The notes under the pieces: model-generated
Told to the model about the DNA's origin: nothing
Database searches by the model: none
What the model saw: the letters and a program-made list of their open reading frames with translations, nothing else
Translations under genes and position numbers: made by a program
Shown: positions 1 to 36,541 of the stretch, piece after piece
How positions within the stretch are numbered: position 1 is the first letter of the stretch
How the letters are laid out: every line of letters starts with the position of its first letter
Assembly: GCA_964362385.1 (NCBI GenBank)
Contig: CAYIEH010000002.1
Span: 1 to 36,541 of the forward strand
Source of the DNA: an uncultured Candidatus Saccharibacteria bacterium
GTDB lineage: Bacteria; Patescibacteriota; Minisyncoccia; UBA6257; UBA9933
Length of the DNA: 36,541 nucleotides
Reading direction: 5' to 3'

Positions 1-89
1 TTTTCCAACTATTTTAAAAACTTTAACTAAATAAAAAGAGGAGGAGAAAATTCATATTTTATCCGCCATCATTGCCTGTTTTTAATTTA

Positions 90-1691
90 TTAAACATAAT
101 ATTTTTTCTTAATCTCTTCTTCAATACTGTTTTCAAATTCTTCCTTTTTCTCTTTCGCCGCTTCTGACATTTTTTCTAAATCCGTTTCAGACATTTTTCC
201 CAATTCCTTAATTCGTTTTTCCAGATATTCTTTCTCGTTTTTTTTAGGGTCATCTAAAACTTCATCAAGAAGTATTGATAAAATTTGCCCGATTTTCGGT
301 CCCGGAGAAATATTTAAAATCTTCATTGCGTCGTTGCCGTTAATTTTTATCATTTTCGGAGAAATAGGATCTCGCTTTACTTTATCAATCATAAAAAGCA
401 GATGCCTTAATTTGTACGGAACCGCTTTTGGAACGCCGGAGCCGATGCGATCCGCTTCTCTGATTTTTATAAAATCATCCACATTTTCAGGTCCGACGCG
501 GGCCAAAAACCTGCGCACGCCGGCTTCGGTAACTTCGCCGACATTATAATAAAAAAGATGATAACGCACCAAATGAATCACCTTTTCCGCGATGTTGTTC
601 GGGAAACGCAATCGGTCCATAATTTCAGCGGTCATCTTGGCGCCGACAATTTCATGAGCGTAAAATGTTGAATCCGGCCCTTCGCCCGCTTTTGTTTTCG
701 GCTTGCCAAGGTCGTGTAAAAGAGCCGCCAAGCGAATTTCCAAAGAATAATTTTTTTGGACCGCGTAATCCAAGGCACGCAAATTATGCTCCCACACGCT
801 GTATATATGATGTTTGTTCTGACCGACGTTTATTCCCTCTCTTAATTCAGGGAGAATATAACGCAAAAGTCCTGTATCTTCCAAAATTTGAATACCTTCT
901 TCCGCCCTTGATGTCATAATAATTTTTATAAACTCATCGCGAATCCTTTCTTTAGCAATCATTTCTAAAAGTCCGGCAAGGCCAAAACTTGCAAGAGCAG
1001 TATTTTTTTCTATCGTAAAATTTAACTCAACGGCAAACCTGACAGCCCGAACCAAACGCAAAGCGTCTTCATTAAAGCGTTCTTCGGGATTGCCGACCGT
1101 GCGGATAATTTTATTTTTCAAATCCTGTTGACCGCCATAAGGATCAACTAAATCAAAATCTGAAATCTGAAATCTGAAATCCGAAACAATATCCAATTTG
1201 GGATTTAATTCTTTTGAATTTTTAATTTGTCTCGAATTTCGTGCTGACCCTGACGGGGAGTTTTCAACAACGTGCTTCGTGCTTAAACTCAACGCTATTG
1301 CGTTTATCGTGAAATCGCGTCTGGATAGGTCTTCTTCAATGGTCTTGGCGAACTTGATTTCATCCGGATGCCGCTTATCGGTATATTTGCCTTCAATCCT
1401 ATAAGTCGTTATTTCAACGACTTTTAATTTCGGGTCTTCGCTGTCAGTTTTCACGCCGACCGTGCCGAATTTATTTTCATAAACGCTACTGGAAAAAATT
1501 TTCTGGATTTCATCCGGCTTGGCGTTTGTGGCAATATCCCAATCCTTTGGTTCAACAAGCTCTTCACGAGCGGCTCCCAAAAGCAGGTCGCGAACACATC
1601 CGCCCACAAGATACGCCTCAAAACCGGCAGCTTCAAGCTTTTTCGCAATATCTATAACTTCTTCAGGAATTTGAGATAAATTGAATTTCAT
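90..1691 (-). CDS. cca: CCA-adding enzyme / tRNA nucleotidyltransferase (class II NTase plus HD domain), with an internal insertion of about 40 aa
   Basis: ORF 90..1736. Motifs GGCVRDLLLG, RRDFTINA and HD-type LLHDLGKP are present. Start moved to ATG at 1691 (MKFNLSQIPEEV), a typical N-terminus for the family. All four tRNAs in the window lack an encoded CCA, which fits this call. Confidence 0.85.
   Translation of the reverse strand: MKFNLSQIPEEVIDIAKKLEAAGFEAYLVGGCVRDLLLGAAREELVEPKDWDIATNAKPDEIQKIFSSSVYENKFGTVGVKTDSEDPKLKVVEITTYRIEGKYTDKRHPDEIKFAKTIEEDLSRRDFTINAIALSLSTKHVVENSPSGSARNSRQIKNSKELNPKLDIVSDFRFQISDFDLVDPYGGQQDLKNKIIRTVGNPEERFNEDALRLVRAVRFAVELNFTIEKNTALASFGLAGLLEMIAKERIRDEFIKIIMTSRAEEGIQILEDTGLLRYILPELREGINVGQNKHHIYSVWEHNLRALDYAVQKNYSLEIRLAALLHDLGKPKTKAGEGPDSTFYAHEIVGAKMTAEIMDRLRFPNNIAEKVIHLVRYHLFYYNVGEVTEAGVRRFLARVGPENVDDFIKIREADRIGSGVPKAVPYKLRHLLFMIDKVKRDPISPKMIKINGNDAMKILNISPGPKIGQILSILLDEVLDDPKKNEKEYLEKRIKELGKMSETDLEKMSEAAKEKKEEFENSIEEEIKKKYYV
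1156..1183. repeat. Heptanucleotide tandem array (aaatctg x3 plus aaatccg) inside cca
   Basis: Read directly from the sequence. It encodes SDFRFQISDF within the cca insertion. Confidence 0.8.
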
Positions 1692-1806
1692 ATATAAGTA
1701 TTCTATCATTAAGCATATTATCCGCAAACACTTCACATATAAACGAGTTATTGAAAATAATTAAAAGTTTTTCCGCCACAGGCAGAATTATTTGGGGCTA
1801 TTTTTT

Positions 1807-2424
1807 ATGATAAAAATCAAAGAATGCAATGAGCCATTGGTTGATATAAAAAAACTATGTCCCAATCTGGTCATTGATATTGGAAAGCAACGGATGAAGA
1901 AAGAAAAAACAGCATATTTACGAAAAACAGTGGCTGAAATGATTTGGCGTGCTAAAAATGAATTGCCAAAGGGAATGACGTTTATTATAGGCGACGCTTG
2001 GAGGCCTCAATATGTTCAAATAAAAATAATGAAATGGTTTATAAAACATTTTTCCAAAAAATATCCCAATTGGTCTGAAGCTAAGATTATTAAGGAAGTT
2101 GAAAAATATGTTGCTCCATCAGACGGTAAATATGCCTCTGGCCACATGACAGGTGGAGCTGTAGATTTAAGGCTATTAAAAAATGGCAAAAAAGTGCCGA
2201 TGAAAAGTTCAAAATTGACATATCAGGAAAACGCCGAATCATTTCAGCCTAAATTGCCAAAATATATTCAAAAAAACAGAGAAATCATGTTCACAGCACT
2301 GAAAAAAGTTGGCTTATCTAATTATCCAAAAGAATATTGGCATTGGTCTTATGGAGATATTTGGTGGGCAAAAAGAAATAAAAAGAGAACAGCTATTTAC
2401 GGAATTATAAAAGATATTTCTTAA
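1807..2424 (+). CDS. D-alanyl-D-alanine dipeptidase (VanX/DdpX-like, peptidase M15D)
   Basis: ORF 1792..2424. Motifs GDAWRP, SGHMTGGAVDL (SxHxxGxAxD zinc site) and EYWHWSYGD are present. The track start at 1792 is TTG; ATG at 1807 (MIKIKECNEPL) is preferred. Confidence 0.75.
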   Translation: MIKIKECNEPLVDIKKLCPNLVIDIGKQRMKKEKTAYLRKTVAEMIWRAKNELPKGMTFIIGDAWRPQYVQIKIMKWFIKHFSKKYPNWSEAKIIKEVEKYVAPSDGKYASGHMTGGAVDLRLLKNGKKVPMKSSKLTYQENAESFQPKLPKYIQKNREIMFTALKKVGLSNYPKEYWHWSYGDIWWAKRNKKRTAIYGIIKDIS

Positions 2425-2480
2425 AGCAACACTAAGTGAAATTCTCAAAAATCCACCCCCAAGGCGGGTTTTTAATTTGA

Positions 2481-2547
2481 CCCCGTAGTGAATTTTGGCT
2501 TTGGGCTTTGCCCCGCCTTTGGCGAATAGCCAAAATCTACTACGAGG
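2481..2547. repeat. Long imperfect GC-containing hairpin (20-nt arms, 17 Watson-Crick pairs plus 1 GU, 27-nt loop)
   Basis: Arm ccccgtagtgaattttggct (2481-2500) pairs with agccaaaatctactacgagg (2528-2547). The loop contains ccccgcctttggcg. The 5' arm resembles the 5' end of the adjacent tRNA-Arg (gtccccgtggtgaaacgg). Confidence 0.6.
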
Positions 2548-2591
2548 TTTGAAATATTCTCGGATAAATTATAAGCTAAAAGCGTAATCTT

Positions 2592-2663
2592 GTCCCCGTG
2601 GTGAAACGGATATCATAACAGGCTTCGAACCTGTTGTTGCGAGTTCGAATCTTGCCGGGGACG
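2592..2663 (+). tRNA. tRNA-Arg (anticodon TCG)
   Basis: Manual cloverleaf. Acceptor GTCCCCG/CGGGGAC, D stem GTGA/TCAT, anticodon arm ACAGG-CTTCGAA-CCTGT, T arm GCGAG-TTCGAAT-CTTGC, discriminator G. No encoded CCA. Confidence 0.8.
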
Positions 2664-2705
2664 CCTTGAATAATGCAATTAAATTGCTAAAATGAGAAAG
2701 TTTGC

Positions 2706-2963
2706 GCGCCCGTAGCCATGCCCCGTATACAGCTTTGCTGTTATACCGGGGTCAGTCGGTATTACTAGAACTCACTACCTAAAGCTCATTGTCCGCCCAT
2801 AGCTCAGTTGGTAGAGCAGTTGCCTTTTAAGCAAATGGTCCCAGGTTCGAATCCTGGTGGGCGGACAATGAGCTTTAGAATTAGTTCAGTTGATAGATCC
2901 GTCCGACAACTGGCGGACGGACTCTTAAGCAGATGGTCGAAGGTTCAAGTCCTCCCGGGCGTA
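2706..2963 (+). pseudogene. Broken tRNA-like gene (Lys-CUU-like remnant) interrupted by an insert of about 169 nt that contains tRNA-Lys(UUU)
   Basis: The 5' piece GCGCCCG-TAG (2706-2715) is complementary to the 3' acceptor strand CGGGCGT (2956-2962). The 3' part (2882-2963) runs TAG-TTC-AGTTGATA-GA, then a 24-nt hairpin (2898-2921), then loop remnant CTCTTAA, GCAGA and TGGTC, then T arm GAAGG-TTCAAGT-CCTCC. Its trailer ACATTAAA is the same as after the intact tRNA-Lys(CUU). No 5' anticodon-stem strand can be found, so I call it non-functional. Confidence 0.45.
2793..2865 (+). tRNA. tRNA-Lys (anticodon TTT)
   Basis: CCGCCCA-TA-GCTCAGTTGGTAGAGC-A-GTTGC-CTTTTAA-GCAAA-TGGTC-CCAGG-TTCGAAT-CCTGG-TGGGCGG-A. 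It is collinear with E. coli tRNA-Lys. C1-G72, discriminator A, no CCA. Confidence 0.85.
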
Positions 2964-3012
2964 CATTAAAAAACAATCAATAATCAAAAAATTAGGAATT
3001 TAAATCATATAT

Positions 3013-3281
3013 CCGCCCATAGCTCAGTTGGTAGAGCAGTTGCCTCCGCCAATTTTATCTGAAACGAAGTGAAATAATAAAATTGAGCGCCCCGCACCTT
3101 TTGAGTATAATTTTAATAGCCGCGCGTAGCTCAGTTGGCAGAGCAGGGGCCTCTTAAGCCCAAGGTCGCAGGTTCGAAGCCTGCCGCGCGGACATTAAAT
3201 AAAAGGTGCGGGGTTCTCGATTTTATAACCGCTCGCATATACTCGCGGATAAAATCGGAAGTTCGAATCCTGGTGGGCGGA
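3013..3281 (+). pseudogene. Split copy of tRNA-Lys(UUU): nt 1-33 and nt 53-73 are retained, and the middle 19 nt are replaced by a 215-nt insert carrying tRNA-Lys(CUU)
   Basis: 3013-3045 is identical to 2793-2825 and ends right after U33. 3261-3283 is identical to 2845-2867. The anticodon, 3' anticodon stem, variable loop and 5' T-stem strand are absent (GGAAG in place of CCAGG). Confidence 0.55.
3120..3192 (+). tRNA. tRNA-Lys (anticodon CTT)
   Basis: CCGCGCG-TA-GCTCAGTTGGCAGAGC-A-GGGGC-CTCTTAA-GCCCA-AGGTC-GCAGG-TTCGAAG-CCTGC-CGCGCGG-A. C1-G72, no CCA. Confidence 0.85.
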
Positions 3282-3341
3282 CACTTTTAAAAATCAGTTT
3301 TTAGTTGATTAGTTTTTAGCAAACAGTTAAATTTATAAAGT

Positions 3342-3412
3342 GCGGGTGTAGCACAGTGGCAGTGCTTCTCGTTGCCAACGAGAGGGCGAGGGTTCGATTC
3401 CCTTCACCCGCT
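3342..3412 (+). tRNA. tRNA-Gly (anticodon GCC)
   Basis: GCGGGTG-TA-GCAC-AGTGGC-AGTGC-T-TCTCG-TTGCCAA-CGAGA-GGGC-GAGGG-TTCGATT-CCCTT-CACCCGC-T. No CCA. Confidence 0.85.
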
Positions 3413-3424
3413 CTGGAGATAAAA

Positions 3425-3446
3425 GCGAGTGAACTGCTTCACTCGC
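3425..3446 (+). other. Perfect 9-bp hairpin between tRNA-Gly and the efflux operon
   Basis: GCGAGTGAA (3425-3433), loop ctgc, TTCACTCGC (3438-3446). No U-tract follows. The SD-like tgaggaa (3448-3454) and ATG 3460 come immediately after. It could be a processing or attenuation element. Confidence 0.4.
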
Positions 3447-3459
3447 GTGAGGAATCGAT

Positions 3460-5019
3460 ATGAAACATTTTTGGGATCTAATAAAAAGGCGGAAGTTTTT
3501 AAGTTCAATAATTCTGATAGTAATTATTCTTATCGGGAGTTATTTTTATTTCAACAGAAACAAAGCCCCGAACTACAATATCGCCATCGCCAAAAAAGGA
3601 ACAGTTGTCCGGGAAGTAAGTGTAAATGGACGCGTTAAGCCGGCGAAAAACGTTGATTTGGCTTTTGAGAAAATAGGGCGGGTCTTTCATGTTTATGTTG
3701 AAGTTGGAAATAATGTAAAATCGGGACAAATATTGGTGGCTCTTAATAACGACGATACTTACGCCCAACTGCTTCAAGCCCAAGCCGGAATTCAAAATGC
3801 GCAAGCGACTTTGGACGAACTTAAAAAAGGAACAAGACCTGAGGACATTAAAATCGCGCAATCGGAACTTGATAAGACAAAACAGGACTTAAATAATTAT
3901 TACAGCGGCGCGCTTAATGTCTTAAATGATTCTTACTCCAAAGCGGACGACGCGGTGAAAAAACAAACGGACTCGATTTTTTCAAACGACGAATCAAACA
4001 GCCCCCAATTGACTTTTACTTCAAGCGATTCACAAGCCCAAATAGACGCGCAATGGCAAAGAACTTTAGTAAGAGACGCGTTAAATAGCTGGAAATCCGA
4101 ACTGGACAGCTTAAAAATCAACGGTTCCCGCGACCTCATAGACCAATCAATAACAAATTCCCAAAAACGGCTTTCGTTATTCAGAGATTTTTTGAGCCGC
4201 CTTCAAACCGCGGTTGAAAACGGCATAAATATAACTTCAGCGACTATTGACACTTATAAATCAAACATCAACACAGCCAAAGCTGAAATCAACACTGCGG
4301 CAACAAACATCGGAAATCAAGAACAATCAATTGCTTCGCAAAAAATCACGGTTGAAAAAACTAAAAATCAACTTAATCTTAAAATCGCGGGCTCAACGCC
4401 CGAACAAATCGCGGCGCAAGAAGCGGCAGTTAAACAAGCCGAGGCTAATGTCAAAAATTACCAAGCCCAACTTGAAAAAACAATCATTAGAGCTCCTTTT
4501 GACGGCATTGTCACAAAACAAGACGCCAAAGTCGGTGAAATTATTTCTCAGAACACGCCGATTGTTTCCCTGATGTCCAATGCGAAATTTGAAATTGAAG
4601 CCAATGTGCCGGAAGCTGATATTGCAAAAATCAAAATCGGAGACGCAACCAAAACGACTCTTGACGCTTACGGGAACGATATAATTTTTGAAGCTAAGGT
4701 CATAAAAATCGACCCGGCCGAAACTCTCATTGAAGGAGTCGCCACCTACAAAACCACTTTTCAATTTATTAAAGAAAGCGAACTTATCAAATCCGGGATG
4801 ACCGCCAATCTTGATATTCTTACGGATAAAAAAGAAAACGTTATCTATATTCCTCAGCGTGCGGTTAAAACAAACAACGAAAAAACCGTAAGAATATTGG
4901 ATAAAAATAAAATCGTAAGAGAAACTATTGTTGAAACCGGATTAAAAGGGTCTGACGGAAACATTGAAATAATTAATGGCATAAATGAAGGTGAGCAAAT
5001 TATTACCTCTGAACAATAG
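3460..5019 (+). CDS. HlyD-family periplasmic adaptor (MacA-like) with an extended coiled-coil
   Basis: N-terminal TM helix, a lipoyl-like motif (GQILVALNN ... APFDGIVT) and a long Q/A/K-rich coiled-coil. It precedes ABC ATPase and permease genes. An SD-like sequence lies upstream. Confidence 0.8.
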   Translation: MKHFWDLIKRRKFLSSIILIVIILIGSYFYFNRNKAPNYNIAIAKKGTVVREVSVNGRVKPAKNVDLAFEKIGRVFHVYVEVGNNVKSGQILVALNNDDTYAQLLQAQAGIQNAQATLDELKKGTRPEDIKIAQSELDKTKQDLNNYYSGALNVLNDSYSKADDAVKKQTDSIFSNDESNSPQLTFTSSDSQAQIDAQWQRTLVRDALNSWKSELDSLKINGSRDLIDQSITNSQKRLSLFRDFLSRLQTAVENGINITSATIDTYKSNINTAKAEINTAATNIGNQEQSIASQKITVEKTKNQLNLKIAGSTPEQIAAQEAAVKQAEANVKNYQAQLEKTIIRAPFDGIVTKQDAKVGEIISQNTPIVSLMSNAKFEIEANVPEADIAKIKIGDATKTTLDAYGNDIIFEAKVIKIDPAETLIEGVATYKTTFQFIKESELIKSGMTANLDILTDKKENVIYIPQRAVKTNNEKTVRILDKNKIVRETIVETGLKGSDGNIEIINGINEGEQIITSEQ

Positions 5020-5099
5020 CGGTAAAAACAATATTGTTATGCCAAAAATTATTGAGGTCAAAAATTTACCCCGTACCAAAATTAACAGGTGAAGTTTCT

Positions 5100-5864
5100 A
5101 TGCCTTATAAAATAGAATCGCAAAATATAAATAACCAATCAAAACGACAACCAATAATTTTAGTGCGGGGTCTCCAAAAAACTTATTATAGCGACGACGT
5201 CGAAACCCCCGCTTTACAAGGGGTTTCTTTCGCCGCAGAAAAAGGCGATTTTATTTCTATCATGGGGCCGTCCGGTTCCGGCAAATCGACACTACTTCAT
5301 CTTTTAGGATTTTTGGACAAGCCGACTGGCGGAGAATATATTTTTGAAGGTAAAAAAATAGAAAGCTATTCCGACGATGAACTTGCGCATTTTAGAAATA
5401 AAAAACTCGGCTTTGTTTTTCAGGCATTTAATCTTCTGTCAAAAATGACTGTTTTGGAAAACGTTAAGATGCCTTTGGCCTATTCTGATGTTCCCGAATC
5501 AAAATGGGACGAATTAGCGACAAAAGCAATAGAAAAAGTCGGGCTTTCGCATAGAATCAACCATGAAGCCAGTAAACTTTCCGGCGGAGAAAAACAAAGA
5601 GTTGCCATCGCTAGGGCGCTGGTCAATGAACCAAGTGTCATTTTCGCCGACGAACCGACCGGTAACCTGGATTCCAAATCCGGAACATTAGTAATGGATT
5701 ATATTGAAAAACTCCACGAAGAAGGCACGACTATTATTTTAATAACCCATGAGACATATACGGCGCAATACGGACACAGCATAATCCATCTTAAAGACGG
5801 ACTCATAGAAAACGTGGAGAAGGTGGAAGAAAAACACAAAAAACACGACGGATTCCTGAAGTAA
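5100..5864 (+). CDS. ABC transporter ATP-binding protein (MacB/LolD-type)
   Basis: Walker A GPSGSGKST, signature LSGGEKQR, Walker B VIFADEPT. The track ORF starts at 5034. I prefer ATG 5100 (MPYKIESQ), which is preceded by aggtga. Confidence 0.85.
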   Translation: MPYKIESQNINNQSKRQPIILVRGLQKTYYSDDVETPALQGVSFAAEKGDFISIMGPSGSGKSTLLHLLGFLDKPTGGEYIFEGKKIESYSDDELAHFRNKKLGFVFQAFNLLSKMTVLENVKMPLAYSDVPESKWDELATKAIEKVGLSHRINHEASKLSGGEKQRVAIARALVNEPSVIFADEPTGNLDSKSGTLVMDYIEKLHEEGTTIILITHETYTAQYGHSIIHLKDGLIENVEKVEEKHKKHDGFLK

Positions 5865-5873
5865 TTTTAAAGC

Positions 5874-7118
5874 ATGCGCATAAAAACAAATTTTAATATA
5901 GCCGTTGAGGGTTTAAAAATCCATAGATCACGTTCCTTTTTGACGATTTTAGGAATCGTTATCGGCATCACTGCGATTATGATGGTAATGTCTTTGGGAG
6001 GGGGAGCGCAAAATTTGATTTTAAGTCAAATTCAGGGACAGGTCGGTTCTAAAGTTATTGAGATCAGACCGGGTAGACAACCTAAAGGACCTACAGATTT
6101 TTTGTCTATTATGTTTTCTGATTCATTAAAACAGAAGGATGTAGAAGCGTTGAAGAAAAAAAATAATGTCCCTAATTTAAACGGCGTTATGCCTTTAGTT
6201 TTTGGCAGCGAGAGTGCGGTTTACGGAAGCGAAACATATCAGGCAACGCTTTATGGAATGTCAGATCTTGCCGTAAAAATGTATAATATAAAACCTTCGA
6301 GTGGAAGATTCTTTACTGAAGACGAAGTAAAAGGTTATTCTGATGTTGTAGTTATTGGATCTAAAATAAAAGAAGAGCTTTTTGCCAATGAAGAAGCGCT
6401 TAATCAAAAAATAAAAATCAAAGGGAAAAATTTTAGAATTATCGGGCTTTTGGGGAAAAAAGGGCAAGGAACTTTATTGAGTTTTGACGATACAATTATT
6501 ATCCCCTATACAACCGCTCAACAATATATTTTAGGTATAAAATATTTTCAGCATATAATAGTTGAAGCGGATACTGAGGCTAATGTTAATAAAGTTGTTG
6601 AAGATATAAAAATTACTATTAGAAATTCTCATAATATCACGGATCCCGAAAAAGATGATTTTAGCGTGTCGAGTCAGGCTGATGCCATAAAAATGATTGG
6701 TTCTGTGATGAGTGTTTTAACTTTGTTTTTAGCGGCAGTGGCGGCAATCTCACTTTTGGTTGGTGGCGTGGGCATTATGAACATCATGCTTGTTTCAGTA
6801 ACTGAAAGAACGCGGGAAATCGGCTTGCGTAAAGCTATTGGAGCTACGGATAAAAATATTCTGACTCAATTTCTTTTGGAAGCCATTATGCTTACCGGCA
6901 TCGGAGGGTTAATAGGTATTCTTATGGGAACTTTCCTTTCTTTTGCTACCGCGTTAATTTTAAGCAAAGTGGCCGGATTGCAGTGGGTTTTCACCTTTCC
7001 TATATCAGCGGCCTTTTTGGGAATCGGGGTTTCAGTAATAATCGGTTTGATTTTCGGCATATATCCCGCCCGCCAAGCTTCCATGAAATCGCCGATAGAA
7101 GCTTTAAGATATGAATAG
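5874..7118 (+). CDS. ABC transporter permease, MacB/FtsX family
   Basis: N-terminal TM helix, a large extracytoplasmic MacB_PCD-like domain and a C-terminal FtsX 3-TM bundle (TREIGLRKAIGA motif). Confidence 0.85.
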   Translation: MRIKTNFNIAVEGLKIHRSRSFLTILGIVIGITAIMMVMSLGGGAQNLILSQIQGQVGSKVIEIRPGRQPKGPTDFLSIMFSDSLKQKDVEALKKKNNVPNLNGVMPLVFGSESAVYGSETYQATLYGMSDLAVKMYNIKPSSGRFFTEDEVKGYSDVVVIGSKIKEELFANEEALNQKIKIKGKNFRIIGLLGKKGQGTLLSFDDTIIIPYTTAQQYILGIKYFQHIIVEADTEANVNKVVEDIKITIRNSHNITDPEKDDFSVSSQADAIKMIGSVMSVLTLFLAAVAAISLLVGGVGIMNIMLVSVTERTREIGLRKAIGATDKNILTQFLLEAIMLTGIGGLIGILMGTFLSFATALILSKVAGLQWVFTFPISAAFLGIGVSVIIGLIFGIYPARQASMKSPIEALRYE

Positions 7119-7133
7119 CTTAAATCTGACTTG

Positions 7134-7171
7134 CCCCGCAAAATCTGAGTGAAGCGAAGATTTGTGCGGGG
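7134..7171. repeat. GC-rich hairpin element just after the macB stop, flanked by duplicated gene ends
   Basis: ccccgcaaaatct (7134-7146) pairs with agatttgtgcgggg (7158-7171), giving 13 bp with one bulge and an 11-nt loop. See the finding on the EALRYE-stop duplication. Confidence 0.7.
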
Positions 7172-7212
7172 TTGAAGCGCTTAGATATGAATAATTAAGA
7201 TTTTTGATTATT

Positions 7213-7241
7213 ATTGTAAAAATACCTCTAATATGGCATAA
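7213..7241 (+). promoter_or_regulatory. Candidate sigma-70 promoter for the ECF sigma operon
   Basis: TTGTAA (7213-7218), a 17-nt spacer, then an extended -10 TGg-CATAAT (7233-7241). Pattern match only. Confidence 0.3.
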
Positions 7242-7394
7242 TTTAACCATAAATAAGCCTAACAAGGTTTTTTTAGTTTAGGGAGGGCTTCAGCCGTAAA
7301 AAGCCCATAAAATAAGAAAGGTTTCTCCCCGTAGTAGTCCCGCCGCGGCAAGATCACTACAGGGTGAAACTATAAGGCAATTTCATCGTTTTCT

Positions 7395-7955
7395 ATGTTA
7401 GATGGCGATAAAAAATCAATAATAGAACGCGCCATTAGTGGCGAGGCCTCGGCTTTTGGCCTGCTTTATGATGAATACAATGAACGAATTTATCGTTTTA
7501 TTTATCTTAAAGTAAGCCATCGTGAGGAAGCCGAGGACCTTGCCCATCAAGTGTTCTTAAACGCTTGGCAGAATATTAAAAATTATAAATTCCAAGGAGT
7601 TCCCTTCCATAGCTGGCTTTATCAGATTGCCAGAAATCAAGTGATTGATCATTATCGGACGAAAAAACCAACCGTTAATATAGAATTGGTGAGTGAAACG
7701 ATAAGCTACAGCGAACTTCTGGCTGAAGATTTTGATGCGAATTCAGAGCTGGGCACGATAAAAAAAGCCATTTCAAAGCTCAATCAGGAACAACAGGATA
7801 TTATTATTATGAGATTTATAGAAGATCTTCCTCCTAAAGAAATTGCCTCGGTTTTAAAAAAGCCTGAAAGCACGGTCAGGGTATTACAGCACCGAGCTGT
7901 TAAAAATTTAAAAAAAATACTAAACCAGAACCAATCTGCGAACAAACGCAAATAG
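7395..7955 (+). CDS. RNA polymerase sigma-70 family ECF sigma factor
   Basis: Region 2 (EDLAHQVFLNAWQ, SWLYQIARNQVIDHYR) and region 4 (LPPKEIASVLKKPESTVRVLQHRAVKNLKK). Confidence 0.85.
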   Translation: MLDGDKKSIIERAISGEASAFGLLYDEYNERIYRFIYLKVSHREEAEDLAHQVFLNAWQNIKNYKFQGVPFHSWLYQIARNQVIDHYRTKKPTVNIELVSETISYSELLAEDFDANSELGTIKKAISKLNQEQQDIIIMRFIEDLPPKEIASVLKKPESTVRVLQHRAVKNLKKILNQNQSANKRK

Positions 7956-7965
7956 TATCGCTATT

Positions 7966-8502
7966 ATGGAAAAAGATATTCTAAAAATTCTAAATAAATT
8001 AAAAGAAATAAAACCGGATCCCGATTATGCTAAAAAATCGAGGATGTTGATTTTGGTTTCAAAACAGAACGAGTTAAAATCTCTGAATTTTGGTTTTAAA
8101 AATTTCACGGAGATTTTAAGATTTTCGGCGGTTGTCGGTCTCGCCGGCTTTTTATTGCTTTCGCTTTTAGAAGGCGTTTTCTATGTTAATAAAAACTTTT
8201 CTCCCTTAGCGCTTGAGGGCTTAAACCAAAAAAGCCTGATAACGGAAGCTGAAGGAATTAATAACTCTATCCAGATTACGCTTAAAGAAATAAAATATCT
8301 CGACCAATCAAATAAAAAAACCATCAATATGATAAATGAAATTTCAAAAAATGAGCCGGTATATTCAAATATTCCGATGAATTATTCTTCGGCTGAAGCA
8401 ACTTCAACTGAGGATATTGAAAATTTTTTGATAGAGAGCCCGACATCCACAGATATAAACGGACAAAACATTAATTCATTGCTTGATAAAGTGGCGCAGT
8501 AA
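7966..8502 (+). CDS. Putative anti-sigma factor (single-pass membrane protein)
   Basis: Lies immediately downstream of the ECF sigma factor. One central TM helix (FSAVVGLAGFLLLSLLEGVF). The call rests on position and topology only. Confidence 0.45.
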   Translation: MEKDILKILNKLKEIKPDPDYAKKSRMLILVSKQNELKSLNFGFKNFTEILRFSAVVGLAGFLLLSLLEGVFYVNKNFSPLALEGLNQKSLITEAEGINNSIQITLKEIKYLDQSNKKTINMINEISKNEPVYSNIPMNYSSAEATSTEDIENFLIESPTSTDINGQNINSLLDKVAQ

Positions 8503-8505
8503 TAT

Positions 8506-9342
8506 ATGAACAGATTAACTCAAACAATCTTATACGCCATGATCTTGGCCATTATGGCGGTATTTTTATTTAATGGCCGCGTTGCTCTTGCCGCCCCTGA
8601 CCAAAACGACAAAGCTACAAGCACTCAATTAACTCTCACAAGCGGCACAAGCGATTTTTCCGAATTAGACATAGAATCAAGAAAGCAAATCCTGATAAAT
8701 GTCCTGGAATTTTCAAAAAACGAAGTTTCAAGCCTAAAAGACGGCTTATTGAATTTAAAGCTGGATAATGACACCTGGCAACAGATTAGAGACGAATTCC
8801 TGAATAAACTTTCGAGTTTCTCCGATTATTATCAAGGCGCCGAGGATAAAATAAACAGCACCAGCTCCCCGCTCACGATAGATGATGTAAAATCATTAGC
8901 ATCCGCTCTTAAAGATTGGAGGGAAAATACATACAGTCCGGAGTTGGATAAAATAATAAATATGCTCTTGATTTTTGGAACAGATAATCTTCTAAAAACT
9001 ACGCAAAGCAGATTTGATAAAATTTCTTCTGATGTCAAAAAATTAGATAAACAACATTTTGTAAAAACCGATGCTCTAAAAAATTACTTGTCGCAAGCTG
9101 ATAAACATTTAAAGAACATGAAACGTTCAATTGACGGCGCTAAAAAGATTTTTCTTAAGTCGATTATAAATTCCGATGCCAAAAACACTTCTGACAAAGA
9201 TGTTGTAAAAAGCGCTGATATAAAAACTCAAGAAAATTCACAAGATACAATAAGAAAAATGGCGAAAGATTCATTAAAGGAACTGAAAATCACCTACGAA
9301 ATATTTTTCTCGATGAATAATAATATGAAATCCGGTCAGTGA
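8506..9342 (+). CDS. Secreted hypothetical protein (signal peptide, helical repeat-like)
   Basis: N-terminal signal-like sequence MNRLTQTILYAMILAIMAVFLFNGRVALA. It is the third gene of the sigma/anti-sigma unit. I recognise no catalytic motif. Confidence 0.5.
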   Translation: MNRLTQTILYAMILAIMAVFLFNGRVALAAPDQNDKATSTQLTLTSGTSDFSELDIESRKQILINVLEFSKNEVSSLKDGLLNLKLDNDTWQQIRDEFLNKLSSFSDYYQGAEDKINSTSSPLTIDDVKSLASALKDWRENTYSPELDKIINMLLIFGTDNLLKTTQSRFDKISSDVKKLDKQHFVKTDALKNYLSQADKHLKNMKRSIDGAKKIFLKSIINSDAKNTSDKDVVKSADIKTQENSQDTIRKMAKDSLKELKITYEIFFSMNNNMKSGQ

Positions 9343-9485
9343 AGCTCCACGGCTTTACAGCCGTGGCTTCTCTTCACACGCTTCGTCGGGCGAAACCCTC
9401 CGTAGCTCGGAGAGCGAAGGAGGATACCCTCATTCATCCCCGCCTTTACAGGCGGGGCTTTCTCCGCTTCGCGGAGGAGGGTAAA
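9339..9485. repeat. GC-rich structured repeat element of about 150 nt, copy A (intergenic)
   Basis: Hairpins CCACGGCT-TTAC-AGCCGTGG (9347-9366), CCCCGCCT-TTAC-AGGCGGGG (9438-9457) and ctccgc-ttc-gcggag (9462-9476). It is homologous in inverted orientation to 32287-32437. Both strands are free of stop codons. Confidence 0.7.
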
Positions 9486-9547
9486 ATTCAAGACATAAGA
9501 TTTAAGACGTACCCTGCTGACAGGCAGGGAAAAAAGCAAAAATAAAA

Positions 9548-9568
9548 AACGGTTGAGTGCCGTTTTTT
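9548..9568 (+). terminator. Rho-independent terminator (usable on both strands)
   Basis: aacgg-ttgagtg-ccgtt followed by tttttat. An A-run lies upstream, so it could also terminate minus-strand transcripts. Confidence 0.55.
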
Positions 9569-9651
9569 ATTTATCTTCCAATAGTAATAAAAATAGCCCG
9601 CCCCCTCACCGAGCAGACTATTTTTATTTATAAATACTTTAGAATTCTAAA

Positions 9652-9927
9652 TTATTTTACGGCTTCTTTCAAGGCCTTTGCAGCCCTGAATTTAGGCTTT
9701 ATTGAAGCGGCAATTTGAATCTTTTCTCCAGTCTTAGGATTAACGCCTTCGCGAGCAGCCCTTTTGGCGATTTTAAAAACTCCAAATCCGCTAATCGCCA
9801 CTTCTTCTCCTCTGCTTAAAGATTTAGTAATTGTATCAAAAATTGCGTCCACTATCTGGACCCCTTGTTTTTTAACTTCAATACCGGCTTCTTTCATTAC
9901 TGCCTCAACTAAATCAGGTTTTTTCAT
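9652..9927 (-). CDS. hup: HU family DNA-binding protein
   Basis: Typical HU sequence (MKKPDLVEAV ... FGVFKIAKRAAREGVNPKTGEKIQI). The track ORF extends to 9942 (MLNEH...). ATG 9927 gives the canonical HU N-terminus, but the start remains uncertain. Confidence 0.85.
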   Translation of the reverse strand: MKKPDLVEAVMKEAGIEVKKQGVQIVDAIFDTITKSLSRGEEVAISGFGVFKIAKRAAREGVNPKTGEKIQIAASIKPKFRAAKALKEAVK

Positions 9928-10085
9928 ATGTTCATTCAACATGAAACTTAAAACACAAGTTAATTATTCAGAAAGTTCCAAGTTTTATGTTTTATACTTT
10001 ATATTTTATGACTTTCCCGACCTTTATAAGTTAATTTACATTATAGACTATTGTATGGAAATTATCCAGTAAAAACAAGGCTTTA

Positions 10086-11609
10086 TCACTTGGCATATTC
10101 CACCGCTTTTACCTCCCTTATGACATTAACTTTAATCTCTCCGGGATATTTTAACTCTGATTCTATTTTAGCGGCAATATCTCTGGCCAGCTGAAAAGCT
10201 CCGAAGTCGTCAATTTTTTCCGGAATCACGAAAATTCTCAATTCTCTGCCGGCAGAAATCGCGTAAGCTGTTTTTACTCCCTGAAATCCGGTTGCGATTT
10301 TTTCCAGTTCCTCAAGCCGCTTCAGATAATTTTCCAGATTTTCCCTTCTGGCTCCAGGCCTTGCGGCTGACAAAGCGTCAACAGCCGCCACTATGTAAGA
10401 TTCCGGCGTTGAAAACGGATAGTCCTCATGATGGGATTCCATCGCCTTAATTACCTCCTCGCTTACCCCGTATTTCCTTAAAATCTTCTGGCCCAACTCA
10501 ACGTGGTTGCCGGCAACTTCATGGTCTATGGCTTTGCCGATATCGTGCAAAAGCGCCGCTTTTTTGGCAACTTCTGTATTAAGACCGAGTTCAGAAGCCA
10601 GCATAGAAGCAAGATGCGCGGCTTCTATGGAATGGATCAGAACATTCTGGCCATAACTTGTCCTGAAATGGAGCCGTCCTAAAAGCTGGATAATTTCCTT
10701 TGGCAAATCGTAAACCCCGACTTCATAAACCGCTTCTTCTCCGAGTTCCGAGATTCTTTTATTGATTTCCTGGCGCGCTTCTTCAACTTTCTCCTCAACT
10801 CTCGCCGGCTGAATTCTCCCGTCTTTAATTAACTTTTCCAAAGCAAGCCTGGCAATTTCTCTTCTTAACGGATCGAAAGAAGAAATTACAATGTAATCAG
10901 GGGCTTCGTCAATAATAAATTCAACTCCGGTAGATCTTTCAAGCGCTTTAATATTTCTTCCTTCGCGGCCGATGATTTTTCCTTTTAGGTCTTCGTTTTC
11001 AAGATTAAAAATCGTTGTTGTAATCTCGGAAACATGGGATCTGCTGTATCGCTGGATAGCGGTTGTTAAAATATCCAAACTTTTCTTTTCTAACTCTTCC
11101 CTTCTTTCTTTTTCTAATTTTTGAATCATCAAAGCCAGATCTTTTTGATGATCATCATAGACTTTCTTAAAAATCAAATCTTTCGCCTCTTCAGGAGTTA
11201 ATTGGGCGACTTTCTGAATTTCCCCGATTGCTTTATTTTTAAGCTCGTCAACTTCGCCTTCTTTGATTTTTAAATTATTAAATTCCTCGCTAAGGCGGGA
11301 CTCTTTTGTTTTAAGATTAAGGACTTCTTTTTCAATCGCCTCTTCTTTATTAATCAATCTTTCTTCCAATCGGTCTATCTGCGATTTTCTTTCTCTTTCT
11401 TCTTTTTTTGATTCCTCAATCAGCCCTGCGGATTTCTTTTGGGCTTCTAAAACGATTTCGTTGGCCTTTAATTTGGCCTCCTCAAGTTTCTCTTTTATTT
11501 TTTGCTCAACGCTATCTTTTGCGCGAAGGCCGAGAAATTGTCTAAGGGCATAGCCTAAAGCTGCTCCGATGAGCAATAAGAACGCCAAAAAAATTGGATT
11601 TTGAAACAT
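10086..11609 (-). CDS. rny: Ribonuclease Y
   Basis: N-terminal TM helix, a long E/K coiled-coil, a KH domain (GKIIGREGRNIKALE) and an HD domain (LLHDIGKAIDHE). Confidence 0.9.
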   Translation of the reverse strand: MFQNPIFLAFLLLIGAALGYALRQFLGLRAKDSVEQKIKEKLEEAKLKANEIVLEAQKKSAGLIEESKKEERERKSQIDRLEERLINKEEAIEKEVLNLKTKESRLSEEFNNLKIKEGEVDELKNKAIGEIQKVAQLTPEEAKDLIFKKVYDDHQKDLALMIQKLEKERREELEKKSLDILTTAIQRYSRSHVSEITTTIFNLENEDLKGKIIGREGRNIKALERSTGVEFIIDEAPDYIVISSFDPLRREIARLALEKLIKDGRIQPARVEEKVEEARQEINKRISELGEEAVYEVGVYDLPKEIIQLLGRLHFRTSYGQNVLIHSIEAAHLASMLASELGLNTEVAKKAALLHDIGKAIDHEVAGNHVELGQKILRKYGVSEEVIKAMESHHEDYPFSTPESYIVAAVDALSAARPGARRENLENYLKRLEELEKIATGFQGVKTAYAISAGRELRIFVIPEKIDDFGAFQLARDIAAKIESELKYPGEIKVNVIREVKAVEYAK

Positions 11610-11904
11610 GAATTGAATTGTTCGCTAACTTCATCATAGAGTATTCGCTAATATACGTTGTTGTAATCAACTCCCCGTTAGGGTCATTAAACGCAAATAT
11701 CCGAATATTTTATTCGTATATTATTTTAAAATTTGTATATTCGCGGTTAGTCAGGAACATTTGTTATTGTTTATAAATATCGATCGTTATAATTATAAAC
11801 CTGAAAAAGTCAAAAGTCAAAAAAATTATTGCTTATTTGGTGGCCTCGTAATTGGCTATTTTATTCGCGTTATTAAAATAAATTAGCGTTATTCGCGATT
11901 ACTC

Positions 11905-13266
11905 TTATTTATCCTGAGCCTGCCGAAGGACAACCATCAAATCCGCGACATTGAAGCTGTCTTTTTTGGCAAAAATCAAGTCTCCGGTTTTTTTGAAAAA
12001 ATTAAATGAGTTATGGGTTTCTAAAAATTCTCCGGGATTTAACTTTAGTTTTCTGGATTTTTGAATTGTCAAAATATCTCCTATAGCTCCGGCCGCTTCG
12101 GTATTGTCATGGCCGTCAGAAGCGAAAGACATTATCGCTAATTTAGAATTTAGAATATAGGATTTAGAATTTAGGGAATGAATTAACGCGCCCAATACGG
12201 CTTCCATATTACGCCCTCCTTTTCCTAATTTCTCATTTCTCATATCTAATTTCTTAAAATTCACCGTCGTTTCCCCTCCTGCCAAAATTATTTCGCCGCT
12301 TTTTGCCGCTTTCACTAACAAGTCCATGGCATTTCTCGCCTCACCCCGCAACATCAATGAATATATTTTTGGCTTAAGCCCTAATTTTCTCGCTTTTGCC
12401 ACCATTCCCAAAATAGCATCTTGATTGCAGGCAAAAAGAATGTTTCGCGCCTTTTTGAAATATTTTTTATTCTTTGGCGTTTCCATCAAATCGCGGATTA
12501 ACGCGGAACTATGCGCGGATTTACTCAGATATTTTTTAAGTACTCTTTCCGCGTCTTTTTTTACGGTTTTGTCATAAACCGTGGGACCGGAAGCGATTGT
12601 GGAAAAATCATTTCCGTACACATCAGAAACAATCAAGGAAACAAGGTTTGCCGGATAAGCCAGCTTTGTTAATCCCCCGCCTTTTATCTTTGATAGATGC
12701 TTCCTTACGATATTTAATTCCGAAATATCGGCGCCGGCCTTGGTTAAATTATTGAAAACTTCTAATTCATACCGAAGTTCATGTTTTGACCCGCACAGCA
12801 AAGCTGACCCGCCGCCGCAAATAAAAACAATCAGCAAATCATTTTTTTTCAAACCTTCTGCTAATTTCATGATTTTTTGGGTAGCTTTTATGTTTTGCTT
12901 GGATGGCAAAGGATGAGTGCCCTTTAAAATCTGAAAGTTGTTGATTGTCCGTCGTTTGTCGGGAATCTTAACGTCTAAAGCAATTCCGCCGAATAATCGC
13001 TTGCCTAAAATTTTGGCTAATTCCATTGAAGCCAAAGCCGACCCTTTTCCAACGCCAACAATAAATACCCTTTTAAAATCATCTAAATTCAGCGTTAAAG
13101 AGCTTGATTCGCGATGAATGTTGATTTTCAAAATATCGTTTTTAATTTTAACGCGGCTTTCAACAGTTTTTTTGATATTTATCGCTTCATATCCGGCTTC
13201 AGCGATTAAAAGGGCTTTTTTTCGAAGCGGAGTTTTGGCCAAATTTTTAAAATTAGTGATAATCAT
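11905..13266 (-). CDS. Glycerate kinase, MOFRL family (DUF4147 plus MOFRL)
   Basis: GVGKGSA, FICGGGSALL and GGETTV motifs. The track start 13281 is TTG and overlaps the upstream stop. ATG 13266 (MIITNFKNL) lies 4 nt after the ROK gene stop. Confidence 0.75.
   Translation of the reverse strand: MIITNFKNLAKTPLRKKALLIAEAGYEAINIKKTVESRVKIKNDILKINIHRESSSLTLNLDDFKRVFIVGVGKGSALASMELAKILGKRLFGGIALDVKIPDKRRTINNFQILKGTHPLPSKQNIKATQKIMKLAEGLKKNDLLIVFICGGGSALLCGSKHELRYELEVFNNLTKAGADISELNIVRKHLSKIKGGGLTKLAYPANLVSLIVSDVYGNDFSTIASGPTVYDKTVKKDAERVLKKYLSKSAHSSALIRDLMETPKNKKYFKKARNILFACNQDAILGMVAKARKLGLKPKIYSLMLRGEARNAMDLLVKAAKSGEIILAGGETTVNFKKLDMRNEKLGKGGRNMEAVLGALIHSLNSKSYILNSKLAIMSFASDGHDNTEAAGAIGDILTIQKSRKLKLNPGEFLETHNSFNFFKKTGDLIFAKKDSFNVADLMVVLRQAQDK
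12142..12176. repeat. Heptanucleotide tandem array (tttagaa-like x5) inside the glycerate kinase gene
   Basis: Units are tttagaa, tttagaa, tatagga, tttagaa, tttaggg. It encodes SLNSKSYILNSKL. Confidence 0.8.
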
Positions 13267-13270
13267 TATT

Positions 13271-14053
13271 TTATTTTTCAAATAACAGCGCCGCGCCGAT
13301 AGCTGAAGAAAATTCGCCGATTTTGCTTTTAATAATCGGCGTCTTTTTGCTCAACGGCGACATAATAAATTTTCTGGCTATTTTTTTAACGACCGAAAGC
13401 TTAACTTTATTATTGACAACTCCACCGCCGCCCAAAACAACCGCATCCGGGTCAAAGGCATTAATAACGTTGGCAACCCCAATGCCGATAATTTTACTGC
13501 GGTCGCCGGATTTCAAATAGGCTTTTTTGGCGCCGAGTTGCTCTAATGTTTTATAATTATCTGTTATCATATAGCCGAATTCGCCGGCAGTGCCGTTTTT
13601 ACCTTTATAAATTTTTCCGTTTATTATCAATCCTCCGCCTATACCAGTACCGATGGTTAAAGCCGCGATATTTTTAAAATTTTTTGCCGCGCCTAAAATT
13701 TTTTCGGCGCGCAAAAAACACCTACTATCGTTATCCAGCAACACTTTTTTGGAAAATTCCAAGAAAAATTTCTTAGCGGGCCAATTTTTTAAATAATGGA
13801 TATTGGGAGCTTTAATAAAAATGCCCCTTTTAAAATCAATCGCGCCGGGTAAGCCGACTCCAATGCCATTAAATGATTTTTTATCTTCAAATTTTTTAAT
13901 TTCTCGTTCAAGCGCTTTTAAAAAATCGCGTTTATTATTGGGTGTTTTAATTAAAAATTTATGAAGCGGCGGGAATTTTATGTCGTCAACAATAACTCCT
14001 CTGATTTTGGTGCCTCCGATATCTATGCCAAGATAATTTTTTTTTGTTTTCAT
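13271..14053 (-). CDS. ROK family sugar kinase (glucokinase-like)
   Basis: LGIDIGGTKIRG and GTGIGGGLIINGKIYKGKNGTAGEFG motifs. Start moved to ATG 14053 (MKTKKNYLGIDIGGT), just after the upstream gene stop at 14061. Confidence 0.8.
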   Translation of the reverse strand: MKTKKNYLGIDIGGTKIRGVIVDDIKFPPLHKFLIKTPNNKRDFLKALEREIKKFEDKKSFNGIGVGLPGAIDFKRGIFIKAPNIHYLKNWPAKKFFLEFSKKVLLDNDSRCFLRAEKILGAAKNFKNIAALTIGTGIGGGLIINGKIYKGKNGTAGEFGYMITDNYKTLEQLGAKKAYLKSGDRSKIIGIGVANVINAFDPDAVVLGGGGVVNNKVKLSVVKKIARKFIMSPLSKKTPIIKSKIGEFSSAIGAALLFEK

Positions 14054-14060
14054 TTTATTT

Positions 14061-15884
14061 TTATTGCGAATGTAAAACTTTTTTGACAATATCCCAGTAT
14101 CTTGAATCGTTGTATTTTTCCTTCATATAATACCACCATTCGCTTCCCCATAAATAATATTCGGAAAAACCGGTTTCTTTCGCATATTTTATTGTATCAA
14201 TAAAATATTCAGGGCTAAAGAGTTGAACCTGCCGCTCGTAAGAAAGTTTGGGTATGTCTAATTTATCCCACGGCTCTGCCTGAAGTTCGCTTACGATAAA
14301 CGGCTTTTTTTGGTCGTTAATCAAAAAACGCGTTATTTTCTCTTTGAGTTTAAAGTACGACGGGCCGATTGGATATTCAATATTCCCGACCAGCCAGCCG
14401 ACAGAAGGCGGATAAGTTTTCCTGTACATTGTTGTGCCGAACATATCCCCGTATTCAGCCGCCCTATACCACAGGCCGAATTCTCCGCCGTCAGTCAAAA
14501 GTATCGGTCTGTTATCGAGAGATCTCACCAGAGCTATTTCTTTCTTCACGGAATCAACGCTTCTTGTCGGGCAATTTCCGAAAATAAGAAACGGCTCGTT
14601 TTCAATCTGCCAGACGGAGATTGCCGTATTGTTTTTGTAATGCGCCACTAATTCTTTTAAATAAGCCTTAAGCTGATTTTCTTTCTCGTCTCCGGGAAGA
14701 TTTTGAGCCCAATCAGGAATATGGCACTCTGGCCACCTTGGAGTTTTCAGTCCGACAACCAAAATCGCCATGGCGTTGTTTTCTTTTGTTTTCTGAAGAA
14801 GCCAGTCTGTTTCGGAAAAATCAAATTTGCCTTTTTCTTTTTCAATATCTTCCCAATAAGCGACTAACCTTACTTTTTTAGGATGAAAACCGAACATTAT
14901 TTCCTCATAAGTTTTTTGCCAATCAATCCCTAACTGCCTGCTGAATTTCGCCGAATAAGTAATCCCCCATGTTATATTTCTGTTTAAGTCAATTGGCAGG
15001 CTTCGCGCATAATCAATCAGCCCCAAAAGAAAAATTCCGGAAAAAATCAACAATGCCGCGAATATTTTTCCTGCCAATATCCTCCCGCTAAATTTTTCTT
15101 TCAATAAAATCCAGGCAAAAATAAAAATGACTATGTATTTTATGCTCTGAAGCGCGTCAACTAACGCCGGATTTTGAGAAATTTTTATCGCAAAACTGAC
15201 AAGTAAAGACCCGATTCCGGCGTAAAGTCTGTTGGAAAAATAAAGAAAATAATGCTTTATCTTTGGGACGTCAGTATGATGAAATATTCTTTGCCTTATA
15301 TTTCCGGAAAATAAGAACGCTAAGGCAAGTATGGCGCCCCCAACCTTTATCCAGAAAAATCCCGTAACAAAATTCGTTGTTTCAAAAACTACTTTACTTA
15401 AGACATTTGAAAGGCCGAACAAAAACGAGCTGGCTAAAATTAAAATAATTGATATTTTACGGACTTCTTTTTTTTCAATTGCAAACAAAACCAACGATCC
15501 AAGAATCAAAAGCGTGAAAGCGATGTAATCACCCGACCCCAGCCATGAACTCAAAAAAATGAAACCAAAAACCAGCGTAAATATCGGTGAAATTCCGCCG
15601 ATTATCGGCAATGTCTGAGAAGCCTCGCTTAAATAAAGCGCGTAAATCATAAACACCATTGCCAGAATAAAAATAGCTCCCGCCGCAAGGGCTATAAGGA
15701 TGGTATTTAAAGCTGTTAATTGAAAACCGAAGGGTAAAAAAACTACGGCAAATAATCCTAAAACCCCTATCCAAAATGTGTACGTGAAAGGGTCAAAAAA
15801 TTTACGCTTCAGCAACGCTTTGTCAAAAACCGCGGAAGTGCCTAAAATTATTTGGGCTAATACGGCTATAAAAAGCCAGTTCAT
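14061..15884 (-). CDS. Fusion protein: N-terminal EamA/DMT-like 10-TM domain plus C-terminal clan GH-A glycoside hydrolase domain
   Basis: Residues 1 to about 295 are hydrophobic with EamA-like repeats. The C-terminal part has WQIENEP (acid/base NEP) and FIVSELQAEPW (candidate nucleophile E). Confidence 0.6.
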   Translation of the reverse strand: MNWLFIAVLAQIILGTSAVFDKALLKRKFFDPFTYTFWIGVLGLFAVVFLPFGFQLTALNTILIALAAGAIFILAMVFMIYALYLSEASQTLPIIGGISPIFTLVFGFIFLSSWLGSGDYIAFTLLILGSLVLFAIEKKEVRKISIILILASSFLFGLSNVLSKVVFETTNFVTGFFWIKVGGAILALAFLFSGNIRQRIFHHTDVPKIKHYFLYFSNRLYAGIGSLLVSFAIKISQNPALVDALQSIKYIVIFIFAWILLKEKFSGRILAGKIFAALLIFSGIFLLGLIDYARSLPIDLNRNITWGITYSAKFSRQLGIDWQKTYEEIMFGFHPKKVRLVAYWEDIEKEKGKFDFSETDWLLQKTKENNAMAILVVGLKTPRWPECHIPDWAQNLPGDEKENQLKAYLKELVAHYKNNTAISVWQIENEPFLIFGNCPTRSVDSVKKEIALVRSLDNRPILLTDGGEFGLWYRAAEYGDMFGTTMYRKTYPPSVGWLVGNIEYPIGPSYFKLKEKITRFLINDQKKPFIVSELQAEPWDKLDIPKLSYERQVQLFSPEYFIDTIKYAKETGFSEYYLWGSEWWYYMKEKYNDSRYWDIVKKVLHSQ

Positions 15885-15901
15885 TGCTAATATTTTATCC
15901 T

Positions 15902-15964
15902 GTTAGAAGCAGATTATCAAAGATAATTACCGGAATCCAGATTAAACGAATTCCGGCTTCTAAC
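15902..15964 (-). terminator. Compound hairpin directly downstream of the GH1 gene (terminator-like, no clear U-tract)
   Basis: Outer stem gttagaagc (15902-15910) / gcttctaac (15956-15964). Inner stem ccggaat (15930-15936) / attccgg (15950-15956). Confidence 0.35.
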
Positions 15965-15969
15965 GGGAT

Positions 15970-17355
15970 TTACTCCGTTATGGCGTTGGCTTCAATTATT
16001 TTTTTGTATTCCAAAGCGCTTGGCCGGATTTTTCGCTCCATTGTTTTATAATTCACTTCCACCAGCCCGAATCTAGGCCAAAAACCTTTATCCCATTCAA
16101 AATTATCCAGCAAAGACCAGTAAAAATATCCTCGCACATCTACGCCCTCACTAATCGCCTTATGCACCCACTTCAAGTGATTTTTTATAAACTTCGCTCG
16201 TTTTTCATCTTTTGCATCAGCTAAACCATTTTCAGTTATATAAATTGGCAAGTTTTTTTCCTTCAATTTTTTTAAATTATGATAAATTCCTTCCGGATAA
16301 ATCTCCCAGCCCATATCCGAAATCCATTTATTTGGATTGCGTACGTCAAAAAGTATAAAACGGCCATTAAAAGGGACCACCTTTATTGTATCTAAAAAAT
16401 AATAATTTAGGCCGATAAAATCCTCAAAGCCATCGGTCCATTTTAAATTTCGCCAGTCTCTAAAATATTGCAGAAGTTTAACAGCCACTTTATCCAAGAG
16501 TGATTTTTTATTAAAAGGTAAATGATAATGAATATTGTTTGCGTTTCCAACCATAACTCCAGGCAATTTTTTATGGAGAAGAAGATAGGTTTTTTTATAA
16601 GCAGTAATAAAATTTTTAAGAACTTTATCAGCTTTAAACAAATTTTTCTTTTCTGGAGGAAATTGACCCATAACGTAAGCAAGTCCTGTGTAAATTGTCG
16701 GTTCATTAATGGGTATCCAAAATTTAACTTCTTGGCCGAGTGTTTGTATTATTTTCCCCGCATATCGCAAAAAATATTCAACTGTTTTTTTATTTTCCCA
16801 GCCGCCGATATCCCGTATCCATAAAGGGTTAGTCCAATGCCAAAGCGTCACAAACGGCTCAATGCCGCGTTTACGCAACGCTTTTATAACCTGCCAATAA
16901 TGTTCAATTTCTTTTTCATTAAATTTTCCTTGTTCCGGCTCTATGCGCGACCATTCAATGGAAAAACGATGAGCGTTGTGACCCAATGATTTGGCAATAT
17001 CAAAATCTTCTTCATAACGATTGTAATGGTCGCATGCCCGGCCGGAAATGTAATTTTCTTTTTGAAGCGGATTTGGTCCGCCAGCTTGCGGATTCAAAAT
17101 ATAATCCGGCCAGTTCTTACGATTTGCCATTTGCGATTTGCTATTTGCCGTTTTATGCTCCCACTCACTCCAATCATTATAGTTGTTTCCCTCAACTTGA
17201 TGAGATGAAGTTGCCGCCCCGAAAAAGAATTTTTCGGGGCGAGCCTCGCCCGTTTTTGATGGGCGGGCCGCTCCCCAATAGAACCCCGAAGGATCCCGCC
17301 TTGGCGGGACCAACGGGGCAGGTCCTTTTGGAAATTCAAATTTATTTTCTGTCAT
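15970..17355 (-). CDS. GH1 family beta-glucosidase with two in-frame N-terminal insertions
   Basis: Motifs GAATSSHQVEG, NEP (PINEPTIYT), ITENG and WSLLDNFEW. Start moved to ATG 17355 (MTENKFEFPKG), just after the stop of the upstream AEC gene at 17357. Confidence 0.9.
   Translation of the reverse strand: MTENKFEFPKGPAPLVPPRRDPSGFYWGAARPSKTGEARPEKFFFGAATSSHQVEGNNYNDWSEWEHKTANSKSQMANRKNWPDYILNPQAGGPNPLQKENYISGRACDHYNRYEEDFDIAKSLGHNAHRFSIEWSRIEPEQGKFNEKEIEHYWQVIKALRKRGIEPFVTLWHWTNPLWIRDIGGWENKKTVEYFLRYAGKIIQTLGQEVKFWIPINEPTIYTGLAYVMGQFPPEKKNLFKADKVLKNFITAYKKTYLLLHKKLPGVMVGNANNIHYHLPFNKKSLLDKVAVKLLQYFRDWRNLKWTDGFEDFIGLNYYFLDTIKVVPFNGRFILFDVRNPNKWISDMGWEIYPEGIYHNLKKLKEKNLPIYITENGLADAKDEKRAKFIKNHLKWVHKAISEGVDVRGYFYWSLLDNFEWDKGFWPRFGLVEVNYKTMERKIRPSALEYKKIIEANAITE
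17121..17148. repeat. Heptanucleotide tandem array (NATTTGC x4) inside GH1
   Basis: Units are gatttgc, catttgc, gatttgc, tatttgc. It encodes ANSKSQMANRK. Confidence 0.8.
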
Positions 17356-17356
17356 T

Positions 17357-18265
17357 TTAAAACAAATAAACAATAAGAGGCACCACTATAAATGAAAGAA
17401 TTGTGGATGCCAAAATGACGTTTCCGACCAAAGCGCTGTTTAATTTGAATTTTTCAGAAATCACAAATGTGGTCACCGCCGTTGGCATTGACGCAAGCAA
17501 CGCCGCTACCTGAAAATTGGAAACTTTAAATAAATAAAAATAAACAGCGGCGATAAAAACGGGAAACGCAGCGAGTTTTAAAATTGAAGAACACGCCACC
17601 AACCCCAAATCTTTTTTAAAAAATTTCCCGTAAAGAAATCCGCCGAGCACGAATAAGGCGACTGGAGAAGCGGTGGCGCCCAGCATTAAAAGGGACTTTT
17701 TAAACCCGTCAATTGCGGGAAAATCGATTTTCAGAAAACTAAGCGCGATTCCCGCGACTGTTGAAATTATCAGGGGGTTTTTAACGAATTCAGCCAATTC
17801 TTTTGACAATTTATGCTCCCTGTTATGCCAGTAGCGGATAACGAATATGGAAATTAAAAGAGGAATAATTAAATAAATCGTTCCTATCAACGTCCCTGCC
17901 GGCAAATATCCTTTTCCAAAACTAAGTTCAATCAATGGAAAACCCATATAAATGGTATTGCCTGTTACCGCAGTCAAAAAAATCGCCGCCTTTAAATCTT
18001 TGTTTATTTTTATGACGGAAAGTAAAAGCAATAAAATCAAAGAGAATGACGCAATAGTGAAAAAGCTGAATTTGATGATACGCCAGTTTTCTCCGTTTAA
18101 AAAATCAATATTCCACAAACTCACCGCAATCAAGGCCGGCAACGAAACATAATACGCGAAACTATTCAGGCTTCGGATATCGTTGTCATTGATTATTCCC
18201 TTCTTTCTTAACAGCCACCCGCCAAACACTATAAAAAATATCGGTAATGAAATAAAAATTCCCAT
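17357..18265 (-). CDS. AEC (auxin efflux carrier) family transporter
   Basis: About 10 predicted TM helices, with length and organisation typical of Mem_trans/AEC permeases. I recognise no diagnostic motif beyond the hydrophobicity pattern. Confidence 0.6.
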   Translation of the reverse strand: MGIFISLPIFFIVFGGWLLRKKGIINDNDIRSLNSFAYYVSLPALIAVSLWNIDFLNGENWRIIKFSFFTIASFSLILLLLLSVIKINKDLKAAIFLTAVTGNTIYMGFPLIELSFGKGYLPAGTLIGTIYLIIPLLISIFVIRYWHNREHKLSKELAEFVKNPLIISTVAGIALSFLKIDFPAIDGFKKSLLMLGATASPVALFVLGGFLYGKFFKKDLGLVACSSILKLAAFPVFIAAVYFYLFKVSNFQVAALLASMPTAVTTFVISEKFKLNSALVGNVILASTILSFIVVPLIVYLF

Positions 18266-18309
18266 TTTAGTTATTTATTATTTGATAAACTCAGAATTGC
18301 GTGTTGTTT

Positions 18310-21300
18310 TTAATTTTTCTTAACGCCGAGCCAGATTGAAATGTTATCAATTTTAGTTTCTGTTTCTGCGCCGAATTTATCCGTTCTTTTGAATTCAATG
18401 GATTTTGCTCCCACGCTTTTTTTAATTCCAGAAGTATATTTATCTATTAAATCTCGCATTCCACTTTCCGCTTCCACATATAAAACGATGGTGTCTTTCG
18501 GCTGGTATCCGGCTTGCTTTCGCAAATCCTGAATCATCCTGGTTAATTCTCTGATTTGGCCTTCATCTTTTAATTCTTGAGTGATTACGATGTCTAATTC
18601 AACATCGGTTGCAATATTTTTATCAAAAACAATTTCTTTCACATTCACTTCGTCTTTAACTAAATTCAATAATTCATTTTTATTTCTTAATTCATAATTC
18701 TTAATTCTTAATTCAAATAATGGTTGTCTCACTTTTATTCCCGCTTCCTGCCGTTTTGCCAAAGCTAATTCTGCGAATTTTCTCGCTTTTTTCATTTCTT
18801 CTATTAAAAGTTTTTCTTTTGCGGCTAATTTCTTTATCAGAGGATAATCTTCCAAATGAACGCTTTCTTTCTTGCTCTGCAACAACTTAAACAAGGCTTC
18901 GGAAATAAAAGGCGTAATCGGCGCTATGGCCTTGGAAAATTCGCTTAAAACAAAGTGGGTGGTCGCAATCGCTGATTTTTGGTCCGTACCGCTATTTTTA
19001 AATCGTTCTCGCGAACGCCTGATATACCATATGGACAAATCCTCCACAAAATCTCCTATCGGCTGGCTGGTTTTGTCCAATTCATATTCATTAATTGCCC
19101 CGCTAATCTGATTGATTGTTTCCTGCAACCGCGTCAAAATCCATTTATCCAACACATTTTTACTATTTGCTATTTGCCTTTTGCCGTTAGCTTTCTTGTC
19201 TGTGTATAGTCTATAAAAACTATAAGAATTCCAAAGGCGCAAAATCGTCTTTTTATAAACATCGTCCACGCCTTTTTCCAAAAAATTCAAACTTTCAGCG
19301 CGCACTGCCGGCGATGATAAAAGATAAAGCCGCAAAGCGTCCGCTCCATACCTGTTTACTAATTCCATAGGGTCGGGATAATTTTTGAGGCGCTTGCTCA
19401 TTTTTTGCCCGTCTTCAGCCAAAATAATTCCATTGGCAATCACGTTTTTATAAGCCGGCTTTCCGAATAGCGCAGAAGACAGCACTAAAAGCGTATAAAA
19501 CCACCCCCTTGTCTGATCAACTCCTTCTGCGATAAATTCCGCCGGAAAATTTTTTTCGAATTTCTTTTTATTTTCAAAAGGATAGTGAGACTGACCATAG
19601 GGCATTGAGCCTGATTCAAACCAGCAGTCAAAAACATCCGGCACTCTGCGCATTTCTCCTCCGCAAACGCATTTAAATTCAACCTCGTCTATAAACGGCC
19701 TGTGCAAATCAAGCTCGTAATTATCGTCATGCGGAACCGGGGTAAAATCAAGTTTTCTGACTTCGCCGGTTTTGATAAAATCGTTTTTCTTTCCTTTTAA
19801 TTCAACCGCTTTTTTTGGATTCGCGCCTTCTGCCGCGGCGAATAAATTCCATATCGGATATTCATGGCTTACTATTAAAATATTTTTGCCGGAATAATTT
19901 CTGTCTGTGTCGTACAAAAAATCGCCGACTCTCTTTTTAAGTTCGGTCAAATTCTCGCCCCCGGGCGGAGTTTTATAAAATTTTTCCTCAATAGAATTAA
20001 AGTACTTATGATAATCTCCGGTCCGTTTTCCTTCAAAAATTCCCACGTTAACTTCCATTAATCTGCGGTCTGGAATAACTTTTTCCCTGCTTAATCCGAT
20101 TTTTTCAGCCACTAAAAAAGCCGTTTGTTTCGTTCTCTCAAACTCGGAATAAAATATAAAATCTATATTTCTATCTTTTAATTTTTGCGCCGTTAATATT
20201 ATCTCTTTTCTGCCTTTGTCTGTTAAAGGATATTTATCGCTGGTTTCGATTTTAGAACTTACCCAATTGTCGCCGTTGCTTTTTGCCCAACCGTGGCGCA
20301 TTACAAAATATCTATTGACGGATTTTTCCGTGCTGTTTTTTATGTCTGCTATGGAACCGATAACTTTCAATTTATGACACTGGTCGCATTTCCAAACTGG
20401 AATCGGCGCGCCCCAAAAACGGCTTCTTGAAATTGACCAATCGCGCGCGTCTTTTATCCAATTGCCAAATCTGCCTTTTTGAAGATGCGGCGGTATCCAA
20501 TTGACCCTTTTATTATTTTCTATCAATCCGCCTTTGCCGTTTTTAATTTCAGTGACTTTCACAAACCACGAAGAGGTCGCGTAATTCAAAAGCGGGGTGT
20601 CGCAGCGCCAGCAATGCGGATATGAATGGTTCATTTTCTCTTTTTTGAAAAGCTTATTGTTATGAGCCAACCATTTTATTATTCCAATATCAGTTGCTGC
20701 CGGGTTATCCTTAGGCTTTGCCTGAAGACCGGCGAAATCCGACGCTTCTTTTTTAATACTGCCATCCATTGCAACGTGCTGAATAAACGGCAATTTATAC
20801 TTATTACCCAGTTGCATATCGTCTTCTCCGAACGCCGGAGCAATGTGAACTATTCCAGTTCCTTCTTCCCTATTCACAAAACCTGCCGGATAAATTTTCC
20901 ATCCATTCTCTCTATTTTTTAAGCCCTCGTCTTTGAAATAGTAATCAAATATCGGTCTATATTGTTTTCCAATGATTTCTTTAGCGCTTATGGTTTTAAT
21001 AATTTCATATTCTTTATCCAACATCTCAAGCCTGTTTTTTGCCAAGATAAACCTTCCTTCTCCCTGTTGCTGAAGATTTTTAAACTTTACAACCGCATTT
21101 TCAATATCCGGATTTACCGCCAATGCCACATTGCCCGGCAAAGTCCACGGAGTCGTAGTCCAAGCCAATAAATATGTCGTTGATTGTTTGTCGTTGGTCG
21201 TTGGTTCTATTAATTCCGCTTTCACATAAACCGAAATATCGTCAATTTCTTTATAATTTTGCGTGACCTCAAAGTTTGATAAGGTCGTTTCGCAGCGCGG

Positions 21301-21843
21301 GCAAATATGCATTGATTTATAACCCTCGTAAATCAATCCTTTGTCAAAAAGTTTTTTAAAAACCCAGAGAACGGATTCGGTATAATCCGCGTCCATGGTC
21401 TTATAATCATTTTCCATATCAACCCAACGCCCGATACGGGGAATTATCTTTTTCCAGTCCCCGGCAAAAGAAAGCACGCGGTCGCGCGCCGCTTTATTGA
21501 ATTTAGCCACTCCTATTTTAAAAATGTCTTTTTTGGTTTTAAGCCCAAGCTCTTCTTCAATTATGTTTTCTATCGGAAGACCGTGGCAGTCCCAACCCCA
21601 AACTCTTTCAACTTTCTTTCCTTTCATTATCTGGTATCTGGGAATTGCGTCTTTTATGATATTAGCCAAAATATGGCCATAATGCGGAAGACCAGTGGCA
21701 AAAGGAGGCCCGTCATAAAAAACATAGTCCCCTTTCGGAGCTTTCTTATTTACCGATTTTTCAAAAATTTTTTTCTCCTGCCAGAATTTAAGGACTTTTT
21801 CCTCAATTTCCTTGGGAATAAAGCTTTTTAAATCGTCAAACAT
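18310..21843 (-). CDS. ileS: Isoleucine--tRNA ligase (type-2-like) with an inserted histidine phosphatase domain
   Basis: HIGH motif (PHYGH), KMSKS motif (KMSKRL), editing-domain TTTPWTLPGN, and DVFDCWFESGSMPYGQ. At 1177 aa it is oversized. The RHG...SHE domain occupies about aa 503-708. Confidence 0.9.
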   Translation of the reverse strand: MFDDLKSFIPKEIEEKVLKFWQEKKIFEKSVNKKAPKGDYVFYDGPPFATGLPHYGHILANIIKDAIPRYQIMKGKKVERVWGWDCHGLPIENIIEEELGLKTKKDIFKIGVAKFNKAARDRVLSFAGDWKKIIPRIGRWVDMENDYKTMDADYTESVLWVFKKLFDKGLIYEGYKSMHICPRCETTLSNFEVTQNYKEIDDISVYVKAELIEPTTNDKQSTTYLLAWTTTPWTLPGNVALAVNPDIENAVVKFKNLQQQGEGRFILAKNRLEMLDKEYEIIKTISAKEIIGKQYRPIFDYYFKDEGLKNRENGWKIYPAGFVNREEGTGIVHIAPAFGEDDMQLGNKYKLPFIQHVAMDGSIKKEASDFAGLQAKPKDNPAATDIGIIKWLAHNNKLFKKEKMNHSYPHCWRCDTPLLNYATSSWFVKVTEIKNGKGGLIENNKRVNWIPPHLQKGRFGNWIKDARDWSISRSRFWGAPIPVWKCDQCHKLKVIGSIADIKNSTEKSVNRYFVMRHGWAKSNGDNWVSSKIETSDKYPLTDKGRKEIILTAQKLKDRNIDFIFYSEFERTKQTAFLVAEKIGLSREKVIPDRRLMEVNVGIFEGKRTGDYHKYFNSIEEKFYKTPPGGENLTELKKRVGDFLYDTDRNYSGKNILIVSHEYPIWNLFAAAEGANPKKAVELKGKKNDFIKTGEVRKLDFTPVPHDDNYELDLHRPFIDEVEFKCVCGGEMRRVPDVFDCWFESGSMPYGQSHYPFENKKKFEKNFPAEFIAEGVDQTRGWFYTLLVLSSALFGKPAYKNVIANGIILAEDGQKMSKRLKNYPDPMELVNRYGADALRLYLLSSPAVRAESLNFLEKGVDDVYKKTILRLWNSYSFYRLYTDKKANGKRQIANSKNVLDKWILTRLQETINQISGAINEYELDKTSQPIGDFVEDLSIWYIRRSRERFKNSGTDQKSAIATTHFVLSEFSKAIAPITPFISEALFKLLQSKKESVHLEDYPLIKKLAAKEKLLIEEMKKARKFAELALAKRQEAGIKVRQPLFELRIKNYELRNKNELLNLVKDEVNVKEIVFDKNIATDVELDIVITQELKDEGQIRELTRMIQDLRKQAGYQPKDTIVLYVEAESGMRDLIDKYTSGIKKSVGAKSIEFKRTDKFGAETETKIDNISIWLGVKKN
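18684..18718. repeat. Heptanucleotide tandem array (ttcttaa-like x5) inside the ileS 3' region
   Basis: Units are ttcttaa, ttcataa, ttcttaa, ttcttaa, ttcaaat. It encodes ELRIKNYELRNKN. Confidence 0.8.
19164..19184. repeat. Heptanucleotide tandem array (tatttgc x2 plus cttttgc) inside ileS
   Basis: Same unit family as 17121-17148. It encodes ANGKRQIANSK. Confidence 0.8.
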
Positions 21844-21880
21844 AATAATTTTATTATATTTTAAATTTTAAAAATTAAAA

Positions 21881-21918
21881 AGCCTATCCGGAGAATTTAT
21901 TCCCAGACAGGCTTTTTT
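21881..21918 (-). terminator. Hairpin with flanking A/T runs at the end of the pilus operon (bidirectional terminator candidate)
   Basis: aaaaagcctatccgg ... ccagacaggctttttt. The stem is imperfect, and T-runs follow it on either strand. Confidence 0.45.
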
Positions 21919-21952
21919 ACTTCCTGTCAAAAATCAAACAGCCGCACTTGCC

Positions 21953-22492
21953 TTAAAGTCTCCAATTGAAAAAATGATCCTCCAGATTGATTTCGTTTTT
22001 AATGCTTCCTCTGCCAACCCATTTGACAACTGAATTAACTTTTATTTCGTCATTGCTTACAGGCGTAATATGGACTGTTCTATAAAACTTCACGGGATTG
22101 CCAACCGCATAACTATAAACGCCTGTTGAAGAATCAAATCTGATTGAATTAACGCTGTTGCTCGGACAGTTTGTTTCTGTTGCCTCGGAAATATTCATTG
22201 TTTTATAATCCACTTCATAGCATTTTTCATTGCCGAATCCGTCATTCCAGGGCCGTTTTTGAATTACATTCGCGTCTATGAGATTTTTTACGACTTCAAT
22301 GCCTTCTGAAGCCAGATAATTGGCGACGAACTGGTCGCTTATCACGCTGTTTAAACTGATTGAACGGGAAATTAATCCTAAAAATCCCAAAAATCCGACA
22401 GTCAATAAGCTGATTGCGACTATAAGTTCAACCAGCAAATAGCCGTCTTTATTGTTATCAGATTTAAAAATTAAAAAATTAAGAGATTTCAT
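21953..22492 (-). CDS. Prepilin-type N-terminal cleavage/methylation domain protein (minor pilin)
   Basis: N-terminus KDG-YLLVELIVAISLLTVGFLGF matches the class III signal pattern G/(F,Y)xxxE plus a hydrophobic helix. Confidence 0.65.
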   Translation of the reverse strand: MKSLNFLIFKSDNNKDGYLLVELIVAISLLTVGFLGFLGLISRSISLNSVISDQFVANYLASEGIEVVKNLIDANVIQKRPWNDGFGNEKCYEVDYKTMNISEATETNCPSNSVNSIRFDSSTGVYSYAVGNPVKFYRTVHITPVSNDEIKVNSVVKWVGRGSIKNEINLEDHFFNWRL

Positions 22493-22537
22493 TTTGTTTT
22501 ATGGCGTAATTTTATTAAATAAGAATTTTTTCTGTAA

Positions 22538-23146
22538 TTATTGAACGGTTATCTGACCGCGATTATTGACTTTGATTATTTTTTCAGTCTGGCCCGTGGA
22601 AGATTTTATCTTTACCAGCGCCTCTGCCTTATTCGGATTATTGTCAATAACTATATTGGGATTTGGCGGAATAAAAACAATGTTATTTAAACCCAATTCG
22701 CTAAACTTTACATTTTTATCCAGATAAATCTTTTCAACGCATTCCGCGTAATTATGGCAATCTCCTTTGGAATCTCCGCTGTAAATAAAATCAATATCAG
22801 AACATTGCGGGTCAGAACTCGGAGATAAATCTTTAAAGATAACGATGATATTGGGCAAAGAGAAATTAACGCCATATCCGCAGGGCGCTTCGGACTGGCT
22901 GAAAGCCTCCAGACCAAAAGATTTGGCGCGCTGAAGCGCGCTTATAATTTTTTGCTGGTCCCTGAACAAAAGCAGTTGATTTTCCGATGTGCGGCTATAA
23001 AAAACCAGCCCCGCAGTAAGCAAAAGAGTTATTCCGAAAACCACCAATAACTCCAACAGCGTGAACCCTTTATTGCCGCGCTCAGCGTGGCTATAATCAC
23101 GCTGAGTGTGATTGCCGCAACTTTTATTTCGCAATTTATAGTTCAT
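22538..23146 (-). CDS. Prepilin-type N-terminal cleavage/methylation domain protein (minor pilin) with an unusually long leader
   Basis: NKG-FTLLELLVVFGITLLL motif preceded by a 27-aa leader. Confidence 0.7.
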   Translation of the reverse strand: MNYKLRNKSCGNHTQRDYSHAERGNKGFTLLELLVVFGITLLLTAGLVFYSRTSENQLLLFRDQQKIISALQRAKSFGLEAFSQSEAPCGYGVNFSLPNIIVIFKDLSPSSDPQCSDIDFIYSGDSKGDCHNYAECVEKIYLDKNVKFSELGLNNIVFIPPNPNIVIDNNPNKAEALVKIKSSTGQTEKIIKVNNRGQITVQ

Positions 23147-23149
23147 AAC

Positions 23150-24061
23150 TTAATATAAAATTCCGAAAAATTTGAAATAAAAATCAATAATTTGGAATCC
23201 GAAGAAAAAAGTCAATGCCGCGCCGATTGCCAGAAACGGCCCGAAAGGAACCACGTCTTTCATTGTTTTTTCTTTTTTAGCCAATAAAAACAACGAACTG
23301 ACGGCGCCTGTTATAAAAGACAGAAATAAAATCATCAAAAAATCGGGCCAGCCGAAAACTAAACCCAAAGCTCCCGCTAATTTAAAATCGCCCCATCCCA
23401 TTGCCTTTCCGCGGCTTAAAATTATGATTAATCCGAAAAAAATCATTCCAAACGCCGCGGCGAAAATATGGTTCAGCCATACATTGCTGAAATATCCGAA
23501 AAGAAGATAATAATGGCCAATGAAGGAAGTTGCGAGTTGCGAGTTGCGTGTCGTAAGTGTGATTAGAATAATCCCGCAAATCGCCAATAAAATATTTATC
23601 GCGTCGGGAATGATATAATTGCGGAAATCAATAATAGACAGCAATATAAGCAATAAAAAGACCAACAACCAACAACCAACAACCAACAACTGCAAATAAT
23701 TAAAGCCGTAAGTTGTAAGTCGTAAGTTGCTCGCCTCGCTGAAGCCTTGGCGAAGCAAGTAAGTCAAAGAAAGGGGGACAAAAACAAAAATCAATCCGGT
23801 TAAAATTTCAATCAAAGGATATTGCAAAGACAAACGGCGTTTACAATGGAGGCATCTGCCTTTTTGAATCAAAAAACTCAAAATAGGAACCAACTCATAC
23901 CACGCCAATTGTCTGTGGCAATCGGGACATTTGGAACGGCCGTTTATTGTTTTTAAATTAAAAAACCCGTTGTTTGGCTGATAACGCAAAGAGATAACAT
24001 TTAAAAAACTGCCGATTCCCAGCCCGAAGAGAAAAAGAACGAAAAAATTAAAATAATTCAT
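23150..24061 (-). CDS. pilD: Prepilin peptidase (A24 family, PilD-like)
   Basis: N-terminal CPDC...CLHC zinc motif. Catalytic Asp contexts IIDFRNYIIPD and GWGDFKLAGALG. Confidence 0.85.
   Translation of the reverse strand: MNYFNFFVLFLFGLGIGSFLNVISLRYQPNNGFFNLKTINGRSKCPDCHRQLAWYELVPILSFLIQKGRCLHCKRRLSLQYPLIEILTGLIFVFVPLSLTYLLRQGFSEASNLRLTTYGFNYLQLLVVGCWLLVFLLLILLSIIDFRNYIIPDAINILLAICGIILITLTTRNSQLATSFIGHYYLLFGYFSNVWLNHIFAAAFGMIFFGLIIILSRGKAMGWGDFKLAGALGLVFGWPDFLMILFLSFITGAVSSLFLLAKKEKTMKDVVPFGPFLAIGAALTFFFGFQIIDFYFKFFGILY
23527..23547. repeat. Heptanucleotide tandem array (gagttgc-like x3) inside pilD
   Basis: Units are aagttgc, gagttgc, gagttgc. It encodes TRNSQLATS. Confidence 0.8.
23661..23688. 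repeat. Heptanucleotide tandem array (accaaca x4, perfect) inside pilD
   Basis: Four perfect copies. It encodes part of LLVVGCWLLV. Confidence 0.85.
23707..23727. repeat. Heptanucleotide tandem array (Ngtaagt x3) inside pilD
   Basis: Units are cgtaagt, tgtaagt, cgtaagt. It encodes LRLTTYG. Confidence 0.8.
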
Positions 24062-24171
24062 ATAGAATCCGCTAAGACACCAAATTAAACGTATTCGTTT
24101 ATTCTAAAAACCTTATTGCATTCGCAAGTTATTCGCGTATTAGCGGCCATTAGTGTTTTAGCGAATTCTCT

Positions 24172-24663
24172 TCAGAATTTCACGCAAAGATATTGGGTTC
24201 CTTTACTGCAATCAAGCTGAGGATTGGTACAGCTATAATCCTGATGGTCGCCGTGATAGGACTCGTTCAACGCGGAATGTCCCGCAGTGGAAAGTTTTGC
24301 CGCCAGAATATAACTTTGCTTGTCGCTGGCAGCGCAATAGATATATTCCTGACCTGATACTGGATCACTTGGCACATTGCTGATCCCTAAATTAGAACTT
24401 TCCAAAGCAGTCTTCAGACTGTTCCAATTGCTGCCGGCGTCAGGATAGGCTCTATTATTGGCATTATAAAGAATTTCCAAATAACTTTGGACTTTCTGCA
24501 AATCCGAAATCCTTCTTGAATCATAAGCGCCCGCCCTGAATCCTCTTAAGCCGACCAAAAATACCGAAGACAAAATCGCGATAATGGCGATAACAATCAA
24601 CATTTCAATTAAAGTAAAACCCCGTTTAGAAATCTTTTTAAATTTAATGTCTGTTTTTTTCAT
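24172..24663 (-). CDS. Type IV pilin (candidate major pilin)
   Basis: KRG-FTLIEMLIVIAIIAILSSVFLVGL class III signal. Cys-containing C-terminal region. Confidence 0.8.
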   Translation of the reverse strand: MKKTDIKFKKISKRGFTLIEMLIVIAIIAILSSVFLVGLRGFRAGAYDSRRISDLQKVQSYLEILYNANNRAYPDAGSNWNSLKTALESSNLGISNVPSDPVSGQEYIYCAASDKQSYILAAKLSTAGHSALNESYHGDHQDYSCTNPQLDCSKGTQYLCVKF

Positions 24664-24825
24664 AATATCGGTGAGAATTTTGTTTTTGGTTTTACGCCGT
24701 TATATAAGATTTCTAACGGGGCAAAACCTCTATTTCTCATACATAATAAATTTGTATTATTTTCGACCGTTTACGCTCCCTAAAATGAAGCGGTTATAAA
24801 TTCTGTTTTTAAATTGTGATATCAA

Positions 24826-26040
24826 TTAAACCTTAAATCCCTGAATTAAATTATATATCGGTATCAATATTGAAGCAAACAGCAAACCGATGAAAATGCC
24901 GATAAAAGCAATTACAATCGGCTGGATTAATTCACCCAAACGATTCATTAAATCCTCAACTTCTCTGGTGTAAAAACTTGAAACTTTAAATAAAAGCTCT
25001 TCTAATCTTCCGGTTGCTTCTCCAATAGCAACCATCTGGCCGACAAGAGACGGAAAGTAATCGGAACTTTTATTTAAAGCGCTGGAAAGCAATTCCCCTC
25101 CTCTGACGCTCTCGCTTACGTTATGAAGAATATCCCTGTATATGTAGCTTCCTATTGAATGGGCTGTTATTTCTATCGCTTGAGCTATGGGAATTCCGCC
25201 TTTTATTAAAACACTTAAGGAATCGGCAAATCTGGCGACATACATTCTTTTAAACATTCCTCCTAAAATAGGAACCCTGAATAAAATTTCATCTAAAACA
25301 ATTTTGCCCTCATCGGTTTTAAAATAATCTATGATTAAGAAAATAGCCGGGATGATTATCAAAATAATTGCCCACCACCAATTGACAAAAAAAGTTCCGA
25401 CGCCAAAAATCGTTCTTGTATACCACGGCAAATAAACATTTGATTCTTCAAAAACAGGCTTGATGTTCGGCAAAACAATTGTCACCAAAAGAATCACGAC
25501 TGCCACAAAACCAAGAATCAAAAAAGCCGGGTAAATTAAAGCATTGATTGTTTTTGAACGCCACATTCTTTGTTTTTCCAAATAGTCGGCCAGATAATTC
25601 ACCGCTTCTTCCAATCGTCCGGTAATTTCGGCTGACCTGATCATGCTTATGTAAAATTCAGAAAACACTTTATTCTGGCGTTCCAGCGCTTTTGACAGCG
25701 ACAGCCCGCTGTCAATATCAGAAGCTATTTCAAAAATAACTTCCTGTAAAATTTTGTTTTTAGTCTGCTTGTGAAGATTTTTTAAGGAATCGTTCAGGGG
25801 GACTTTTGATTCAAGAAGCGTGGCAAATTGACGCGTAAAAATCATCAGATCCGTCAAGTTCACTTTTTTAAAAATATTCAAAATATTCCCGTACCAATGG
25901 ACAACTTCGGCGCTTTCCAAGCTTAAAATGAATAAATTATGAGAAGTTAAAATATTAACCGCGCCTTCTTTTGAAGCGGCGGTGATGAAACCAACTTGCA
26001 GTTCCCCGTCTTTGGTTCTTGCTTGATATTTAAACTTCAT
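24826..26040 (-). CDS. pilC: Type IV pilus platform protein PilC (GspF family)
   Basis: Two T2SSF repeats, three TM segments, 404 aa. Confidence 0.85.
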   Translation of the reverse strand: MKFKYQARTKDGELQVGFITAASKEGAVNILTSHNLFILSLESAEVVHWYGNILNIFKKVNLTDLMIFTRQFATLLESKVPLNDSLKNLHKQTKNKILQEVIFEIASDIDSGLSLSKALERQNKVFSEFYISMIRSAEITGRLEEAVNYLADYLEKQRMWRSKTINALIYPAFLILGFVAVVILLVTIVLPNIKPVFEESNVYLPWYTRTIFGVGTFFVNWWWAIILIIIPAIFLIIDYFKTDEGKIVLDEILFRVPILGGMFKRMYVARFADSLSVLIKGGIPIAQAIEITAHSIGSYIYRDILHNVSESVRGGELLSSALNKSSDYFPSLVGQMVAIGEATGRLEELLFKVSSFYTREVEDLMNRLGELIQPIVIAFIGIFIGLLFASILIPIYNLIQGFKV

Positions 26041-26060
26041 AAAGTATTCGCGATTGCTCT

Positions 26061-27134
26061 TTAACTTCTTTCCAATAAAATCCTCAATTCGCTCGGATTT
26101 AATGAATAAAGCTCCGCTTTTTCTAAAGAAATTTCTTTGGTTTTCACCAGAGTTACCAACGAGTGATTCAAATTTATCATTCCTTCCTGCATGGAAGTTT
26201 CAATAACCAGATCAATTTGATAAGTTTTTCTCTCCCGAATGAGATTGCGAATCGCGGGATTGGTAATCATTATTTCGCATGCCGGAATTCTTCCTCCCTC
26301 AACCCGCGGTATCAGACGTTCGGAAATTATTCCCACAAGTGTTGCCGCAAGCTGAGAAGCAATCTGACTTTGCTGCTGAGGCGGAAAACTGTCAATAATT
26401 CTGTCTATGGTTTGAGATGCGGAATTCGTATGCAAGGTGGAAAAAACCAAATGTCCGGTTTCTGCGGCTGTCATCGCGGTGGAAATAGATTCTTGATCCC
26501 TCATTTCACCTATCATAATCACATCGGGGTCCTGCCTTAATAAAGATTTTAAAGCCGAGTGGAAATCCAATGAATCAATTTTTACTTCTCTCTGGGAAAT
26601 AATTGATTTGTCCTGAGTAAAAACATATTCAATCGGATCTTCAATAGTGATGACGTGATCTGTCCTTGCGTGGTTAATTTCGTCAATTAAAGCGGCGAGC
26701 GTTGAAGACTTGCCGTGTCCCGCCGGACCTACCGCCAAAATAAAACCCTGGGAAAGTTTAGTAAAATCATGGAGAATAGGCGGCAAATTCAGTTCCTCAA
26801 TGGTTTTGACCTGAGCCGGAATCAGACGCAACGCCGCAGCCATATAACCCTTCTGATAAAAAACATTGACGCGAAACCGGGCTTTGTCTTCAAAGGTATA
26901 AGAAAAATCAATTTCCTTTTCCTTTAAAAAAATCTCCTTCTGCTCCGGTGAAAGAAGCGATAAAACCAATCCCTCAATCGCCTGAGGAGTTAAAATAGAT
27001 TCTTTTTGAAGTGGAATTAAAATTCCGTCAATGCGGAGCGTTGGATATCTGCCTACCGCAAGATGAAGATCAGAAGCGCTCTGGCGCGCCGCTGTCAGCA
27101 ATAAATCATTAAGTTGTTGTTTATGGTCTGCCAT
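26061..27134 (-). CDS. pilT: Twitching-motility retraction ATPase PilT
   Basis: Walker A GPAGHGKSST, Asp box, Walker B IMIGEMRD, His box TLHTNSA, and no N-terminal GspE_N domain. The track start 27170 is TTG; ATG 27134 (MADHKQQLNDLL) is preferred. Confidence 0.85.
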   Translation of the reverse strand: MADHKQQLNDLLLTAARQSASDLHLAVGRYPTLRIDGILIPLQKESILTPQAIEGLVLSLLSPEQKEIFLKEKEIDFSYTFEDKARFRVNVFYQKGYMAAALRLIPAQVKTIEELNLPPILHDFTKLSQGFILAVGPAGHGKSSTLAALIDEINHARTDHVITIEDPIEYVFTQDKSIISQREVKIDSLDFHSALKSLLRQDPDVIMIGEMRDQESISTAMTAAETGHLVFSTLHTNSASQTIDRIIDSFPPQQQSQIASQLAATLVGIISERLIPRVEGGRIPACEIMITNPAIRNLIRERKTYQIDLVIETSMQEGMINLNHSLVTLVKTKEISLEKAELYSLNPSELRILLERS

Positions 27135-27382
27135 AATTTTATAACCCAGCCGTCCATGCTTTAATGACAAAGTTATTTTTGTTTCTATTCGCTTAGACGG
27201 CTGGGTTATTTAAAATTATGAGCACCCCGCCCTCTATGCGCATTTTTAAAAAGTCCCGTATTGATTCTTATAAAAAATTATAAACCTATATCCTTTCTAA
27301 TTCAATATGTTTAGAGGGCGGGTAATAGGTTTGACACCTAAATTTCCTGCGCCTATCGGCTTGGAAATTTAGGTTAAGCCCT

Positions 27383-29137
27383 TTACATTTCCGTTGTTTC
27401 CCTTAACACCTCTTCAATTGAAACCAAGCCTTCCAGCGCTTTTAAAACGCCGTCTTCTCTTAATGTAATCATTTCTTGTCGCCCCGCTTCTTCTAAAATT
27501 TTACTCTCTGACGGACCGCCGCTTATTATTTTTTCAAGCTCCGGCGTCATTTTTAAAATTTCAAACAGCGCTATTCTCCCTGTTATTCCTTTATTTTTAC
27601 AAACATCGCAGCCCGGCGCATGAAAAATCTTATACGGCTCTTTAAAATTAATCTTTGATTTAATTTCCTGAGGAAGTTTTTCCAATTCCTTCCTGATAAC
27701 TTGCTGAATTTCCGAAGGCGCGCTGTCTGCCGCCTTGCAATTGTCGCAAAGCCGAGGCAAAAGCCGCTGAGCCACCATTAAATTCAAAGAAGCAGGCAGT
27801 AAAAATGACTGGACTTTCATATCAATTAATCTCGGAATAACGCCGATGGAATTATTGGTATGCAAAGTGGAAAGAACAATATGTCCGGTGAGCGCCGCAT
27901 GGACCGCCAATTCCGCGGTCTCTGCGTCTCTGATTTCGCCGACCATAATCACATCCGGATCCTGACGAAGAATTTGTCTCAGCCCCGAAGCGAAATCATA
28001 ACCGATTTCCGGATGCACTTGGGACTGATTTAAACCATCCATAAAATATTCAACCGGATCTTCCAAGCTGACAATATTCACATCCTCCTTGTTCAATAAC
28101 TGCATTAACGCGTAAAGAGTCGTGGTTTTCCCCGAACCGGTGGGACCGGTAAGCAAAATCATTCCGTACGGCTTTTTTATTCCCTCTTTGATGATTTCCA
28201 AATTTCTGCCGACCAATCCCAATTCTTGAAGCCCTTTCAAACCGACAGTCGGATCAAGAACGCGGATAACCACTTTTTCCCCAACTGGCGTCGGGAAAGT
28301 AGCCACGCGGTAATCAATGTCACGGCCGAAAAGAACGGTTCTGAATCTGCCGTCCTGAGGAATCCGCGTTTCATCAATTTTTAAACTGGCTAAAATTTTA
28401 ATTCTGGAAATAATCAGGGAATGAAGCTCGCTGGGCAAAGACGCGACTTCCTGAAGTTCGCCGTCAATCCTAAGTCTTATCCTGCTGCGATTTCTTTGCG
28501 GCTCAATATGAATATCGGAAGCTTTTTGCCAAACCGCTTCTTTTAATGTTGAAGAAACAATTTTAATGACCGGCACGTCTTCGGTGCCTTTCGATTTTTC
28601 TTCCAACTGAACATTTTTTTGAGCACTTCCGCTACCCGGCTGGATATTTAAAGACTTTACAGCCTCGTCAATCAAACTCCTGTATGGGGAATATCTTCTT
28701 AATATCTCTTCCCAGACAGAAGGCGTTATAATAAACACTCCGAGATTGAGGCGGCGCTGTTTGGCGAAAAATTTCAGCGCTTCTTGCGCGTGATAATCGT
28801 CGGGATTAATCATTCCCGCTACCATAAGATTGTCCTTTATTTCTATAGGGATGCTTTTGTAATTCCTTACAGTTTCTTCCGGAAAAATTTTCAGCAGTTC
28901 ATCGCCGATTTCCTTCGGGTCAATTTTTTTATAGGGAATATTAAGAAGCCGGCTTTTAAAAGCGGCTAATTTATCTTCATCAACCAAACGCCTTTCGCTT
29001 ATCAGTTCTTCCACCGGTCTGCGGCTAAAGGCCGCTTCCTGTAAGATTTTTTCACCGATATCGGCGCCTAAAAGTCCTTCTTTTGATAATCCGTCAATTA
29101 AAGTTTTATTTTCCACGCTTCGCTTATAAGATGCCAA
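27383..29137 (-). CDS. pilB: Type IV pilus assembly ATPase PilB (GspE family)
   Basis: N-terminal T2SSE_N-like domain, Walker A GPTGSGKTTT, Walker B IMVGEIRD, tetracysteine CDNC...CDVC. The only in-frame start at the ORF head is TTG (29137). Confidence 0.85.
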   Translation of the reverse strand: MASYKRSVENKTLIDGLSKEGLLGADIGEKILQEAAFSRRPVEELISERRLVDEDKLAAFKSRLLNIPYKKIDPKEIGDELLKIFPEETVRNYKSIPIEIKDNLMVAGMINPDDYHAQEALKFFAKQRRLNLGVFIITPSVWEEILRRYSPYRSLIDEAVKSLNIQPGSGSAQKNVQLEEKSKGTEDVPVIKIVSSTLKEAVWQKASDIHIEPQRNRSRIRLRIDGELQEVASLPSELHSLIISRIKILASLKIDETRIPQDGRFRTVLFGRDIDYRVATFPTPVGEKVVIRVLDPTVGLKGLQELGLVGRNLEIIKEGIKKPYGMILLTGPTGSGKTTTLYALMQLLNKEDVNIVSLEDPVEYFMDGLNQSQVHPEIGYDFASGLRQILRQDPDVIMVGEIRDAETAELAVHAALTGHIVLSTLHTNNSIGVIPRLIDMKVQSFLLPASLNLMVAQRLLPRLCDNCKAADSAPSEIQQVIRKELEKLPQEIKSKINFKEPYKIFHAPGCDVCKNKGITGRIALFEILKMTPELEKIISGGPSESKILEEAGRQEMITLREDGVLKALEGLVSIEEVLRETTEM

Positions 29138-29211
29138 TATGCCGGCTCATTCAAATTGTGCGAATGAATACAAATAAAATTTCTTTATTAGCATACTGAC
29201 ACCCCGCTTAT

Positions 29212-29505
29212 TTAGAGAGAAAAAGGATTGGATTTCCCAATCATATCGCCAGCAGGAAGCTTAAATTCAACTAACGACTTAAGGCTTCTAAATGCCTGGT
29301 TATTTAAAAGTTCTTCGGGATTGAAATTAATCTTGTTAAATTCCGTAAGCGACTCCAGTTGAGGAGAAATAAAAACTTCGACCTGAGACGGATTTACGAA
29401 AAACAAATATATGGCGGCAAGACCGATTAAAATAACGACCATAAAAGCTCCCAAAATAAACCCCCAATTTATTTTCCTTTTTTCTTCTTCAATAACTATT
29501 GCCAT
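29212..29505 (-). CDS. Small single-pass membrane protein of the pilus locus (hypothetical)
   Basis: 97 aa with one TM helix (WGFILGAFMVVILIGLAAIYLFF). It sits between the pilO-like gene and pilB. Confidence 0.5.
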   Translation of the reverse strand: MAIVIEEEKRKINWGFILGAFMVVILIGLAAIYLFFVNPSQVEVFISPQLESLTEFNKINFNPEELLNNQAFRSLKSLVEFKLPAGDMIGKSNPFSL

Positions 29506-29607
29506 TTTATTGACTTATCCGCCATAGGCGGACCCGCCTTTGGCGGGCAACCAATTACCAAAAAACTTTCTTATTCACTTTCGGTTGCTTGGTTGCTCAT
29601 TAAATTT

Positions 29608-30168
29608 TTATTGCGCTTGATAATAAACATCGACCTCTAAATTGTAATTAAACAAATCCGAGACATTGGTCATTTTTTCAACTCTCAGGCTGTTTATGCT
29701 TAAAATTCTGATATTGGTCTCAAGATTGTCAAGATACGCTTTGAACGATTCATACCCGCCAGTCAGTTTAATGTTTGACCTTAATGTCCCTTTGCTTTTG
29801 ATTAATTGCGACGCCGAAGGAGTGATTGCCAATTCTTTAGTGTCAATGGACTGGAAATCCAGCTTATTTAGAAGCGCCAGACTGCTTAATTGAAAAACTT
29901 CCTCGGAAACATTGGGGTTTAAGGGAAGGGCCAATGAAATATTTTTGGAAACATCGCCGTAATTTTGATAGGTGGAAAAAATTTTCTGGAACTTTCCGAA
30001 AATTTCCTTTTGTTCTTTTATAACCGACTCCTTCTTAGCCAGTTCTCCCTGCTTCATTTTTATTCCATCATAGGTCGGCTTGATAAAATTTGAATAAATA
30101 ATTATGGCGCCGACGATAAAAGCAAGGGCTATTATGATGGCAGAAAATCTTTTTAACGAGTGCTTCAT
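29608..30168 (-). CDS. PilO-like pilus assembly protein
   Basis: Short cytoplasmic N-terminus, one TM helix, a coiled-coil and an alpha/beta C-terminal part. It lies after pilM and the pilN-like gene. The call rests on topology and synteny. Confidence 0.5.
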   Translation of the reverse strand: MKHSLKRFSAIIIALAFIVGAIIIYSNFIKPTYDGIKMKQGELAKKESVIKEQKEIFGKFQKIFSTYQNYGDVSKNISLALPLNPNVSEEVFQLSSLALLNKLDFQSIDTKELAITPSASQLIKSKGTLRSNIKLTGGYESFKAYLDNLETNIRILSINSLRVEKMTNVSDLFNYNLEVDVYYQAQ

Positions 30169-30185
30169 AAAATTAATAATTTTGA

Positions 30186-30737
30186 CTATTGTTTAAAAAC
30201 CAAACGCATTGAAAAACTTACAACTTTGTTTTTACTCTGCTCGGTTATTCTGGAATTATCCAGAATGACCTTGCTTATGTCCGGAGATTGCTTAAACACT
30301 TCCAACTGCTGGGCTAAATTCTCAAAAGACAGCGCCTGGCCTAAAATATTCAGCTCCGGAGTGTTCCCTTTAAAATTCAGATTCAAGCTGTTGAAAGAAA
30401 CGTTCTTTAAAGTATTTTTTTCAAGGAAATCAAAAAATCTTAGCGCCCGATGCCGGGATTTCAACAAATCGCTGATGTTGTTTAATTGCGAATAAAGATT
30501 GAAGATGTTTTTCTGCTGTTCTTCGCTTAAAGAATTGGCTAACCGCTTAAGAGCGCTGTCGGCGACGCCTATTTTTTTATCCAGATAGGGCTGATAGCCG
30601 AATTTCATTCCCGCAAAAATAACGGCCGTGGTTCCAAAAATAACAAACGCCACAAAAATCAGCCTCCACGGCCAGCCGATCCTCAATTTTTCTTTTTTAT
30701 TTATTTCCTCTTCTATAATAGATTGAGTGTAAGGCAT
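30186..30737 (-). CDS. PilN-like pilus assembly protein
   Basis: Cytoplasmic N-terminal peptide, one TM helix and a coiled-coil. It lies immediately downstream of pilM. The call rests on topology and synteny. Confidence 0.5.
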   Translation of the reverse strand: MPYTQSIIEEEINKKEKLRIGWPWRLIFVAFVIFGTTAVIFAGMKFGYQPYLDKKIGVADSALKRLANSLSEEQQKNIFNLYSQLNNISDLLKSRHRALRFFDFLEKNTLKNVSFNSLNLNFKGNTPELNILGQALSFENLAQQLEVFKQSPDISKVILDNSRITEQSKNKVVSFSMRLVFKQ

Positions 30738-30800
30738 TTTATTAAATTATAACCCATTGCCCGCAATCTACAACTTTTTTAGTCGTTGCTTTTTAATTTT

Positions 30801-31862
30801 TTATACGAACTCTCTTATTCCCAATCCGATTGCCACGGCAAAAGCCGGTCCCAATTCCCTTATTAGCGGTTCAATGGACGGCGGATAGCTGACTTTTGAA
30901 AACGGATTACAGATTATAACGGGAACGTTGAACTGAGATTCAATATATTTATCAATTCCCAATAATTTAGCTCCGCCTCCCGCTAAAATTATTCTCCCGA
31001 TTTTATTGGAAAAACTTTGTTCGTATTTATTTCTGGCTCTTCTTGCTTCGTTAAGTATAGCATCAAGCAAAGGAATCATCAATGTGGATATTTCCGAACC
31101 GCCTCCTTCCAGAAGCCCCTTTTCTTTCTTTAGTTGTTCAGCCCGCCTTATATTTATGCCCAAACCGCTCGCCAAAACCTGAGTAAGGTTGGCGCCTGAA
31201 AAATCGGCTTGGTAATTATATTTCAAGGCTCCCTGGTCAACCACGATGATATTGGTGGAGCGGGCTCCGATATCAATCACTAAAGTCGGAGTTTTATCAT
31301 CGCTTGCTATGGCCCTGGTCAAGCTTAAACCTTCAACCTCCAAAGCCTTAAGCTTCAGGCCAGCTGTTCTGAAAATATTCTTATATTTATTGATAATTTC
31401 GTTCGGAACTGAAATCAGCAAAATTTGGTCTTTTACAAAACCCTGGTCGTCCTGTCTTTCTCCGACCTTAAGCCAATCAATTGATACTTCCGAAATCGGC
31501 ATCGGAATATACTGGCTTATCTGGTACTGCATTGTTTTCGCTATTTCAGCTCCAGACATTTTAGGCATTTCCAATAAAGTGATGAAAGCCGAAAAAGAAG
31601 GAATGGAAACAATGACTTCCGTAGTGCTGAATTTTGAATGAGTTAAAAGATTTTTTAAAAGTTCGGAGGTGTCCCTTTCCGACATTTTTAGCGAACTGGT
31701 CTGAATGGCGTTATTAATTCTTTCTAAATGGCCGTAGCTTTCCAAAATTCCGTAATTTTTAAGTTCCGGCTTGGTCTTGCCCTTGGCAATCTCAACAATT
31801 TTGATTGAGCTGGTCCCGATATCAACTCCCAGATAAGATTGGCGTTTTAAAAAATTTAACAT
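30801..31862 (-). CDS. pilM: Type IV pilus assembly protein PilM (actin-like ATPase)
   Basis: LGVDIGTSSIKIVE phosphate-1 motif and VIDIGARSTNI; 353 aa. Confidence 0.8.
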   Translation of the reverse strand: MLNFLKRQSYLGVDIGTSSIKIVEIAKGKTKPELKNYGILESYGHLERINNAIQTSSLKMSERDTSELLKNLLTHSKFSTTEVIVSIPSFSAFITLLEMPKMSGAEIAKTMQYQISQYIPMPISEVSIDWLKVGERQDDQGFVKDQILLISVPNEIINKYKNIFRTAGLKLKALEVEGLSLTRAIASDDKTPTLVIDIGARSTNIIVVDQGALKYNYQADFSGANLTQVLASGLGINIRRAEQLKKEKGLLEGGGSEISTLMIPLLDAILNEARRARNKYEQSFSNKIGRIILAGGGAKLLGIDKYIESQFNVPVIICNPFSKVSYPPSIEPLIRELGPAFAVAIGLGIREFV

Positions 31863-31917
31863 ACAAGGAAAATTCCGTGGGGCGTATAATGATTATGCTG
31901 TATAATTAAATTATACT

Positions 31918-32808
31918 ATGTTTCTGTTAAAAATTAAAAACATTTCTCTGGACATTCTTTTCCCGCCTCTTTGTCTTGGATGTCAAAAACACCTCAAGCG
32001 CGACAAAGACAAAAGCTATGAATTTCTGTGCAGAGATTGTATGTCCTTAATTAAGATTAATAATACTCTTTTTTGCCCCATCTGCCAATTAAGACTTCCC
32101 GAAAATAAAAAAATATGCAACCACAGCAAAGAAGATTTTAAGGAATTTCCCTTTCTTTTGGGTCCGGCAACCGACTACGGCAATCCCATTGTCCAAAATC
32201 TGATCCATTACTATAAATATAAGAGCTTTGAAAATCTGGCTCCGTTTCTGGGAGAATTAATGATAAATTATCTGAATTTTTTAAATTATCCGCCTTCGCA
32301 GAAGACCACGGGCGTAAGCCCGCGGATGAATACGATAGGCGGATTCTCCACGGCTCTAAGAATGGAGGAAGATGCTTCGGCGGATTCCGCCGAAGAAACG
32401 AAAGATGCCGCTGCTGTAAGCCCATGGAGGCTTCATAATTCTTTCATTTCAAATTTTTCTCCGATTGTGGTTTTTATTCCTCTCCATCATTCACGCGAAA
32501 GAAAACGCGGATTTAACCAGGCAAAACTTTTGGCGGAAATCGTTGCAAAAAATTTTAATCTGGAATTAAAAAATGTTTTAATGCGCGTTAAGAACACTCC
32601 GCCTCAGGCGCAGGCGGAAAACCGCGAAAAAAGGCGAGAAAATCTTTTTGGCGCTTTTACGATAATTGACCCCGATGAAATAAAAAATAAAAATATAATT
32701 TTAATTGACGATGTTTATACTTCCGGCGCCACGATGAGTGAAGCGGCAAGAGTTTTAAAATCGCGCGGCGCAAGAAAAATAATCGCGCTGGTAGCGGCGA
32801 AAGCGTGA
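31918..32808 (+). CDS. comFC: ComF family protein (ComFC, phosphoribosyltransferase-type) with an in-frame GC-rich insertion
   Basis: N-terminal Cys motifs (CLGC...CRDC, CPIC) and PRT motif IILIDDVYTSGATM. The insert is at about 32287-32437. Confidence 0.8.
   Translation: MFLLKIKNISLDILFPPLCLGCQKHLKRDKDKSYEFLCRDCMSLIKINNTLFCPICQLRLPENKKICNHSKEDFKEFPFLLGPATDYGNPIVQNLIHYYKYKSFENLAPFLGELMINYLNFLNYPPSQKTTGVSPRMNTIGGFSTALRMEEDASADSAEETKDAAAVSPWRLHNSFISNFSPIVVFIPLHHSRERKRGFNQAKLLAEIVAKNFNLELKNVLMRVKNTPPQAQAENREKRRENLFGAFTIIDPDEIKNKNIILIDDVYTSGATMSEAARVLKSRGARKIIALVAAKA
32287..32437. repeat. GC-rich structured repeat element of about 150 nt, copy B (inside comFC, inverted relative to copy A)
   Basis: Hairpins CCACGGGC-GTAA-GCCCGCGG (32306-32325) and cttcggcgg-att-ccgccgaag (32375-32395). 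It shares the GGATGAAT core and the terminal motif gctgtaagcccatggaggcttca with the reverse complement of 9339-9485. Confidence 0.7.
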
Positions 32809-32827
32809 TGAATTGGTTATTGGTTGA

Positions 32828-33169
32828 CTAATTCACCGAACTAATCACCGCAACGGCAATTAAAAATAATATGCTTAAAATCAAACTTCCAAAAGACAAT
32901 ATGTAGGACAAAAATCTTTCCCGGTCATAAGTGAAATTCGCCAGAAACAAATTTATAACCAGCATAACCAAAGCCACGGCTAAAATTCCGAAAACTTCGG
33001 CTTTATTTCCGACAACATCAATTCCTTTGTAAATGTCAAAATGAACTATCACTGATTCGGTCCTTGTCAAAAATTTCACGAAACACAGGATAACGGTCAA
33101 AAGAAAAATAAAAAAAACAATTCCAAACACCGCCCGGAGATATTTGTCTTTCAGAATTTTATTGAACAT
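32828..33169 (-). CDS. Small integral membrane protein (3 TM), hypothetical
   Basis: 113 aa with three hydrophobic helices and no recognisable motif. Confidence 0.45.
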   Translation of the reverse strand: MFNKILKDKYLRAVFGIVFFIFLLTVILCFVKFLTRTESVIVHFDIYKGIDVVGNKAEVFGILAVALVMLVINLFLANFTYDRERFLSYILSFGSLILSILFLIAVAVISSVN

Positions 33170-33356
33170 ACGAAATTTCCGTGAAACTTTCAGGTAATTA
33201 ATTTATTGCGCGGCTCGCCCCGTAAGAAATAAAGCGTTTGCCGTCAAAGAAGATGAAATCTTGGAATCTTTTAAAAACATTATTCTTAATGAATGACCTG
33301 GTTTGTGCCCGCAGAATGCTTTTTCGGCAATTTCCTACGAGGCTTGCTGAACTTAA

Positions 33357-35732
33357 TCAAGCTCTCAGCCTTCTAAGTATTTCCTCTTCTATTTCCTGCC
33401 TGTCGCCGCCGTATTTGAGCCTGGAAATTTCAGCGATCTTGCCGATAAGTCCGCTGTCGCCTTTAAGCGGAGGAAAAATATTGATATTGAACGGTTTTGA
33501 TGTCTGGCCGCCGATTAAAATCTTCGCGTAAGCGTTGAAATTATCTATGTTAAGCAAATCATTCTGGCTGAAAACAGGTTCAAATTCTTTGGCTAAAAAT
33601 TCCGCGTCTTGGCTGCCTATCCTGAAAACAATTTTAGAGCCGACATTGCCGAAAACGGCGTCGCGGATTTTTTCCGTCAGCTGGGCGATAAATTGATGGG
33701 CTACCGTGAGATTTAAGCGATACTTTCGCGCCTCCGATAAAATAACGGACGTTGAATCGGTTGTGAAATTCTGGAATTCATCGACAAAAAGATTAAAATC
33801 CTTGCGTTCTTCCATAGGCATATCAACGCGCGAAAGAGCGGCCATCAAAATTTTTCCGATAATGACCATGCCCAAAAGATTCGCGTTGGTGTCGCCGATG
33901 CGCCCCTTTGACAGATTGACCAGAATAATTTTTCCTTCATCCATCGCTTTTCTGAAATTAAAGGCGGATTTCGGCTGGCCGATGATCGGTCTGAGAAAAT
34001 CATTGCCGGTGAACTGGTTTATCTTTGAAGTAATGTAAGTGGACATATTCGCCAACGAATGCTCGCCTGTCGCCTGACTCGCTTCTTTTCTCCAGAAATC
34101 AACCACCACCGGATTCGCGATGCGCGCCAGTTTCCTTTCCCTGAAAGCGTCGTCGGTAAACACTCTCTGCACTTCAAAAAGAGTTGCCGGCTCGTTTCTC
34201 GCGTCTTCCATCAAAAGCATCGTCGCCATTTTGAAATATTGCTCAAACATCGGTCCGCCGGCCATTTTCATGTCGTAAAGTTTGTCAAAAATATTAAACA
34301 GCTCGCTGACGATGAAAGTTTTCTGTTCCGGCTTGTCCAAATCGTATTCCAGCATATTCATCCCCAAAGGCCGCCATAAATCGCCCGGGTCAAAAACAAT
34401 CACGTCATCAATCCGCTCGTTTGGCATCAGCCCCAAAACCGTTTCTATCATATCGCCGTGAGGGTCAATAACGGCGATGCTCTTTCCTTTTTTAATGTCG
34501 TCAACCGCCATATTAACAAGCAGCGTTGATTTGCCGGTGCCGGTTTGACCTATTAAATAAATATGTCGGCGGCGATCGTCATCAGTGATATAAACCGGCT
34601 TTCGGTCGCCCCTGAAAACGCTTTCCCCTATCGGCGTTCCTTTGACGGGCAAATTATTCGGCGGCGCGGCTTCTTTTGATTTAAGCCAGCTGACTCGCGG
34701 TATTTTTGAAGTTGAAGTCGGAAGATGAAATAAGCTGGCGAATTCCTCGATGTTTAAAGTCATTGACTGGCTGTCGTCAAATTCTCTGAACGAAAACTGA
34801 TAAATGAAATTTTTTAAATTTTTGGGCTTGTTGATTTTTAATTCCTGACGAAGCGGCGCGCTGAACTGGGAAAATCCCTGAATAATTCCTTCTAAAACCG
34901 CGTCGGCCTGATACTTGGTCGGCGCGGAAGAAATCGCCCTGAGATTGACCAGCAACAAGGGTTTGGCGACTTTTGATTCGAGCGCTTTTATCGCTTCTTC
35001 GTCAATAATTTTTTCTTCTTTTTCTTTCTTTTTATCATCCGGGCTCATCGCCTTTCTGATGTCTCCCAGATTGATTTTAAGCCCTGACAAAACTTCTTCC
35101 AATTTTTCTCCTTTTTTAAGCCGGGAAATCATTTTGGAAATTGTTTTTTTGGCGCTGTCAGGAGCCGGCCTTGCCAGAACCTGAATCGCCGCGCCTTCGC
35201 CGACTTCGTTGATTTTTGACAATCCGCTCAAAATCGGCGCGAAAGTGTCCACATTGGCTTCGGCATAAGTTCTTAATGGAAGCGCGTAAGAAGATTTCTG
35301 CTTCAAATAAGCTCCGGATGTTTCTCCCGAAGAAGAAAAAATATTATAATCTTCAATTTTTTCCACTTGGGCGTCTTTAAACAATCCTTCAATCTGGCGG
35401 CTGAATGATTCCAAAGATTTCCCGGGCACGCCGACATAAAAATTAATTTCCTGGCCGACATGATGGACAGCCGCTTCCAGGGTAAAAGGCGTTTTTAAAC
35501 CTGACAAAATACTGAAAAGCTGCGCCGATAAGTTTATCTCGTCCTGCCAGCTGGAACCCGAACCGCCTTGGCCGGAATTGTCTTTCTCGCCTTCTTTCTG
35601 CGACAACCGCACCAAAAGCAGTTTCAGTTCCAAAGCCTGAGACAGCCGATGCTTTCGCAATTTCCTAGAAATAAAAAAGAAAGTAGCGCCGATAACAATG
35701 ATAATAATTATTAAAATCAGATAAATAAGCAT
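33357..35732 (-). CDS. VirD4/TraG/TraD-like (type IV coupling protein-like) P-loop ATPase with an N-terminal TM helix and a domain of about 370 aa of unknown function
   Basis: Walker A IGQTGTGKSTL, Walker B LFVDEFQNF and the downstream RKYRLNLTVAHQ. The C-terminal half has the FtsK/HerA/TraG-superfamily layout. Confidence 0.6.
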   Translation of the reverse strand: MLIYLILIIIIIVIGATFFFISRKLRKHRLSQALELKLLLVRLSQKEGEKDNSGQGGSGSSWQDEINLSAQLFSILSGLKTPFTLEAAVHHVGQEINFYVGVPGKSLESFSRQIEGLFKDAQVEKIEDYNIFSSSGETSGAYLKQKSSYALPLRTYAEANVDTFAPILSGLSKINEVGEGAAIQVLARPAPDSAKKTISKMISRLKKGEKLEEVLSGLKINLGDIRKAMSPDDKKKEKEEKIIDEEAIKALESKVAKPLLLVNLRAISSAPTKYQADAVLEGIIQGFSQFSAPLRQELKINKPKNLKNFIYQFSFREFDDSQSMTLNIEEFASLFHLPTSTSKIPRVSWLKSKEAAPPNNLPVKGTPIGESVFRGDRKPVYITDDDRRRHIYLIGQTGTGKSTLLVNMAVDDIKKGKSIAVIDPHGDMIETVLGLMPNERIDDVIVFDPGDLWRPLGMNMLEYDLDKPEQKTFIVSELFNIFDKLYDMKMAGGPMFEQYFKMATMLLMEDARNEPATLFEVQRVFTDDAFRERKLARIANPVVVDFWRKEASQATGEHSLANMSTYITSKINQFTGNDFLRPIIGQPKSAFNFRKAMDEGKIILVNLSKGRIGDTNANLLGMVIIGKILMAALSRVDMPMEERKDFNLFVDEFQNFTTDSTSVILSEARKYRLNLTVAHQFIAQLTEKIRDAVFGNVGSKIVFRIGSQDAEFLAKEFEPVFSQNDLLNIDNFNAYAKILIGGQTSKPFNINIFPPLKGDSGLIGKIAEISRLKYGGDRQEIEEEILRRLRA

Positions 35733-35760
35733 TGTTTATTAATTTCTAAAAATCGGAGGT

Positions 35761-36156
35761 TTATATAAGCCCTCTTTTTTTAAGCTCTTCGTACAATTTA
35801 TCCGTCAAAGCATCGTGGTAAGCGTCTAAAATAAAGGGATTAAATTTTCTCGCTTCAGACGCGGCTTTTTCAATCCCATGATGAAAGGTCAAATCAATAA
35901 GCTGTTCCACTTTTAGCTTTATTTCCCGGGACGAATCTTTTAAATAATCCGGCAACACTCTTTCTTCCGTTGATAAAGACGGTTCTGTTGGCTGAATGGC
36001 CGGAGCAGGTTGCTGTTTAACCAAAGGATAAATTGCTTGCTTTACCAGTTCTCTTTCCGACACTCCCTTGGATTCAACGGTCAGTTGGCGTTCTTTGATT
36101 TCCCTGCTTAATCTTTCAATGTCCTGCTCCACTATGTTATGATTAAATTGATTCAT
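35761..36156 (-). CDS. Hypothetical protein (131 aa) upstream of the VirD4-like ATPase
   Basis: Clean ORF with ATG start, 28 nt upstream of the ATPase gene. No recognisable motif. Confidence 0.4.
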   Translation of the reverse strand: MNQFNHNIVEQDIERLSREIKERQLTVESKGVSERELVKQAIYPLVKQQPAPAIQPTEPSLSTEERVLPDYLKDSSREIKLKVEQLIDLTFHHGIEKAASEARKFNPFILDAYHDALTDKLYEELKKRGLI

Positions 36157-36158
36157 AT

Positions 36159-36541
36159 ATGAATAAAAAACTTCTTATTTCTCATTTCTTACTTCTTATT
36201 TCTATTTTAATTATAGCCGCTTTCTTCCGCCTATACAATCTTAAAGAATTTCCGCCGGGGCTTTATCCTGACGAGGCGATGAACGGAAATAACGCACTTG
36301 AAGCCTTGTCTTCCGGCCACATTTTAAAATCCCTTATGACATTCGGCAATTCCGGAGAAGGGTTTAAAGTTTTTTATCCGGAAAACAACGGACGCGAGGG
36401 ATTGTTTATAAACATTCAGGCGATATCAGTCGCGATTTTCGGTAATTTCCCCTGGGCCCTCCGGCTGGTCAGCGCTATTTTCGGCATTCTCACCGTGCTG
36501 GGGGTTTATTTCCTCGCGAAAGAACTCTTTCGCGAAAATCC
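36159..36541 (+). CDS. ArnT/PMT-like glycosyltransferase (GT39/GT83-type), 3'-truncated by the window end
   Basis: Not in the ORF track because there is no stop. My translation from ATG 36159 is MNKKLLISHFLLLISILIIAAFFRLYNLKEFPPGLYPDEAMNG...FGILTVLGVYFLAKELF. That is a typical N-terminus (TM1 plus the DE-containing loop) for this family. Confidence 0.6.
   Translation, partial: MNKKLLISHFLLLISILIIAAFFRLYNLKEFPPGLYPDEAMNGNNALEALSSGHILKSLMTFGNSGEGFKVFYPENNGREGLFINIQAISVAIFGNFPWALRLVSAIFGILTVLGVYFLAKELFREN

Follow-up and report, generated by a model that had tools for sequence, protein, structure and literature searches.

The window, a stretch of 36,541 nucleotides from an uncultured Candidatus Saccharibacteria bacterium, raises the question of why two intact tRNA-Lys genes each lie within the remains of another tRNA gene, and whether this arrangement is a nested functional RNA or the trace of events at the DNA level. 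ARAGORN and Rfam searches identified exactly four intact tRNAs in the 36.5-kb window, and no tRNA match covered the outer pieces:

2592–2665: tRNA Arg-TCG (ARAGORN, Rfam)
2793–2866, + strand: intact tRNA-Lys(UUU) (Lys-TTT), the inner gene of unit 1 (ARAGORN; Rfam tRNA, 72.7 bits)
3120–3193, + strand: intact tRNA-Lys(CUU) (Lys-CTT), the inner gene of unit 2 (ARAGORN; Rfam tRNA, 64.5 bits)
3342–3413: tRNA Gly-GCC (ARAGORN, Rfam)

The coordinates and exact repeats listed in the original prediction were all present in the sequence. Positions 3013–3045 repeat 2793–2825 (33 nt, 100% identity, with a T at position −1 common to both copies), and 3261–3283 repeat 2845–2867 (23 nt, 100% identity). When up to 3 mismatches were allowed, TAGCTCAGTTGGTAGAGC had 4 matches in the window, compared with 0 expected, and further tRNA-like motifs were found nowhere else across the 36.5 kb. 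Unit 1 is made up of Lys-TTT and the following features, most of them parts of a pseudo-tRNA designated X:

2666–2693, + strand: promoter-like site, TTGAAT-16-TAAAAT with TG before the −10 (consensus match only)
2706–2716, + strand: X nt 1–11, GCGCCCG TA GC, the 5′ acceptor strand, pairing with 2956–2962
2717–2751, unstranded: hairpin H1, CATGCCCCGTATACAGC TTTG CTGTTATACCGGGG, 35 nt, inserted between X nt 11 and 12
2752–2778, + strand: X nt 12–21, TCAGTCGGTA (read by eye as 2752–2761), then about 17 nt
2779–2792, + strand: left inverted arm, CTAAAGCTCATTGT, which extends the Lys-TTT acceptor stem (inverted repeat of 21 nt, 100% complementary)
2865–2878, + strand: right inverted arm, ACAATGAGCTTTAG, beginning at the discriminator base (inverted-repeat analysis)
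2882–2897, + strand: partial tRNA copy, nt 8–23, TAGTTCAGTTGATAGA (direct-repeat comparison)
2898–2921, unstranded: GC hairpin TCCGTCCG ACAACTGG CGGACGGA of the TCCGCC..GGCGGA family, replacing tRNA nt 24–31
2922–2965, + strand: X nt 32–76, CUU type, with anticodon loop, T arm GAAGG/CCTCC, CGGGCGT and ACA

The promoter-like site lies just upstream of the 5′ end of X and probably drives all of unit 1, Lys-TTT included; a consensus scan revealed no promoter-like site belonging to Lys-TTT itself. The outer 5′ piece had been described as GCGCCCG-TAG at 2706–2715. Its location stands but its extent does not, as nt 1–11 are followed by H1 and then by nt 12–21. The second TAG was correctly placed at 2882–2884, ahead of the 24-nt hairpin at 2898–2921, and is more likely the edge of the internal partial tRNA copy (nt 8–23) than a target-site duplication. 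The remaining stretch, 2922–2970, consists of the remnant CTCTTAAGCAGATGGTC, the T arm GAAGG/CCTCC (one mismatch), CGGGCGT and ACATTAAA; X nt 32–76 match Lys-CTT at 78% and have a homologous piece in locus L151. The insert in unit 1 is 166 nt long, and its two arms pair perfectly over 14 bp (2779–2792 with 2865–2878), placing Lys-TTT at the tip of a long helix. Unit 2 is built around Lys-CTT as follows:

3012–3045, + strand: pseudo-tRNA-Lys(UUU) nt 1–33, an exact copy of 2792–2825 (repeat comparison)
3046–3119, + strand: left half of the palindromic insert (inverted-repeat analysis)
3083–3111, + strand: promoter-like site TTGAGC-17-TATAAT, 9 nt upstream of Lys-CTT (consensus match)
3194–3260, + strand: right half of the insert, largely an inverted copy of 3046–3119
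3261–3283, + strand: pseudo-tRNA-Lys(UUU) nt 53–76 plus CA, an exact copy of 2845–2867

This insert is 215 nt long and had no homologue among the loci fetched. Within it, 3077–3102 pairs with 3201–3226 (26 nt, 88%), so that Lys-CTT again sits at a helix tip. An alternative reading makes T3045 the opening base of a TCCGCC terminus, and the right half terminates in ..TCGGA, similar to one half of the stem in the hairpin family. Describing the locus as a UUU gene inside a CUU-like wreck and a CUU gene inside a UUU wreck is formally right.

We next consider whether the outer pieces could yield RNAs of their own. X lacks nt 24–31 (8 nt) and the Lys(UUU) wreck lacks nt 34–52 (19 nt), and because of these losses the outer pieces are unable to form tRNAs. 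Removal of the insert restored a complete tRNA for neither X nor the Lys(UUU) wreck, and the Rfam search gave no tRNA match over the outer pieces. In both units the inner gene is the working tRNA, and the outer parts are dead remains. Group I and group II introns were rejected, as no intron family was detected in 2400–3500 with Rfam at E values up to 10. A YrlA (Y RNA-like) candidate at 2910–3055 was also discarded: it scored 26.7 bits against a gathering score of 69 (RF02553), what scored was the T arm of X and, after it, the next wreck's D arm, and there was no Ro gene, with no TROVE domain among the window ORFs. In about 10 related loci ARAGORN called "tRNA-Stop(tta)" on Lys-bodied tRNAs. 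We did not treat these as suppressors; the calls probably reflect a register error, and the loop CTTTTAA gives Lys-UUU.

Close strains differ in which of these parts they have. Two independent assemblies, L002 and L091, match the window at 99% identity as far as 2716, this first block ending exactly after the C of X nt 11, and again at 100% from 2779 onwards. Between these blocks, where the window's filler is a different one, they carry X nt 12–23, a hairpin, nt 32–43 and MFYVYCVKNGNGKIYIGYTRDL, the peptide of which, from a truncated ORF, matches GIY-YIG with E = 0.001, below the Pfam cut-off. The near-identical pair L109 and L163 shares a left flank at 99.1% and a right flank at 98.3%, whereas the hairpin-to-hairpin segment between them, which contains a nuclease gene and an intact tRNA, is only 67.7% identical; the strains differ only there. 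Finally, L092 has an uninterrupted Lys(CUU) gene and is 98.5% identical upstream to L132, which carries an insert. Their homology stops at tRNA nt 24, where the L132 insert starts, and the outer gene resumes at nt 25; downstream of the tRNA the two are wholly different, so the empty site is resolved on the 5′ side only. Presence/absence or allele replacement between conserved flanks is thus seen in all three comparisons, and these indicate recent change at the DNA level. Synteny via the VanX-like neighbour (1792–2424) across 80 GTDB loci showed gene order unconserved beyond about 98% identity and gave nothing on the tRNA region, an exact look-up of the MacA-like protein returned no record, scans of viral contigs with two junction patterns returned unrelated phage tRNAs only, and a padded chimeric probe of the 29-aa ORF remnant gave one match, which was uninformative.

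The same architecture was found in many Patescibacteria contigs by a metagenome scan and protein look-ups and, with other tRNAs, in one Bacteroidota genome and one Omnitrophica-type contig. In its full form the module runs from a tRNA 5′ fragment through a GC hairpin of 15–16 nt (TCCGCC-N3-4-GGCGGA, in place of tRNA nt 24–31), a gene of about 85 aa encoding a single-domain GIY-YIG nuclease and an intact tRNA, often with perfect inverted flanks of 11–15 bp, to a second hairpin-bearing pseudo-tRNA. The scan, for which the Lys 3′ end served as the query, yielded 103 loci; of 104 sequences, counting the window, 27 contained orphan D-arm or T-loop pieces of tRNA-Lys. Nesting is clear in L104 with six near-identical contigs, and in L132/L138, where three to four inserts lie within one tRNA gene and, by our reading, the L132 outer gene keeps all its parts with a broken anticodon stem. 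Complete modules with an intact GIY-YIG ORF were identified in L163, L109, L128 and L100, the last built on tRNA-Asn. ORFs of L163, L109, L100 and L108 scored 57–69 bits with Pfam PF01541 (cut-off 22.6); further ORFs were called GIY-YIG in L128, L195, L197, L198 and L201, that of L128 being counted outside the four Pfam-scanned ORFs. The nearest solved relatives of the nuclease are UPF0213 proteins and SLX1, and its start codon is often the ATG that the tRNA itself has at about nt 44–46.

A blind sample of seven homologues of the L163 nuclease (41–76% identity) gave the same picture. In every case an intact tRNA followed on the same strand at a distance of 1–132 nt, and in six of the seven a matching tRNA 5′ fragment and a GC hairpin came before the nuclease gene; among the seven are the Bacteroidota genome (tRNA-Leu) and the Omnitrophica-type contig (tRNA-Pro). 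The outer pieces of L205 join to give a cloverleaf in which a 6-bp hairpin replaces the anticodon arm. Aligning its stems with those of the inner tRNA-Pro, we read four compensatory pair changes, and therefore the outer gene seems once to have been a different, functional tRNA.

The hairpins recur at a fixed place. The junction "tRNA nt 23, TCCGCC-loop-GGCGGA, nt 32" was found in 10 distinct contexts, including the window (2895–2933), and its stems covary (TTCGCC/GGCGAA, TCCGTC/GACGGA). H1 was found in two different tRNA contexts: it occupies the identical place in L165, with a compensatory change from C:G to A:T, and L163/L109 have a related copy within the D loop of a pseudo-tRNA-Arg. A 20-nt hairpin present in L138 is absent from L132. 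H1 belongs to a dispersed hairpin family. Hairpins of the form NCNGCC-loop-GGCNGN number 68 in 647 kb compared with 2.65 in shuffles; these GC hairpins are also present at sites distant from any tRNA, and some resemble terminators. To our knowledge, no transposase is known for such hairpins. Inverted arms of at least 11 bp flank about 10 of 78 Lys-type contexts, whereas arms of at least 6 bp flank 0 of 83 other tRNAs, and because of this difference we assign the arms to the module and not to tRNA-Lys generally.

The window itself contains no nuclease or recombinase gene by motif scan and Pfam search of 30 ORFs, as originally noted for recombinases; the GIY-YIG ORF is truncated in L002/L091 and intact in other relatives. 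The fillers at 2716–2778 and 3046–3119 were not significantly similar to GIY-YIG genes (p about 0.06–0.56), and on the basis of sequence we make no claim that the window retains an ORF remnant. Because of this, the link between the window and the nuclease is one of position and architecture only. Judged by position, the roughly 17 nt ending at 2778 may be the equivalent of the truncated GIY-YIG ORF tail in L002/L091; the similarity of 2752–2778 to that ORF is not significant on its own.

From the recurrence of the module and the three strain comparisons, the window is therefore most likely a decayed, nuclease-less copy. We consider it fairly probable that 2706–3283 is a scar field, at the DNA level, of GIY-YIG/hairpin cassette units from which the nuclease has been lost, and not a nested functional RNA. 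The suggestion that small tRNA-carrying cassettes insert into or replace tRNA genes is the one favoured by the comparative data, with the amendment that unit 1, on the evidence of its relatives, is apparently the decay of a larger conserved module. This module looks like a small nuclease cassette, probably mobile, which many uncultured bacteria have next to their tRNA genes, together with a spare tRNA. In complete form it starts with the promoter and 5′ part of a resident tRNA gene, followed by a hairpin, the nuclease ORF, a complete tRNA of the same amino-acid family that would keep the cell viable, a partial tRNA copy with a second hairpin, and the 3′ part of the resident tRNA. Unit 1 would then represent a Lys(UUU) cassette within the Lys(CUU)-like gene X, and unit 2 a palindromic Lys(CUU) cassette within a Lys(UUU) copy. 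The Lys(UUU) cassette may have killed a dispensable Lys(CUU) gene, after which the Lys(CUU) cassette could have killed the now-redundant resident Lys(UUU) gene. We infer a homing-like invasion, in which the nuclease would cut cassette-free tRNA genes and the cassette would be copied in by recombinational repair, or moved via its hairpin ends; fold-back repair or the collapse of palindromic cassettes may have produced the perfect inverted arms and the solo hairpins. Several points tell against the cassette reading. The window has neither a nuclease nor a recombinase gene, the unit 2 insert is without homologue among the fetched loci, the L092/L132 empty site is resolved on one side only, and hairpins of this kind also lie away from tRNAs. 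The intact inner tRNA would retain the presumed nuclease target, a feature for which the reading does not account.

The same features could arise from local accidents of repair or replication with no dedicated mobile element, if tRNA genes were inverted-repeat-rich fragile sites. Fold-back priming, template switching and tandem duplication would make the partial copies and palindromes, and the GIY-YIG genes and REP-like hairpins would merely accumulate in intergenic DNA that tolerates them. In L195 and L110 a locus-specific upstream flank is duplicated along with the 5′ fragment, which looks more like local tandem duplication than the import of a foreign cassette. The arms are perfect inverted copies of whichever sequence happens to be upstream, fragments exist for many tRNA species, and the genome-wide dispersal of same-family hairpins fits as well. 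However, accidents of this kind would have to place the nuclease gene immediately 5′ of the tRNA throughout the blind sample, behind a 5′ fragment and hairpin in all but one case and in three phyla. They would also have to place a hairpin at one tRNA coordinate in 10 contexts, make hairpins the bounds of the segment that diverged between near-identical strains, and explain an outer gene in L205 that is a different tRNA from the inner one. We regard this account as unlikely.

A composite transcript, whose outer shell and arms are selected RNA structures (for example RNase III/RNase P stalks) controlling maturation or dosage of the inner tRNA-Lys, is quite improbable. Both units fold far better than shuffled sequences (z = −6.6 and −6.3), and the outer 5′ piece of unit 1 has a promoter-like site ahead of it. 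Arm sequences vary by locus with complementarity kept, as in CATTGT/ACAATG in the window versus CGCTGT/ACAGCG in L151, and likewise in L163, L128, L123 and L198; the compensatory change in H1 of L165 points the same way. By contrast, arms are missing altogether from about 63 of the lineage's 78 distinct Lys-type contexts, strains that are 99% identical have different shells, and the shells are without the anticodon stem or the entire segment from anticodon to T stem. The arms are almost always perfect Watson-Crick duplexes, as expected for recent DNA palindromes, and in L109 the left arm is about 300 nt away, past a wreck and an ORF. With shells that are polymorphic between near-identical strains and that miss essential tRNA parts, the proposal of an RNA-processing shell is unsupported.

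Integration or excision by a classical tyrosine or serine recombinase at tRNA att sites would leave scars of a related kind. U33 and the T loop are classical crossover sublocations, and the breaks in the window fit them; 3261–3283 is a 3′ fragment of the type that remains at attR sites, and L105, L134, L150, L152, L165 and L169 have an intact tRNA, a 100–250-nt insert and then a 3′ fragment. In L207 a serine recombinase gene adjoins the GIY-YIG-tRNA pair. Yet an integrase is absent from the window and from the surroundings of most modules, 5′ fragments are as common as 3′ fragments, and integration normally restores a tRNA rather than splitting it. Inserts of 166 and 215 nt are far too small for integrative elements, in contrast to the kb-scale islands found at tRNA att sites, and no integrase or recombinase domain was found among the window ORFs. 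The att-scar proposal is poorly supported, and such scars are a very improbable origin of the locus.

A separate contig record, L001, possibly of the same Hainich sampling series as the window, supports the proposed break point 2715/2716 and also the inner Lys-TTT on its left side. No independent coverage of 3045/3046 or 3260/3261 was found. Misassembly by a chimeric path through near-identical tRNA repeats is extremely unlikely: although L001, L002 and L091 all end within repeated tRNA segments, a sign that repeats perturb assembly, and junctions 3045/3046 and 3260/3261 sit exactly at repeat borders, any path via both repeats leaves an orphan 5′ fragment and an orphan 3′ fragment, both L001 and L002 continue through the left arm as far as the intact anticodon region, and the same architecture recurs in dozens of contigs from unrelated projects and assemblers.

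Beyond this locus, we tentatively propose, as a possibility with somewhat less than even chances, an undescribed multi-phylum family of tRNA-gene-invading cassettes, driven by a minimal UPF0213/SLX1-like GIY-YIG nuclease, delimited by short GC hairpins and with the damage neutralised by a whole or partial spare tRNA. Our literature search found no description of tRNA-in-tRNA or GIY-YIG-tRNA modules in bacteria, and so did not contradict the original prediction that this architecture was undescribed. If correct, the cassette would add to the self-splicing of introns and the att-site restoration practised by integrases a third strategy by which selfish DNA persists within an essential RNA gene, and repeated invasion would give Russian-doll tRNA-in-tRNA loci like that in the window. 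Single-domain GIY-YIG (UPF0213-like) proteins, uncharacterised but very common in bacteria, would also acquire a role as selfish invaders of tRNA genes, and the proposal would explain the partial tRNA genes and GC hairpins that litter Patescibacteria tRNA neighbourhoods. Such fragments can lead tRNA annotation astray and interrupt assemblies. A nuclease of ~85 aa, together with a 15-nt hairpin and a tRNA gene, would make a testable system for a form of mobile-DNA compensation unlike that of introns, inteins or integrases. The locus also bears on isoacceptor turnover in reduced genomes, as both lysine isoacceptors here appear to be cassette-borne replacements.

Several known systems share parts of this design. 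REP elements with RAYT transposases (REPtrons) and MITE-like palindromes are, like the hairpins here, GC-rich palindromes dispersed over chance in an AT-rich genome, and here two hairpins bracket the nuclease gene. The enzyme of the module is a GIY-YIG nuclease and not an HUH/Y1 transposase, and its hairpins are 15–16 nt long and sit at fixed coordinates in tRNA-derived sequence. In archaea and red algae, tRNA genes may be disrupted by multiple introns, split or permuted (PMC4390854, PMC3978253). They share with the module non-canonical breaks in the D arm, anticodon loop and T arm and short structured inserts, but are repaired to functional tRNAs by the BHB endonuclease and a ligase, whereas the outer genes of the module lack nucleotides or have broken stems; the organisms here are bacteria, and no intron ribozyme was detected. 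Partial tRNA genes are also left by integrative elements at tRNA att sites, as covered in a review of prokaryotic annotation (PMC9897764). Common to both are tRNA hot spots, fragments broken in the anticodon or T loop and an element-supplied tRNA that keeps a working gene; the module differs in having no integrase, in its 5′ and internal fragments and 60–400-nt inserts, and in splitting and replacing the resident gene instead of restoring it. Closer in host range are the insertion sequences of CPR rRNA genes, some encoding GIY-YIG proteins and belonging to neither group I nor group II introns (PMC11270868, a paper that mentions tRNA 0 times). These share the bacterial group, the interruption of a structural-RNA gene, GIY-YIG ORFs and placement at stem-loop tops or bases, but in the module the targets are tRNA genes, and a spare copy is provided in place of the interrupted gene, which is given up. 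Finally, phage T4 SegB is a free-standing GIY-YIG homing endonuclease in tRNA clusters (PMC2330249) that drives segmental amplification (PMC13096335). As with SegB, tRNA genes have a GIY-YIG gene among them, close relatives may have or lack it, the sequence around it varies along with it, and duplication in tRNA regions is linked to the nuclease. Unlike SegB and I-TevI, which carry a DNA-binding domain, the module protein is a bare catalytic domain of about 85 aa. It is also cellular and not phage-borne, its gene has hairpin-bearing partial tRNA copies on its flanks and brings a whole spare tRNA, and its cleavage of tRNA genes is a prediction.

We found every tRNA piece listed in the original prediction in place, together with the exact repeats (3013-3045 = 2793-2825; 3261-3283 = 2845-2867), and the nested arrangement is confirmed: Lys-TTT lies within a broken CUU-like tRNA gene, X (unit 1), and Lys-CTT within a broken Lys-TTT copy (unit 2). 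A scan of the 36.5-kb window placed tRNA-like motifs in one 0.8-kb stretch only, and ARAGORN and Rfam agreed on four intact tRNA genes:

2592-2665, tRNA-Arg-TCG
2793-2866, tRNA-Lys-TTT, inner gene of unit 1
3120-3193, tRNA-Lys-CTT, inner gene of unit 2
3342-3413, tRNA-Gly-GCC

In both units, the inverted flanks pair into a long helix with the inner tRNA at its tip. The Lys-TTT flanks form 14 perfect pairs and the Lys-CTT flanks a nested palindrome whose arm is 26 nt long (88%); comparable inverted flanks were found in 0 of about 48 tRNAs in unrelated fetched loci. One promoter-like site lies just before the outer 5' piece in unit 1; a second, within the unit 2 insert, lies upstream of Lys-CTT. 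The tRNA-Lys genes of this lineage (window 2793-2866 and 3120-3193; fetched relatives L092-L194) pair C1 with G72 (acceptor CCGCCCA/TGGGCGG) and encode ..ACA, not CCA; one acceptor plus T arm serves a CTT or TTT anticodon, depending on the genome.

Unit 1 consists, in order, of:

2706-2716, X nt 1-11
2717-2751, 35-nt hairpin H1
2752-2761, X nt 12-21
next, a ~17-nt vestige whose position matches a truncated ORF tail
next, the arm-flanked Lys-TTT
next, a partial tRNA copy, nt 8-23
2898-2921, GC hairpin
last, X nt 32-76

L165 has H1 at the equivalent position, altered by a compensatory change, and L163/L109 have a related copy within a pseudo-tRNA-Arg, in its D loop. L151 has a right half homologous to that of unit 1, with an identical inner Lys-TTT and arms whose differences are compensatory changes. 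The junction from nt 23 through a hairpin to nt 32 (window 2895-2933) was seen in 10 distinct contexts, and the hairpin stems covary. In unit 2, a 215-nt palindrome centred on Lys-CTT takes the place of nt 34-52 of the Lys-TTT copy. The ends of the palindrome (TCCGCC... and ...TCGGA) look like the two halves of the GC hairpin family, and no homologue of this insert was found among the fetched loci. Neither X nor the outer Lys-TTT copy is able to give a tRNA. Rfam detected no intron ribozyme in 2400-3500. It gave a weak Y-RNA-like match there, which at 26.7 bits falls short of the gathering score of 69 and was rejected as a by-product of having a D arm come after a T arm.

The contig L001, a record separate from that of the window, spans the 2716/2717 junction and agrees with the window at 99.7% identity up to 2844. 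Two further independent assemblies of one 99%-identical strain, L002 (NCBI) and L091 (Logan), match the window to 2716 and again from 2779 but differ in between; the locus is thus polymorphic within a species. There, the outer tRNA goes on as TCAGTTGGTAGA, followed by the hairpin TCCGCCGGCTGGCGGA, CTTTTAAGCAAA and an ORF start, MFYVYCVKNGNGKIYIGYTRDL, with a match to the GIY-YIG domain N-terminus (E = 0.001; this falls below the Pfam cut-off). This allele points to a nuclease gene. Set against L002, the window allele has the appearance of having gained H1 by insertion and lost, by deletion, the left hairpin together with most of the ORF remnant. Similarity between the non-tRNA filler of the window and GIY-YIG genes is not significant, and the filler's tie to the nuclease is positional. 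As predicted, the window holds no recombinase: the 30 scanned ORFs lack recombinase, transposase and nuclease domains. The window is most likely a decayed, nuclease-less example of a module family.

Neighbouring-gene synteny gave no information on the tRNA region. When metagenomes were scanned with the 3' terminus of the unusual C1-G72 tRNA-Lys, 103 loci were returned, the majority ordinary single tRNA-Lys genes. Orphan D-arm or T-loop pieces were present in 27 of 104 sequences, and 55 distinct tRNA fragments derived from Lys, Asn, Arg, Cys, Leu and Tyr genes. L104, six contigs near-identical to it, and L132/L138 show nesting of one tRNA in another. The complete module is present in L163, L109 and L128: tRNA-Lys nt 1-14 or 1-23, a 15-16-nt GC hairpin and nt 32-42 precede an intact ~85-aa GIY-YIG ORF, an intact tRNA-Lys whose 13-bp arms pair perfectly and, downstream, a hairpin-bearing pseudo-tRNA. 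The four ORFs scanned gave Pfam GIY-YIG scores of 57-69 bits, and L100 carries the same module built with tRNA-Asn. In a blind sample of seven homologues of the L163 protein (41-76% identity), chosen regardless of context, all seven sit 1-132 nt upstream of an intact same-strand tRNA, and a matching tRNA 5' fragment and hairpin precede six. The window genome belongs to the Patescibacteria; the sample extends to the Bacteroidota (a Pseudotenacibaculum genome, where the tRNA is tRNA-Leu) and to an Omnitrophica-type contig, where it is tRNA-Pro.

Comparison of close relatives provided evidence that the nested architecture is DNA-level and recent in origin. The flanks of L109 and L163 are 99.1% (left) and 98.3% (right) identical, while the hairpin-to-hairpin segment, containing the nuclease gene and intact tRNA, is only 67.7% identical; that the wreck is shorter in L163 than in L109 is explained by a deletion from one hairpin to another. 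In L092, which is 98.5% identical to L132 upstream, the tRNA-Lys(CUU) is uninterrupted. Homology ends at tRNA nt 24, the L132 insert site, and the L132 outer gene picks up at nt 25 with nothing duplicated or lost. The downstream flanks differ, and the empty site is therefore resolved on one side only. In L205, the outer pieces join as a cloverleaf with a 6-bp hairpin in place of the anticodon arm. Because they show four compensatory pair changes relative to the inner tRNA-Pro (read by eye), the outer gene was apparently a functional tRNA in its own right before it was split.

Other arrangements were observed in these loci. In L105, L134, L150, L152, L165, L166, L169 and L173, an intact tRNA (Arg, Cys, Leu, Lys or Tyr) has a direct copy of its own T-loop-to-3'-end segment 100-250 nt downstream, often with an inverted T-loop copy between; these look like a second kind of tiny, ORF-less insert at tRNA 3' ends. 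In the Paceibacterota-type locus L207, a large serine recombinase gene (1780-2649, minus strand; Resolvase, Recombinase and Zn_ribbon_recom) lies directly downstream of a GIY-YIG - tRNA-Cys - tRNA-Leu cluster. ARAGORN called 'tRNA-Stop(tta)' on Lys-bodied tRNAs in L108, L114, L118, L124, L129, L131, L156, L158, L182 and L183. These are most likely ordinary Lys(UUU), because the anticodon loop is CTTTTAA, with a G27-A43 mismatch shifting the register; a suppressor reading is probably wrong.

In the window, an intergenic gap (29518-29547) holds tandem GC hairpins, TCCGCCATAGGCGGA and CCCGCCTTTGGCGGG, of the tRNA-wreck family. This tandem recurs at L191 8270-8299, similar ones occur in L165 and L157, and such hairpins are about 25-fold above chance in the fetched loci. 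Upstream of tRNA-Arg, 2443-2570 forms a palindrome whose arms, 2480-2500 and 2528-2548, enclose a CCCGCCTTTGG hairpin. This stretch contains CCCCGTAGTGAA, an 11/12 match to nt 3-14 of the adjacent tRNA-Arg (p about 0.05), and gave a weak, below-threshold Rfam match to Phe_leader. It may be a further pseudo-tRNA fragment, comparable to the pseudo-Arg pieces that precede tRNA-Arg in L163/L109. A 1177-aa, IleRS-like class I aminoacyl-tRNA synthetase (18310-21843, minus strand; tRNA-synt_1, 459 bits, plus Anticodon_1) is interrupted in mid catalytic domain by a histidine-phosphatase domain (PF00300, 96.5 bits; residues 513-682).

Collectively, these comparisons establish a conserved module with a nuclease gene core, hairpin borders and turnover between close strains. 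The comparative data favour, as the best reading, the original suggestion of small tRNA-carrying cassettes that insert into, or replace, tRNA genes. The nuclease would break a tRNA gene, repair would then copy the cassette into it, and the accompanying tRNA would render the insertion harmless; palindromic arms and solo hairpins could arise from fold-back synthesis or collapse of palindromic cassettes. Among relatives with solved structures, the nuclease is closest to UPF0213 proteins and to SLX1, a structure-specific nuclease. The recurrent break points, nt 11/12 and 23/24, are symmetric D-stem positions, and we speculate that they are compatible with a structure-specific cut. Several observations, however, argue against a simple cassette model: L110 and L195 show duplicated locus-specific flanks, the presumed target is still present in the inner tRNA, and these GC hairpins also occur scattered in other places (68 observed versus 2.65 expected), some acting as apparent terminators.

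The module family appears to be new and widespread, with a mechanism that we infer. We found no published account of a minimal GIY-YIG nuclease with a hairpin pseudo-tRNA and a spare tRNA in the literature. The nearest published systems are the free-standing GIY-YIG homing endonucleases of the phage T4 tRNA cluster (PMC2330249, PMC13096335), the partial tRNA genes left behind by integrative elements (PMC9897764), and the non-intron, GIY-YIG-encoding insertions in CPR rRNA genes (PMC11270868), where tRNA is not mentioned. None of these unites the minimal nuclease, the hairpin-bearing pseudo-tRNAs and the spare tRNA.

Follow-up and report, generated by a model that had tools for sequence, protein, structure and literature searches.

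Copy A of a Candidatus Saccharibacteria contig probably belongs to a family of short, protein-less hairpin repeats scattered across bacterial phyla

Small selfish palindromic repeats are themselves familiar, and several described kinds resemble the element reported here. The BOX elements of Streptococcus pneumoniae, which occur in few streptococci, show the organization boxA-boxB(n)-boxC, are strongly folded and intergenic, and have no known transposase. The chemistry of IS200/IS605 elements needs a conserved target abutting the left end. MITEs, such as Correia, have terminal inverted repeats (TIRs) and duplications produced by DDE transposases, and Rickettsia palindromic elements (RPE) occur in one genus. 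In REP systems the foot of the hairpin carries a GT[AG]G or CGTC tag and the repeats flank a cognate tnpA-REP gene, an arrangement named REPtron (PMC6006769 and PMC3733652). No description of the family reported here was found in Rfam or in the literature, where the end sequences returned chance matches only and work on MITEs or REPs in CPR bacteria yielded no account of it, a search that cannot exclude one.

The window, which is the whole stretch of 36,541 nt that was analysed, is contig C2 of a Candidatus Saccharibacteria assembly (genome G000) of 597 kb, with 48 contigs, 39% GC and 95% completeness. On its top strand, at 9339-9486, it contains a 148-nt element of subfamily 1, copy A, delimited by its identity boundaries with two other copies (B and C), by GC content and by fold. 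Copy A has 59.5% GC, whereas its flanks have 32-34% and the window as a whole 39%, and is the top GC peak among the 148-nt stretches of the 36.5-kb window. Its RNA folds at -75.4 kcal/mol (z = -6.61) on the plus strand and at -78.1 (z = -7.48) on the minus strand, and its plus-strand DNA at -43.4 (z = -7.15); in each case none of 200 dinucleotide shuffles folds as well. The MFE folds of either strand recover the hairpins described in the original prediction, which had recognized a GC-rich hairpin block at 9339-9485; its sequence and coordinates were confirmed, and the right end is now placed at about 9486 (GGAGGGTAAAA). The block had been located immediately after the stop of a 278-aa gene, which needs correction: the TGA of this gene (9340-9342, plus strand) lies within the first bases of the element, G-TGA-AGC.

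From left to right on the plus strand, copy A shows a left-end domain (9339-9377), in which GTGAAG (9339-9344) and CTTCAC (9372-9377) form the closing stem around the left hairpin CCACGGCT-TTAC-AGCCGTGG (9347-9366), which covaries. This domain, recovered by folding, represents the left end common to the whole family, RTGRAGC followed by a hairpin. A small internal hairpin, CGCUU...GGGCG (9379-9392), is the weakest part and is missing in the DNA centroid fold. The central hairpin, CCTCC-GTAGCTCGGAGAGCGAA-GGAGG (9397-9423), has reverse-strand BLAST matches at C26:2346-2379 and C3:15710-15739: its sequence is exactly that of the corresponding module of B, C and the family consensus in reverse complement, and the central module of A is 14 nt shorter than those of B and C. 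The right-end domain (9425-9483), closed in the fold by a stem of TACCCTC (9425-9431) with GAGGGTA (9477-9483), encloses the right hairpin CCCCGCCT-TTAC-AGGCGGGG (9438-9457) and a CTCCGC-TTC-GCGGAG hairpin (9462-9476). Downstream, a leftover hairpin, CCCTGC..GCAGGG (9512-9529, plus strand), resembles, by eye only, a module in C41 and at C3:11026. The two antisense stop-free ORFs previously noticed over the element do exist within 9336-9545 (9336-9539, minus strand, 67 aa; 9339-9545, plus strand, 68 aa) and are spurious, due to its GC richness.

A BLAST search followed by two nhmmer rounds recovered about 13 elements plus fragments in G000: the near-identical trio A, B and C and about ten diverged copies. 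Copies B (C3:15647-15809) and C (C26:2278-2444), found by BLAST, are intergenic and show sharp boundaries; excluding the central module, A and B are identical at 56/57 and 62/62 positions. The further copies detected by nhmmer are in C6, C9, C17, C20 (two), C26, C36, C41 and C3, plus copy D in comFC, and left-end fragments are in C15 and C11. The copies in G000 are chiefly intergenic. Across the family, truncation and internal deletion of copies are common, and many contigs break off at an element. The repeat family suspected from the sequence of the window counts about 13 members in G000 and hundreds elsewhere, with precise ends.

The left end of all copies is RTGRAGC, in a narrower form RTGAAGC, followed by a hairpin (CCRCGGGC-TTAC-GCCCGYGG). 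The 3' end shows a second hairpin in direct orientation, followed in subfamily 2 by TCTTCTGCGAAGGCGGATAA(A) and in subfamily 1 (A, B and C) by the tail CTTTCTCCGCTTCGCGGAGGAGGGTAAAA, and the 3' ends themselves are GCGAAGGCGGATAA(A) or, in the subfamily of copy A, the covarying GGAGGGTAAAA form. The interior is modular, with swappable hairpins such as CTTCGGCGGAATCCGCCGAAGC and CCCTCC..GGAGGG. Element length ranges from 46 to 300 nt, with clusters at 46, 49, about 151 and 166 nt; the 46-49-nt form is reduced to a left end, a single hairpin and a right tail, and is multi-copy in several phyla. The version found outside Patescibacteria starts with ATGGAGCCCCACGGG and has the internal modules in another order. 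In end profiles of 75-158 copies from many genomes, conservation starts exactly at A-T-G (86%, 89% and 100%) and ceases after GGATAA plus A (81%), both flanks being at background. The ends are therefore sharp and non-symmetrical, with a hairpin beside each in the same orientation, and both hairpins covary. The end profiles show no terminal inverted repeats, ATGRAGC plus hairpin being unrelated to the reverse-complemented right end TTTATCCGCCTTCGCAGAAGA, and no target-site duplication of 2-5 nt was found in 75 copies beyond a trivial A. The feet of the element are GRAGC/TCAT (top strand) and AAGA/GCTCC (bottom strand). No internal ORF is present, no copy codes for anything, and the element has neither a promoter nor a terminator of its own. 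Copies also show internal deletions, module shuffling and, in one case, inversion of a hairpin.

BLAST with copy A gave no match in any of 36 same-family genomes, and the right-end 14-mer is present, once each, in only two of 41 same-family genomes. In the order, BLAST with A recovered pieces of 88-92% identity in genome G050 and weaker pieces in three other families, and the 14-mer is in 19 of 401 genomes, of which some single matches, in tsf or dnaX, are chance (the reversed control gave five matches in total). Counts of the 14-mer are eight in G000, six in G040 and five in G058. A scan with an 18-mer, using one genome per species, located at least 118 loci in many phyla, some of them on Mb-size contigs. 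Among the matches listed, loci with both ends belong to Desulfobacteria/Desulfobacterales (many per MAG), Omnitrophota, Scalindua, Pirellulales, Binatia (on a 2.2-Mb contig), FCPU426, Firestonebacteria and Neomarinimicrobiota, and in Patescibacteria to Saccharibacteria, Kerfeld-, Lipton- and Gottesmanbacteria and Parcubacteria. In a Desulfobacterales-type order the 14-mer is present in four of 81 genomes, one Desulfobacteria MAG having 18, and four other genomes contain 29, 16, 15 and 13 copies; a single genome may carry 13-29 copies, with examples from Patescibacteria, Desulfobacterota, Planctomycetota, Omnitrophota, Binatia and further groups. A Bathyarchaeia match, like those in tsf, dnaX and other genes, was discarded as a chance 14- to 18-mer match inside a gene. 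The family is rare, patchy and bursting, which is the pattern of mobile DNA and not of a vertically retained RNA gene.

With about 13 copies in a tiny genome and others in unrelated phyla, the element is most likely selfish mobile DNA: a REP/BOX/RPE-like family not described before, and not an RNA gene. Copy A is probably one member of these GC-rich hairpin repeats, which measure 46-300 nt, encode no protein and are best read as non-autonomous elements moved in trans. Of the alternatives first offered, REP/MITE-like repeat or small RNA module, the likeness to selfish repeats of the REP kind stands; a strict MITE is rejected because there are neither terminal inverted repeats nor target duplications, and a small RNA is unlikely because copies show no orientation bias, occur in patchy bursts, are often truncated or deleted and have no promoter or terminator of their own.

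The element shares with REP/REPIN-RAYT systems (PMC3733652 and PMC6006769) short GC-rich imperfect palindromes that are dispersed, mostly extragenic and often downstream of genes, with occasional in-frame copies, no ORF, covariation and a presumed recognition of hairpins. It differs in that it lacks the GT[AG]G or CGTC foot tag, its two hairpins are direct and not inverted, its 3' tail is long and conserved, the RAYT-like genes of G000 and its relatives are not flanked by it, it does not co-occur with Y1 genes, and its distribution is patchy across phyla and in bursts, in contrast to the long vertical persistence of REP. Like IS200/IS605 elements and their protein-less derivatives, PATEs, it shows asymmetric ends, no TIR, no duplication and subterminal hairpins on the same strand at both ends, but it has no fixed 4-5-nt left target and no tnpA parent among the loci listed or in five genomes. 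RPE are similar in being palindromic repeats of about 100-150 nt in a reduced AT-rich genome, both intergenic and as in-frame translated loops, neither having a known mobiliser; no sequence relation is expected, and in a comparison by description they differ in their restriction to one genus, whereas the element is in many phyla and rarely (about 2%) in genes. BOX elements also have fixed end modules and internal hairpin modules variable in number and kind, but their sequence and host range are different. As in MITEs, copies are small, non-coding and multiple, and may provide adjacent genes with stops or tails, but without the TIRs and duplications of MITEs.

As selfish DNA, the element would have spread through a trans-acting enzyme that cuts and joins it precisely at both ends. 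Recognition would rely on the hairpins and the conserved 3' tail, probably while the DNA is extruded or single-stranded, in the style of HUH-type IS200/IS605 and RAYT/REP systems. Sharp asymmetric ends, hairpins and no duplication suggest that a single-strand HUH-like or recombinase-like cut fits best. That the HUH route itself moves the element is possible but doubtful; that other enzymes do so, including ones of unknown kind, has a little less than an even chance. No conserved target tetra- or pentanucleotide was found at the left end, where the flank is at background (A in 49% at position -1). The distance between ends is at most about 300 nt at all loci among the matches listed (at least 118), and no autonomous parent, with these ends on either side of tnpA, was found among these matches or in five whole genomes. 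A 1.2-kb spacing of ends, considered as a parent, corresponds to two separate elements on either side of a membrane-protein gene, and solo left ends, considered as parts of a larger element, belong to ordinary copies whose right end is a variant or is lost at a contig end. Genome G000 has one RAYT-like Y1 gene, on contig C33, of 220 aa, with HVH and YIxxN motifs. The element profile finds nothing closer than about 1.5 kb to the RAYT-like genes in G000, G050, G058 and G062, and neither end nor hairpin motifs occur at 20 Y1 loci from four Desulfobacterota genomes of high copy number. In the order, Y1 is present in 5 of 16 element-bearing genomes and in 112 of 401 overall; G040, with six copies, has no Y1 match, and G407, with 13, has only a sub-threshold Y1 fragment. 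A Y1/RAYT partner was therefore rejected on both adjacency and co-occurrence. Retro-mobilisation was rejected too: none of the four reverse transcriptase genes of G000 is beside a copy, and in four genomes the counts of left and right ends are similar, so that a retro-style 5' truncation bias is absent. A phage vehicle (one match in 2.9 million viral contigs) and a plasmid vehicle (none in 72,556 plasmids) were discarded. As to a bias towards one replication strand, neighbouring copies on the same contig have the same orientation in 16 cases and the opposite in seven, which is not significant in a set that includes no closed many-copy genome. A more specific proposal is unlikely: cross-phylum, hairpin-ended mobile DNA of an undescribed type, moved by an enzyme other than a neighbouring Y1/RAYT transposase, with a minimal unit of about 46 nt. 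The unit would consist of ATGGAGC, one hairpin and TCTTCTGCGAAGGCGGATAAA, the mobiliser would be a host or trans-acting one, and the 3' tail would pair with the internal ATCCGCC-GAA-GCA segment for recognition of the ends.

The structure of the family is under constraint. In an alignment of 16 diverse subfamily-2 copies, RNAalifold yields both the left and the right hairpin, together with a long-range helix of ATCCGCC-GAA-GCA with TGC-GAA-GGCGGAT. Pairing extends to 95.0% of cells (shuffles, 89.4 +/- 0.8), both sides have changed in 23 cells (shuffles, 6.7 +/- 2.1), and the covariation score is 0.214 (shuffles, 0.112); not one of 500 shuffles attains the observed figure on any of the three measures, and controls with a slid partner show 31-38% pairing. 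Hairpin covariation, suggested in the original prediction by compensatory changes, thus goes beyond the controls. The long-range helix is invariant inside subfamily 2; a copy in G050 has ACCCTCC-GAA-GCG / GCGAAGGAGGGT (ACCCTCC/GGAGGGT), which differs from subfamily 2 by two compensatory pairs, and TACCCTC/GAGGGTA of copy A pairs at the same place. Right-hairpin stems in 89 copies include CCACGGG/CCCGTGG, CCTCGGG/CCCGAGG, CCCCGAT/ATCGGGG, CCCCGGC/GCCGGGG and the CCCCGCC/GGCGGGG of copy A, and their loops vary (TTAC, TAAA and CAAG). The three compensatory swaps reported between copy A and the comFC copy were confirmed by hand at stem positions 6-8, together with one A.C mismatch. G.T and A.C counts are 28 and 14 in the 89-copy stem set and about even in the 16-copy alignment, and neither strand is clearly favoured as the folded one.

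A highly stable, covarying fold, end sequences conserved between phyla and the position of copy A between a stop and a terminator, in a 3' untranslated region where it is probably transcribed, would also be expected of structured RNA genes or of cis-acting RNA modules kept as useful, such as stabilisers or regulators at mRNA 3' ends; REP hairpins are known to stabilise upstream mRNA in some cases (PMC3733652). This origin is quite improbable. In searches of the window and five foreign loci with Rfam covariance models there was no gathering-score match and, up to E = 10, only matches at chance level, so no family accounts for the element. Orientation relative to neighbouring ORFs is unbiased (37 vs 47 upstream, 39 vs 48 downstream), the comFC copy is translated from the opposite strand, and G.U pairs favour neither strand clearly. 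The missing promoter and terminator, the absence by BLAST from 36 same-family genomes of an element that is multi-copy in scattered lineages, and the deletions, shuffling and inversion among copies also stand against an RNA gene. The conservation of the ends across phyla could mark some other function.

Spread without an enzyme of its own is just as improbable. GC-rich quasi-palindromes would be copied by template switching at replication, by gene conversion or when taken-up DNA recombines illegitimately. The same copying has been proposed for mitochondrial GC clusters. The inverted central hairpin of A and the perfected quasi-palindromes are typical template-switch products, modules are common to the copies and rearranged among them, the host carries a full competence and pilus locus, and a mobilising gene was not found in the loci and genomes searched. 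But more than 100 copies in unrelated genomes share identical end nucleotides within unrelated flanks, which indicates site-specific end recognition and not random copying, and units of 46-49 nt with two ends and one hairpin are multi-copy in several phyla.

The consequences of these repeats for host genes differ from copy to copy, and the survival of a copy would depend on what it strikes. Homologues of the 278-aa gene in five relatives share its last residue and have TAA or TAG as their stop, with the terminator directly behind it and no element. In G000 the element sits exactly at this stop and donates the TGA, and the intrinsic terminator of the gene is shifted to about 9545-9569 (plus strand), about 200 nt downstream of the stop. 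Copy A would have landed on the stop codon, its own TGA now terminating the gene, and would since then sit in the 3' untranslated region before the displaced terminator. A strain with an empty copy-A site was searched for by exact-protein match, which returned only the same population, from Hainich groundwater, and a metagenome scan with the 278-aa protein returned no relative. Donation of the stop is likewise found at C17 and in G058, and in C20 a VKOR-like ORF takes its final 16 codons and its stop from the element.

Copy D, of subfamily 2 and 151 nt long, is in frame within comFC at 32286-32436 on the minus strand. This stretch had been proposed as a relative of the block, and a profile built from A, B and C matches it (32280-32436, minus strand, E = 4.6e-12). 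Residues 124-173 of the ComFC protein correspond to the bottom strand of copy D (YPPSQKTTGVSPRMN...AAVSPWRLH) and are 50 extra residues: in eight of ten comFC genes (those of nine same-family relatives and that of G000) the site has no such insert and the protein halves abut, and deleting 150 nt from the gene of G000 gives NYLNFLN directly followed by NSFISNF. The comFC gene of G003 shows at the same loop an unrelated palindromic insert with a 19-bp perfect inverted repeat, which indicates that the loop tolerates insertions. Copy D would have hit this permissive loop in an open frame and been read through. The element is thus able to live in coding sequence, as first suggested, both in frame in comFC and as the tail and stop of the VKOR-like gene. 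Truly in-gene copies are about three of about 150 (about 2%), in differing frames and strands; besides the one in comFC, they lie in a membrane protein (L171) and, as a 30-nt mini-hairpin, in a tRNA synthetase. That the bottom-strand peptide (YPPSQKTTGVSPW...LH) is selected as coding, as the remnant or carrier of a protein, is close to refuted: its frame is the one used in comFC and lacks stops in 27 of 53 full-length copies, where dinucleotide shuffles predict about seven, a count inflated because copies are not independent, and the length classes of 46, 49, 151 and 166 nt are all 1 mod 3, but in-gene copies are that few and inconsistent, the intergenic majority has no start codon or ribosome-binding site, and the interior is swapped module by module regardless of the peptide. 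Under the more specific proposal above, the family may also be shaped for harmlessness inside genes, with one preferentially open frame and 3n+1 length classes.

With no transposase in cis and no phage or plasmid link found, the family points to a putative mobilising activity, in the search for which the 46-nt minimal unit is a handy substrate. If an excised circle forms, the right end would be joined to the left as ...GGCGGATAAA followed directly by ATGRAGC.... In AT-rich minimal genomes these elements give rise to false ORFs, to GC peaks that resemble RNA genes, to contig breaks and to altered gene ends and protein loops, and recognising them improves the annotation of Patescibacteria and of many sediment and groundwater lineages. 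The near-identical termini in Patescibacteria, Desulfobacterota, Planctomycetota, Omnitrophota and Binatia mark exchange between distant uncultured bacteria.

The central hairpin of copy A, the intergenic copy of the hairpin element (window 9397-9423), has its counterparts in G000, the genome containing the window, at C3:15710-15739 in copy B and at C26:2346-2379 in copy C. Taken as its reverse complement, the copy A hairpin agrees exactly with this module in copies B and C and in the family consensus; the central module is 14 nt shorter in copy A than in copies B and C. Copy A thus carries a hairpin inversion, of the type that template switching produces at quasi-palindromes. At locus L181 (approximately 1582-1620), two element left ends lie face to face and form a perfect palindrome (ATGGAGCCCCACGGGTGTACCCGTGGGGCTCCAT).

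Two further regions of the window show GC-rich hairpins. The second GC peak, at 17161-17330 within the N-terminus of the minus-strand GH1 gene, contains several of them, such as CCCCGAAAAAGAATTTTTCGGGG and CCCGCCTTGGCGGG; this region does not match the profile of the copy A family and so probably represents a different family of hairpin inserts. A hairpin CCCTGC..GCAGGG (9512-9529), in the stretch that separates copy A from the terminator of the upstream 278-aa gene, looks similar by eye to the module CCCTGCCTTGCCGGCAGGCAGG found within element copies on contigs C41 and C3; it could be left over from an earlier insertion.

In the 597-kb G000 assembly, four genes (C8:6197-6808, C35:3836-4438, C25:6484-7059 and C4:10759-11328) encode reverse transcriptases (RVT_1) of 313-339 aa; none of these genes adjoins an element copy. 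The Desulfobacterota MAGs G405, G406, G408 and G409 (loci L187-L204) show 5-10 copies per genome of proteins of about 330-345 aa with an N-terminal Y1_Tnp domain; many of these genes are located at contig ends and are therefore themselves repeated, and their positions are unrelated to the hairpin element.

The four main length classes of the element, 46, 49, 151 and 166 nt, are all 3n+1, although the copies are non-independent. Among 53 full-length copies from many genomes, likewise non-independent, the bottom-strand frame that comFC uses (YPPSQKTTGVSPW...LH) lacks stop codons in 27, versus about seven expected from shuffles. In G000, the element copy at C20:7378-7505 overlaps a VKOR-like ORF (C20:7457-7918, minus strand) and supplies the final 16 residues of this ORF (LSAFAENHRRKPVDK) as well as the stop codon; the LSAFAEN frame of this tail is also read within a membrane protein at locus L171. 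The comFC gene of another genome, G003 (locus L211), contains an in-frame insert about 150 nt long that is palindromic and rich in GC; it differs from the element of copy D, the copy within comFC of G000, and includes a 19-bp perfect inverted repeat (GGCCAGAAAGCCATCTTTC). Both inserts occupy the same loop of comFC, where elements of this sort have thus landed more than once.

Follow-up and report, generated by a model that had tools for sequence, protein, structure and literature searches.

Two palindromic in-frame insertions in the N-terminus of a Saccharibacteria GH1 beta-glucosidase and a candidate substitute for its first barrel strand

How the N-terminal signature of a conserved enzyme can be broken twice by palindromic DNA, and which residues then form the first strand of its barrel, is the question raised by a GH1 beta-glucosidase gene of an uncultured Candidatus Saccharibacteria bacterium. 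The gene lies in a stretch of 36,541 nucleotides that was analysed as a whole (the window; GenBank assembly GCA_964362385.1, contig CAYIEH010000002.1). Its product begins MTENKFEFPKGPAPLVPPRRDPSGFYWGAARPSKTGEARPEKFFFGAATSSHQVEG, and an earlier note on this DNA had taken PAPLVPPRRDPSG and RPSKTGEARPEKFFFGAA for two in-frame insertions, the second of them flanked by a duplication of its target. The positions and sequences first described for the inserts and the repeat were all recovered here (Table 1).

The interrupted N-terminus

Comparison with relatives bore out the two insertions. The N-terminal motif was uninterrupted, with neither insert, in the eight same-family orthologues (8/8, 52-62% identical) and in the 119 closest database homologues (119/119), the multiple alignment disclosed no equivalent extension in GH1 orthologues, and deletion of the two blocks restored the exact canonical motif. 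As judged from these alignments, both blocks are shown to be lineage-specific insertions that break the canonical FPxGFxWGAATSxHQVEG N-terminus without shifting the frame. A permease gene precedes GH1, its TAA stop being separated by one base from the conserved ATG. The earlier statement that no in-frame start precedes GAATSSHQ did not hold, because an in-frame TTG within insert 1 was used by a gene caller (P0001); this codon is still upstream of insert 2.

The enzyme itself is well preserved. Its product matched PF00232 with 300.1 bits in a profile search (cut-off 22.6), and a PDB search returned 154 GH1 chains at E < 1e-40, the closest solved structure being Pyrococcus horikoshii BGPh (1VFF, E 2e-87), with which it shares a full (beta/alpha)8 domain and the NEP and TENG glutamates. 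Both catalytic motifs, NEP with the acid/base Glu and (I/V)TENG with the nucleophile Glu, are intact: WIPINEP and IYITENG are readable in the translation, and an alignment of 69 sequences showed no variation at N217, E218 and E375. A second assembly, GCA_041642995.1, was 99.19% identical over 4344 nt, showed 0 indels and contained both inserts. Between the two strains the gene differs by 12 synonymous and 3 non-synonymous SNPs, and it is shown to be under purifying selection; one SNP falls within the inserts, at 17254 in the loop of hairpin R of insert 2, and is synonymous. With its catalytic motifs, this SNP ratio and a complete predicted barrel, the gene looks still functional. It is true that an insertion into a conserved motif of a catalytic domain usually inactivates the enzyme, as would be the case in a decaying pseudogene, but the 461-codon frame is intact, the catalytic residues are kept and synonymous differences predominate; an assembly artefact is unlikely because two independent assemblies agree on an identical structure. 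We thus consider a pseudogene or an assembly error highly improbable.

The host genome (about 0.6 Mb) has 39% GC and the insert region 58-65%. Since the inserts are GC-rich, nearly stop-free (insert 1 is free of stops in 6/6 frames) and of lengths divisible by three, they would simply be translated, and read-through would yield a product holding the peptide RPSKTGEARPEK. Alternatively, the cell could remove the inserts or skip them when the gene is expressed, for instance by a ribosome hop from Ala GCC (after FYWGA) to Ala GCA 54 nt downstream, giving a canonical mature N-terminus. The exact motif regained on deleting both blocks fits such a hop, as do the codons GGA GCG GCC and GGG GCG GCA that bracket insert 2 and the stable hairpins at its start. 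There are also precedents. T4 gene 60 is an example of ribosomal bypass, and fungal mitochondria carry GC clusters, double-hairpin elements and "byp" elements, that is, short GC-rich mobile inserts in an AT-rich compact genome, some of them in coding sequence; the byps, known from yeast mitochondria, contain stops and are skipped by the ribosome. However, T4 gene 60 and the byps have identical take-off and landing codons and a stop or unreadable codon after take-off, whereas in GH1 these codons are GCC and GCA and the next codon is CGC, neither a stop nor rare. Moreover, and unlike byps, the inserts reside in a bacterial genome and are open in frame and multiples of three, which would be needless if they were skipped. 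Bypass is, in our view, extremely improbable.

Table 1. Features of the GH1 locus (positions in the window)
Feature	Position	Strand	Description
GH1 beta-glucosidase gene	15970..17355	minus	intact 461-aa ORF holding both inserts; PF00232, 300 bits
Start ATG of GH1, conserved	17353..17355	minus	orthologues likewise begin M-x(1-4)-F-x-FPKG
Alternative in-frame TTG of GH1	17311-17313	minus	within insert 1; picked by a gene caller (P0001)
Insert 1, 39-nt nested-hairpin element	17284..17322	minus	CCCCGAAGGA-TCCCGCC-TT-GGCGGGA-CCAACGGGGCAGG on the plus strand; codes PAPLVPPRRDPSG, residues 12-24
Inner 7-bp hairpin of insert 1, TCCCGCC-TT-GGCGGGA	17294..17309	n/a	nested in ccccg (17284-17288) ... cgggg (17314-17318)
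Repeat copy 1, native GFYWGAA (ggg ttc tat tgg gga gcg gcc)	17266..17286	minus	ancestral strand 1, now in the predicted disordered leader
Insert 2 by family consensus	17213..17269	n/a	GCCGCCC-[hairpin L]-GGGCGAGCCTCGCCC-[hairpin R]-GGGCGGGC
Insert 2 in codons, extra 54 nt	17212-17265	minus	R31-A48, RPSKTGEARPEKFFFGAA
Hairpin R of insert 2	17247..17265	n/a	CGCCC-GTTTTTGAT-GGGCG; 5-bp clamp, 9-nt loop
Central palindrome GGGCGAG-C-CTCGCCC, family signature	17237..17251	n/a	15-mer recurs within the genome and the class
Hairpin L of insert 2	17215..17241	n/a	perfect 12-bp stem CGCCCCGAAAAA / TTTTTCGGGGCG, loop GAA; arms 17215-17226 / 17230-17241
Repeat copy 2, KFFFGAA (aaa ttc ttt ttc ggg gcg gca)	17212..17232	minus	3' arm of hairpin L plus element-terminal GGGGCGGC

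Relatives of the two inserts

The inserts are palindromic, as had been proposed, and a genome search recovered copies of both elsewhere. Of the palindromes first listed, the central one of insert 2 and the inner one of insert 1, nested in ccccg...cgggg, were as claimed; the one placed at 17217-17239 was also present, but its stem is of 12 bp and not 10. As single-stranded DNA, insert 1 folded with -13.4 kcal/mol (z -3.4) and insert 2 with -23 kcal/mol (z -5.6).

A copy of insert 1 was found in the C27 pilM-pilN gene of the same genome (35 nt, 91% identity, E 2.7e-7), and a near-identical 39-mer, which departs from the 21-nt search pattern at one position, in a yceG gene of a genome of another family (G184). 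The element is read in differing frames and orientations (PAPLVPPRRDPSG in one case, SEGSRQGGTYGA in the other). Its inner hairpin is common to the REP-like CCCCGTAGT..ACTACGGGG repeats located between genes of the same genome (for example at C10:10874), which read CCCCGTAGT(A/G)GTCCCGCC... with a GTAG beside the stem, insert 1 itself reading CCCCGAAGGA. Insert 1 may be viewed as a nested hairpin related to these intergenic repeats.

Over its full length, insert 2 aligned with 35 copies drawn from more than 30 genomes, the family consensus being CCGCCC-hairpin-GGGCGAGSCTCGCCC-hairpin-GGGCGG preceded by TTG and followed by GAA. The elements are 30-66 nt long, with TIR-like ends TT[G/C]CCGCCC, stems of 5-13 bp and constant CGCCC/GGGCG clamps. 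The inner stems had 57 distinct sequences in 57 hairpins, all copies in other genomes being different, and at least three extra base pairs were present in 46% of the family hairpins as against 2% of shuffles; the hairpin structure is kept while the sequence varies. The central 15-mer occurred in 32 of 401 class genomes, with 1-6 copies per other genome, and its reversed control in 1 of 401. These searches were restricted to the class, since a scan for GGGCGAGSCTCGCCC across public genomes was swamped by chance matches in those of high GC. In the focal genome (G000) there are two exact copies of the 15-mer (C2 and C5), which have only clamps and core in common, and eight copies of its 13-nt core GGCGAGNCTCGCC. 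The core of insert 2 was identical (19/19) to that of the infB copy at C5:22486, a 13-aa insertion missing from three relatives. Altogether, 24 of the 35 copies lay within open frames of at least 150 codons, and real genes that hold family copies include essential ones such as infB, ychF, pgk and thrS-like cases. GC-rich perfect hairpins numbered 163 in the whole genome versus 9-16 in local shuffles (>10x).

These matches show, at the level of DNA comparison, that both blocks are copies of dispersed palindromic repeat families. Rfam contained no matching family (best E-value 1.8), and a literature search linking Patescibacteria or Parcubacteria with MITE, REP, RAYT or palindromic in-frame elements yielded nothing relevant, which does not in itself prove that such elements are undescribed. 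The differing inner stems might also mean that the motif is old and under selection, and not that it transposed recently. Two other roles were considered for the elements and rejected: that of DNA uptake sequences, for which there are far too few copies, and that of palindromic footprints produced by copying of the flank, since all genomes have identical clamps.

The same distribution bears on whether the extension is a selected N-terminal module of GH1 (for anchoring, targeting or regulation, for example) and not selfish DNA. Although the inserts have been kept without indels in two strains and their one SNP is synonymous, as a useful module might be, the extension was found in no homologue, the same DNA is present in unrelated genes in both orientations, and the segment is predicted to be disordered and without a hydrophobic stretch. 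We regard a functional module as very unlikely.

The flanking repeat and the first barrel strand

The direct repeat with its 54-nt period was confirmed, the two copies being identical at 13 of 21 positions (13/18 without the first codon). When anchored at the junction, the similarity is 13/17, a value that 0 of about 1360 null pairs reached, and the repeat is non-random. At strand 1, orthologues have the DNA TTT TAT TGG GGN GCG GCG ACT. Of the forms seen in the 119 homologues, FPKG and FYWG rank with the most common, and FFFG and RP are present in none (0/119); judging from these forms, the native sequence is that of copy 1 and not that of copy 2.

The earlier note had explained the repeat as an element plus a target duplication of about 21 nt, and of this only part stands. 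The similarity is non-random and long repeats do surround some relatives, but GGGGCGGC (the second GAA) and the 12-bp hairpin (PEKFFFG) are part of the element, because the consensus spans GCCGCCC to GGGCGG, and flanking repeats were inconsistent among the 35 copies: GH1 and one other stand out and most have none. A nucleotide-level screen of the flanks of all 140 hairpin clusters, in which the flank windows overlapped, revealed no enrichment of repeats, nor did a six-frame peptide-level screen, where the GH1 score of 26 was matched by about 17% of random controls; the general rule of element plus target duplication was therefore dropped. The GH1 repeat is not a plain target-site duplication, and the duplication reading, weakened as it is, is not supported as stated.

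A true segmental duplication nevertheless deserves attention. An N-terminal motif of some 18-30 nt (...CCA AAA GGA TTC TAT TGG GGA GCG GC) would have been doubled on arrival of the element, either as a long staggered-cut target duplication or by illegitimate or homology-facilitated recombination with diverged DNA, and copy 2 would be diverged or imported GH1. In fact, copies extended to the FP codons match at 18 of 27 nt, MAFFT aligns RPEKFFFGAA to FPxGFxWGAA, and PEKF is natural in GH1 (FPEK in 2/119 homologues, PEMFLFG in 1VFF). Genuine duplications of 14-27 nt also surround GC hairpin elements elsewhere in this genome: related composites at C6:22052, C19:5101 and C8:914 are flanked by perfect or near-perfect repeats of 14-16 nt, and the ends of prfA and macB are duplicated around GC hairpins (27 and 21 nt, respectively) with only synonymous differences. 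In G331, one family copy is flanked by a 21-nt repeat (21/21). Against this, the region of copy 2 fits the element consensus fully (clamps, TTG flank and a hairpin length in the family range), a perfect 12-bp palindrome in native coding sequence is very improbable, and the family as a whole shows no regular flanking repeats. Moreover, it is copy 2, which should be constrained, that has aberrant forms, whereas the supposedly free copy 1 is canonical. On balance we judge a segmental duplication unlikely. A variant in which a long target duplication was followed by quasi-palindrome correction was rejected; the native sequence pairs at 3/9 positions in register, so both hairpin arms would need about four changes each.

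We believe that the insertion of two separate non-autonomous palindromic elements, the second of which supplies a substitute strand 1, is the probable explanation for these results. The two small elements would have entered the first 30 codons of GH1 separately, insert 2 as a complete copy of the class-wide double-hairpin family with its CGCCC/GGGCG clamps, central GGGCGAGSCTCGCCC and hypervariable self-complementary inner stems. Insert 2 appears to sit exactly between GAA and TS in FxWGAATSxHQVEG, where the native DNA GGAGCGGC resembles the element's own end GGGGCGGC, and the element most likely landed beside it. On the coding strand hairpin L codes R-P-E-K-F-F-F-G-A, and in the GH1 frame the element would give R-P-E-K-F-F-F-G-A-A, a mimic of the native F-P-K-G-F-Y-W-G-A-A. 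Since the element-encoded FFFGAA adjoins TSSHQVEG, it would become barrel strand 1, and the former start of the protein, insert 1 and what is left of insert 2 would make up a flexible leader, some 42 residues long, on the barrel face distal to the active site. The "target repeat" would be partly the terminal repeat of the element and partly mimicry, retained, we propose, because only a self-healing insertion leaves the enzyme working.

The contiguous GH1 signature F-x-[FYW]-G-x-A-T-S-x-[YH]-Q-x-E-G, which in the family provides strand 1 and the glycone-binding Gln, is present once, as F43-F-F-G-A-A-T-S-S-H-Q-V-E-G56, and its first six residues are element-encoded. The N-terminal xPExFxFGxATSSHQxEG of 1VFF aligns with residues 40-56; unlike 1VFF, the GH1 protein has ahead of them a leader of about 42 residues that would consist of the displaced native strand and two element-encoded peptides. 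The structural check proposed earlier gave a compatible picture: an AF2 model (mean pLDDT 89.4, pTM 0.88) predicted a complete (beta/alpha)8 barrel and a disordered leader of about residues 1-42 without a hydrophobic stretch, with pLDDT < 50 for residues 1-33 and 35-40 and low confidence limited to residues 1-40 and the C-terminal tail. Strand 1 was modelled at residues 44-49, that is, on the second repeat copy (FFFGAAT), a placement partly dictated by the alignment, which sets the homologues' motif on residues 39-48. From this model we infer that copy 2, rather than copy 1, forms barrel strand 1.

Mobility, known systems and meaning

Neither an empty-site allele nor an excision footprint nor an identical recent copy turned up, and the mobility of the elements is deduced solely from their distribution. 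Their insertion may be due to microhomology-guided copying, or to the sole Y1/HUH (IS200/RAYT-like) transposase that the genome encodes, with single-stranded hairpins as its substrate. A single Y1_Tnp ORF (C33, 220 aa) is present in the focal genome; it contains an HVH motif and scored about 30 bits with PF01797 (cut-off 23) and 29.9 bits with the NCBIfam RAYT model (cut-off 80). Among 41 related genomes, Y1_Tnp was present in 13 and in all of the four that bear the motif (hypergeometric p ~0.007, or 0.02 without the focal genome, the genomes being related and non-independent). A bolder reading, which we hold only tentatively, is that this family of ultra-short double-hairpin elements, for which no description was found, is mobilised by the Y1/HUH transposases of the lineage and has an end that rebuilds the strand it interrupts, selfish DNA having directly taken the place of a conserved structural part of an enzyme. 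By codon complementarity one frame of the element would read R-P-[polar]-[loop]-[hydrophobic]-G-A-A, and the end could therefore rebuild the strand.

By analogy, the Rickettsia palindromic elements (RPEs; Ogata et al. 2000, 2002) appear to be the closest known system. According to the summary in PMC10969869, they are in-frame palindromic repeats of about 100-150 bp, confined to Rickettsia, with a conserved peptide that is translated as a fold-compatible surface segment in unrelated, often essential genes. The elements described here are likewise palindromic, dispersed and in frame in unrelated ORFs (GH1, infB, ychF, pgk, pilMN, yceG) of a reduced genome, but they measure 30-66 nt, retain only clamps and centre, are read in several frames and both orientations and have a Patescibacteria host; no sequence relationship to RPEs was found. 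REPs and REPINs are GC-rich imperfect palindromes of 20-40 nt, single or paired, tagged at one end by GTAG or CGTC and associated with RAYT (Y1 HUH) transposases (PMC3733652, PMC3337134). The single Y1_Tnp gene and its co-occurrence with the elements in related genomes are reminiscent of these systems, as is the GTAG next to the stem in the intergenic relatives of insert 1, a tag that the family of insert 2 does not have. However, REPs are extragenic by definition and of high copy number, whereas these elements have few copies per genome, many of them intragenic, and the Y1 ORF falls below the RAYT cut-off. The protein-less elements derived from IS200/IS605 (PATEs) share the hairpin ends and the lack of a regular target duplication, but the present elements are much shorter, form nearly one whole palindrome with TT[G/C]CCGCCC terminal inverted repeats and have no established target tetranucleotide. 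Finally, a classical MITE has TIRs and a target-site duplication of fixed length; TIR-like ends are present here, and the flanking repeats are inconsistent.

These observations suggest that highly reduced CPR genomes (0.6 Mb) tolerate selfish palindromic DNA in the cores of conserved enzymes, with extra loops as in Rickettsia from elements three times smaller. They would explain odd GC-rich "inserts" and miscalled starts in Patescibacteria proteins, such as the GH1 start inside insert 1, and the consensus CCGCCC...GGGCGAGSCTCGCCC...GGGCGG could be used to follow recent gene flow and the history of insertions in uncultured lineages. The inner stems, hypervariable yet always palindromic, pose the question of how the elements are copied, and GH1 itself may be a natural experiment in which barrel strand 1 has been replaced by element-encoded residues.

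In-frame insertions at the 5' end of the GH1 gene

The GH1 gene starts at an ATG (17355-17353) one base after the TAA of an upstream gene for a 302-aa permease, and its product, identified as a GH1 glycosidase by profile search (PF00232, 300 bits) and with 1VFF as its best solved relative, begins MTENKFEFPKG PAPLVPPRRDPSG FYWGAA RPSKTGEARPEKFFFGAA TSSHQVEG. The earlier note proposed that two in-frame insertions split the canonical N-terminus, and this is confirmed here by alignment. In eight orthologues (52-62% identical), which belong to the same family but to other genera, the sequence runs (M..)FxFPKGFYWGAATSxHQVEG free of gaps, with TTT TAT TGG GGN GCG GCG ACT at the insertion site, and the motif was uninterrupted in 119/119 of the closest proteins (56-68% identical) in a 5.8-billion-protein collection; neither set carried an equivalent extension. 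In that collection the sole match at 99% identity was the gene of the window itself, for which an internal TTG had been taken as the start. Through this protein an independent assembly at NCBI (GCA_041642995.1) was reached, which has both inserts and shows 35 SNPs over 4344 nt (99.19% identity). Since no indel separates the two assemblies, both inserts are real and fixed in two strains.

All palindromes lay at the positions previously reported, although the perfect stem of the largest measures 12 bp and not 10. The insert-bearing block has 58-65% GC against 39% for the genome (597 kb in 48 contigs). Folding of the single-stranded DNA gives -23 kcal/mol for insert 2 (z -5.6) and -13.4 kcal/mol for insert 1 (z -3.4). 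Across the genome, perfect hairpins rich in GC outnumber those in local shuffles more than tenfold (163 versus 9-16).

Odd peptides (KIFPQKADSPLAKKFPEC, VPARRGLASGGKNK, VKGESASGEKNK) precede the motif in some distant GH1 homologues of other lineages (P0019, P0074, P0081 and P0034); they resemble independent insertions of GC hairpins into this end of the gene, KIFPQKADSPLAKKFPEC being possibly an FP duplication. A tandem array of four NATTTGC heptamers, which encodes ANSKSQMANRK in a variable GH1 loop, may be another type of small in-frame repeat.

Coordinates of the GH1 gene, its inserts and other elements (G000, focal genome; C, its contigs)
Feature	Location	Strand	Remarks
GH1 ORF	window 15970-17355	minus	region 17212-17330 at its 5' end
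Insert 1	window 17284-17322		+ strand sequence CCCCGAAGGATCCCGCCTTGGCGGGACCAACGGGGCAGG
Copy 1 of the repeat	window 17266-17286		GFYWGAA
Copy 2 of the repeat	window 17212-17232		KFFFGAA
NATTTGC array	window 17121-17148		
macB 3' end	window 7095-7194		
Y1/HUH transposase-like ORF, 220 aa	G000 C33:1804-2466 (L015:1249-1911)	minus	HVH motif
pgk element	G000 C6:23022-23034		
thrS double hairpin	G000 C3:16560-16589		
rsmH double hairpin	G000 C14:5813-5842		
prfA region	G000 C4:1186-1340		
15-nt repeats	G000 C6:22052-22110		phosphomannomutase-like ORF
14-nt repeat	G000 C19:5101-5221		
16-nt repeat	G000 C8:914-1046		

Element families and a candidate transposase

The suggestion that the palindromes have copies elsewhere was borne out, both inserts recurring in unrelated genes. 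Insert 1 has a 35-nt copy (91% identity) in a pilM-pilN gene of contig 27, read in the opposite orientation as SEGSRQGGTYGAS, a second, degenerate copy within the same gene, and a near-identical 39-mer in yceG of a genome belonging to a different family. The inner hairpin of insert 1 (TCCCGCC..GGCGGGA) and its outer CCCCG..CGGGG stem also occur in seven or more intergenic CCCCGTAGT..ACTACGGGG repeats within the focal genome.

The core of insert 2 was 19/19 identical to an insertion in infB, where the element adds 13 aa missing in three relatives. Eight copies of the 13-nt core GGCGAGNCTCGCC are present in the focal genome, with ychF and the pgk 3' end among their sites, and the 15-mer GGGCGAGSCTCGCCC was found in 32 of 401 class genomes (1-6 copies each) versus 1/401 for the reversed control, patchily across families and in only 3 of the 40 nearest relatives. 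Altogether 35 copies of this family 2 (30-66 nt) align to TTG/CCGCCC-(hairpin)-GGGCGAG-S-CTCGCCC-(hairpin)-GGGCGG/GAA, which insert 2 fits end to end. While the CGCCC/GGGCG clamps of its 57 hairpins are constant, all 57 inner sequences are distinct, and at least 3 further bp pair in 46% of them, compared with 2% among shuffles; as stems of up to 13 bp occur, the 12 bp of the GH1 stem are nothing unusual for the family. Of the 35 copies, 24 sit in open frames of 150 codons or more, many clearly within real genes, AAPxGGEPRPxGRE being a recurrent reading. Rfam yielded zero matches for the inserts, and literature searches tying Patescibacteria to such palindromic elements found nothing.

In pgk (phosphoglycerate kinase), both in the focal genome and in G288 (copy L140), of a different family, a family-2 element directly follows the conserved C-terminal ...LPGI(A/V)AL, either as an old shared insertion or at a preferred site at the gene 3' end. 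A shared 30-nt double hairpin, TCCGCCCAAGGCGGATCCGCCTCTGG(C/T)GGA, lies in frame in the unrelated genes thrS and rsmH, encodes SAQGGSASGG in both, and constitutes a third element family.

For the spread of the elements we infer a candidate in the one Y1/HUH transposase ORF of the focal genome (PF01797, about 30 bits), which scores below the RAYT equivalog cut-off. Among the 41 related genomes, Y1 genes were present in 4/4 of those with the family-2 motif (1, 5, 3 and 2 copies) versus 13 of 41 overall (p ~0.007, rising to 0.02 when the focal genome is left out, these genomes being kin and not independent), and their number in relatives tracks the presence of GGGCGAGSCTCGCCC. Neither identical recent copies nor empty sites of the elements were seen. 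The two arms of a 24-nt inverted repeat (88% complementary) lie just before the ORF start and within its 5' coding region, respectively.

The repeat flanking insert 2

The repeat at insert 2 had been read as an element plus a target duplication. It is indeed non-random, with identity at 13/17 positions when aligned from the junction. Of ~1360 controls in which family elements were paired with foreign flanks, none gave 13 or more matches, and only one other family-2 copy (in genome G331, 21/21) exceeds the GH1 score. A plain target duplication, however, is not supported, since GGGGCGGC(AA) within the repeat is the element's conserved terminus and PEKFFFG comes from the element's own hairpin. 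FPKG and FYWG (copy 1) are common among the 119 homologues whereas RP and FFFG (copy 2) occur in 0/119, which marks copy 1 as the native strand and copy 2 as the newcomer. Much of the mimicry by copy 2 follows from codon complementarity, as the clamps encode R-P and G-A-A and an A-rich left arm (GAA AAA) forces a Phe-rich right arm (TTT TTC). Moreover, the native target, GGAGCGGC, is similar to GGGGCGGC at the end of the element, with a weaker similar echo in infB (AAGCCGCC versus AAGCCGGC). Considering this likeness and the element-derived copy 2, we favor an insertion beside sequence resembling the element's own end, which would have survived through the element's rebuilding of the strand.

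A genuine duplication of the GH1 N-terminal motif is less favored. It would agree with the 14-16-nt repeats that flank related elements elsewhere in the focal genome and with prfA and macB, whose ends occur twice around GC hairpins and differ synonymously only, but generic screens disclosed no genome-wide excess of flanking repeats.

In the prfA region, the upstream ORF ends ...MNKIILEIRAGAG, the GGCGAGCCTCGCC hairpin follows and the downstream ORF starts MENINKVILEIRAGAGGDEA; all seven differing positions of the 27-nt repeat are synonymous (including CGC versus AGG), suggesting protein-level selection on both copies or one copy from a diverged homologue. In macB, the last codons and stop (EALRYE-stop) appear twice around a GC hairpin with a 13-bp stem, with 17/21 nt identical and all four differences synonymous or stop-to-stop. 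On C6, perfect repeats (GGAAATTGGAAATTG) surround a 29-nt CCGCC...GGCGG element with a period of 44 nt, and the two copies are thus read in different frames; on C19 the same repeat, 14 nt long, flanks a 93-nt GC composite, and on C8 a 16-nt repeat (15/16) flanks a 101-nt composite. These three cases may represent genuine long target duplications or reflect a heptamer-repeat target.

Enzyme state, predicted fold and known systems

The GH1 gene looks functional. NEP (N217, E218) and TENG (E375) are invariant alignment columns, the two strains differ in GH1 by 12 synonymous versus 3 non-synonymous changes, and the only one inside the inserts is synonymous and in a hairpin loop. The AlphaFold2 model (69 sequences; pLDDT 89.4, pTM 0.88) predicts a complete barrel despite the extra N-terminal residues, a compatibility raised by the earlier note, with pLDDT <50 for residues 1-33 and 35-40. 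Strand 1 is predicted at residues 44-49, FFGAAT of copy 2, an assignment weakened by the input alignment, which itself set the homologues' motif on residues 39-48. In a TIM barrel, copy 1 as strand 1 would place 18 extra residues between this strand and the glycone-binding Gln, on the active-site face, while with copy 2 all extra sequence hangs from the opposite face; this logic agrees with the prediction.

Ribosomal bypass of the inserts is unlikely, because the reading frame stays open through both, the putative take-off codon is not followed by a stop, and the landing codon is a different one. Formal parallels exist in mitochondrial GC clusters, double-hairpin elements and byps. In mechanism, REP/RAYT and IS200/IS605-derived elements come nearest, but REPs are extragenic and of high copy number, unlike the elements here. 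The closest analogue in behavior is provided by the Rickettsia palindromic elements, which differ in size, lineage and peptide conservation (PMC10969869). The GH1 inserts are real and represent a variant of a known phenomenon.

What the first reader, a model, noticed from the sequence alone, without database searches (positions are those of the whole stretch)
19720..20337. Complete histidine-phosphatase (PGM-like) domain inserted inside isoleucyl-tRNA synthetase
About 205 extra residues (about aa 503-708) lie between the conserved ...KVIGSIADIKNS segment and the conserved YELDLHRPFIDE...DVFDCWFESGSMPYGQ segment of IleRS.

These residues carry all hallmark motifs of the histidine phosphatase superfamily, branch 1:
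- FVMRHGWAKSN (catalytic RHG)
- YSEFERTKQTA (SxxxRxxQTA)
- LMEVNVGIFEGK (E...G.xEG)
- ILIVSHEYPIW (catalytic SH)

IleRS motifs on both sides are intact (PHYGH, TTPWTLPGN, KMSKRL), so this is a domain insertion and not a gene fusion artefact or frameshift. A phosphatase module placed inside the catalytic body near the tRNA 3'-end binding region suggests a coupled activity. Candidates are removal of a 2',3'-cyclic or 3'-phosphate from tRNA ends, hydrolysis of Ap4A-type side products, or a regulatory nucleotide. That functional part is speculation.
Basis: partly seen in the sequence, partly recalled or inferred. Interest (0 to 1): 0.7.

Follow-up and report, generated by a model that had tools for sequence, protein, structure and literature searches.

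The report
Active phosphatase domain inside isoleucyl-tRNA synthetase
In a large group of tiny uncultured bacteria (Patescibacteria), the enzyme that loads isoleucine onto tRNA carries a complete phosphatase with an intact active site spliced into one of its surface loops; in sister lineages the same phosphatase is a separate gene touching the synthetase gene, so the two proteins probably work together in a way nobody has described.

Summary
Window 19720-20337 (-) encodes aa 503-708 of an 1177-aa type-2 IleRS, and those residues are a complete branch-1 histidine phosphatase (Pfam E=2e-27). It is not an artefact: an independent assembly has the same junctions, and 78 of the 80 best-matching GTDB loci carry it in frame at the same site, the distal loop of the CP3 zinc knuckle. 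It has not decayed: R516/H517/R570/E597/H660 are 97-100% conserved, and the insert is nearly as conserved as the IleRS body.

The new result is that the closest free-standing relatives (~190 aa) are almost always encoded directly upstream of an insert-less ileS, in a conserved argS-hisPhos-ileS-recO neighbourhood. Many insert-bearing genomes keep the same neighbourhood without the separate gene. Some close relatives have neither form near ileS, so the module is an accessory.

The domain resembles small phosphomonoesterases (PspA, PhoE, CobC) and lacks the mutase-specific features of dPGM.

The substrate is unknown. I favour an IleRS-dedicated phosphomonoesterase; a housekeeping phosphatase that merely hitch-hikes is the main rival. 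I found no description in the literature searched.

The parts
18310..21843 (-). ileS: type-2 (eukaryote/archaea-like) isoleucyl-tRNA synthetase with an internal phosphatase domain, 1177 aa
   Evidence: ORF. TIGR00392 scores 867 bits against a cutoff of 621; Pfam finds tRNA-synt_1, Anticodon_1 and DUF5915. Best solved-structure matches are human, T. thermophilus and yeast IleRS.
20338..21843 (-). IleRS N-terminal part (aa 1-502): first half of the Rossmann fold, CP core, CP1 editing domain, CP2, and the first half of CP3
   Evidence: Aligns to human IleRS residues 15-490. HIGH is PHYGH at 21673-21687; editing motifs are WTTTPWTLPGN at 21130-21162 and GTGIVHIAPAFGEDD at 20818-20862.
20377..20388 (-). 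First Cys pair of the CP3 zinc knuckle (C486-D-Q-C489)
   Evidence: C486 and C489 are invariant in 72 orthologues. T. thermophilus CP3 carries a zinc motif (PMC7191050).
19720..20337 (-). Inserted segment, aa 503-708 (the finding)
   Evidence: Absent from all solved IleRS structures, where about 7 residues occupy this position. Absent from the insert-less relatives in L001, L003 and L005.
19798..20307 (-). His_Phos_1 (PF00300) domain core, aa 513-682
   Evidence: Pfam E=2.2e-27. AF2 model of the insert has pLDDT 92.5 and pTM 0.90. Foldseek gives probability 1.0 and TM 0.70-0.78 to PspA, PhoE, CobC, Rv2419c and dPGMs.
20290..20298 (-). R516-H517-G518: phosphate-binding Arg and the nucleophilic His
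   Evidence: Conserved in 99%, 100% and 94% of 117 sequences. Invariant in the free-standing relatives.
20134..20136 (-). R570, second phosphate-pocket arginine
   Evidence: 100% conserved. Aligns to GpmA R62.
20053..20055 (-). E597, general acid/base
   Evidence: 97% conserved. Aligns to GpmA E89.
19864..19866 (-). H660, second catalytic histidine
   Evidence: 100% conserved. Aligns to GpmA H184.
19663..19671 (-). Second Cys pair of the CP3 zinc knuckle (C725-V-C727)
   Evidence: C725 is 98% conserved. Sequence read directly.
18310..19719 (-). IleRS C-terminal part (aa 709-1177): rest of CP3, second half of the Rossmann fold (WFESG, KMSKR at 19390-19404), anticodon-binding domain and type-2 C-terminal domain
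   Evidence: Aligns to human IleRS residues 498-887. Pfam finds Anticodon_1 and DUF5915. Motifs read directly.

Best explanation
This IleRS carries a catalytically competent histidine-phosphatase module of the small PhoE/CobC/PspA type, docked in the distal loop of its CP3 zinc knuckle.

The module belongs to one His_Phos subfamily that is a dedicated partner of IleRS in Patescibacteria. It occurs either as a ~190-aa protein whose gene abuts or overlaps the start of ileS (argS-hisPhos-ileS-recO) or, as here, inside the IleRS polypeptide. I infer that the two-gene form makes a complex with IleRS and that the insertion makes this association permanent.

The chemistry I infer: H517 attacks a phosphomonoester held by R516, R570 and H660. 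E597 protonates the leaving group, and the phospho-histidine is then hydrolysed.

Shown:
- the insertion is real and widespread;
- the active site is conserved;
- the operon/insertion relationship exists;
- the domain is phosphatase-like, not mutase-like.

Inferred:
- the activity serves isoleucyl-tRNA formation or its control, for example by removing a phosphomonoester from an adenosine nucleotide or a tRNA terminus, or by sensing a phosphorylated metabolite;
- the module is not an unrelated housekeeping enzyme.

The substrate is not known.
For: Reality and spread:
- An independent assembly, GCA_041642995.1, is 99% identical at the nucleotide level across the insert and both junctions, with the same neighbouring genes.
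- All 120 best homologues (55-64% identity, apart from one 98%-identical copy) carry PF00300 together with the IleRS domains.
- 78 of the 80 best GTDB loci have the insert in frame at the same site. At least 469 matched stretches in GTDB species-representative genomes encode a relative.

Purifying selection:
- R516 99%, H517 100%, N523 97%, R570 100%, E597 97%, H660 100%.
- Mean column identity is 0.65 for the insert and 0.70 for the IleRS body.

Fold:
- The insert-alone model has pLDDT 92.5. The nearest solved structures are small-molecule phosphomonoesterases and mutases.
- The full-length model has pTM 0.80, with block-mean pLDDT of 87-97 over residues 491-720, covering the domain and both junctions. 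This is consistent with rigid docking.

Dedicated partnership:
- Eight of eight free-standing relatives examined individually lie directly upstream of an insert-less ileS, from an overlap of up to 19 nt to a gap of about 100 nt; the six read at gene level range from a 19-nt overlap to a 10-nt gap.
- In a metagenome scan seeded only with free-standing members, 72 of 77 informative loci are tied to ileS: 53 adjacent, 3 with one gene between, 16 inserted.
- No host protein other than IleRS appears among the 150 best representatives.
- The pairing occurs with two IleRS lineages that are only 37% identical, and both pass the ileS equivalog cutoff.
- At least 40 insert-bearing loci keep argS directly upstream and often recO downstream. 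That is the same neighbourhood without the separate gene.
Against: - No substrate or activity has been measured.
- The adjacency may be inherited synteny of one old operon, not repeated selection. argS is just as constantly upstream (34 of 34).
- Four of six sampled insert-less close relatives have no His_Phos within 3 kb of ileS. IleRS motifs are the same in all three states. So IleRS does not need the module.
- The nearest structural and profile relatives all act on small metabolites. The domain is not more basic than the IleRS body: pI is about 9.2 against 8.9.
- I had no model coordinates or PAE, so the position of the phosphatase pocket relative to the synthetic site, the editing site and the tRNA is unknown.
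- The window also encodes a CCA-adding enzyme with an HD domain. In E. coli that domain class already supplies tRNA 3'-end phosphoesterase activity (established knowledge).
Confidence: 0.55

Rival explanations
1. Hitch-hiker. The module is a housekeeping small-molecule phosphatase that the cell needs for an unrelated pathway. It sat in the argS-ileS operon and was moved by a local rearrangement into a permissive surface loop of IleRS. It is retained only because the phosphatase itself is needed. There is no mechanistic coupling to aminoacylation.
For: - All close structural and profile relatives are metabolite phosphatases or mutases.
- CP3 varies in structure among IleRSs, so it is plausibly a permissive site (PMC7191050).
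- IleRS motifs are unchanged with or without the module.
- Close relatives lack the module near ileS.
- Fusions of a His_Phos domain to a nucleic-acid enzyme exist as a curated family: the bifunctional RNase H/acid phosphatase NF005567 is the second-best NCBIfam hit of the insert. From memory, no functional link between its two halves has been established.
Against: - The gene abuts or overlaps ileS in about 70% of free-standing loci (53 of 77) and is tied to ileS in 72 of 77.
- IleRS is the only host among the best 150 representatives.
- The insertion persists in hundreds of species, and both junctions are modelled with high confidence.
Confidence: 0.28
2. Hidden glycolytic enzyme. The domain is the cofactor-dependent phosphoglycerate mutase reported as missing from some shallow Parcubacteria clades. 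Annotation overlooks it because the protein is named IleRS.
For: - Jaffe et al. 2020 report PGM as absent in several shallow Parcubacteria clades and suggest divergent forms (PMC7304191).
- The best NCBIfam hit is the short archaeal dPGM model NF038349, at 74 bits for the insert and 102 bits for free-standing P0160.
Against: - Scores are far below the equivalog cutoffs: 74 and 102 bits against 225; pgm_1 20.5 against 81.7.
- Profile alignment to E. coli GpmA shows that the ~25-residue dPGM cap insertion is missing.
- The mutase substrate residues are not conserved: R90/Y92 become V/I and V, K100 falls on a variable column, R116/R117 become a gap and E, and H-G-N186 becomes H-E-Y or H-G-D.
Confidence: 0.07
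3. Protein phosphatase. The domain removes phosphate from IleRS itself or from another translation factor. One example would be counteracting a HipA-like kinase that inactivates aminoacyl-tRNA synthetases.
For: - Some branch-1 members are protein phosphatases (SixA, PGAM5, Sts-1). Kinase toxins that phosphorylate GluRS and TrpRS are known. Both points are established knowledge and were not tested here.
- SixA gives a weak hit (TIGR00249, 31.9 bits).
- A permanent tether to the protected enzyme would make sense.
Against: - The SixA score is below its cutoff of 74.5.
- No kinase gene turns up consistently in the neighbourhoods read.
- The closest structures are metabolite enzymes.
Confidence: 0.07
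4. Artefact or decayed passenger: an assembly chimera, a mis-called fusion of two genes, or a dead domain kept only as a spacer.
For: Nothing positive. A few metagenomic relatives do look chimeric: P0163 has four His_Phos stretches, and P0241 carries an IS200-like transposase plus a GNAT.
Against: - An independent assembly is 99% identical across both junctions.
- 78 GTDB loci carry the insert in frame at the same site.
- The catalytic residues are 97-100% conserved.
Confidence: 0.01

Closest known systems
Small branch-1 histidine phosphatases: PhoE/YhfR (1H2E, 1EBB), CobC alpha-ribazole phosphatase (6E4B, 6NRU), PspA phosphoserine phosphatase (4IJ5), Rv2419c (4PZ9)
   Same: Same fold (Foldseek probability 1.0, TM 0.70-0.78). 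Same size class, about 190-210 aa. Same RHG...R...E...H catalytic set.
   Different: Those are free-standing metabolic enzymes. This one is embedded in IleRS or encoded beside it. It scores below every equivalog cutoff (PspA 49.5-54.2 bits against 350; CobC 59.3-62.8 against 162.9). Its substrate is unknown.
Bifunctional RNase H / acid phosphatase (NCBIfam NF005567; Rv2228c-type proteins, recalled from memory)
   Same: A His_Phos_1 domain covalently joined to an enzyme that acts on nucleic acid. It is the second-best NCBIfam hit of the insert (71.6 bits).
   Different: That is an end-to-end fusion, not an internal insertion. The partner is RNase H, not an aaRS. The score is below the cutoff of 326.
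CP1 editing domain of class Ia synthetases (IleRS, ValRS, LeuRS)
   Same: A hydrolytic domain inserted through two linkers into the Rossmann-fold body, giving the synthetase a second active site.
   Different: CP1 is universal in these enzymes and hydrolyses aminoacyl esters. The phosphatase module is lineage-specific, sits in CP3, and would perform phosphoryl chemistry. CP1 is also present and intact here.
IleRS containing an N-acetyltransferase domain (NCBIfam NF040702, 'ileS_w_GNAT')
   Same: A curated precedent for an IleRS that carries an extra enzymatic domain.
   Different: The domain family differs, and so does the apparent site: the IleRS-like parts of that model break at about positions 276-494, near CP1. 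Our protein scores 331 bits against a cutoff of 1999. I found no paper describing it.
Histidine phosphatase domain of the yeast TFIIIC subunit tau55/Tfc7 (recalled from memory, not tested)
   Same: A His_Phos domain built into machinery dedicated to tRNA biology, with an unclear physiological substrate.
   Different: It is eukaryotic, belongs to a transcription factor and not a synthetase, and no homology beyond the superfamily is implied.

Membership tests
Histidine phosphatase superfamily, branch 1 (PF00300) | Profile match above the curated threshold | tested here: met
   96.5 bits in the whole protein and 100.9 bits on the insert alone, against a cutoff of 21.7.
Histidine phosphatase superfamily, branch 1 (PF00300) | RHG motif with the nucleophilic histidine | tested here: met
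   R516-H517-G518 at 20290-20298. H517 is 100% conserved in 117 sequences.
Histidine phosphatase superfamily, branch 1 (PF00300) | Second Arg, second His and an acidic proton donor completing the phosphate pocket | tested here: met
   R570 100%, H660 100%, E597 97%. They align to GpmA R62, H184 and E89.
Histidine phosphatase superfamily, branch 1 (PF00300) | Alpha/beta fold of the superfamily | tested here: met
   AF2 pLDDT 92.5. Foldseek gives 304 PDB matches at E<=0.001, and the 50 listed are all superfamily members.
Histidine phosphatase superfamily, branch 1 (PF00300) | Phosphatase or mutase activity through a phospho-histidine intermediate | not testable with these tools
   Needs an enzyme assay.
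Cofactor-dependent phosphoglycerate mutase (dPGM) | Equivalog-level profile score | tested here: not met
   NF038349 74 bits (cutoff 225). TIGR01258 20.5 bits (cutoff 81.7). PRK14115 16.4 bits (cutoff 305).
Cofactor-dependent phosphoglycerate mutase (dPGM) | Mutase-specific substrate residues and cap insertion (GpmA R90, Y92, K100, R116, R117, N186) | tested here: not met
   hhalign: the 25-column cap is absent and none of these residues is conserved.
Isoleucyl-tRNA synthetase (TIGR00392), type 2 | Equivalog score, HIGH and KMSKS signatures | tested here: met
   867 bits against a cutoff of 621. PHYGH and KMSKR are present.
Isoleucyl-tRNA synthetase (TIGR00392), type 2 | CP1 editing-site motifs | tested here: met
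   WTTTPWTLPGN and GTGIVHIAPAFGEDD are conserved.
Isoleucyl-tRNA synthetase (TIGR00392), type 2 | Type-2 C-terminal domain and closest similarity to eukaryotic, archaeal and Thermus enzymes | tested here: met
   PF19302 DUF5915 is present. Best PDB matches are 9W01 (human), 1ILE and 8WND, well ahead of the type-1 enzyme 1FFY.
Isoleucyl-tRNA synthetase (TIGR00392), type 2 | Aminoacylation of tRNA-Ile | not testable with these tools
   Needs an assay. No second ileS gene is seen in the window.
PspA phosphoserine phosphatase / CobC alpha-ribazole phosphatase | Equivalog-level profile score | tested here: not met
   PspA 49.5-54.2 bits (cutoff 350). CobC TIGR03162 59.3-62.8 bits (cutoff 162.9).
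IleRS with inserted GNAT domain (NF040702) | Model score and presence of a GNAT domain | tested here: not met
   331 bits against a cutoff of 1999. Pfam finds no acetyltransferase in this protein.

The most novel reading that the evidence does not exclude
IleRS in these bacteria has a third catalytic site. The CP3-docked phosphatase, or its operon-encoded equivalent bound at the same place, would act on a phosphorylated adenosine nucleotide or on a phosphorylated tRNA-Ile terminus. Alternatively its phospho-histidine state would report a glycolytic phosphometabolite. Either way, Ile-tRNA synthesis would be licensed, repaired or throttled by a phosphoryl-transfer step. That would be a kind of synthetase accessory activity not described for any aaRS.
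Probability: 0.3. Interest if true: 0.85.

Novelty: new variant of a known kind. Interest (0 to 1): 0.62.

Why it matters
Aminoacyl-tRNA synthetases are among the most conserved enzymes, and each new catalytic appendage has taught something about translation quality control or regulation. Here an intact phosphatase active site has been kept inside, or immediately beside, IleRS across hundreds of Patescibacteria species. The same protein exists in two-gene and one-gene forms, which is a natural Rosetta-stone pair that predicts a physical complex and gives a simple experimental handle.

If the activity is coupled to aminoacylation, it would be a new class of synthetase accessory function in organisms with minimal genomes.

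If it is not coupled, it is a clear case of an operon neighbour being absorbed into an essential enzyme's surface loop. It would also show how an enzymatic domain can be hidden from metabolic reconstructions of uncultured bacteria, because the protein is named only 'IleRS' or 'class I tRNA ligase family protein'.

Tried and rejected
1. Assembly chimera or frameshift: rejected.
2. Decayed passenger: rejected, because the catalytic residues are 97-100% conserved.
3. Hidden dPGM: tested by profile cutoffs and by residue-level alignment, and judged unlikely.
4. Split ileS gene. Many relatives begin near residue 437-468. The one contig examined shows an ORF open to the contig edge, so this is truncation.
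5. Direction of evolution, operon to insertion or the reverse.
   - A neighbour-joining tree of the IleRS body nests the insert-less clade inside a grade of insert-bearing enzymes (0 of 50 bootstraps for monophyly of insert-bearers). The backbone branches are very short and the method is simple.
   - The domain tree is star-like.
   - No locus carries both copies.
   - Left unresolved.
6. Compensation hypothesis, that IleRS with the module has lost something: HIGH, KMSKS, editing and zinc motifs are the same in all states.
7. RNA-binding hint from charge: the insert's pI of about 9.2 is not distinct from the IleRS body. Uninformative.
8. Literature: four targeted searches found no description. 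A 2026 survey of 96,219 IleRS architectures does not mention a phosphatase.
9. The first attempt at a GTDB scan failed because the alignment was too diverse. A DNA pattern search for the RHG codons was uninformative.
10. Location relative to the tRNA: not obtainable, because model coordinates and PAE are not returned and the papers read give no tRNA contact for the distal loop of CP3.
Full report
**Observation.** The window holds a single uninterrupted ORF at 18310..21843 on the minus strand, 1177 aa. Pfam finds tRNA-synt_1 split in two, His_Phos_1 at aa 513-682 (E=2.2e-27), Anticodon_1 and DUF5915. On the excised segment 19720-20337 alone, His_Phos_1 scores E=9.7e-29. The NCBIfam ileS equivalog scores 867 bits against a cutoff of 621, again as two stretches. 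Against solved IleRS structures, query 503 aligns with human residue 490 and query 712 with 498, so about 208 residues replace a loop of about 7 residues. The enzyme is type 2: its best matches are human, Thermus and yeast IleRS, well ahead of S. aureus type 1.

**Where the insert sits.** The insert lies between two Cys pairs, C486xxC489 and C725xC727. By alignment to Candida IleRS (6LDK) this is the CP3 subdomain (residues 473-534 in that enzyme). In T. thermophilus, CP3 is a zinc-binding unit, and its architecture differs among IleRSs (PMC7191050). Residues at the base of CP3 flank the synthetic site (PMC12077802). None of the papers I read reports a tRNA contact for the distal loop of CP3.

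**Not an artefact and not decayed.**
- An independent NCBI assembly (GCA_041642995.1) has the same gene and the same neighbours. It is 99% identical at the nucleotide level across the insert and both junctions.
- All 120 best homologues carry PF00300 together with the IleRS domains. They are named Wolfebacteria, Niyogibacteria, Parcubacteria or Patescibacteria, and apart from one 98%-identical copy they are 55-64% identical to the query.
- A scan of GTDB species representatives found at least 469 matched stretches that encode a relative. Of the best 80 loci, 78 have the domain in frame at the same position. They come from many Paceibacteria lineages: Wolfe-, Campbell-, Yonath-, Nomura-, Vogel-, Taylor-, Kaiser-, Azam-, Zambryski- and Nealsonbacteria, among others.
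- Across 117 sequences, conservation is R516 99%, H517 100%, N523 97%, R570 100%, E597 97% and H660 100%.
- The insert is almost as conserved as the IleRS body, with mean column identity 0.65 against 0.70.

**Structure.** An AlphaFold2 model of the insert alone is confident (pLDDT 92.5, pTM 0.90). Its Foldseek neighbours are PspA phosphoserine phosphatase, PhoE, CobC, Rv2419c, a riboflavin-pathway histidine phosphatase and dPGMs, at TM 0.70-0.78. The full-length model has pTM 0.80. Block-mean pLDDT is 87-97 over residues 491-720, which covers the domain and both junctions. This fits a fixed docking and argues against a floppy tether.

**The key new result: a separate gene next to ileS.** An exhaustive search of 1.84 billion representative proteins with the insert alone returned three kinds of hit among the best 150: IleRS proteins with the domain at this same site, fragments of such proteins, and free-standing proteins of about 190 aa at 33-44% identity. 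No other host protein appeared. I then looked at where the free-standing proteins are encoded.
- Each one examined lies immediately upstream of an insert-less ileS. P0160, P0170, P0172 and P0200 have gaps of 1-10 nt. GTDB loci L071 and L081 show the same arrangement.
- To avoid ascertainment bias I also started from the IleRS side. Of six insert-less relatives of the L001 enzyme, two have the His_Phos gene overlapping the ileS start by 19 and 4 nt. Four have no His_Phos within 3 kb, and in three of those four ileS follows rpsL-rpsG-fusA.
- A metagenome scan seeded only with free-standing members gave 77 informative loci. In 53 the gene is directly upstream of ileS, in 3 it is upstream with one gene between, in 16 it is inserted, and in 5 there is no ileS in the 0.4-1.6 kb of downstream sequence available. 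argS lies upstream in 34 of 34 loci with room to check.
- The partner IleRS belongs to two lineages that are only 37% identical, and both pass the ileS equivalog cutoff.
- At least 40 insert-bearing GTDB loci keep argS directly upstream of ileS, and about 17 keep recO downstream. The neighbourhood is therefore the same, and the phosphatase coding sequence is either just before ileS or about 1.5 kb further on, inside it.

**Which state is ancestral.** This was not resolved. A neighbour-joining tree of the IleRS body places the insert-less clade inside a grade of insert-bearing enzymes, with short backbone branches. The second IleRS lineage, which always has the upstream gene, is the outgroup. 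The domain tree is star-like. No locus has both copies.

**What kind of enzyme it is.** The domain passes every testable defining feature of branch-1 histidine phosphatases. It does not reach the equivalog threshold of any characterised subfamily, whether dPGM, CobC, PspA, GpmB or SixA. Jaffe et al. 2020 note that PGM seems absent from several shallow Parcubacteria clades (PMC7304191), so I tested the idea that this is a hidden dPGM. In a profile alignment to E. coli GpmA, the ~25-residue mutase cap is missing. The domain therefore looks like a small phosphomonoesterase and not a mutase. A 3'- or 2'-phosphomonoester on a nucleotide or a tRNA end remains possible.

**How it most likely works.**
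- Shown: the insertion is real, widespread and under purifying selection; its active site is intact; and one His_Phos subfamily is tied almost exclusively to ileS, either as an abutting gene or as an internal domain.
- Inferred: the free-standing protein binds IleRS, probably near CP3, and the insertion fixes that complex. H517 forms a phospho-enzyme from a phosphomonoester bound by R516, R570 and H660, with E597 as general acid. The activity serves Ile-tRNA formation or its regulation.
- Confidence: about 0.55 that the module is functionally coupled to IleRS.
- Main rival, about 0.28: a housekeeping phosphatase from the same operon was absorbed into a permissive loop and has no mechanistic link to aminoacylation.
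- Points against obligatory coupling: close relatives lack the module near ileS, and the HIGH, KMSKS, editing and zinc motifs are identical in all three states.
- A point against a tRNA-end repair role: the window encodes a CCA-adding enzyme with an HD domain, and in E. coli that domain class already has 2',3'-cyclic phosphodiesterase and phosphatase activity (established knowledge).

**Novelty.** Database annotations name these proteins 'isoleucine--tRNA ligase' or 'class I tRNA ligase family protein'. Four targeted full-text searches found no description. A 2026 preprint that annotated the domain architectures of 96,219 IleRS sequences does not mention a phosphatase. Synthetases with lineage-specific extra domains are a known phenomenon, and NCBIfam even curates an IleRS with a GNAT domain. 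I therefore rate this as a new variant of a known kind. It is interesting mainly because the active site is intact, the distribution is wide, and the two-gene and one-gene forms make the function directly testable.

Noticed in passing
window 90-1736 (-): A CCA-adding enzyme (PolyA_pol head, RNA-binding region, tRNA_NucTran2_2) with an HD domain. In E. coli that domain class has tRNA 3'-end 2',3'-cyclic phosphodiesterase and phosphatase activity. This bears on whether the IleRS phosphatase would be needed for tRNA-end repair.
   Followed up: partly
window 21953-31862 (-): A type IV pilus gene cluster lies directly upstream of ileS: pilin-like proteins with N_methyl motifs, a prepilin peptidase (A24), a T2SSF platform protein, two T2SSE ATPases, PilN and PilM. 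In this genome ileS has left the argS-ileS-recO neighbourhood seen in many relatives.
   Followed up: partly
window 11905-17373 (-): A sugar-use block downstream of ileS: a glycerate-kinase-like protein (DUF4147+MOFRL), a ROK-family kinase, a 607-aa protein joining an EamA transporter domain to a weak glycosyl-hydrolase (GH10/GH42) match, and a GH1 beta-glucosidase. The transporter-hydrolase fusion is unusual.
   Followed up: no
window 2592-3413 (+): A cluster of four tRNA genes: Arg-TCG, Lys-TTT, Lys-CTT and Gly-GCC. There is no tRNA-Ile in the window.
   Followed up: no
window 33357-35732 (-) and 31918-32808 (+): A 791-aa TraG/VirD4-like coupling-protein ATPase (T4SS-DNA_transf, TraG-D_C) sits in the most GC-rich kilobase of the window (0.465 at 34-35 kb). 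A ComF-like phosphoribosyltransferase with a double zinc ribbon lies nearby. This may be DNA-uptake or mobile-element machinery.
   Followed up: no
L003 4779-7646, L005 2709-5663, L071, L081: A second Patescibacteria IleRS lineage, only 37% identical to this one. Its signature motifs differ (GVHHAWG in place of PHYGH, EMHKS in place of KMSKR), yet it still passes the ileS equivalog cutoff. It always has the free-standing His_Phos gene upstream.
   Followed up: partly
proteins P0163, P0232, P0241 (relatives, not in the window): P0163 has four His_Phos stretches and P0232 has two. P0241 carries an IS200-like transposase inside the editing region and a C-terminal GNAT. These are probably chimeric or misassembled metagenomic ORFs, but tandem duplication cannot be excluded.
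   Followed up: partly
proteins P0171, P0239, P0257, P0046; locus L008 1957-2435: Some insert-bearing IleRS have a further insertion of about 50-160 aa in the editing domain (around query residues 256-300) with no Pfam match. IleRS in this group seems prone to acquiring inserts.
   Followed up: no
proteins P0126, P0159, P0164, P0173 and others; locus L094: Sixteen of about 45 N-truncated relatives begin at query residues 419-468, which looked like a split ileS gene. In the one contig examined the ORF is open to the contig edge, so these are truncated gene calls. Why contigs break there so often is unexplained.
   Followed up: partly

Follow-up and report, generated by a model that had tools for sequence, protein, structure and literature searches.

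Within the comFC gene of an uncultured Candidatus Saccharibacteria bacterium lies a GC-rich, hairpin-dense block that keeps the reading frame, which raises the question of whether it is a domain of the protein, a nucleic acid-level repeat that is read through, or an element acting on the mRNA. The host is a tiny groundwater bacterium, and comFC is a DNA uptake gene. We analyzed the block, here called copy B, together with a second, intergenic block (copy A) in the same 36,541-nt stretch of DNA, referred to as the window. We consider it likely that copy B is a protein-less, nonautonomous palindrome-associated transposable element (PATE), a MITE-like relative of the IS200/IS605 insertion sequences, with IS608-type ends that landed in comFC, is read as a disordered loop, and is now probably immobile.

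The comFC insertion and its empty allele

ComFC is 296 amino acids long with the insert and would be 247 amino acids long if it were removed; a protein homologue search found 520 homologues, mostly of 235 to 255 amino acids and named ComF. The C-terminal domain of the AlphaFold2 model resembles phosphoribosyltransferase (PRT) folds and the Helicobacter pylori ComF structure 7p0h, which Foldseek retrieved at rank 37; sequence searches of the PDB with ComFC did not retrieve ComF. In agreement with the original prediction, the open reading frame (ORF) translation proceeds normally to ...INYLNFLNY and resumes at NSFISNFSPIVVFIPLHHSRERKRGFNQ. Between these lie 49 residues (PPSQ...WRLH, including the stretch PPSQKTTGVSPR...), which copy B encodes as residues 125 to 173, directly after Tyr124. 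The block had been placed at 32287-32437 with about 50 residues; its in-frame position stands, and its exact limits are 32290-32436. Copy B has 147 nt (49 codons), is GC-rich, and has no stop in the comFC frame, the only one of its three sense frames that is open. It is because of this length and this one stop-free frame that comFC stays open.

Sister strain L001, which is 99% identical, carries the empty site AAATTAT^AATTC where the window reads AAATTAT[147 nt]AATTC, and the junction of copy B is ambiguous only by 2 nt (AT); this one locus (comFC in L001) provides the empty-site evidence for the whole element family. The filled allele, encoding the same protein, is also present in a second, independent assembly of 99.9% identity, so copy B is not an assembly artifact. 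Copy B persists as a presence/absence polymorphism in the population. The empty and filled alleles also show four differences in the 3' flank, at +8, +9, +14, and +19, all of which are nonsynonymous.

As the original prediction expected, an alignment of ComFC orthologues shows the insert to be missing from about 65 of them, and it is precisely missing from the 99%-identical strain. The length of this region varies among the orthologues, and the insert-bearing protein keeps every residue that is invariant in ComFC. Orthologues without the block, and the membership of both copies in a protein-less family (see below), bear out the earlier view of a nucleic acid-level repeat rather than a protein domain. 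In the AlphaFold2 model carrying the insert, both domains stay folded, and the insert lies between a helix (residues 105 to 123) and a strand (183 to 186), with pLDDT values below 50 at residues 127 to 158 and 160 to 174 and secondary structure absent there. By this prediction, the insert forms a disordered loop within the zinc ribbon-PRT linker, where a loop had been proposed. Orthologues from Wolfebacteria (L002 and L004) have inserts of 45 to 60 residues at the same position; end profiles (see below) rejected these as members of the element family. Copy B would mark the linker as one that tolerates about 50 extra residues. Copy B is probably read through, and would be translated, as part of a ComFC that would retain its function.

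Table 1. Location and supporting evidence of comFC, the two element copies, and their parts in the window
Feature	Position	Strand	Evidence
comFC (double zinc ribbon + type I phosphoribosyltransferase)	31918..32808	+	ORF list, Pfam DZR_2 + Pribosyltran
Copy B, nonautonomous IS200/IS605-type element (PATE)	32290..32436	+	L001 presence/absence, end HMMs, cross-phylum identity
Target/left cleavage tetranucleotide TTAT (C_L), host-derived, outside element	32286..32289	+	Present in L001 empty site
Left guide G_L AAGA, 4 nt 5' of left hairpin foot	32302..32305	+	Sequence, family covariation, IS608 rule (PMC3201880)
Left subterminal hairpin IP_L CCACGGGC-GTAA-GCCCGCGG	32306..32325	+	Sequence, folding, compensatory changes
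Left-end module, helix P1 CCGCCTTCGC pairing with ACGATAGGCGG	32290..32342	+	DNA fold
Internal cargo hairpin CTTCGGCGG-ATT-CCGCCGAAG, perfect 9 bp	32375..32395	+	Sequence, folding
Decayed right end: guide GATG, hairpin remnant CCGCTGCTGTAAGCCCATGG, tail AGGCTTCAT, terminal C_R TCAT	32404..32436	+	Right-end HMM (E = 3.6e-6)
Copy A, family member, 142 nt, both ends intact	9339..9480	-	Left-end pattern, end HMMs
Copy A left hairpin; right hairpin; tail	9438-9457; 9347-9366; 9339-9346	-	
Copy A target TTAC (+ strand: GTAA)	9481..9484	-	Sequence, family 5'-flank consensus
TGA stop of ORF 8506-9342, from copy A right terminus (reverse complement of TCAC)	9340..9342	+	

Family membership and the code at the element ends

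The two copies lie in opposite orientations in the window, and copy B had been described as an inverted homologue of an intergenic element at 9339-9485. An element is present there, with exact limits of 9339-9480. GC skew is negative across the whole window. Pairwise similarity between the copies is weak (74% column identity with MAFFT; with blastn, only 68 nt at 71%, E = 0.05), and homology therefore needs family-level evidence. This came from profile HMMs of the two ends, built solely from elements of other phyla, which match both copies exactly at the element ends: the left-end HMM gives E = 1e-15 for copy B and E = 4.7e-10 for copy A, and the right-end HMM gives E = 6.8e-10 for copy A and E = 3.6e-6 for copy B. 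Furthermore, copy B aligns with elements in other bacteria and phyla at about 80% identity, ungapped over 147/147 nt (E = 1e-34), and in the window a degenerate left-end pattern of 30 nt finds copies A and B alone, against a chance expectation of 0.00. The claimed homology is supported at this level.

This same strict left-end pattern matches at least 119 stretches in the genome collection, against a calculated chance expectation of about 4, and a right-end pattern matches at least 120 metagenome stretches; 89 right ends are paired with a left end 42 to 261 nt upstream. More than 240 protein-less copies of 88 to 246 nt were recovered from Omnitrophota, Planctomycetota, Deltaproteobacteria, Nitrospirota, and many CPR lineages, and this widespread element family seems to be without previous description. 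Omnitrophica RBG_13_46_9 (MHFD01), Planctomycetia CAZGOG01, and the Hainich H43 Wolfebacteria bins are among the genomes with many copies. The strict left-end pattern has no match in viral contigs, and blastn of a canonical element against plasmids and phages gave none; 46 viral-contig matches to a looser, 16-base pattern were rejected (chance, a conserved phage gene, hairpin absent). The shortest member, L059, consists of the left and right ends alone (88 nt), from which we conclude that the family interior is dispensable cargo; it is not conserved and is missing in members of 88 to 104 nt. Copies occur in either orientation relative to genes and are mostly intergenic, with 9 of 66 lying in long open frames. 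A second in-frame case is L151, an element of 129 nt inside a UvrA-like ORF of a Woesebacteria genome. Translation of the element accounts for at least 118 small ORFs in public protein sets. When further in-frame hosts were sought with a peptide profile, the search yielded ORFs of 39 to 88 amino acids only and missed the ComFC of the window itself, so it is blind to long hosts.

The ends were compared across 50 unique elements, of which 26 have TTAC as the 5' flank, 21 have TTAT, and 3 have some other sequence; conservation of this flank spans 4 to 5 nt (TTTAY), and the 3' flank is unconserved. The two ends (CCGCCTTCGC... and ...GGAGCTTCAY) are not inverted copies of each other, and terminal inverted repeats are absent from these elements and from copies A and B. 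Target site duplication is likewise absent, the empty site in L001 being seamless. The foot of the left hairpin is 16 nt downstream of the left cleavage site, and that of the right hairpin is 8 nt (sometimes 9 nt) upstream of the right cleavage site. Pairing in the left hairpin is kept across the family via compensatory changes at stem positions 3 and 6 to 8.

In IS608, four guide bases on the 5' side of the hairpin foot recognize the cleavage tetranucleotide by base pairing, and base triples form at the first position 3' of the right hairpin foot (PMC3201880). The C-type left guide/target combination found here, AAAG/TTAC, is the same as that of IS608. Among the 50 elements, which are related sequences so that not every case of covariation is independent, the pair G_L4:C_L-1 is G:C in 26 and A:T in 20, with 4 mismatches; G_R4:C_R-1 is G:C in 22 and A:T in 17; and G_R2:C_R-4 is A:T in 26 and G:C in 14. 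The right-end cleavage sites and their matching guides are seen in each of four sets (TCAC/GATG, CCAC/GGTG, TCAT/GATA, and CCAT/GGTA), and the first base 3' of the right hairpin foot also covaries. This covariation in the IS608 register at three pairs argues, at the level of sequence, that the cleavage tetranucleotide is read by guide pairing in this family, and it offers a sequence-only readout of transposition chemistry.

Copy A has both subterminal hairpins, and copy B has the left one only. The two hairpins that had been predicted in copy B are both present, the left one with one A.C mismatch and the internal one as a perfect 9-bp stem. Helix P1 of copy B encloses the guide, the left hairpin, and ATGAAT, and the left-end module has a DNA fold of -14.3 kcal/mol (z = -3.4); in other subfamilies, equivalent pairing is formed by other sequences. 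The GCTTCGGCGGATTCCGCCGAAG module of the internal hairpin recurs in L064, L074, L082, and L167 and is common to many family members. Compared with shuffled sequences, the whole block folds with z = -3.5 on the plus strand and z = -6.0 on the minus strand, and copy A folds with z = -6 to -7. The right end of copy B, at -3.8 kcal/mol (z = -0.04), folds no better than shuffles; the corresponding values are -9.3 kcal/mol for the canonical element L135 and -12.1 kcal/mol for copy A. Of the guide/cleavage pairs in copy B, the left A:T pair fits (the last base of G_L, A, matches the T of the TTAT target), and the right one is a G:T mismatch. Because its right-end hairpin has decayed, copy B is probably immobile, a fixed fossil. 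The decayed hairpin and the G:T mismatch are hard to square with an insertion that only very recently came to separate two strains of 99% identity. The antisense ORF at 32138-32425, to which the original prediction drew attention, exists; it is a by-product of GC-rich sequence, and one or two antisense frames are open in the majority of family members.

At copy A, the right terminus of the element closes a neighboring ORF (Table 1). At the preinsertion site, ...CA^GTAA, a TAA in that codon would have closed the same ORF. For copy A, the search for a genome with the empty site found none, two further assemblies both carrying the element.

No Y1 transposase was found in the window or in about 1.6 Mb flanking about 250 copies with HUH/Y motif regular expressions and tblastn with approximate IS200/IS608 TnpA queries, and the same sequence held no cargo-bearing element with these ends (left-right pairs more than 300 nt apart). 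One distant end pair, L098, proved to be a short element with a variant left end, as did all 34 "solo" right ends considered as leads to an autonomous partner. We infer that the family is mobilized by a Y1 transposase. The element would move as single-stranded DNA, with a Y1 HUH transposase (TnpA) supplied in trans binding a hairpin near each end and the four guide bases directly 5' of each hairpin pairing with the cleavage tetranucleotide. Its excision would be seamless, and it would be reinserted 3' of a TTAC or TTAT that matches, with no duplication of the target. One copy would have been inserted after the TTAT of codon Tyr124 in comFC and translated as a 49-residue, probably disordered loop in the zinc ribbon-PRT linker, its right-end hairpin decaying later.

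Alternative readings of the element

It is unlikely that copy B instead inactivated ComFC, leaving a young pseudogene or a dispensable allele whose frame is open by chance. With one open sense frame of three, openness may be a filter on surviving insertions and not a property of the element, the four nonsynonymous differences all lie within 20 nt 3' of the junction, and the empty allele coexists in the population. However, the right end has had time to decay, yet no frameshift or stop is present; two assemblies have the same protein with the invariant residues intact; the site is a variable-length linker in which Wolfebacteria carry inserts of similar length; and the predicted structure leaves both domains folded. 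A different objection concerns the family as a whole, which might be made up of REP/REPIN-type repeats handled by a domesticated RAYT (TnpA_REP) and not of true insertion sequence derivatives. REPs are extragenic sequences of 20 to 40 nt that are GTAG/CGTC tagged and occur as inverted pairs or BIME arrays. The HUH/Y1-type chemistry would be the same, high-copy-number GC-rich hairpins without an adjacent transposase are seen here as well, and REP recognition also relies on hairpin-plus-flank determinants (PMC8266576). We nevertheless regard this as quite improbable: the left and right ends of the elements differ and are directly oriented, the target lying at the left and an internal cleavage site at the right in the manner of IS608, the elements form neither inverted REP pairs nor BIME arrays and lack the GTAG/CGTC 5' tag, and they are inserted at unique sites, coding sequence included.

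Two further readings assign a function to the RNA. In one, the PATE carries an omega/reRNA guide for a TnpB/IscB-type nuclease; transcribed through its right end, the PATE would target the empty TTAT and its 3' flank and so bias its own inheritance. OmegaRNAs are reported as a frequent feature of PATEs (PMC10055086), the element has a length of about 150 nt and is highly structured, and the differences of the empty allele fall where a guide would pair. The chances of this are slim, since no TnpB/IscB gene lies near any copy, Rfam gives no match, the interior is unconserved and is lost from the shortest members, and protein-level change or an old haplotype would account for the four flank differences just as well. 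In the other, which the original prediction had offered as an option, the block acts in the comFC mRNA as a small intron, a ribozyme, or a cis-regulatory structure and is either excised from the transcript or controls it. Predicted RNA folding is strong and the GTAA loops are GNRA-like, but we now set this option aside as highly improbable. At the gathering threshold, Rfam finds four tRNAs only in the window, and permissive scans of copies A and B assigned no family even at E = 10, the best value (E = 0.2) being far below gathering scores. The occurrence of mostly intergenic copies in both orientations relative to genes also speaks against it, and an excised intron would not need exact in-frame, stop-free status. 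What is conserved (target tetranucleotide, subterminal hairpins, and guide/cleavage covariation) is typical of the ends of single-strand DNA transposons, and it includes the host-flank TTAY, which fits DNA integration and not RNA function. Almost no weight is left for a conventional DDE transposase MITE with a 2-bp AT target site duplication. The AT ambiguity at the junction could be read in that way, but terminal inverted repeats are lacking and conservation is confined to the 5' flank; the apparent duplication arises because TTAT, the target, and TCAT, the terminus, end in the same two bases, which covary with the internal guide.

The reading of copy B as a single-strand transposon derivative can be extended, as a possibility less likely than not, to the family as a whole. 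Copies A and B may be part of an undescribed superfamily of PATEs with the IS608 code that spans phyla, is abundant in uncultivated CPR, Omnitrophota, Planctomycetota, Desulfobacterota, and Nitrospirota, and has a transposase that is not adjacent and may act from another replicon, a phage, or a host cell. Its use of TTAY (reverse complement RTAA) would lead to landing on TAA stops, with TGA regenerated, and elements would occasionally be taken up into coding sequence as disordered linkers in core genes such as comFC and uvrA. In a bolder form, the right end and the 3' flank would constitute a guide RNA, and the substitutions of the empty allele would represent escape from homing.

Relation to known mobile elements

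The family accounts for a class of GC-rich "hypothetical protein" noise and for odd protein insertions in streamlined CPR bacteria, and it suggests that derivatives of single-strand transposons circulate among very distant uncultivated phyla. If the missing transposase is found, the family would provide many natural variants of the IS608 targeting code.

In-frame insertion of this kind is already known from the RPEs of Rickettsia (Ogata et al. 2000). As a later account summarizes (PMC10969869), these are palindromic repeats of about 150 bp that lie in frame in housekeeping genes and are read through, at sites believed to suit the fold of the protein; close to half of them are intragenic, and the transposition mechanism is described as not established. 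The elements described here are similar in their size, palindromic nature, and in-frame location in a gene, whereas they have no sequence relationship to RPEs, are mostly intergenic, and have an end chemistry that can be read from the sequence. With REP/REPIN and RAYT systems they share GC-rich hairpin repeats, a presumed HUH/Y1 single-strand chemistry, and a putative transposase encoded elsewhere, but their left and right ends are distinct and in direct orientation, and the TTAY target is host derived. Nonautonomous IS605 elements bearing TnpB/IscB omegaRNAs are alike in size range, heavy structure, and an IS200/IS605-type right-end location; in contrast, no nuclease gene lies near the copies here, the scaffold is unconserved, and minimal members are without an interior.

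The closest correspondence is with IS608, the IS200/IS605 group, and the PATEs of Haloquadratum (PMC3119063) and Geobacillus (PMC10055086). The common features are ends that are asymmetric and lack inverted repeats, hairpins in subterminal position, each preceded on its 5' side by a 4-nt guide whose bases match the cleavage site, insertion 3' of a TTAC-like tetranucleotide with no duplication and a seamless empty site, and a short element without genes. However, the left and right cleavage-hairpin distances are 16 and 8 nt here and 19 and 10 nt in IS608 (PMC3201880), and perfect 8-bp stems with GTAA loops take the place of the imperfect palindrome with an extrahelical T. The present family also differs from these systems in the additional helix P1 that brackets the left guide and hairpin, in an interior made of interchangeable GC-rich hairpin modules, and in its occurrence across many uncultivated phyla with no cognate tnpA or tnpB in the flanks searched.

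Copy B and the comFC linker

Copy B is a block of 57% GC in an AT-rich window (39% GC), in frame in comFC. The ORF translation passes from INYLNFLNY through 49 residues (PPSQ...WRLH) to NSFISNFSPIVVFIPLH, as in the original prediction, and both hairpins named there were recovered at the positions it gave, together with the antisense ORF. The expectation that the block is absent elsewhere also held, since nearly all of ~65 aligned ComFC orthologues pass directly from the ...YL.. helix to the ..IVVPIPLH strand. The closest relative, P0002, is encoded on a sister-strain contig (L001; GCA_041642995.1) whose DNA is 99% identical across 12.5 kb and whose comFC lacks exactly 147 nt. Its empty site reads AAATTAT^AATTCT, compared with AAATTAT[CCGCC...GGCTTCAT]AATTCT in the window, with ambiguity limited to the final AT; this precise absence sets the bounds of the element. 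Copy B thus comprises 49 codons exactly between the codon for Tyr124 and an Asn codon. The insert is also found in an independent assembly (ENA ERZ1292632; 99.9% identical) and is therefore not a mis-assembly. The copy B finding is real, and the empty allele of the sister strain is most simply the ancestral one.

Downstream of the insertion, window 32437-32456 differs from L001 8451-8470 by substitutions at +8, +9, +14, and +19 from the junction, all nonsynonymous (NSFISNF versus NSYILNL in L001), against a background divergence of ~1.3% in the flanking kilobases. This cluster suggests either an old haplotype held apart by the insertion or a linker adjusted at the protein level; escape from a guide RNA is a possible but unsupported reading. 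The two strains also differ by an intergenic replacement (window 26038-26070, L001 2044-2230), in which the 187 nt of L001 include a CCCCGCCGTAGCTTTAGGCGAAGGCGGG hairpin module resembling the element interior, and by 78 additional AT-rich nt at window 33252-33328.

The best named ComFC relatives are from Wolfebacteria or Patescibacteria, pointing to a “Candidatus Wolfebacteria”-like CPR host, and contigs near-identical to the window originate from Hainich groundwater well H43. AlphaFold2 with a 69-sequence alignment gives pLDDT values of 80 to 95 for the helix before the insert (residues 105 to 123) and the PRT core after it (183 to 296), and the disordered loop that had been anticipated appears as residues 127 to 174, with pLDDT of <50 and no secondary structure. 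The C-terminal domain resembles PRT folds and Helicobacter pylori ComF (7p0h), and all invariant ComFC residues are kept in the insert-bearing protein. Of the three sense frames in copy B, the one in use is also the only one open. In other Wolfebacteria the same linker holds unrelated GC-rich palindromic inserts of 45 to 60 residues, and thus the site is permissive. Presumably the insert is translated and ComFC function retained.

Two of these other linker inserts, on related contigs (L002 10346-10549 and L004 10382-10558), each have an 18-bp closing stem, and neither was matched by the left- and right-end HMMs of the family described below. On the Wolfebacteria contig L002, comFC is directly followed downstream by a diversity-generating retroelement (10892-12751; RVT_1 reverse transcriptase plus bAvd). 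Three ComFC proteins (P0020, P0037, and P0043) additionally carry FITAQINVNNPRLSASNVRINPRKSAS as a second insert, within the region of the zinc ribbon.

Features of the window and parts of the element (the top strand is + for copy B and - for copy A)
Feature	Coordinates	Strand	Description
comFC	31918-32808	+	adjoins type IV pilus/competence cluster: PilM, PilN, T2SSE, T2SSF
Copy B	32290-32436	+	147 nt, in comFC
Antisense ORF	32138-32425		overlaps copy B
Copy A	9339-9480	-	intergenic
tRNA genes	2592-3412	+	four, clustered
Class I aminoacyl-tRNA synthetase	18310-21843	-	1176 aa (tRNA-synt_1 + Anticodon_1); His_Phos_1 histidine-phosphatase domain (residues 512-681) inserted in catalytic domain
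Host 5' flank		top	(T)TTA[C/T]
Left terminus		top	CCsCCTTCGC, then AGAA[R][R]
Left hairpin		top	8 bp, GTAA loop; 3' of AGAA[R][R]
P1 return segment		top	ATGAAT, then segment pairing back to first 10 nt (helix P1)
Interior			zero to several GC-rich hairpin modules
Right end			G[A/G][A/T][G/A], second 8-bp hairpin, [A/G]GCT[T/C]CA[C/T]
Host 3' flank			unconserved

A dispersed family of elements

The original prediction held that copies A and B are homologous; their pairwise similarity is modest, and it is the wider family that decides in favor of homology. A degenerate 30-nt pattern from the region common to both (AGAARRCCNCGNNNGTAANNNNNNGGATGA) matches only these two copies in the window and at least 119 stretches in the species-representative genome collection, where ~4 would be expected by chance (18 fixed and 2 twofold positions, 596 Gb, both strands). 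It had no matches in viral contigs, and the plasmid and phage collections searched yielded no family match. A right-end pattern added at least 120 metagenome stretches. Many of the matches to the 30-nt pattern lie at contig ends, as expected of repeats that break assemblies. When profile HMMs of the two ends were trained with A and B left out, they hit both copies at the exact termini, and copy B aligns ungapped over 147/147 nt with ~80% identity to elements in other phyla.

Among the matches listed, Omnitrophota RBG_13_46_9 has ~25 identical 126-nt copies. The other hosts listed, which are bin labels and may in some cases reflect binning error, are Planctomycetia, Deltaproteobacteria/Syntrophobacter, Binatia, Nitrospirota, Ignavibacteria, Elusimicrobia, Firestonebacteria, and Auribacterota, along with the CPR groups Kerfeld-, Uhr-, Gottesman-, Davies-, Roizman-, Woese-, and Komeilibacteria and Saccharibacteria. 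A close relative of copy A (L280 ~1100-1269; 78% identity over 122 nt) shares its CCTCCTCCGCGAAGCGGAG left end, and its flanks of 48% GC hint at a transfer between unrelated hosts. The sister strain has a third, degenerate copy beyond the range of the window (L001 ~14935-15094, - strand; GATTAT|CCGCCTTCGCAGAAGACTACGG...AGGCTTCAT|TTGCG) from which the right hairpin is missing. Public protein sets contain at least 118 “hypothetical proteins” of 39 to 88 aa (P0121 to P0238) that are one-frame translations of family elements. The literature searched contained no account of these elements from Patescibacteria or Omnitrophota, and the family appears to be undescribed.

Family elements are 88 to 246 nt long, the 88-nt member being the left and right ends fused with nothing more, and the ends have neither terminal inverted repeats nor a target duplication. 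Helix P1, which brackets the left guide (the 4 nt 5' of the hairpin foot) and the left hairpin, pairs the 10 nt that separate the left cleavage site from the guide with the segment 3' of ATGAAT (window 32290-32342; L051 to L289), and this pairing is kept by differing sequences across subfamilies. P1 may place the cleavage site beside its guide; we know of no such helix described for IS608. Pairing in the left hairpin is likewise preserved, by G:C, C:G, and A:T exchanges at stem positions 6 to 8.

Guide covariation and the state of the two copies

In IS608, cleavage on the left occurs at TTAC, a site external to the element and 19 nt 5' of the left hairpin foot; cleavage on the right occurs at TCAA, within the element and 10 nt 3' of the right hairpin foot. 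Neither site is read by protein; each instead pairs with a four-base guide located 5' of the hairpin foot (left guide, AAAG), and base triples link right-guide bases 1 and 2 to the two bases that follow the right foot (PMC3201880). The present family matches these rules at each position. Left ends of C type have the target TTAC and either AAAG or AAGG as guide; those of T type have TTAT and either AAGA or AAAA. In a set of 50 unique elements, the final bases of the left guide and its target form G:C in 26 cases and A:T in 20, with 4 mismatches. For right ends, guide position 4 and the last element base are G:C in 22/50 and A:T in 17/50, guide position 2 and cleavage position -4 are A:T in 26/50 and G:C in 14/50, and guide position 1 and position -3 are G:C in 44/50; cleavage position -4 also covaries with the first base after the right hairpin foot. 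All four right-end types (TCAC, CCAC, TCAT, and CCAT) occur, each with a fitting guide, so the signal does not merely reflect two clades. As read from sequence, the covariation and the ends are characteristic of single-strand transposition (“peel-and-paste”) by a Y1 HUH transposase.

Copy A has both ends intact and is located 3' of TTAC (window 9481-9484). The TGA stop of ORF 8506-9342 comes from the terminus of this copy (window 9339-9342; TCAC, read as GTGA on the opposite strand). No empty allele was found among the genomes searched, and we therefore infer the empty site as CA^GTAA, in which a TAA stop would occupy the same codon and leave the protein unchanged. Among TCAY-type copies, the TGA of the element is exactly where an antisense ORF of ≥80 codons stops in 11/51, compared with 6 and 3 in the remaining two frames, which is consistent with a target that is the reverse complement of RTAA.

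The left end of copy B is canonical (guide AAGA, target TTAT; DNA fold of P1 plus hairpin, -14.3 kcal/mol). The right end pairs guide GATG with TCAT, giving G:T, and its hairpin has ~5 substitutions and folds no better than shuffles (-3.8 kcal/mol, z = -0.04; canonical relative, -9.3; copy A, -12.1). Given this decay and the G:T guide, copy B is probably no longer excisable. As a whole, its fold beats shuffled sequence on both strands, and that of copy A is stronger still (z = -6 to -7).

Mobilization and comparison with known systems

Searches of the window and of ~0.9 Mb of genome and 0.74 Mb of metagenome loci around ~250 copies turned up no transposase, TnpB, or cargo, and for this reason mobilization would be in trans. 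Derivatives of Y1-transposed elements that encode no protein have been described before, under the name PATEs (PMC3119063; PMC10055086). In every feature that sequence can address here, the element behaves as an IS608-type PATE.

Residence in frame is not confined to comFC. A 129-nt family member (L151 2373-2502; “Candidatus Woesebacteria” RIFCSPLOWO2_01_FULL_39_10, MGHC01000009.1) lies in antisense orientation within a UvrA-like ORF of ~1071 aa, with the insert NEAPRTDAQGIFSLLLRRERNPSEAEISSHSSTGLRPRFSAKGD. In residing in frame in a housekeeping gene, these elements resemble the Rickettsia palindromic elements (PMC10969869). Both the type of mechanism and the in-frame phenomenon are thus already known.
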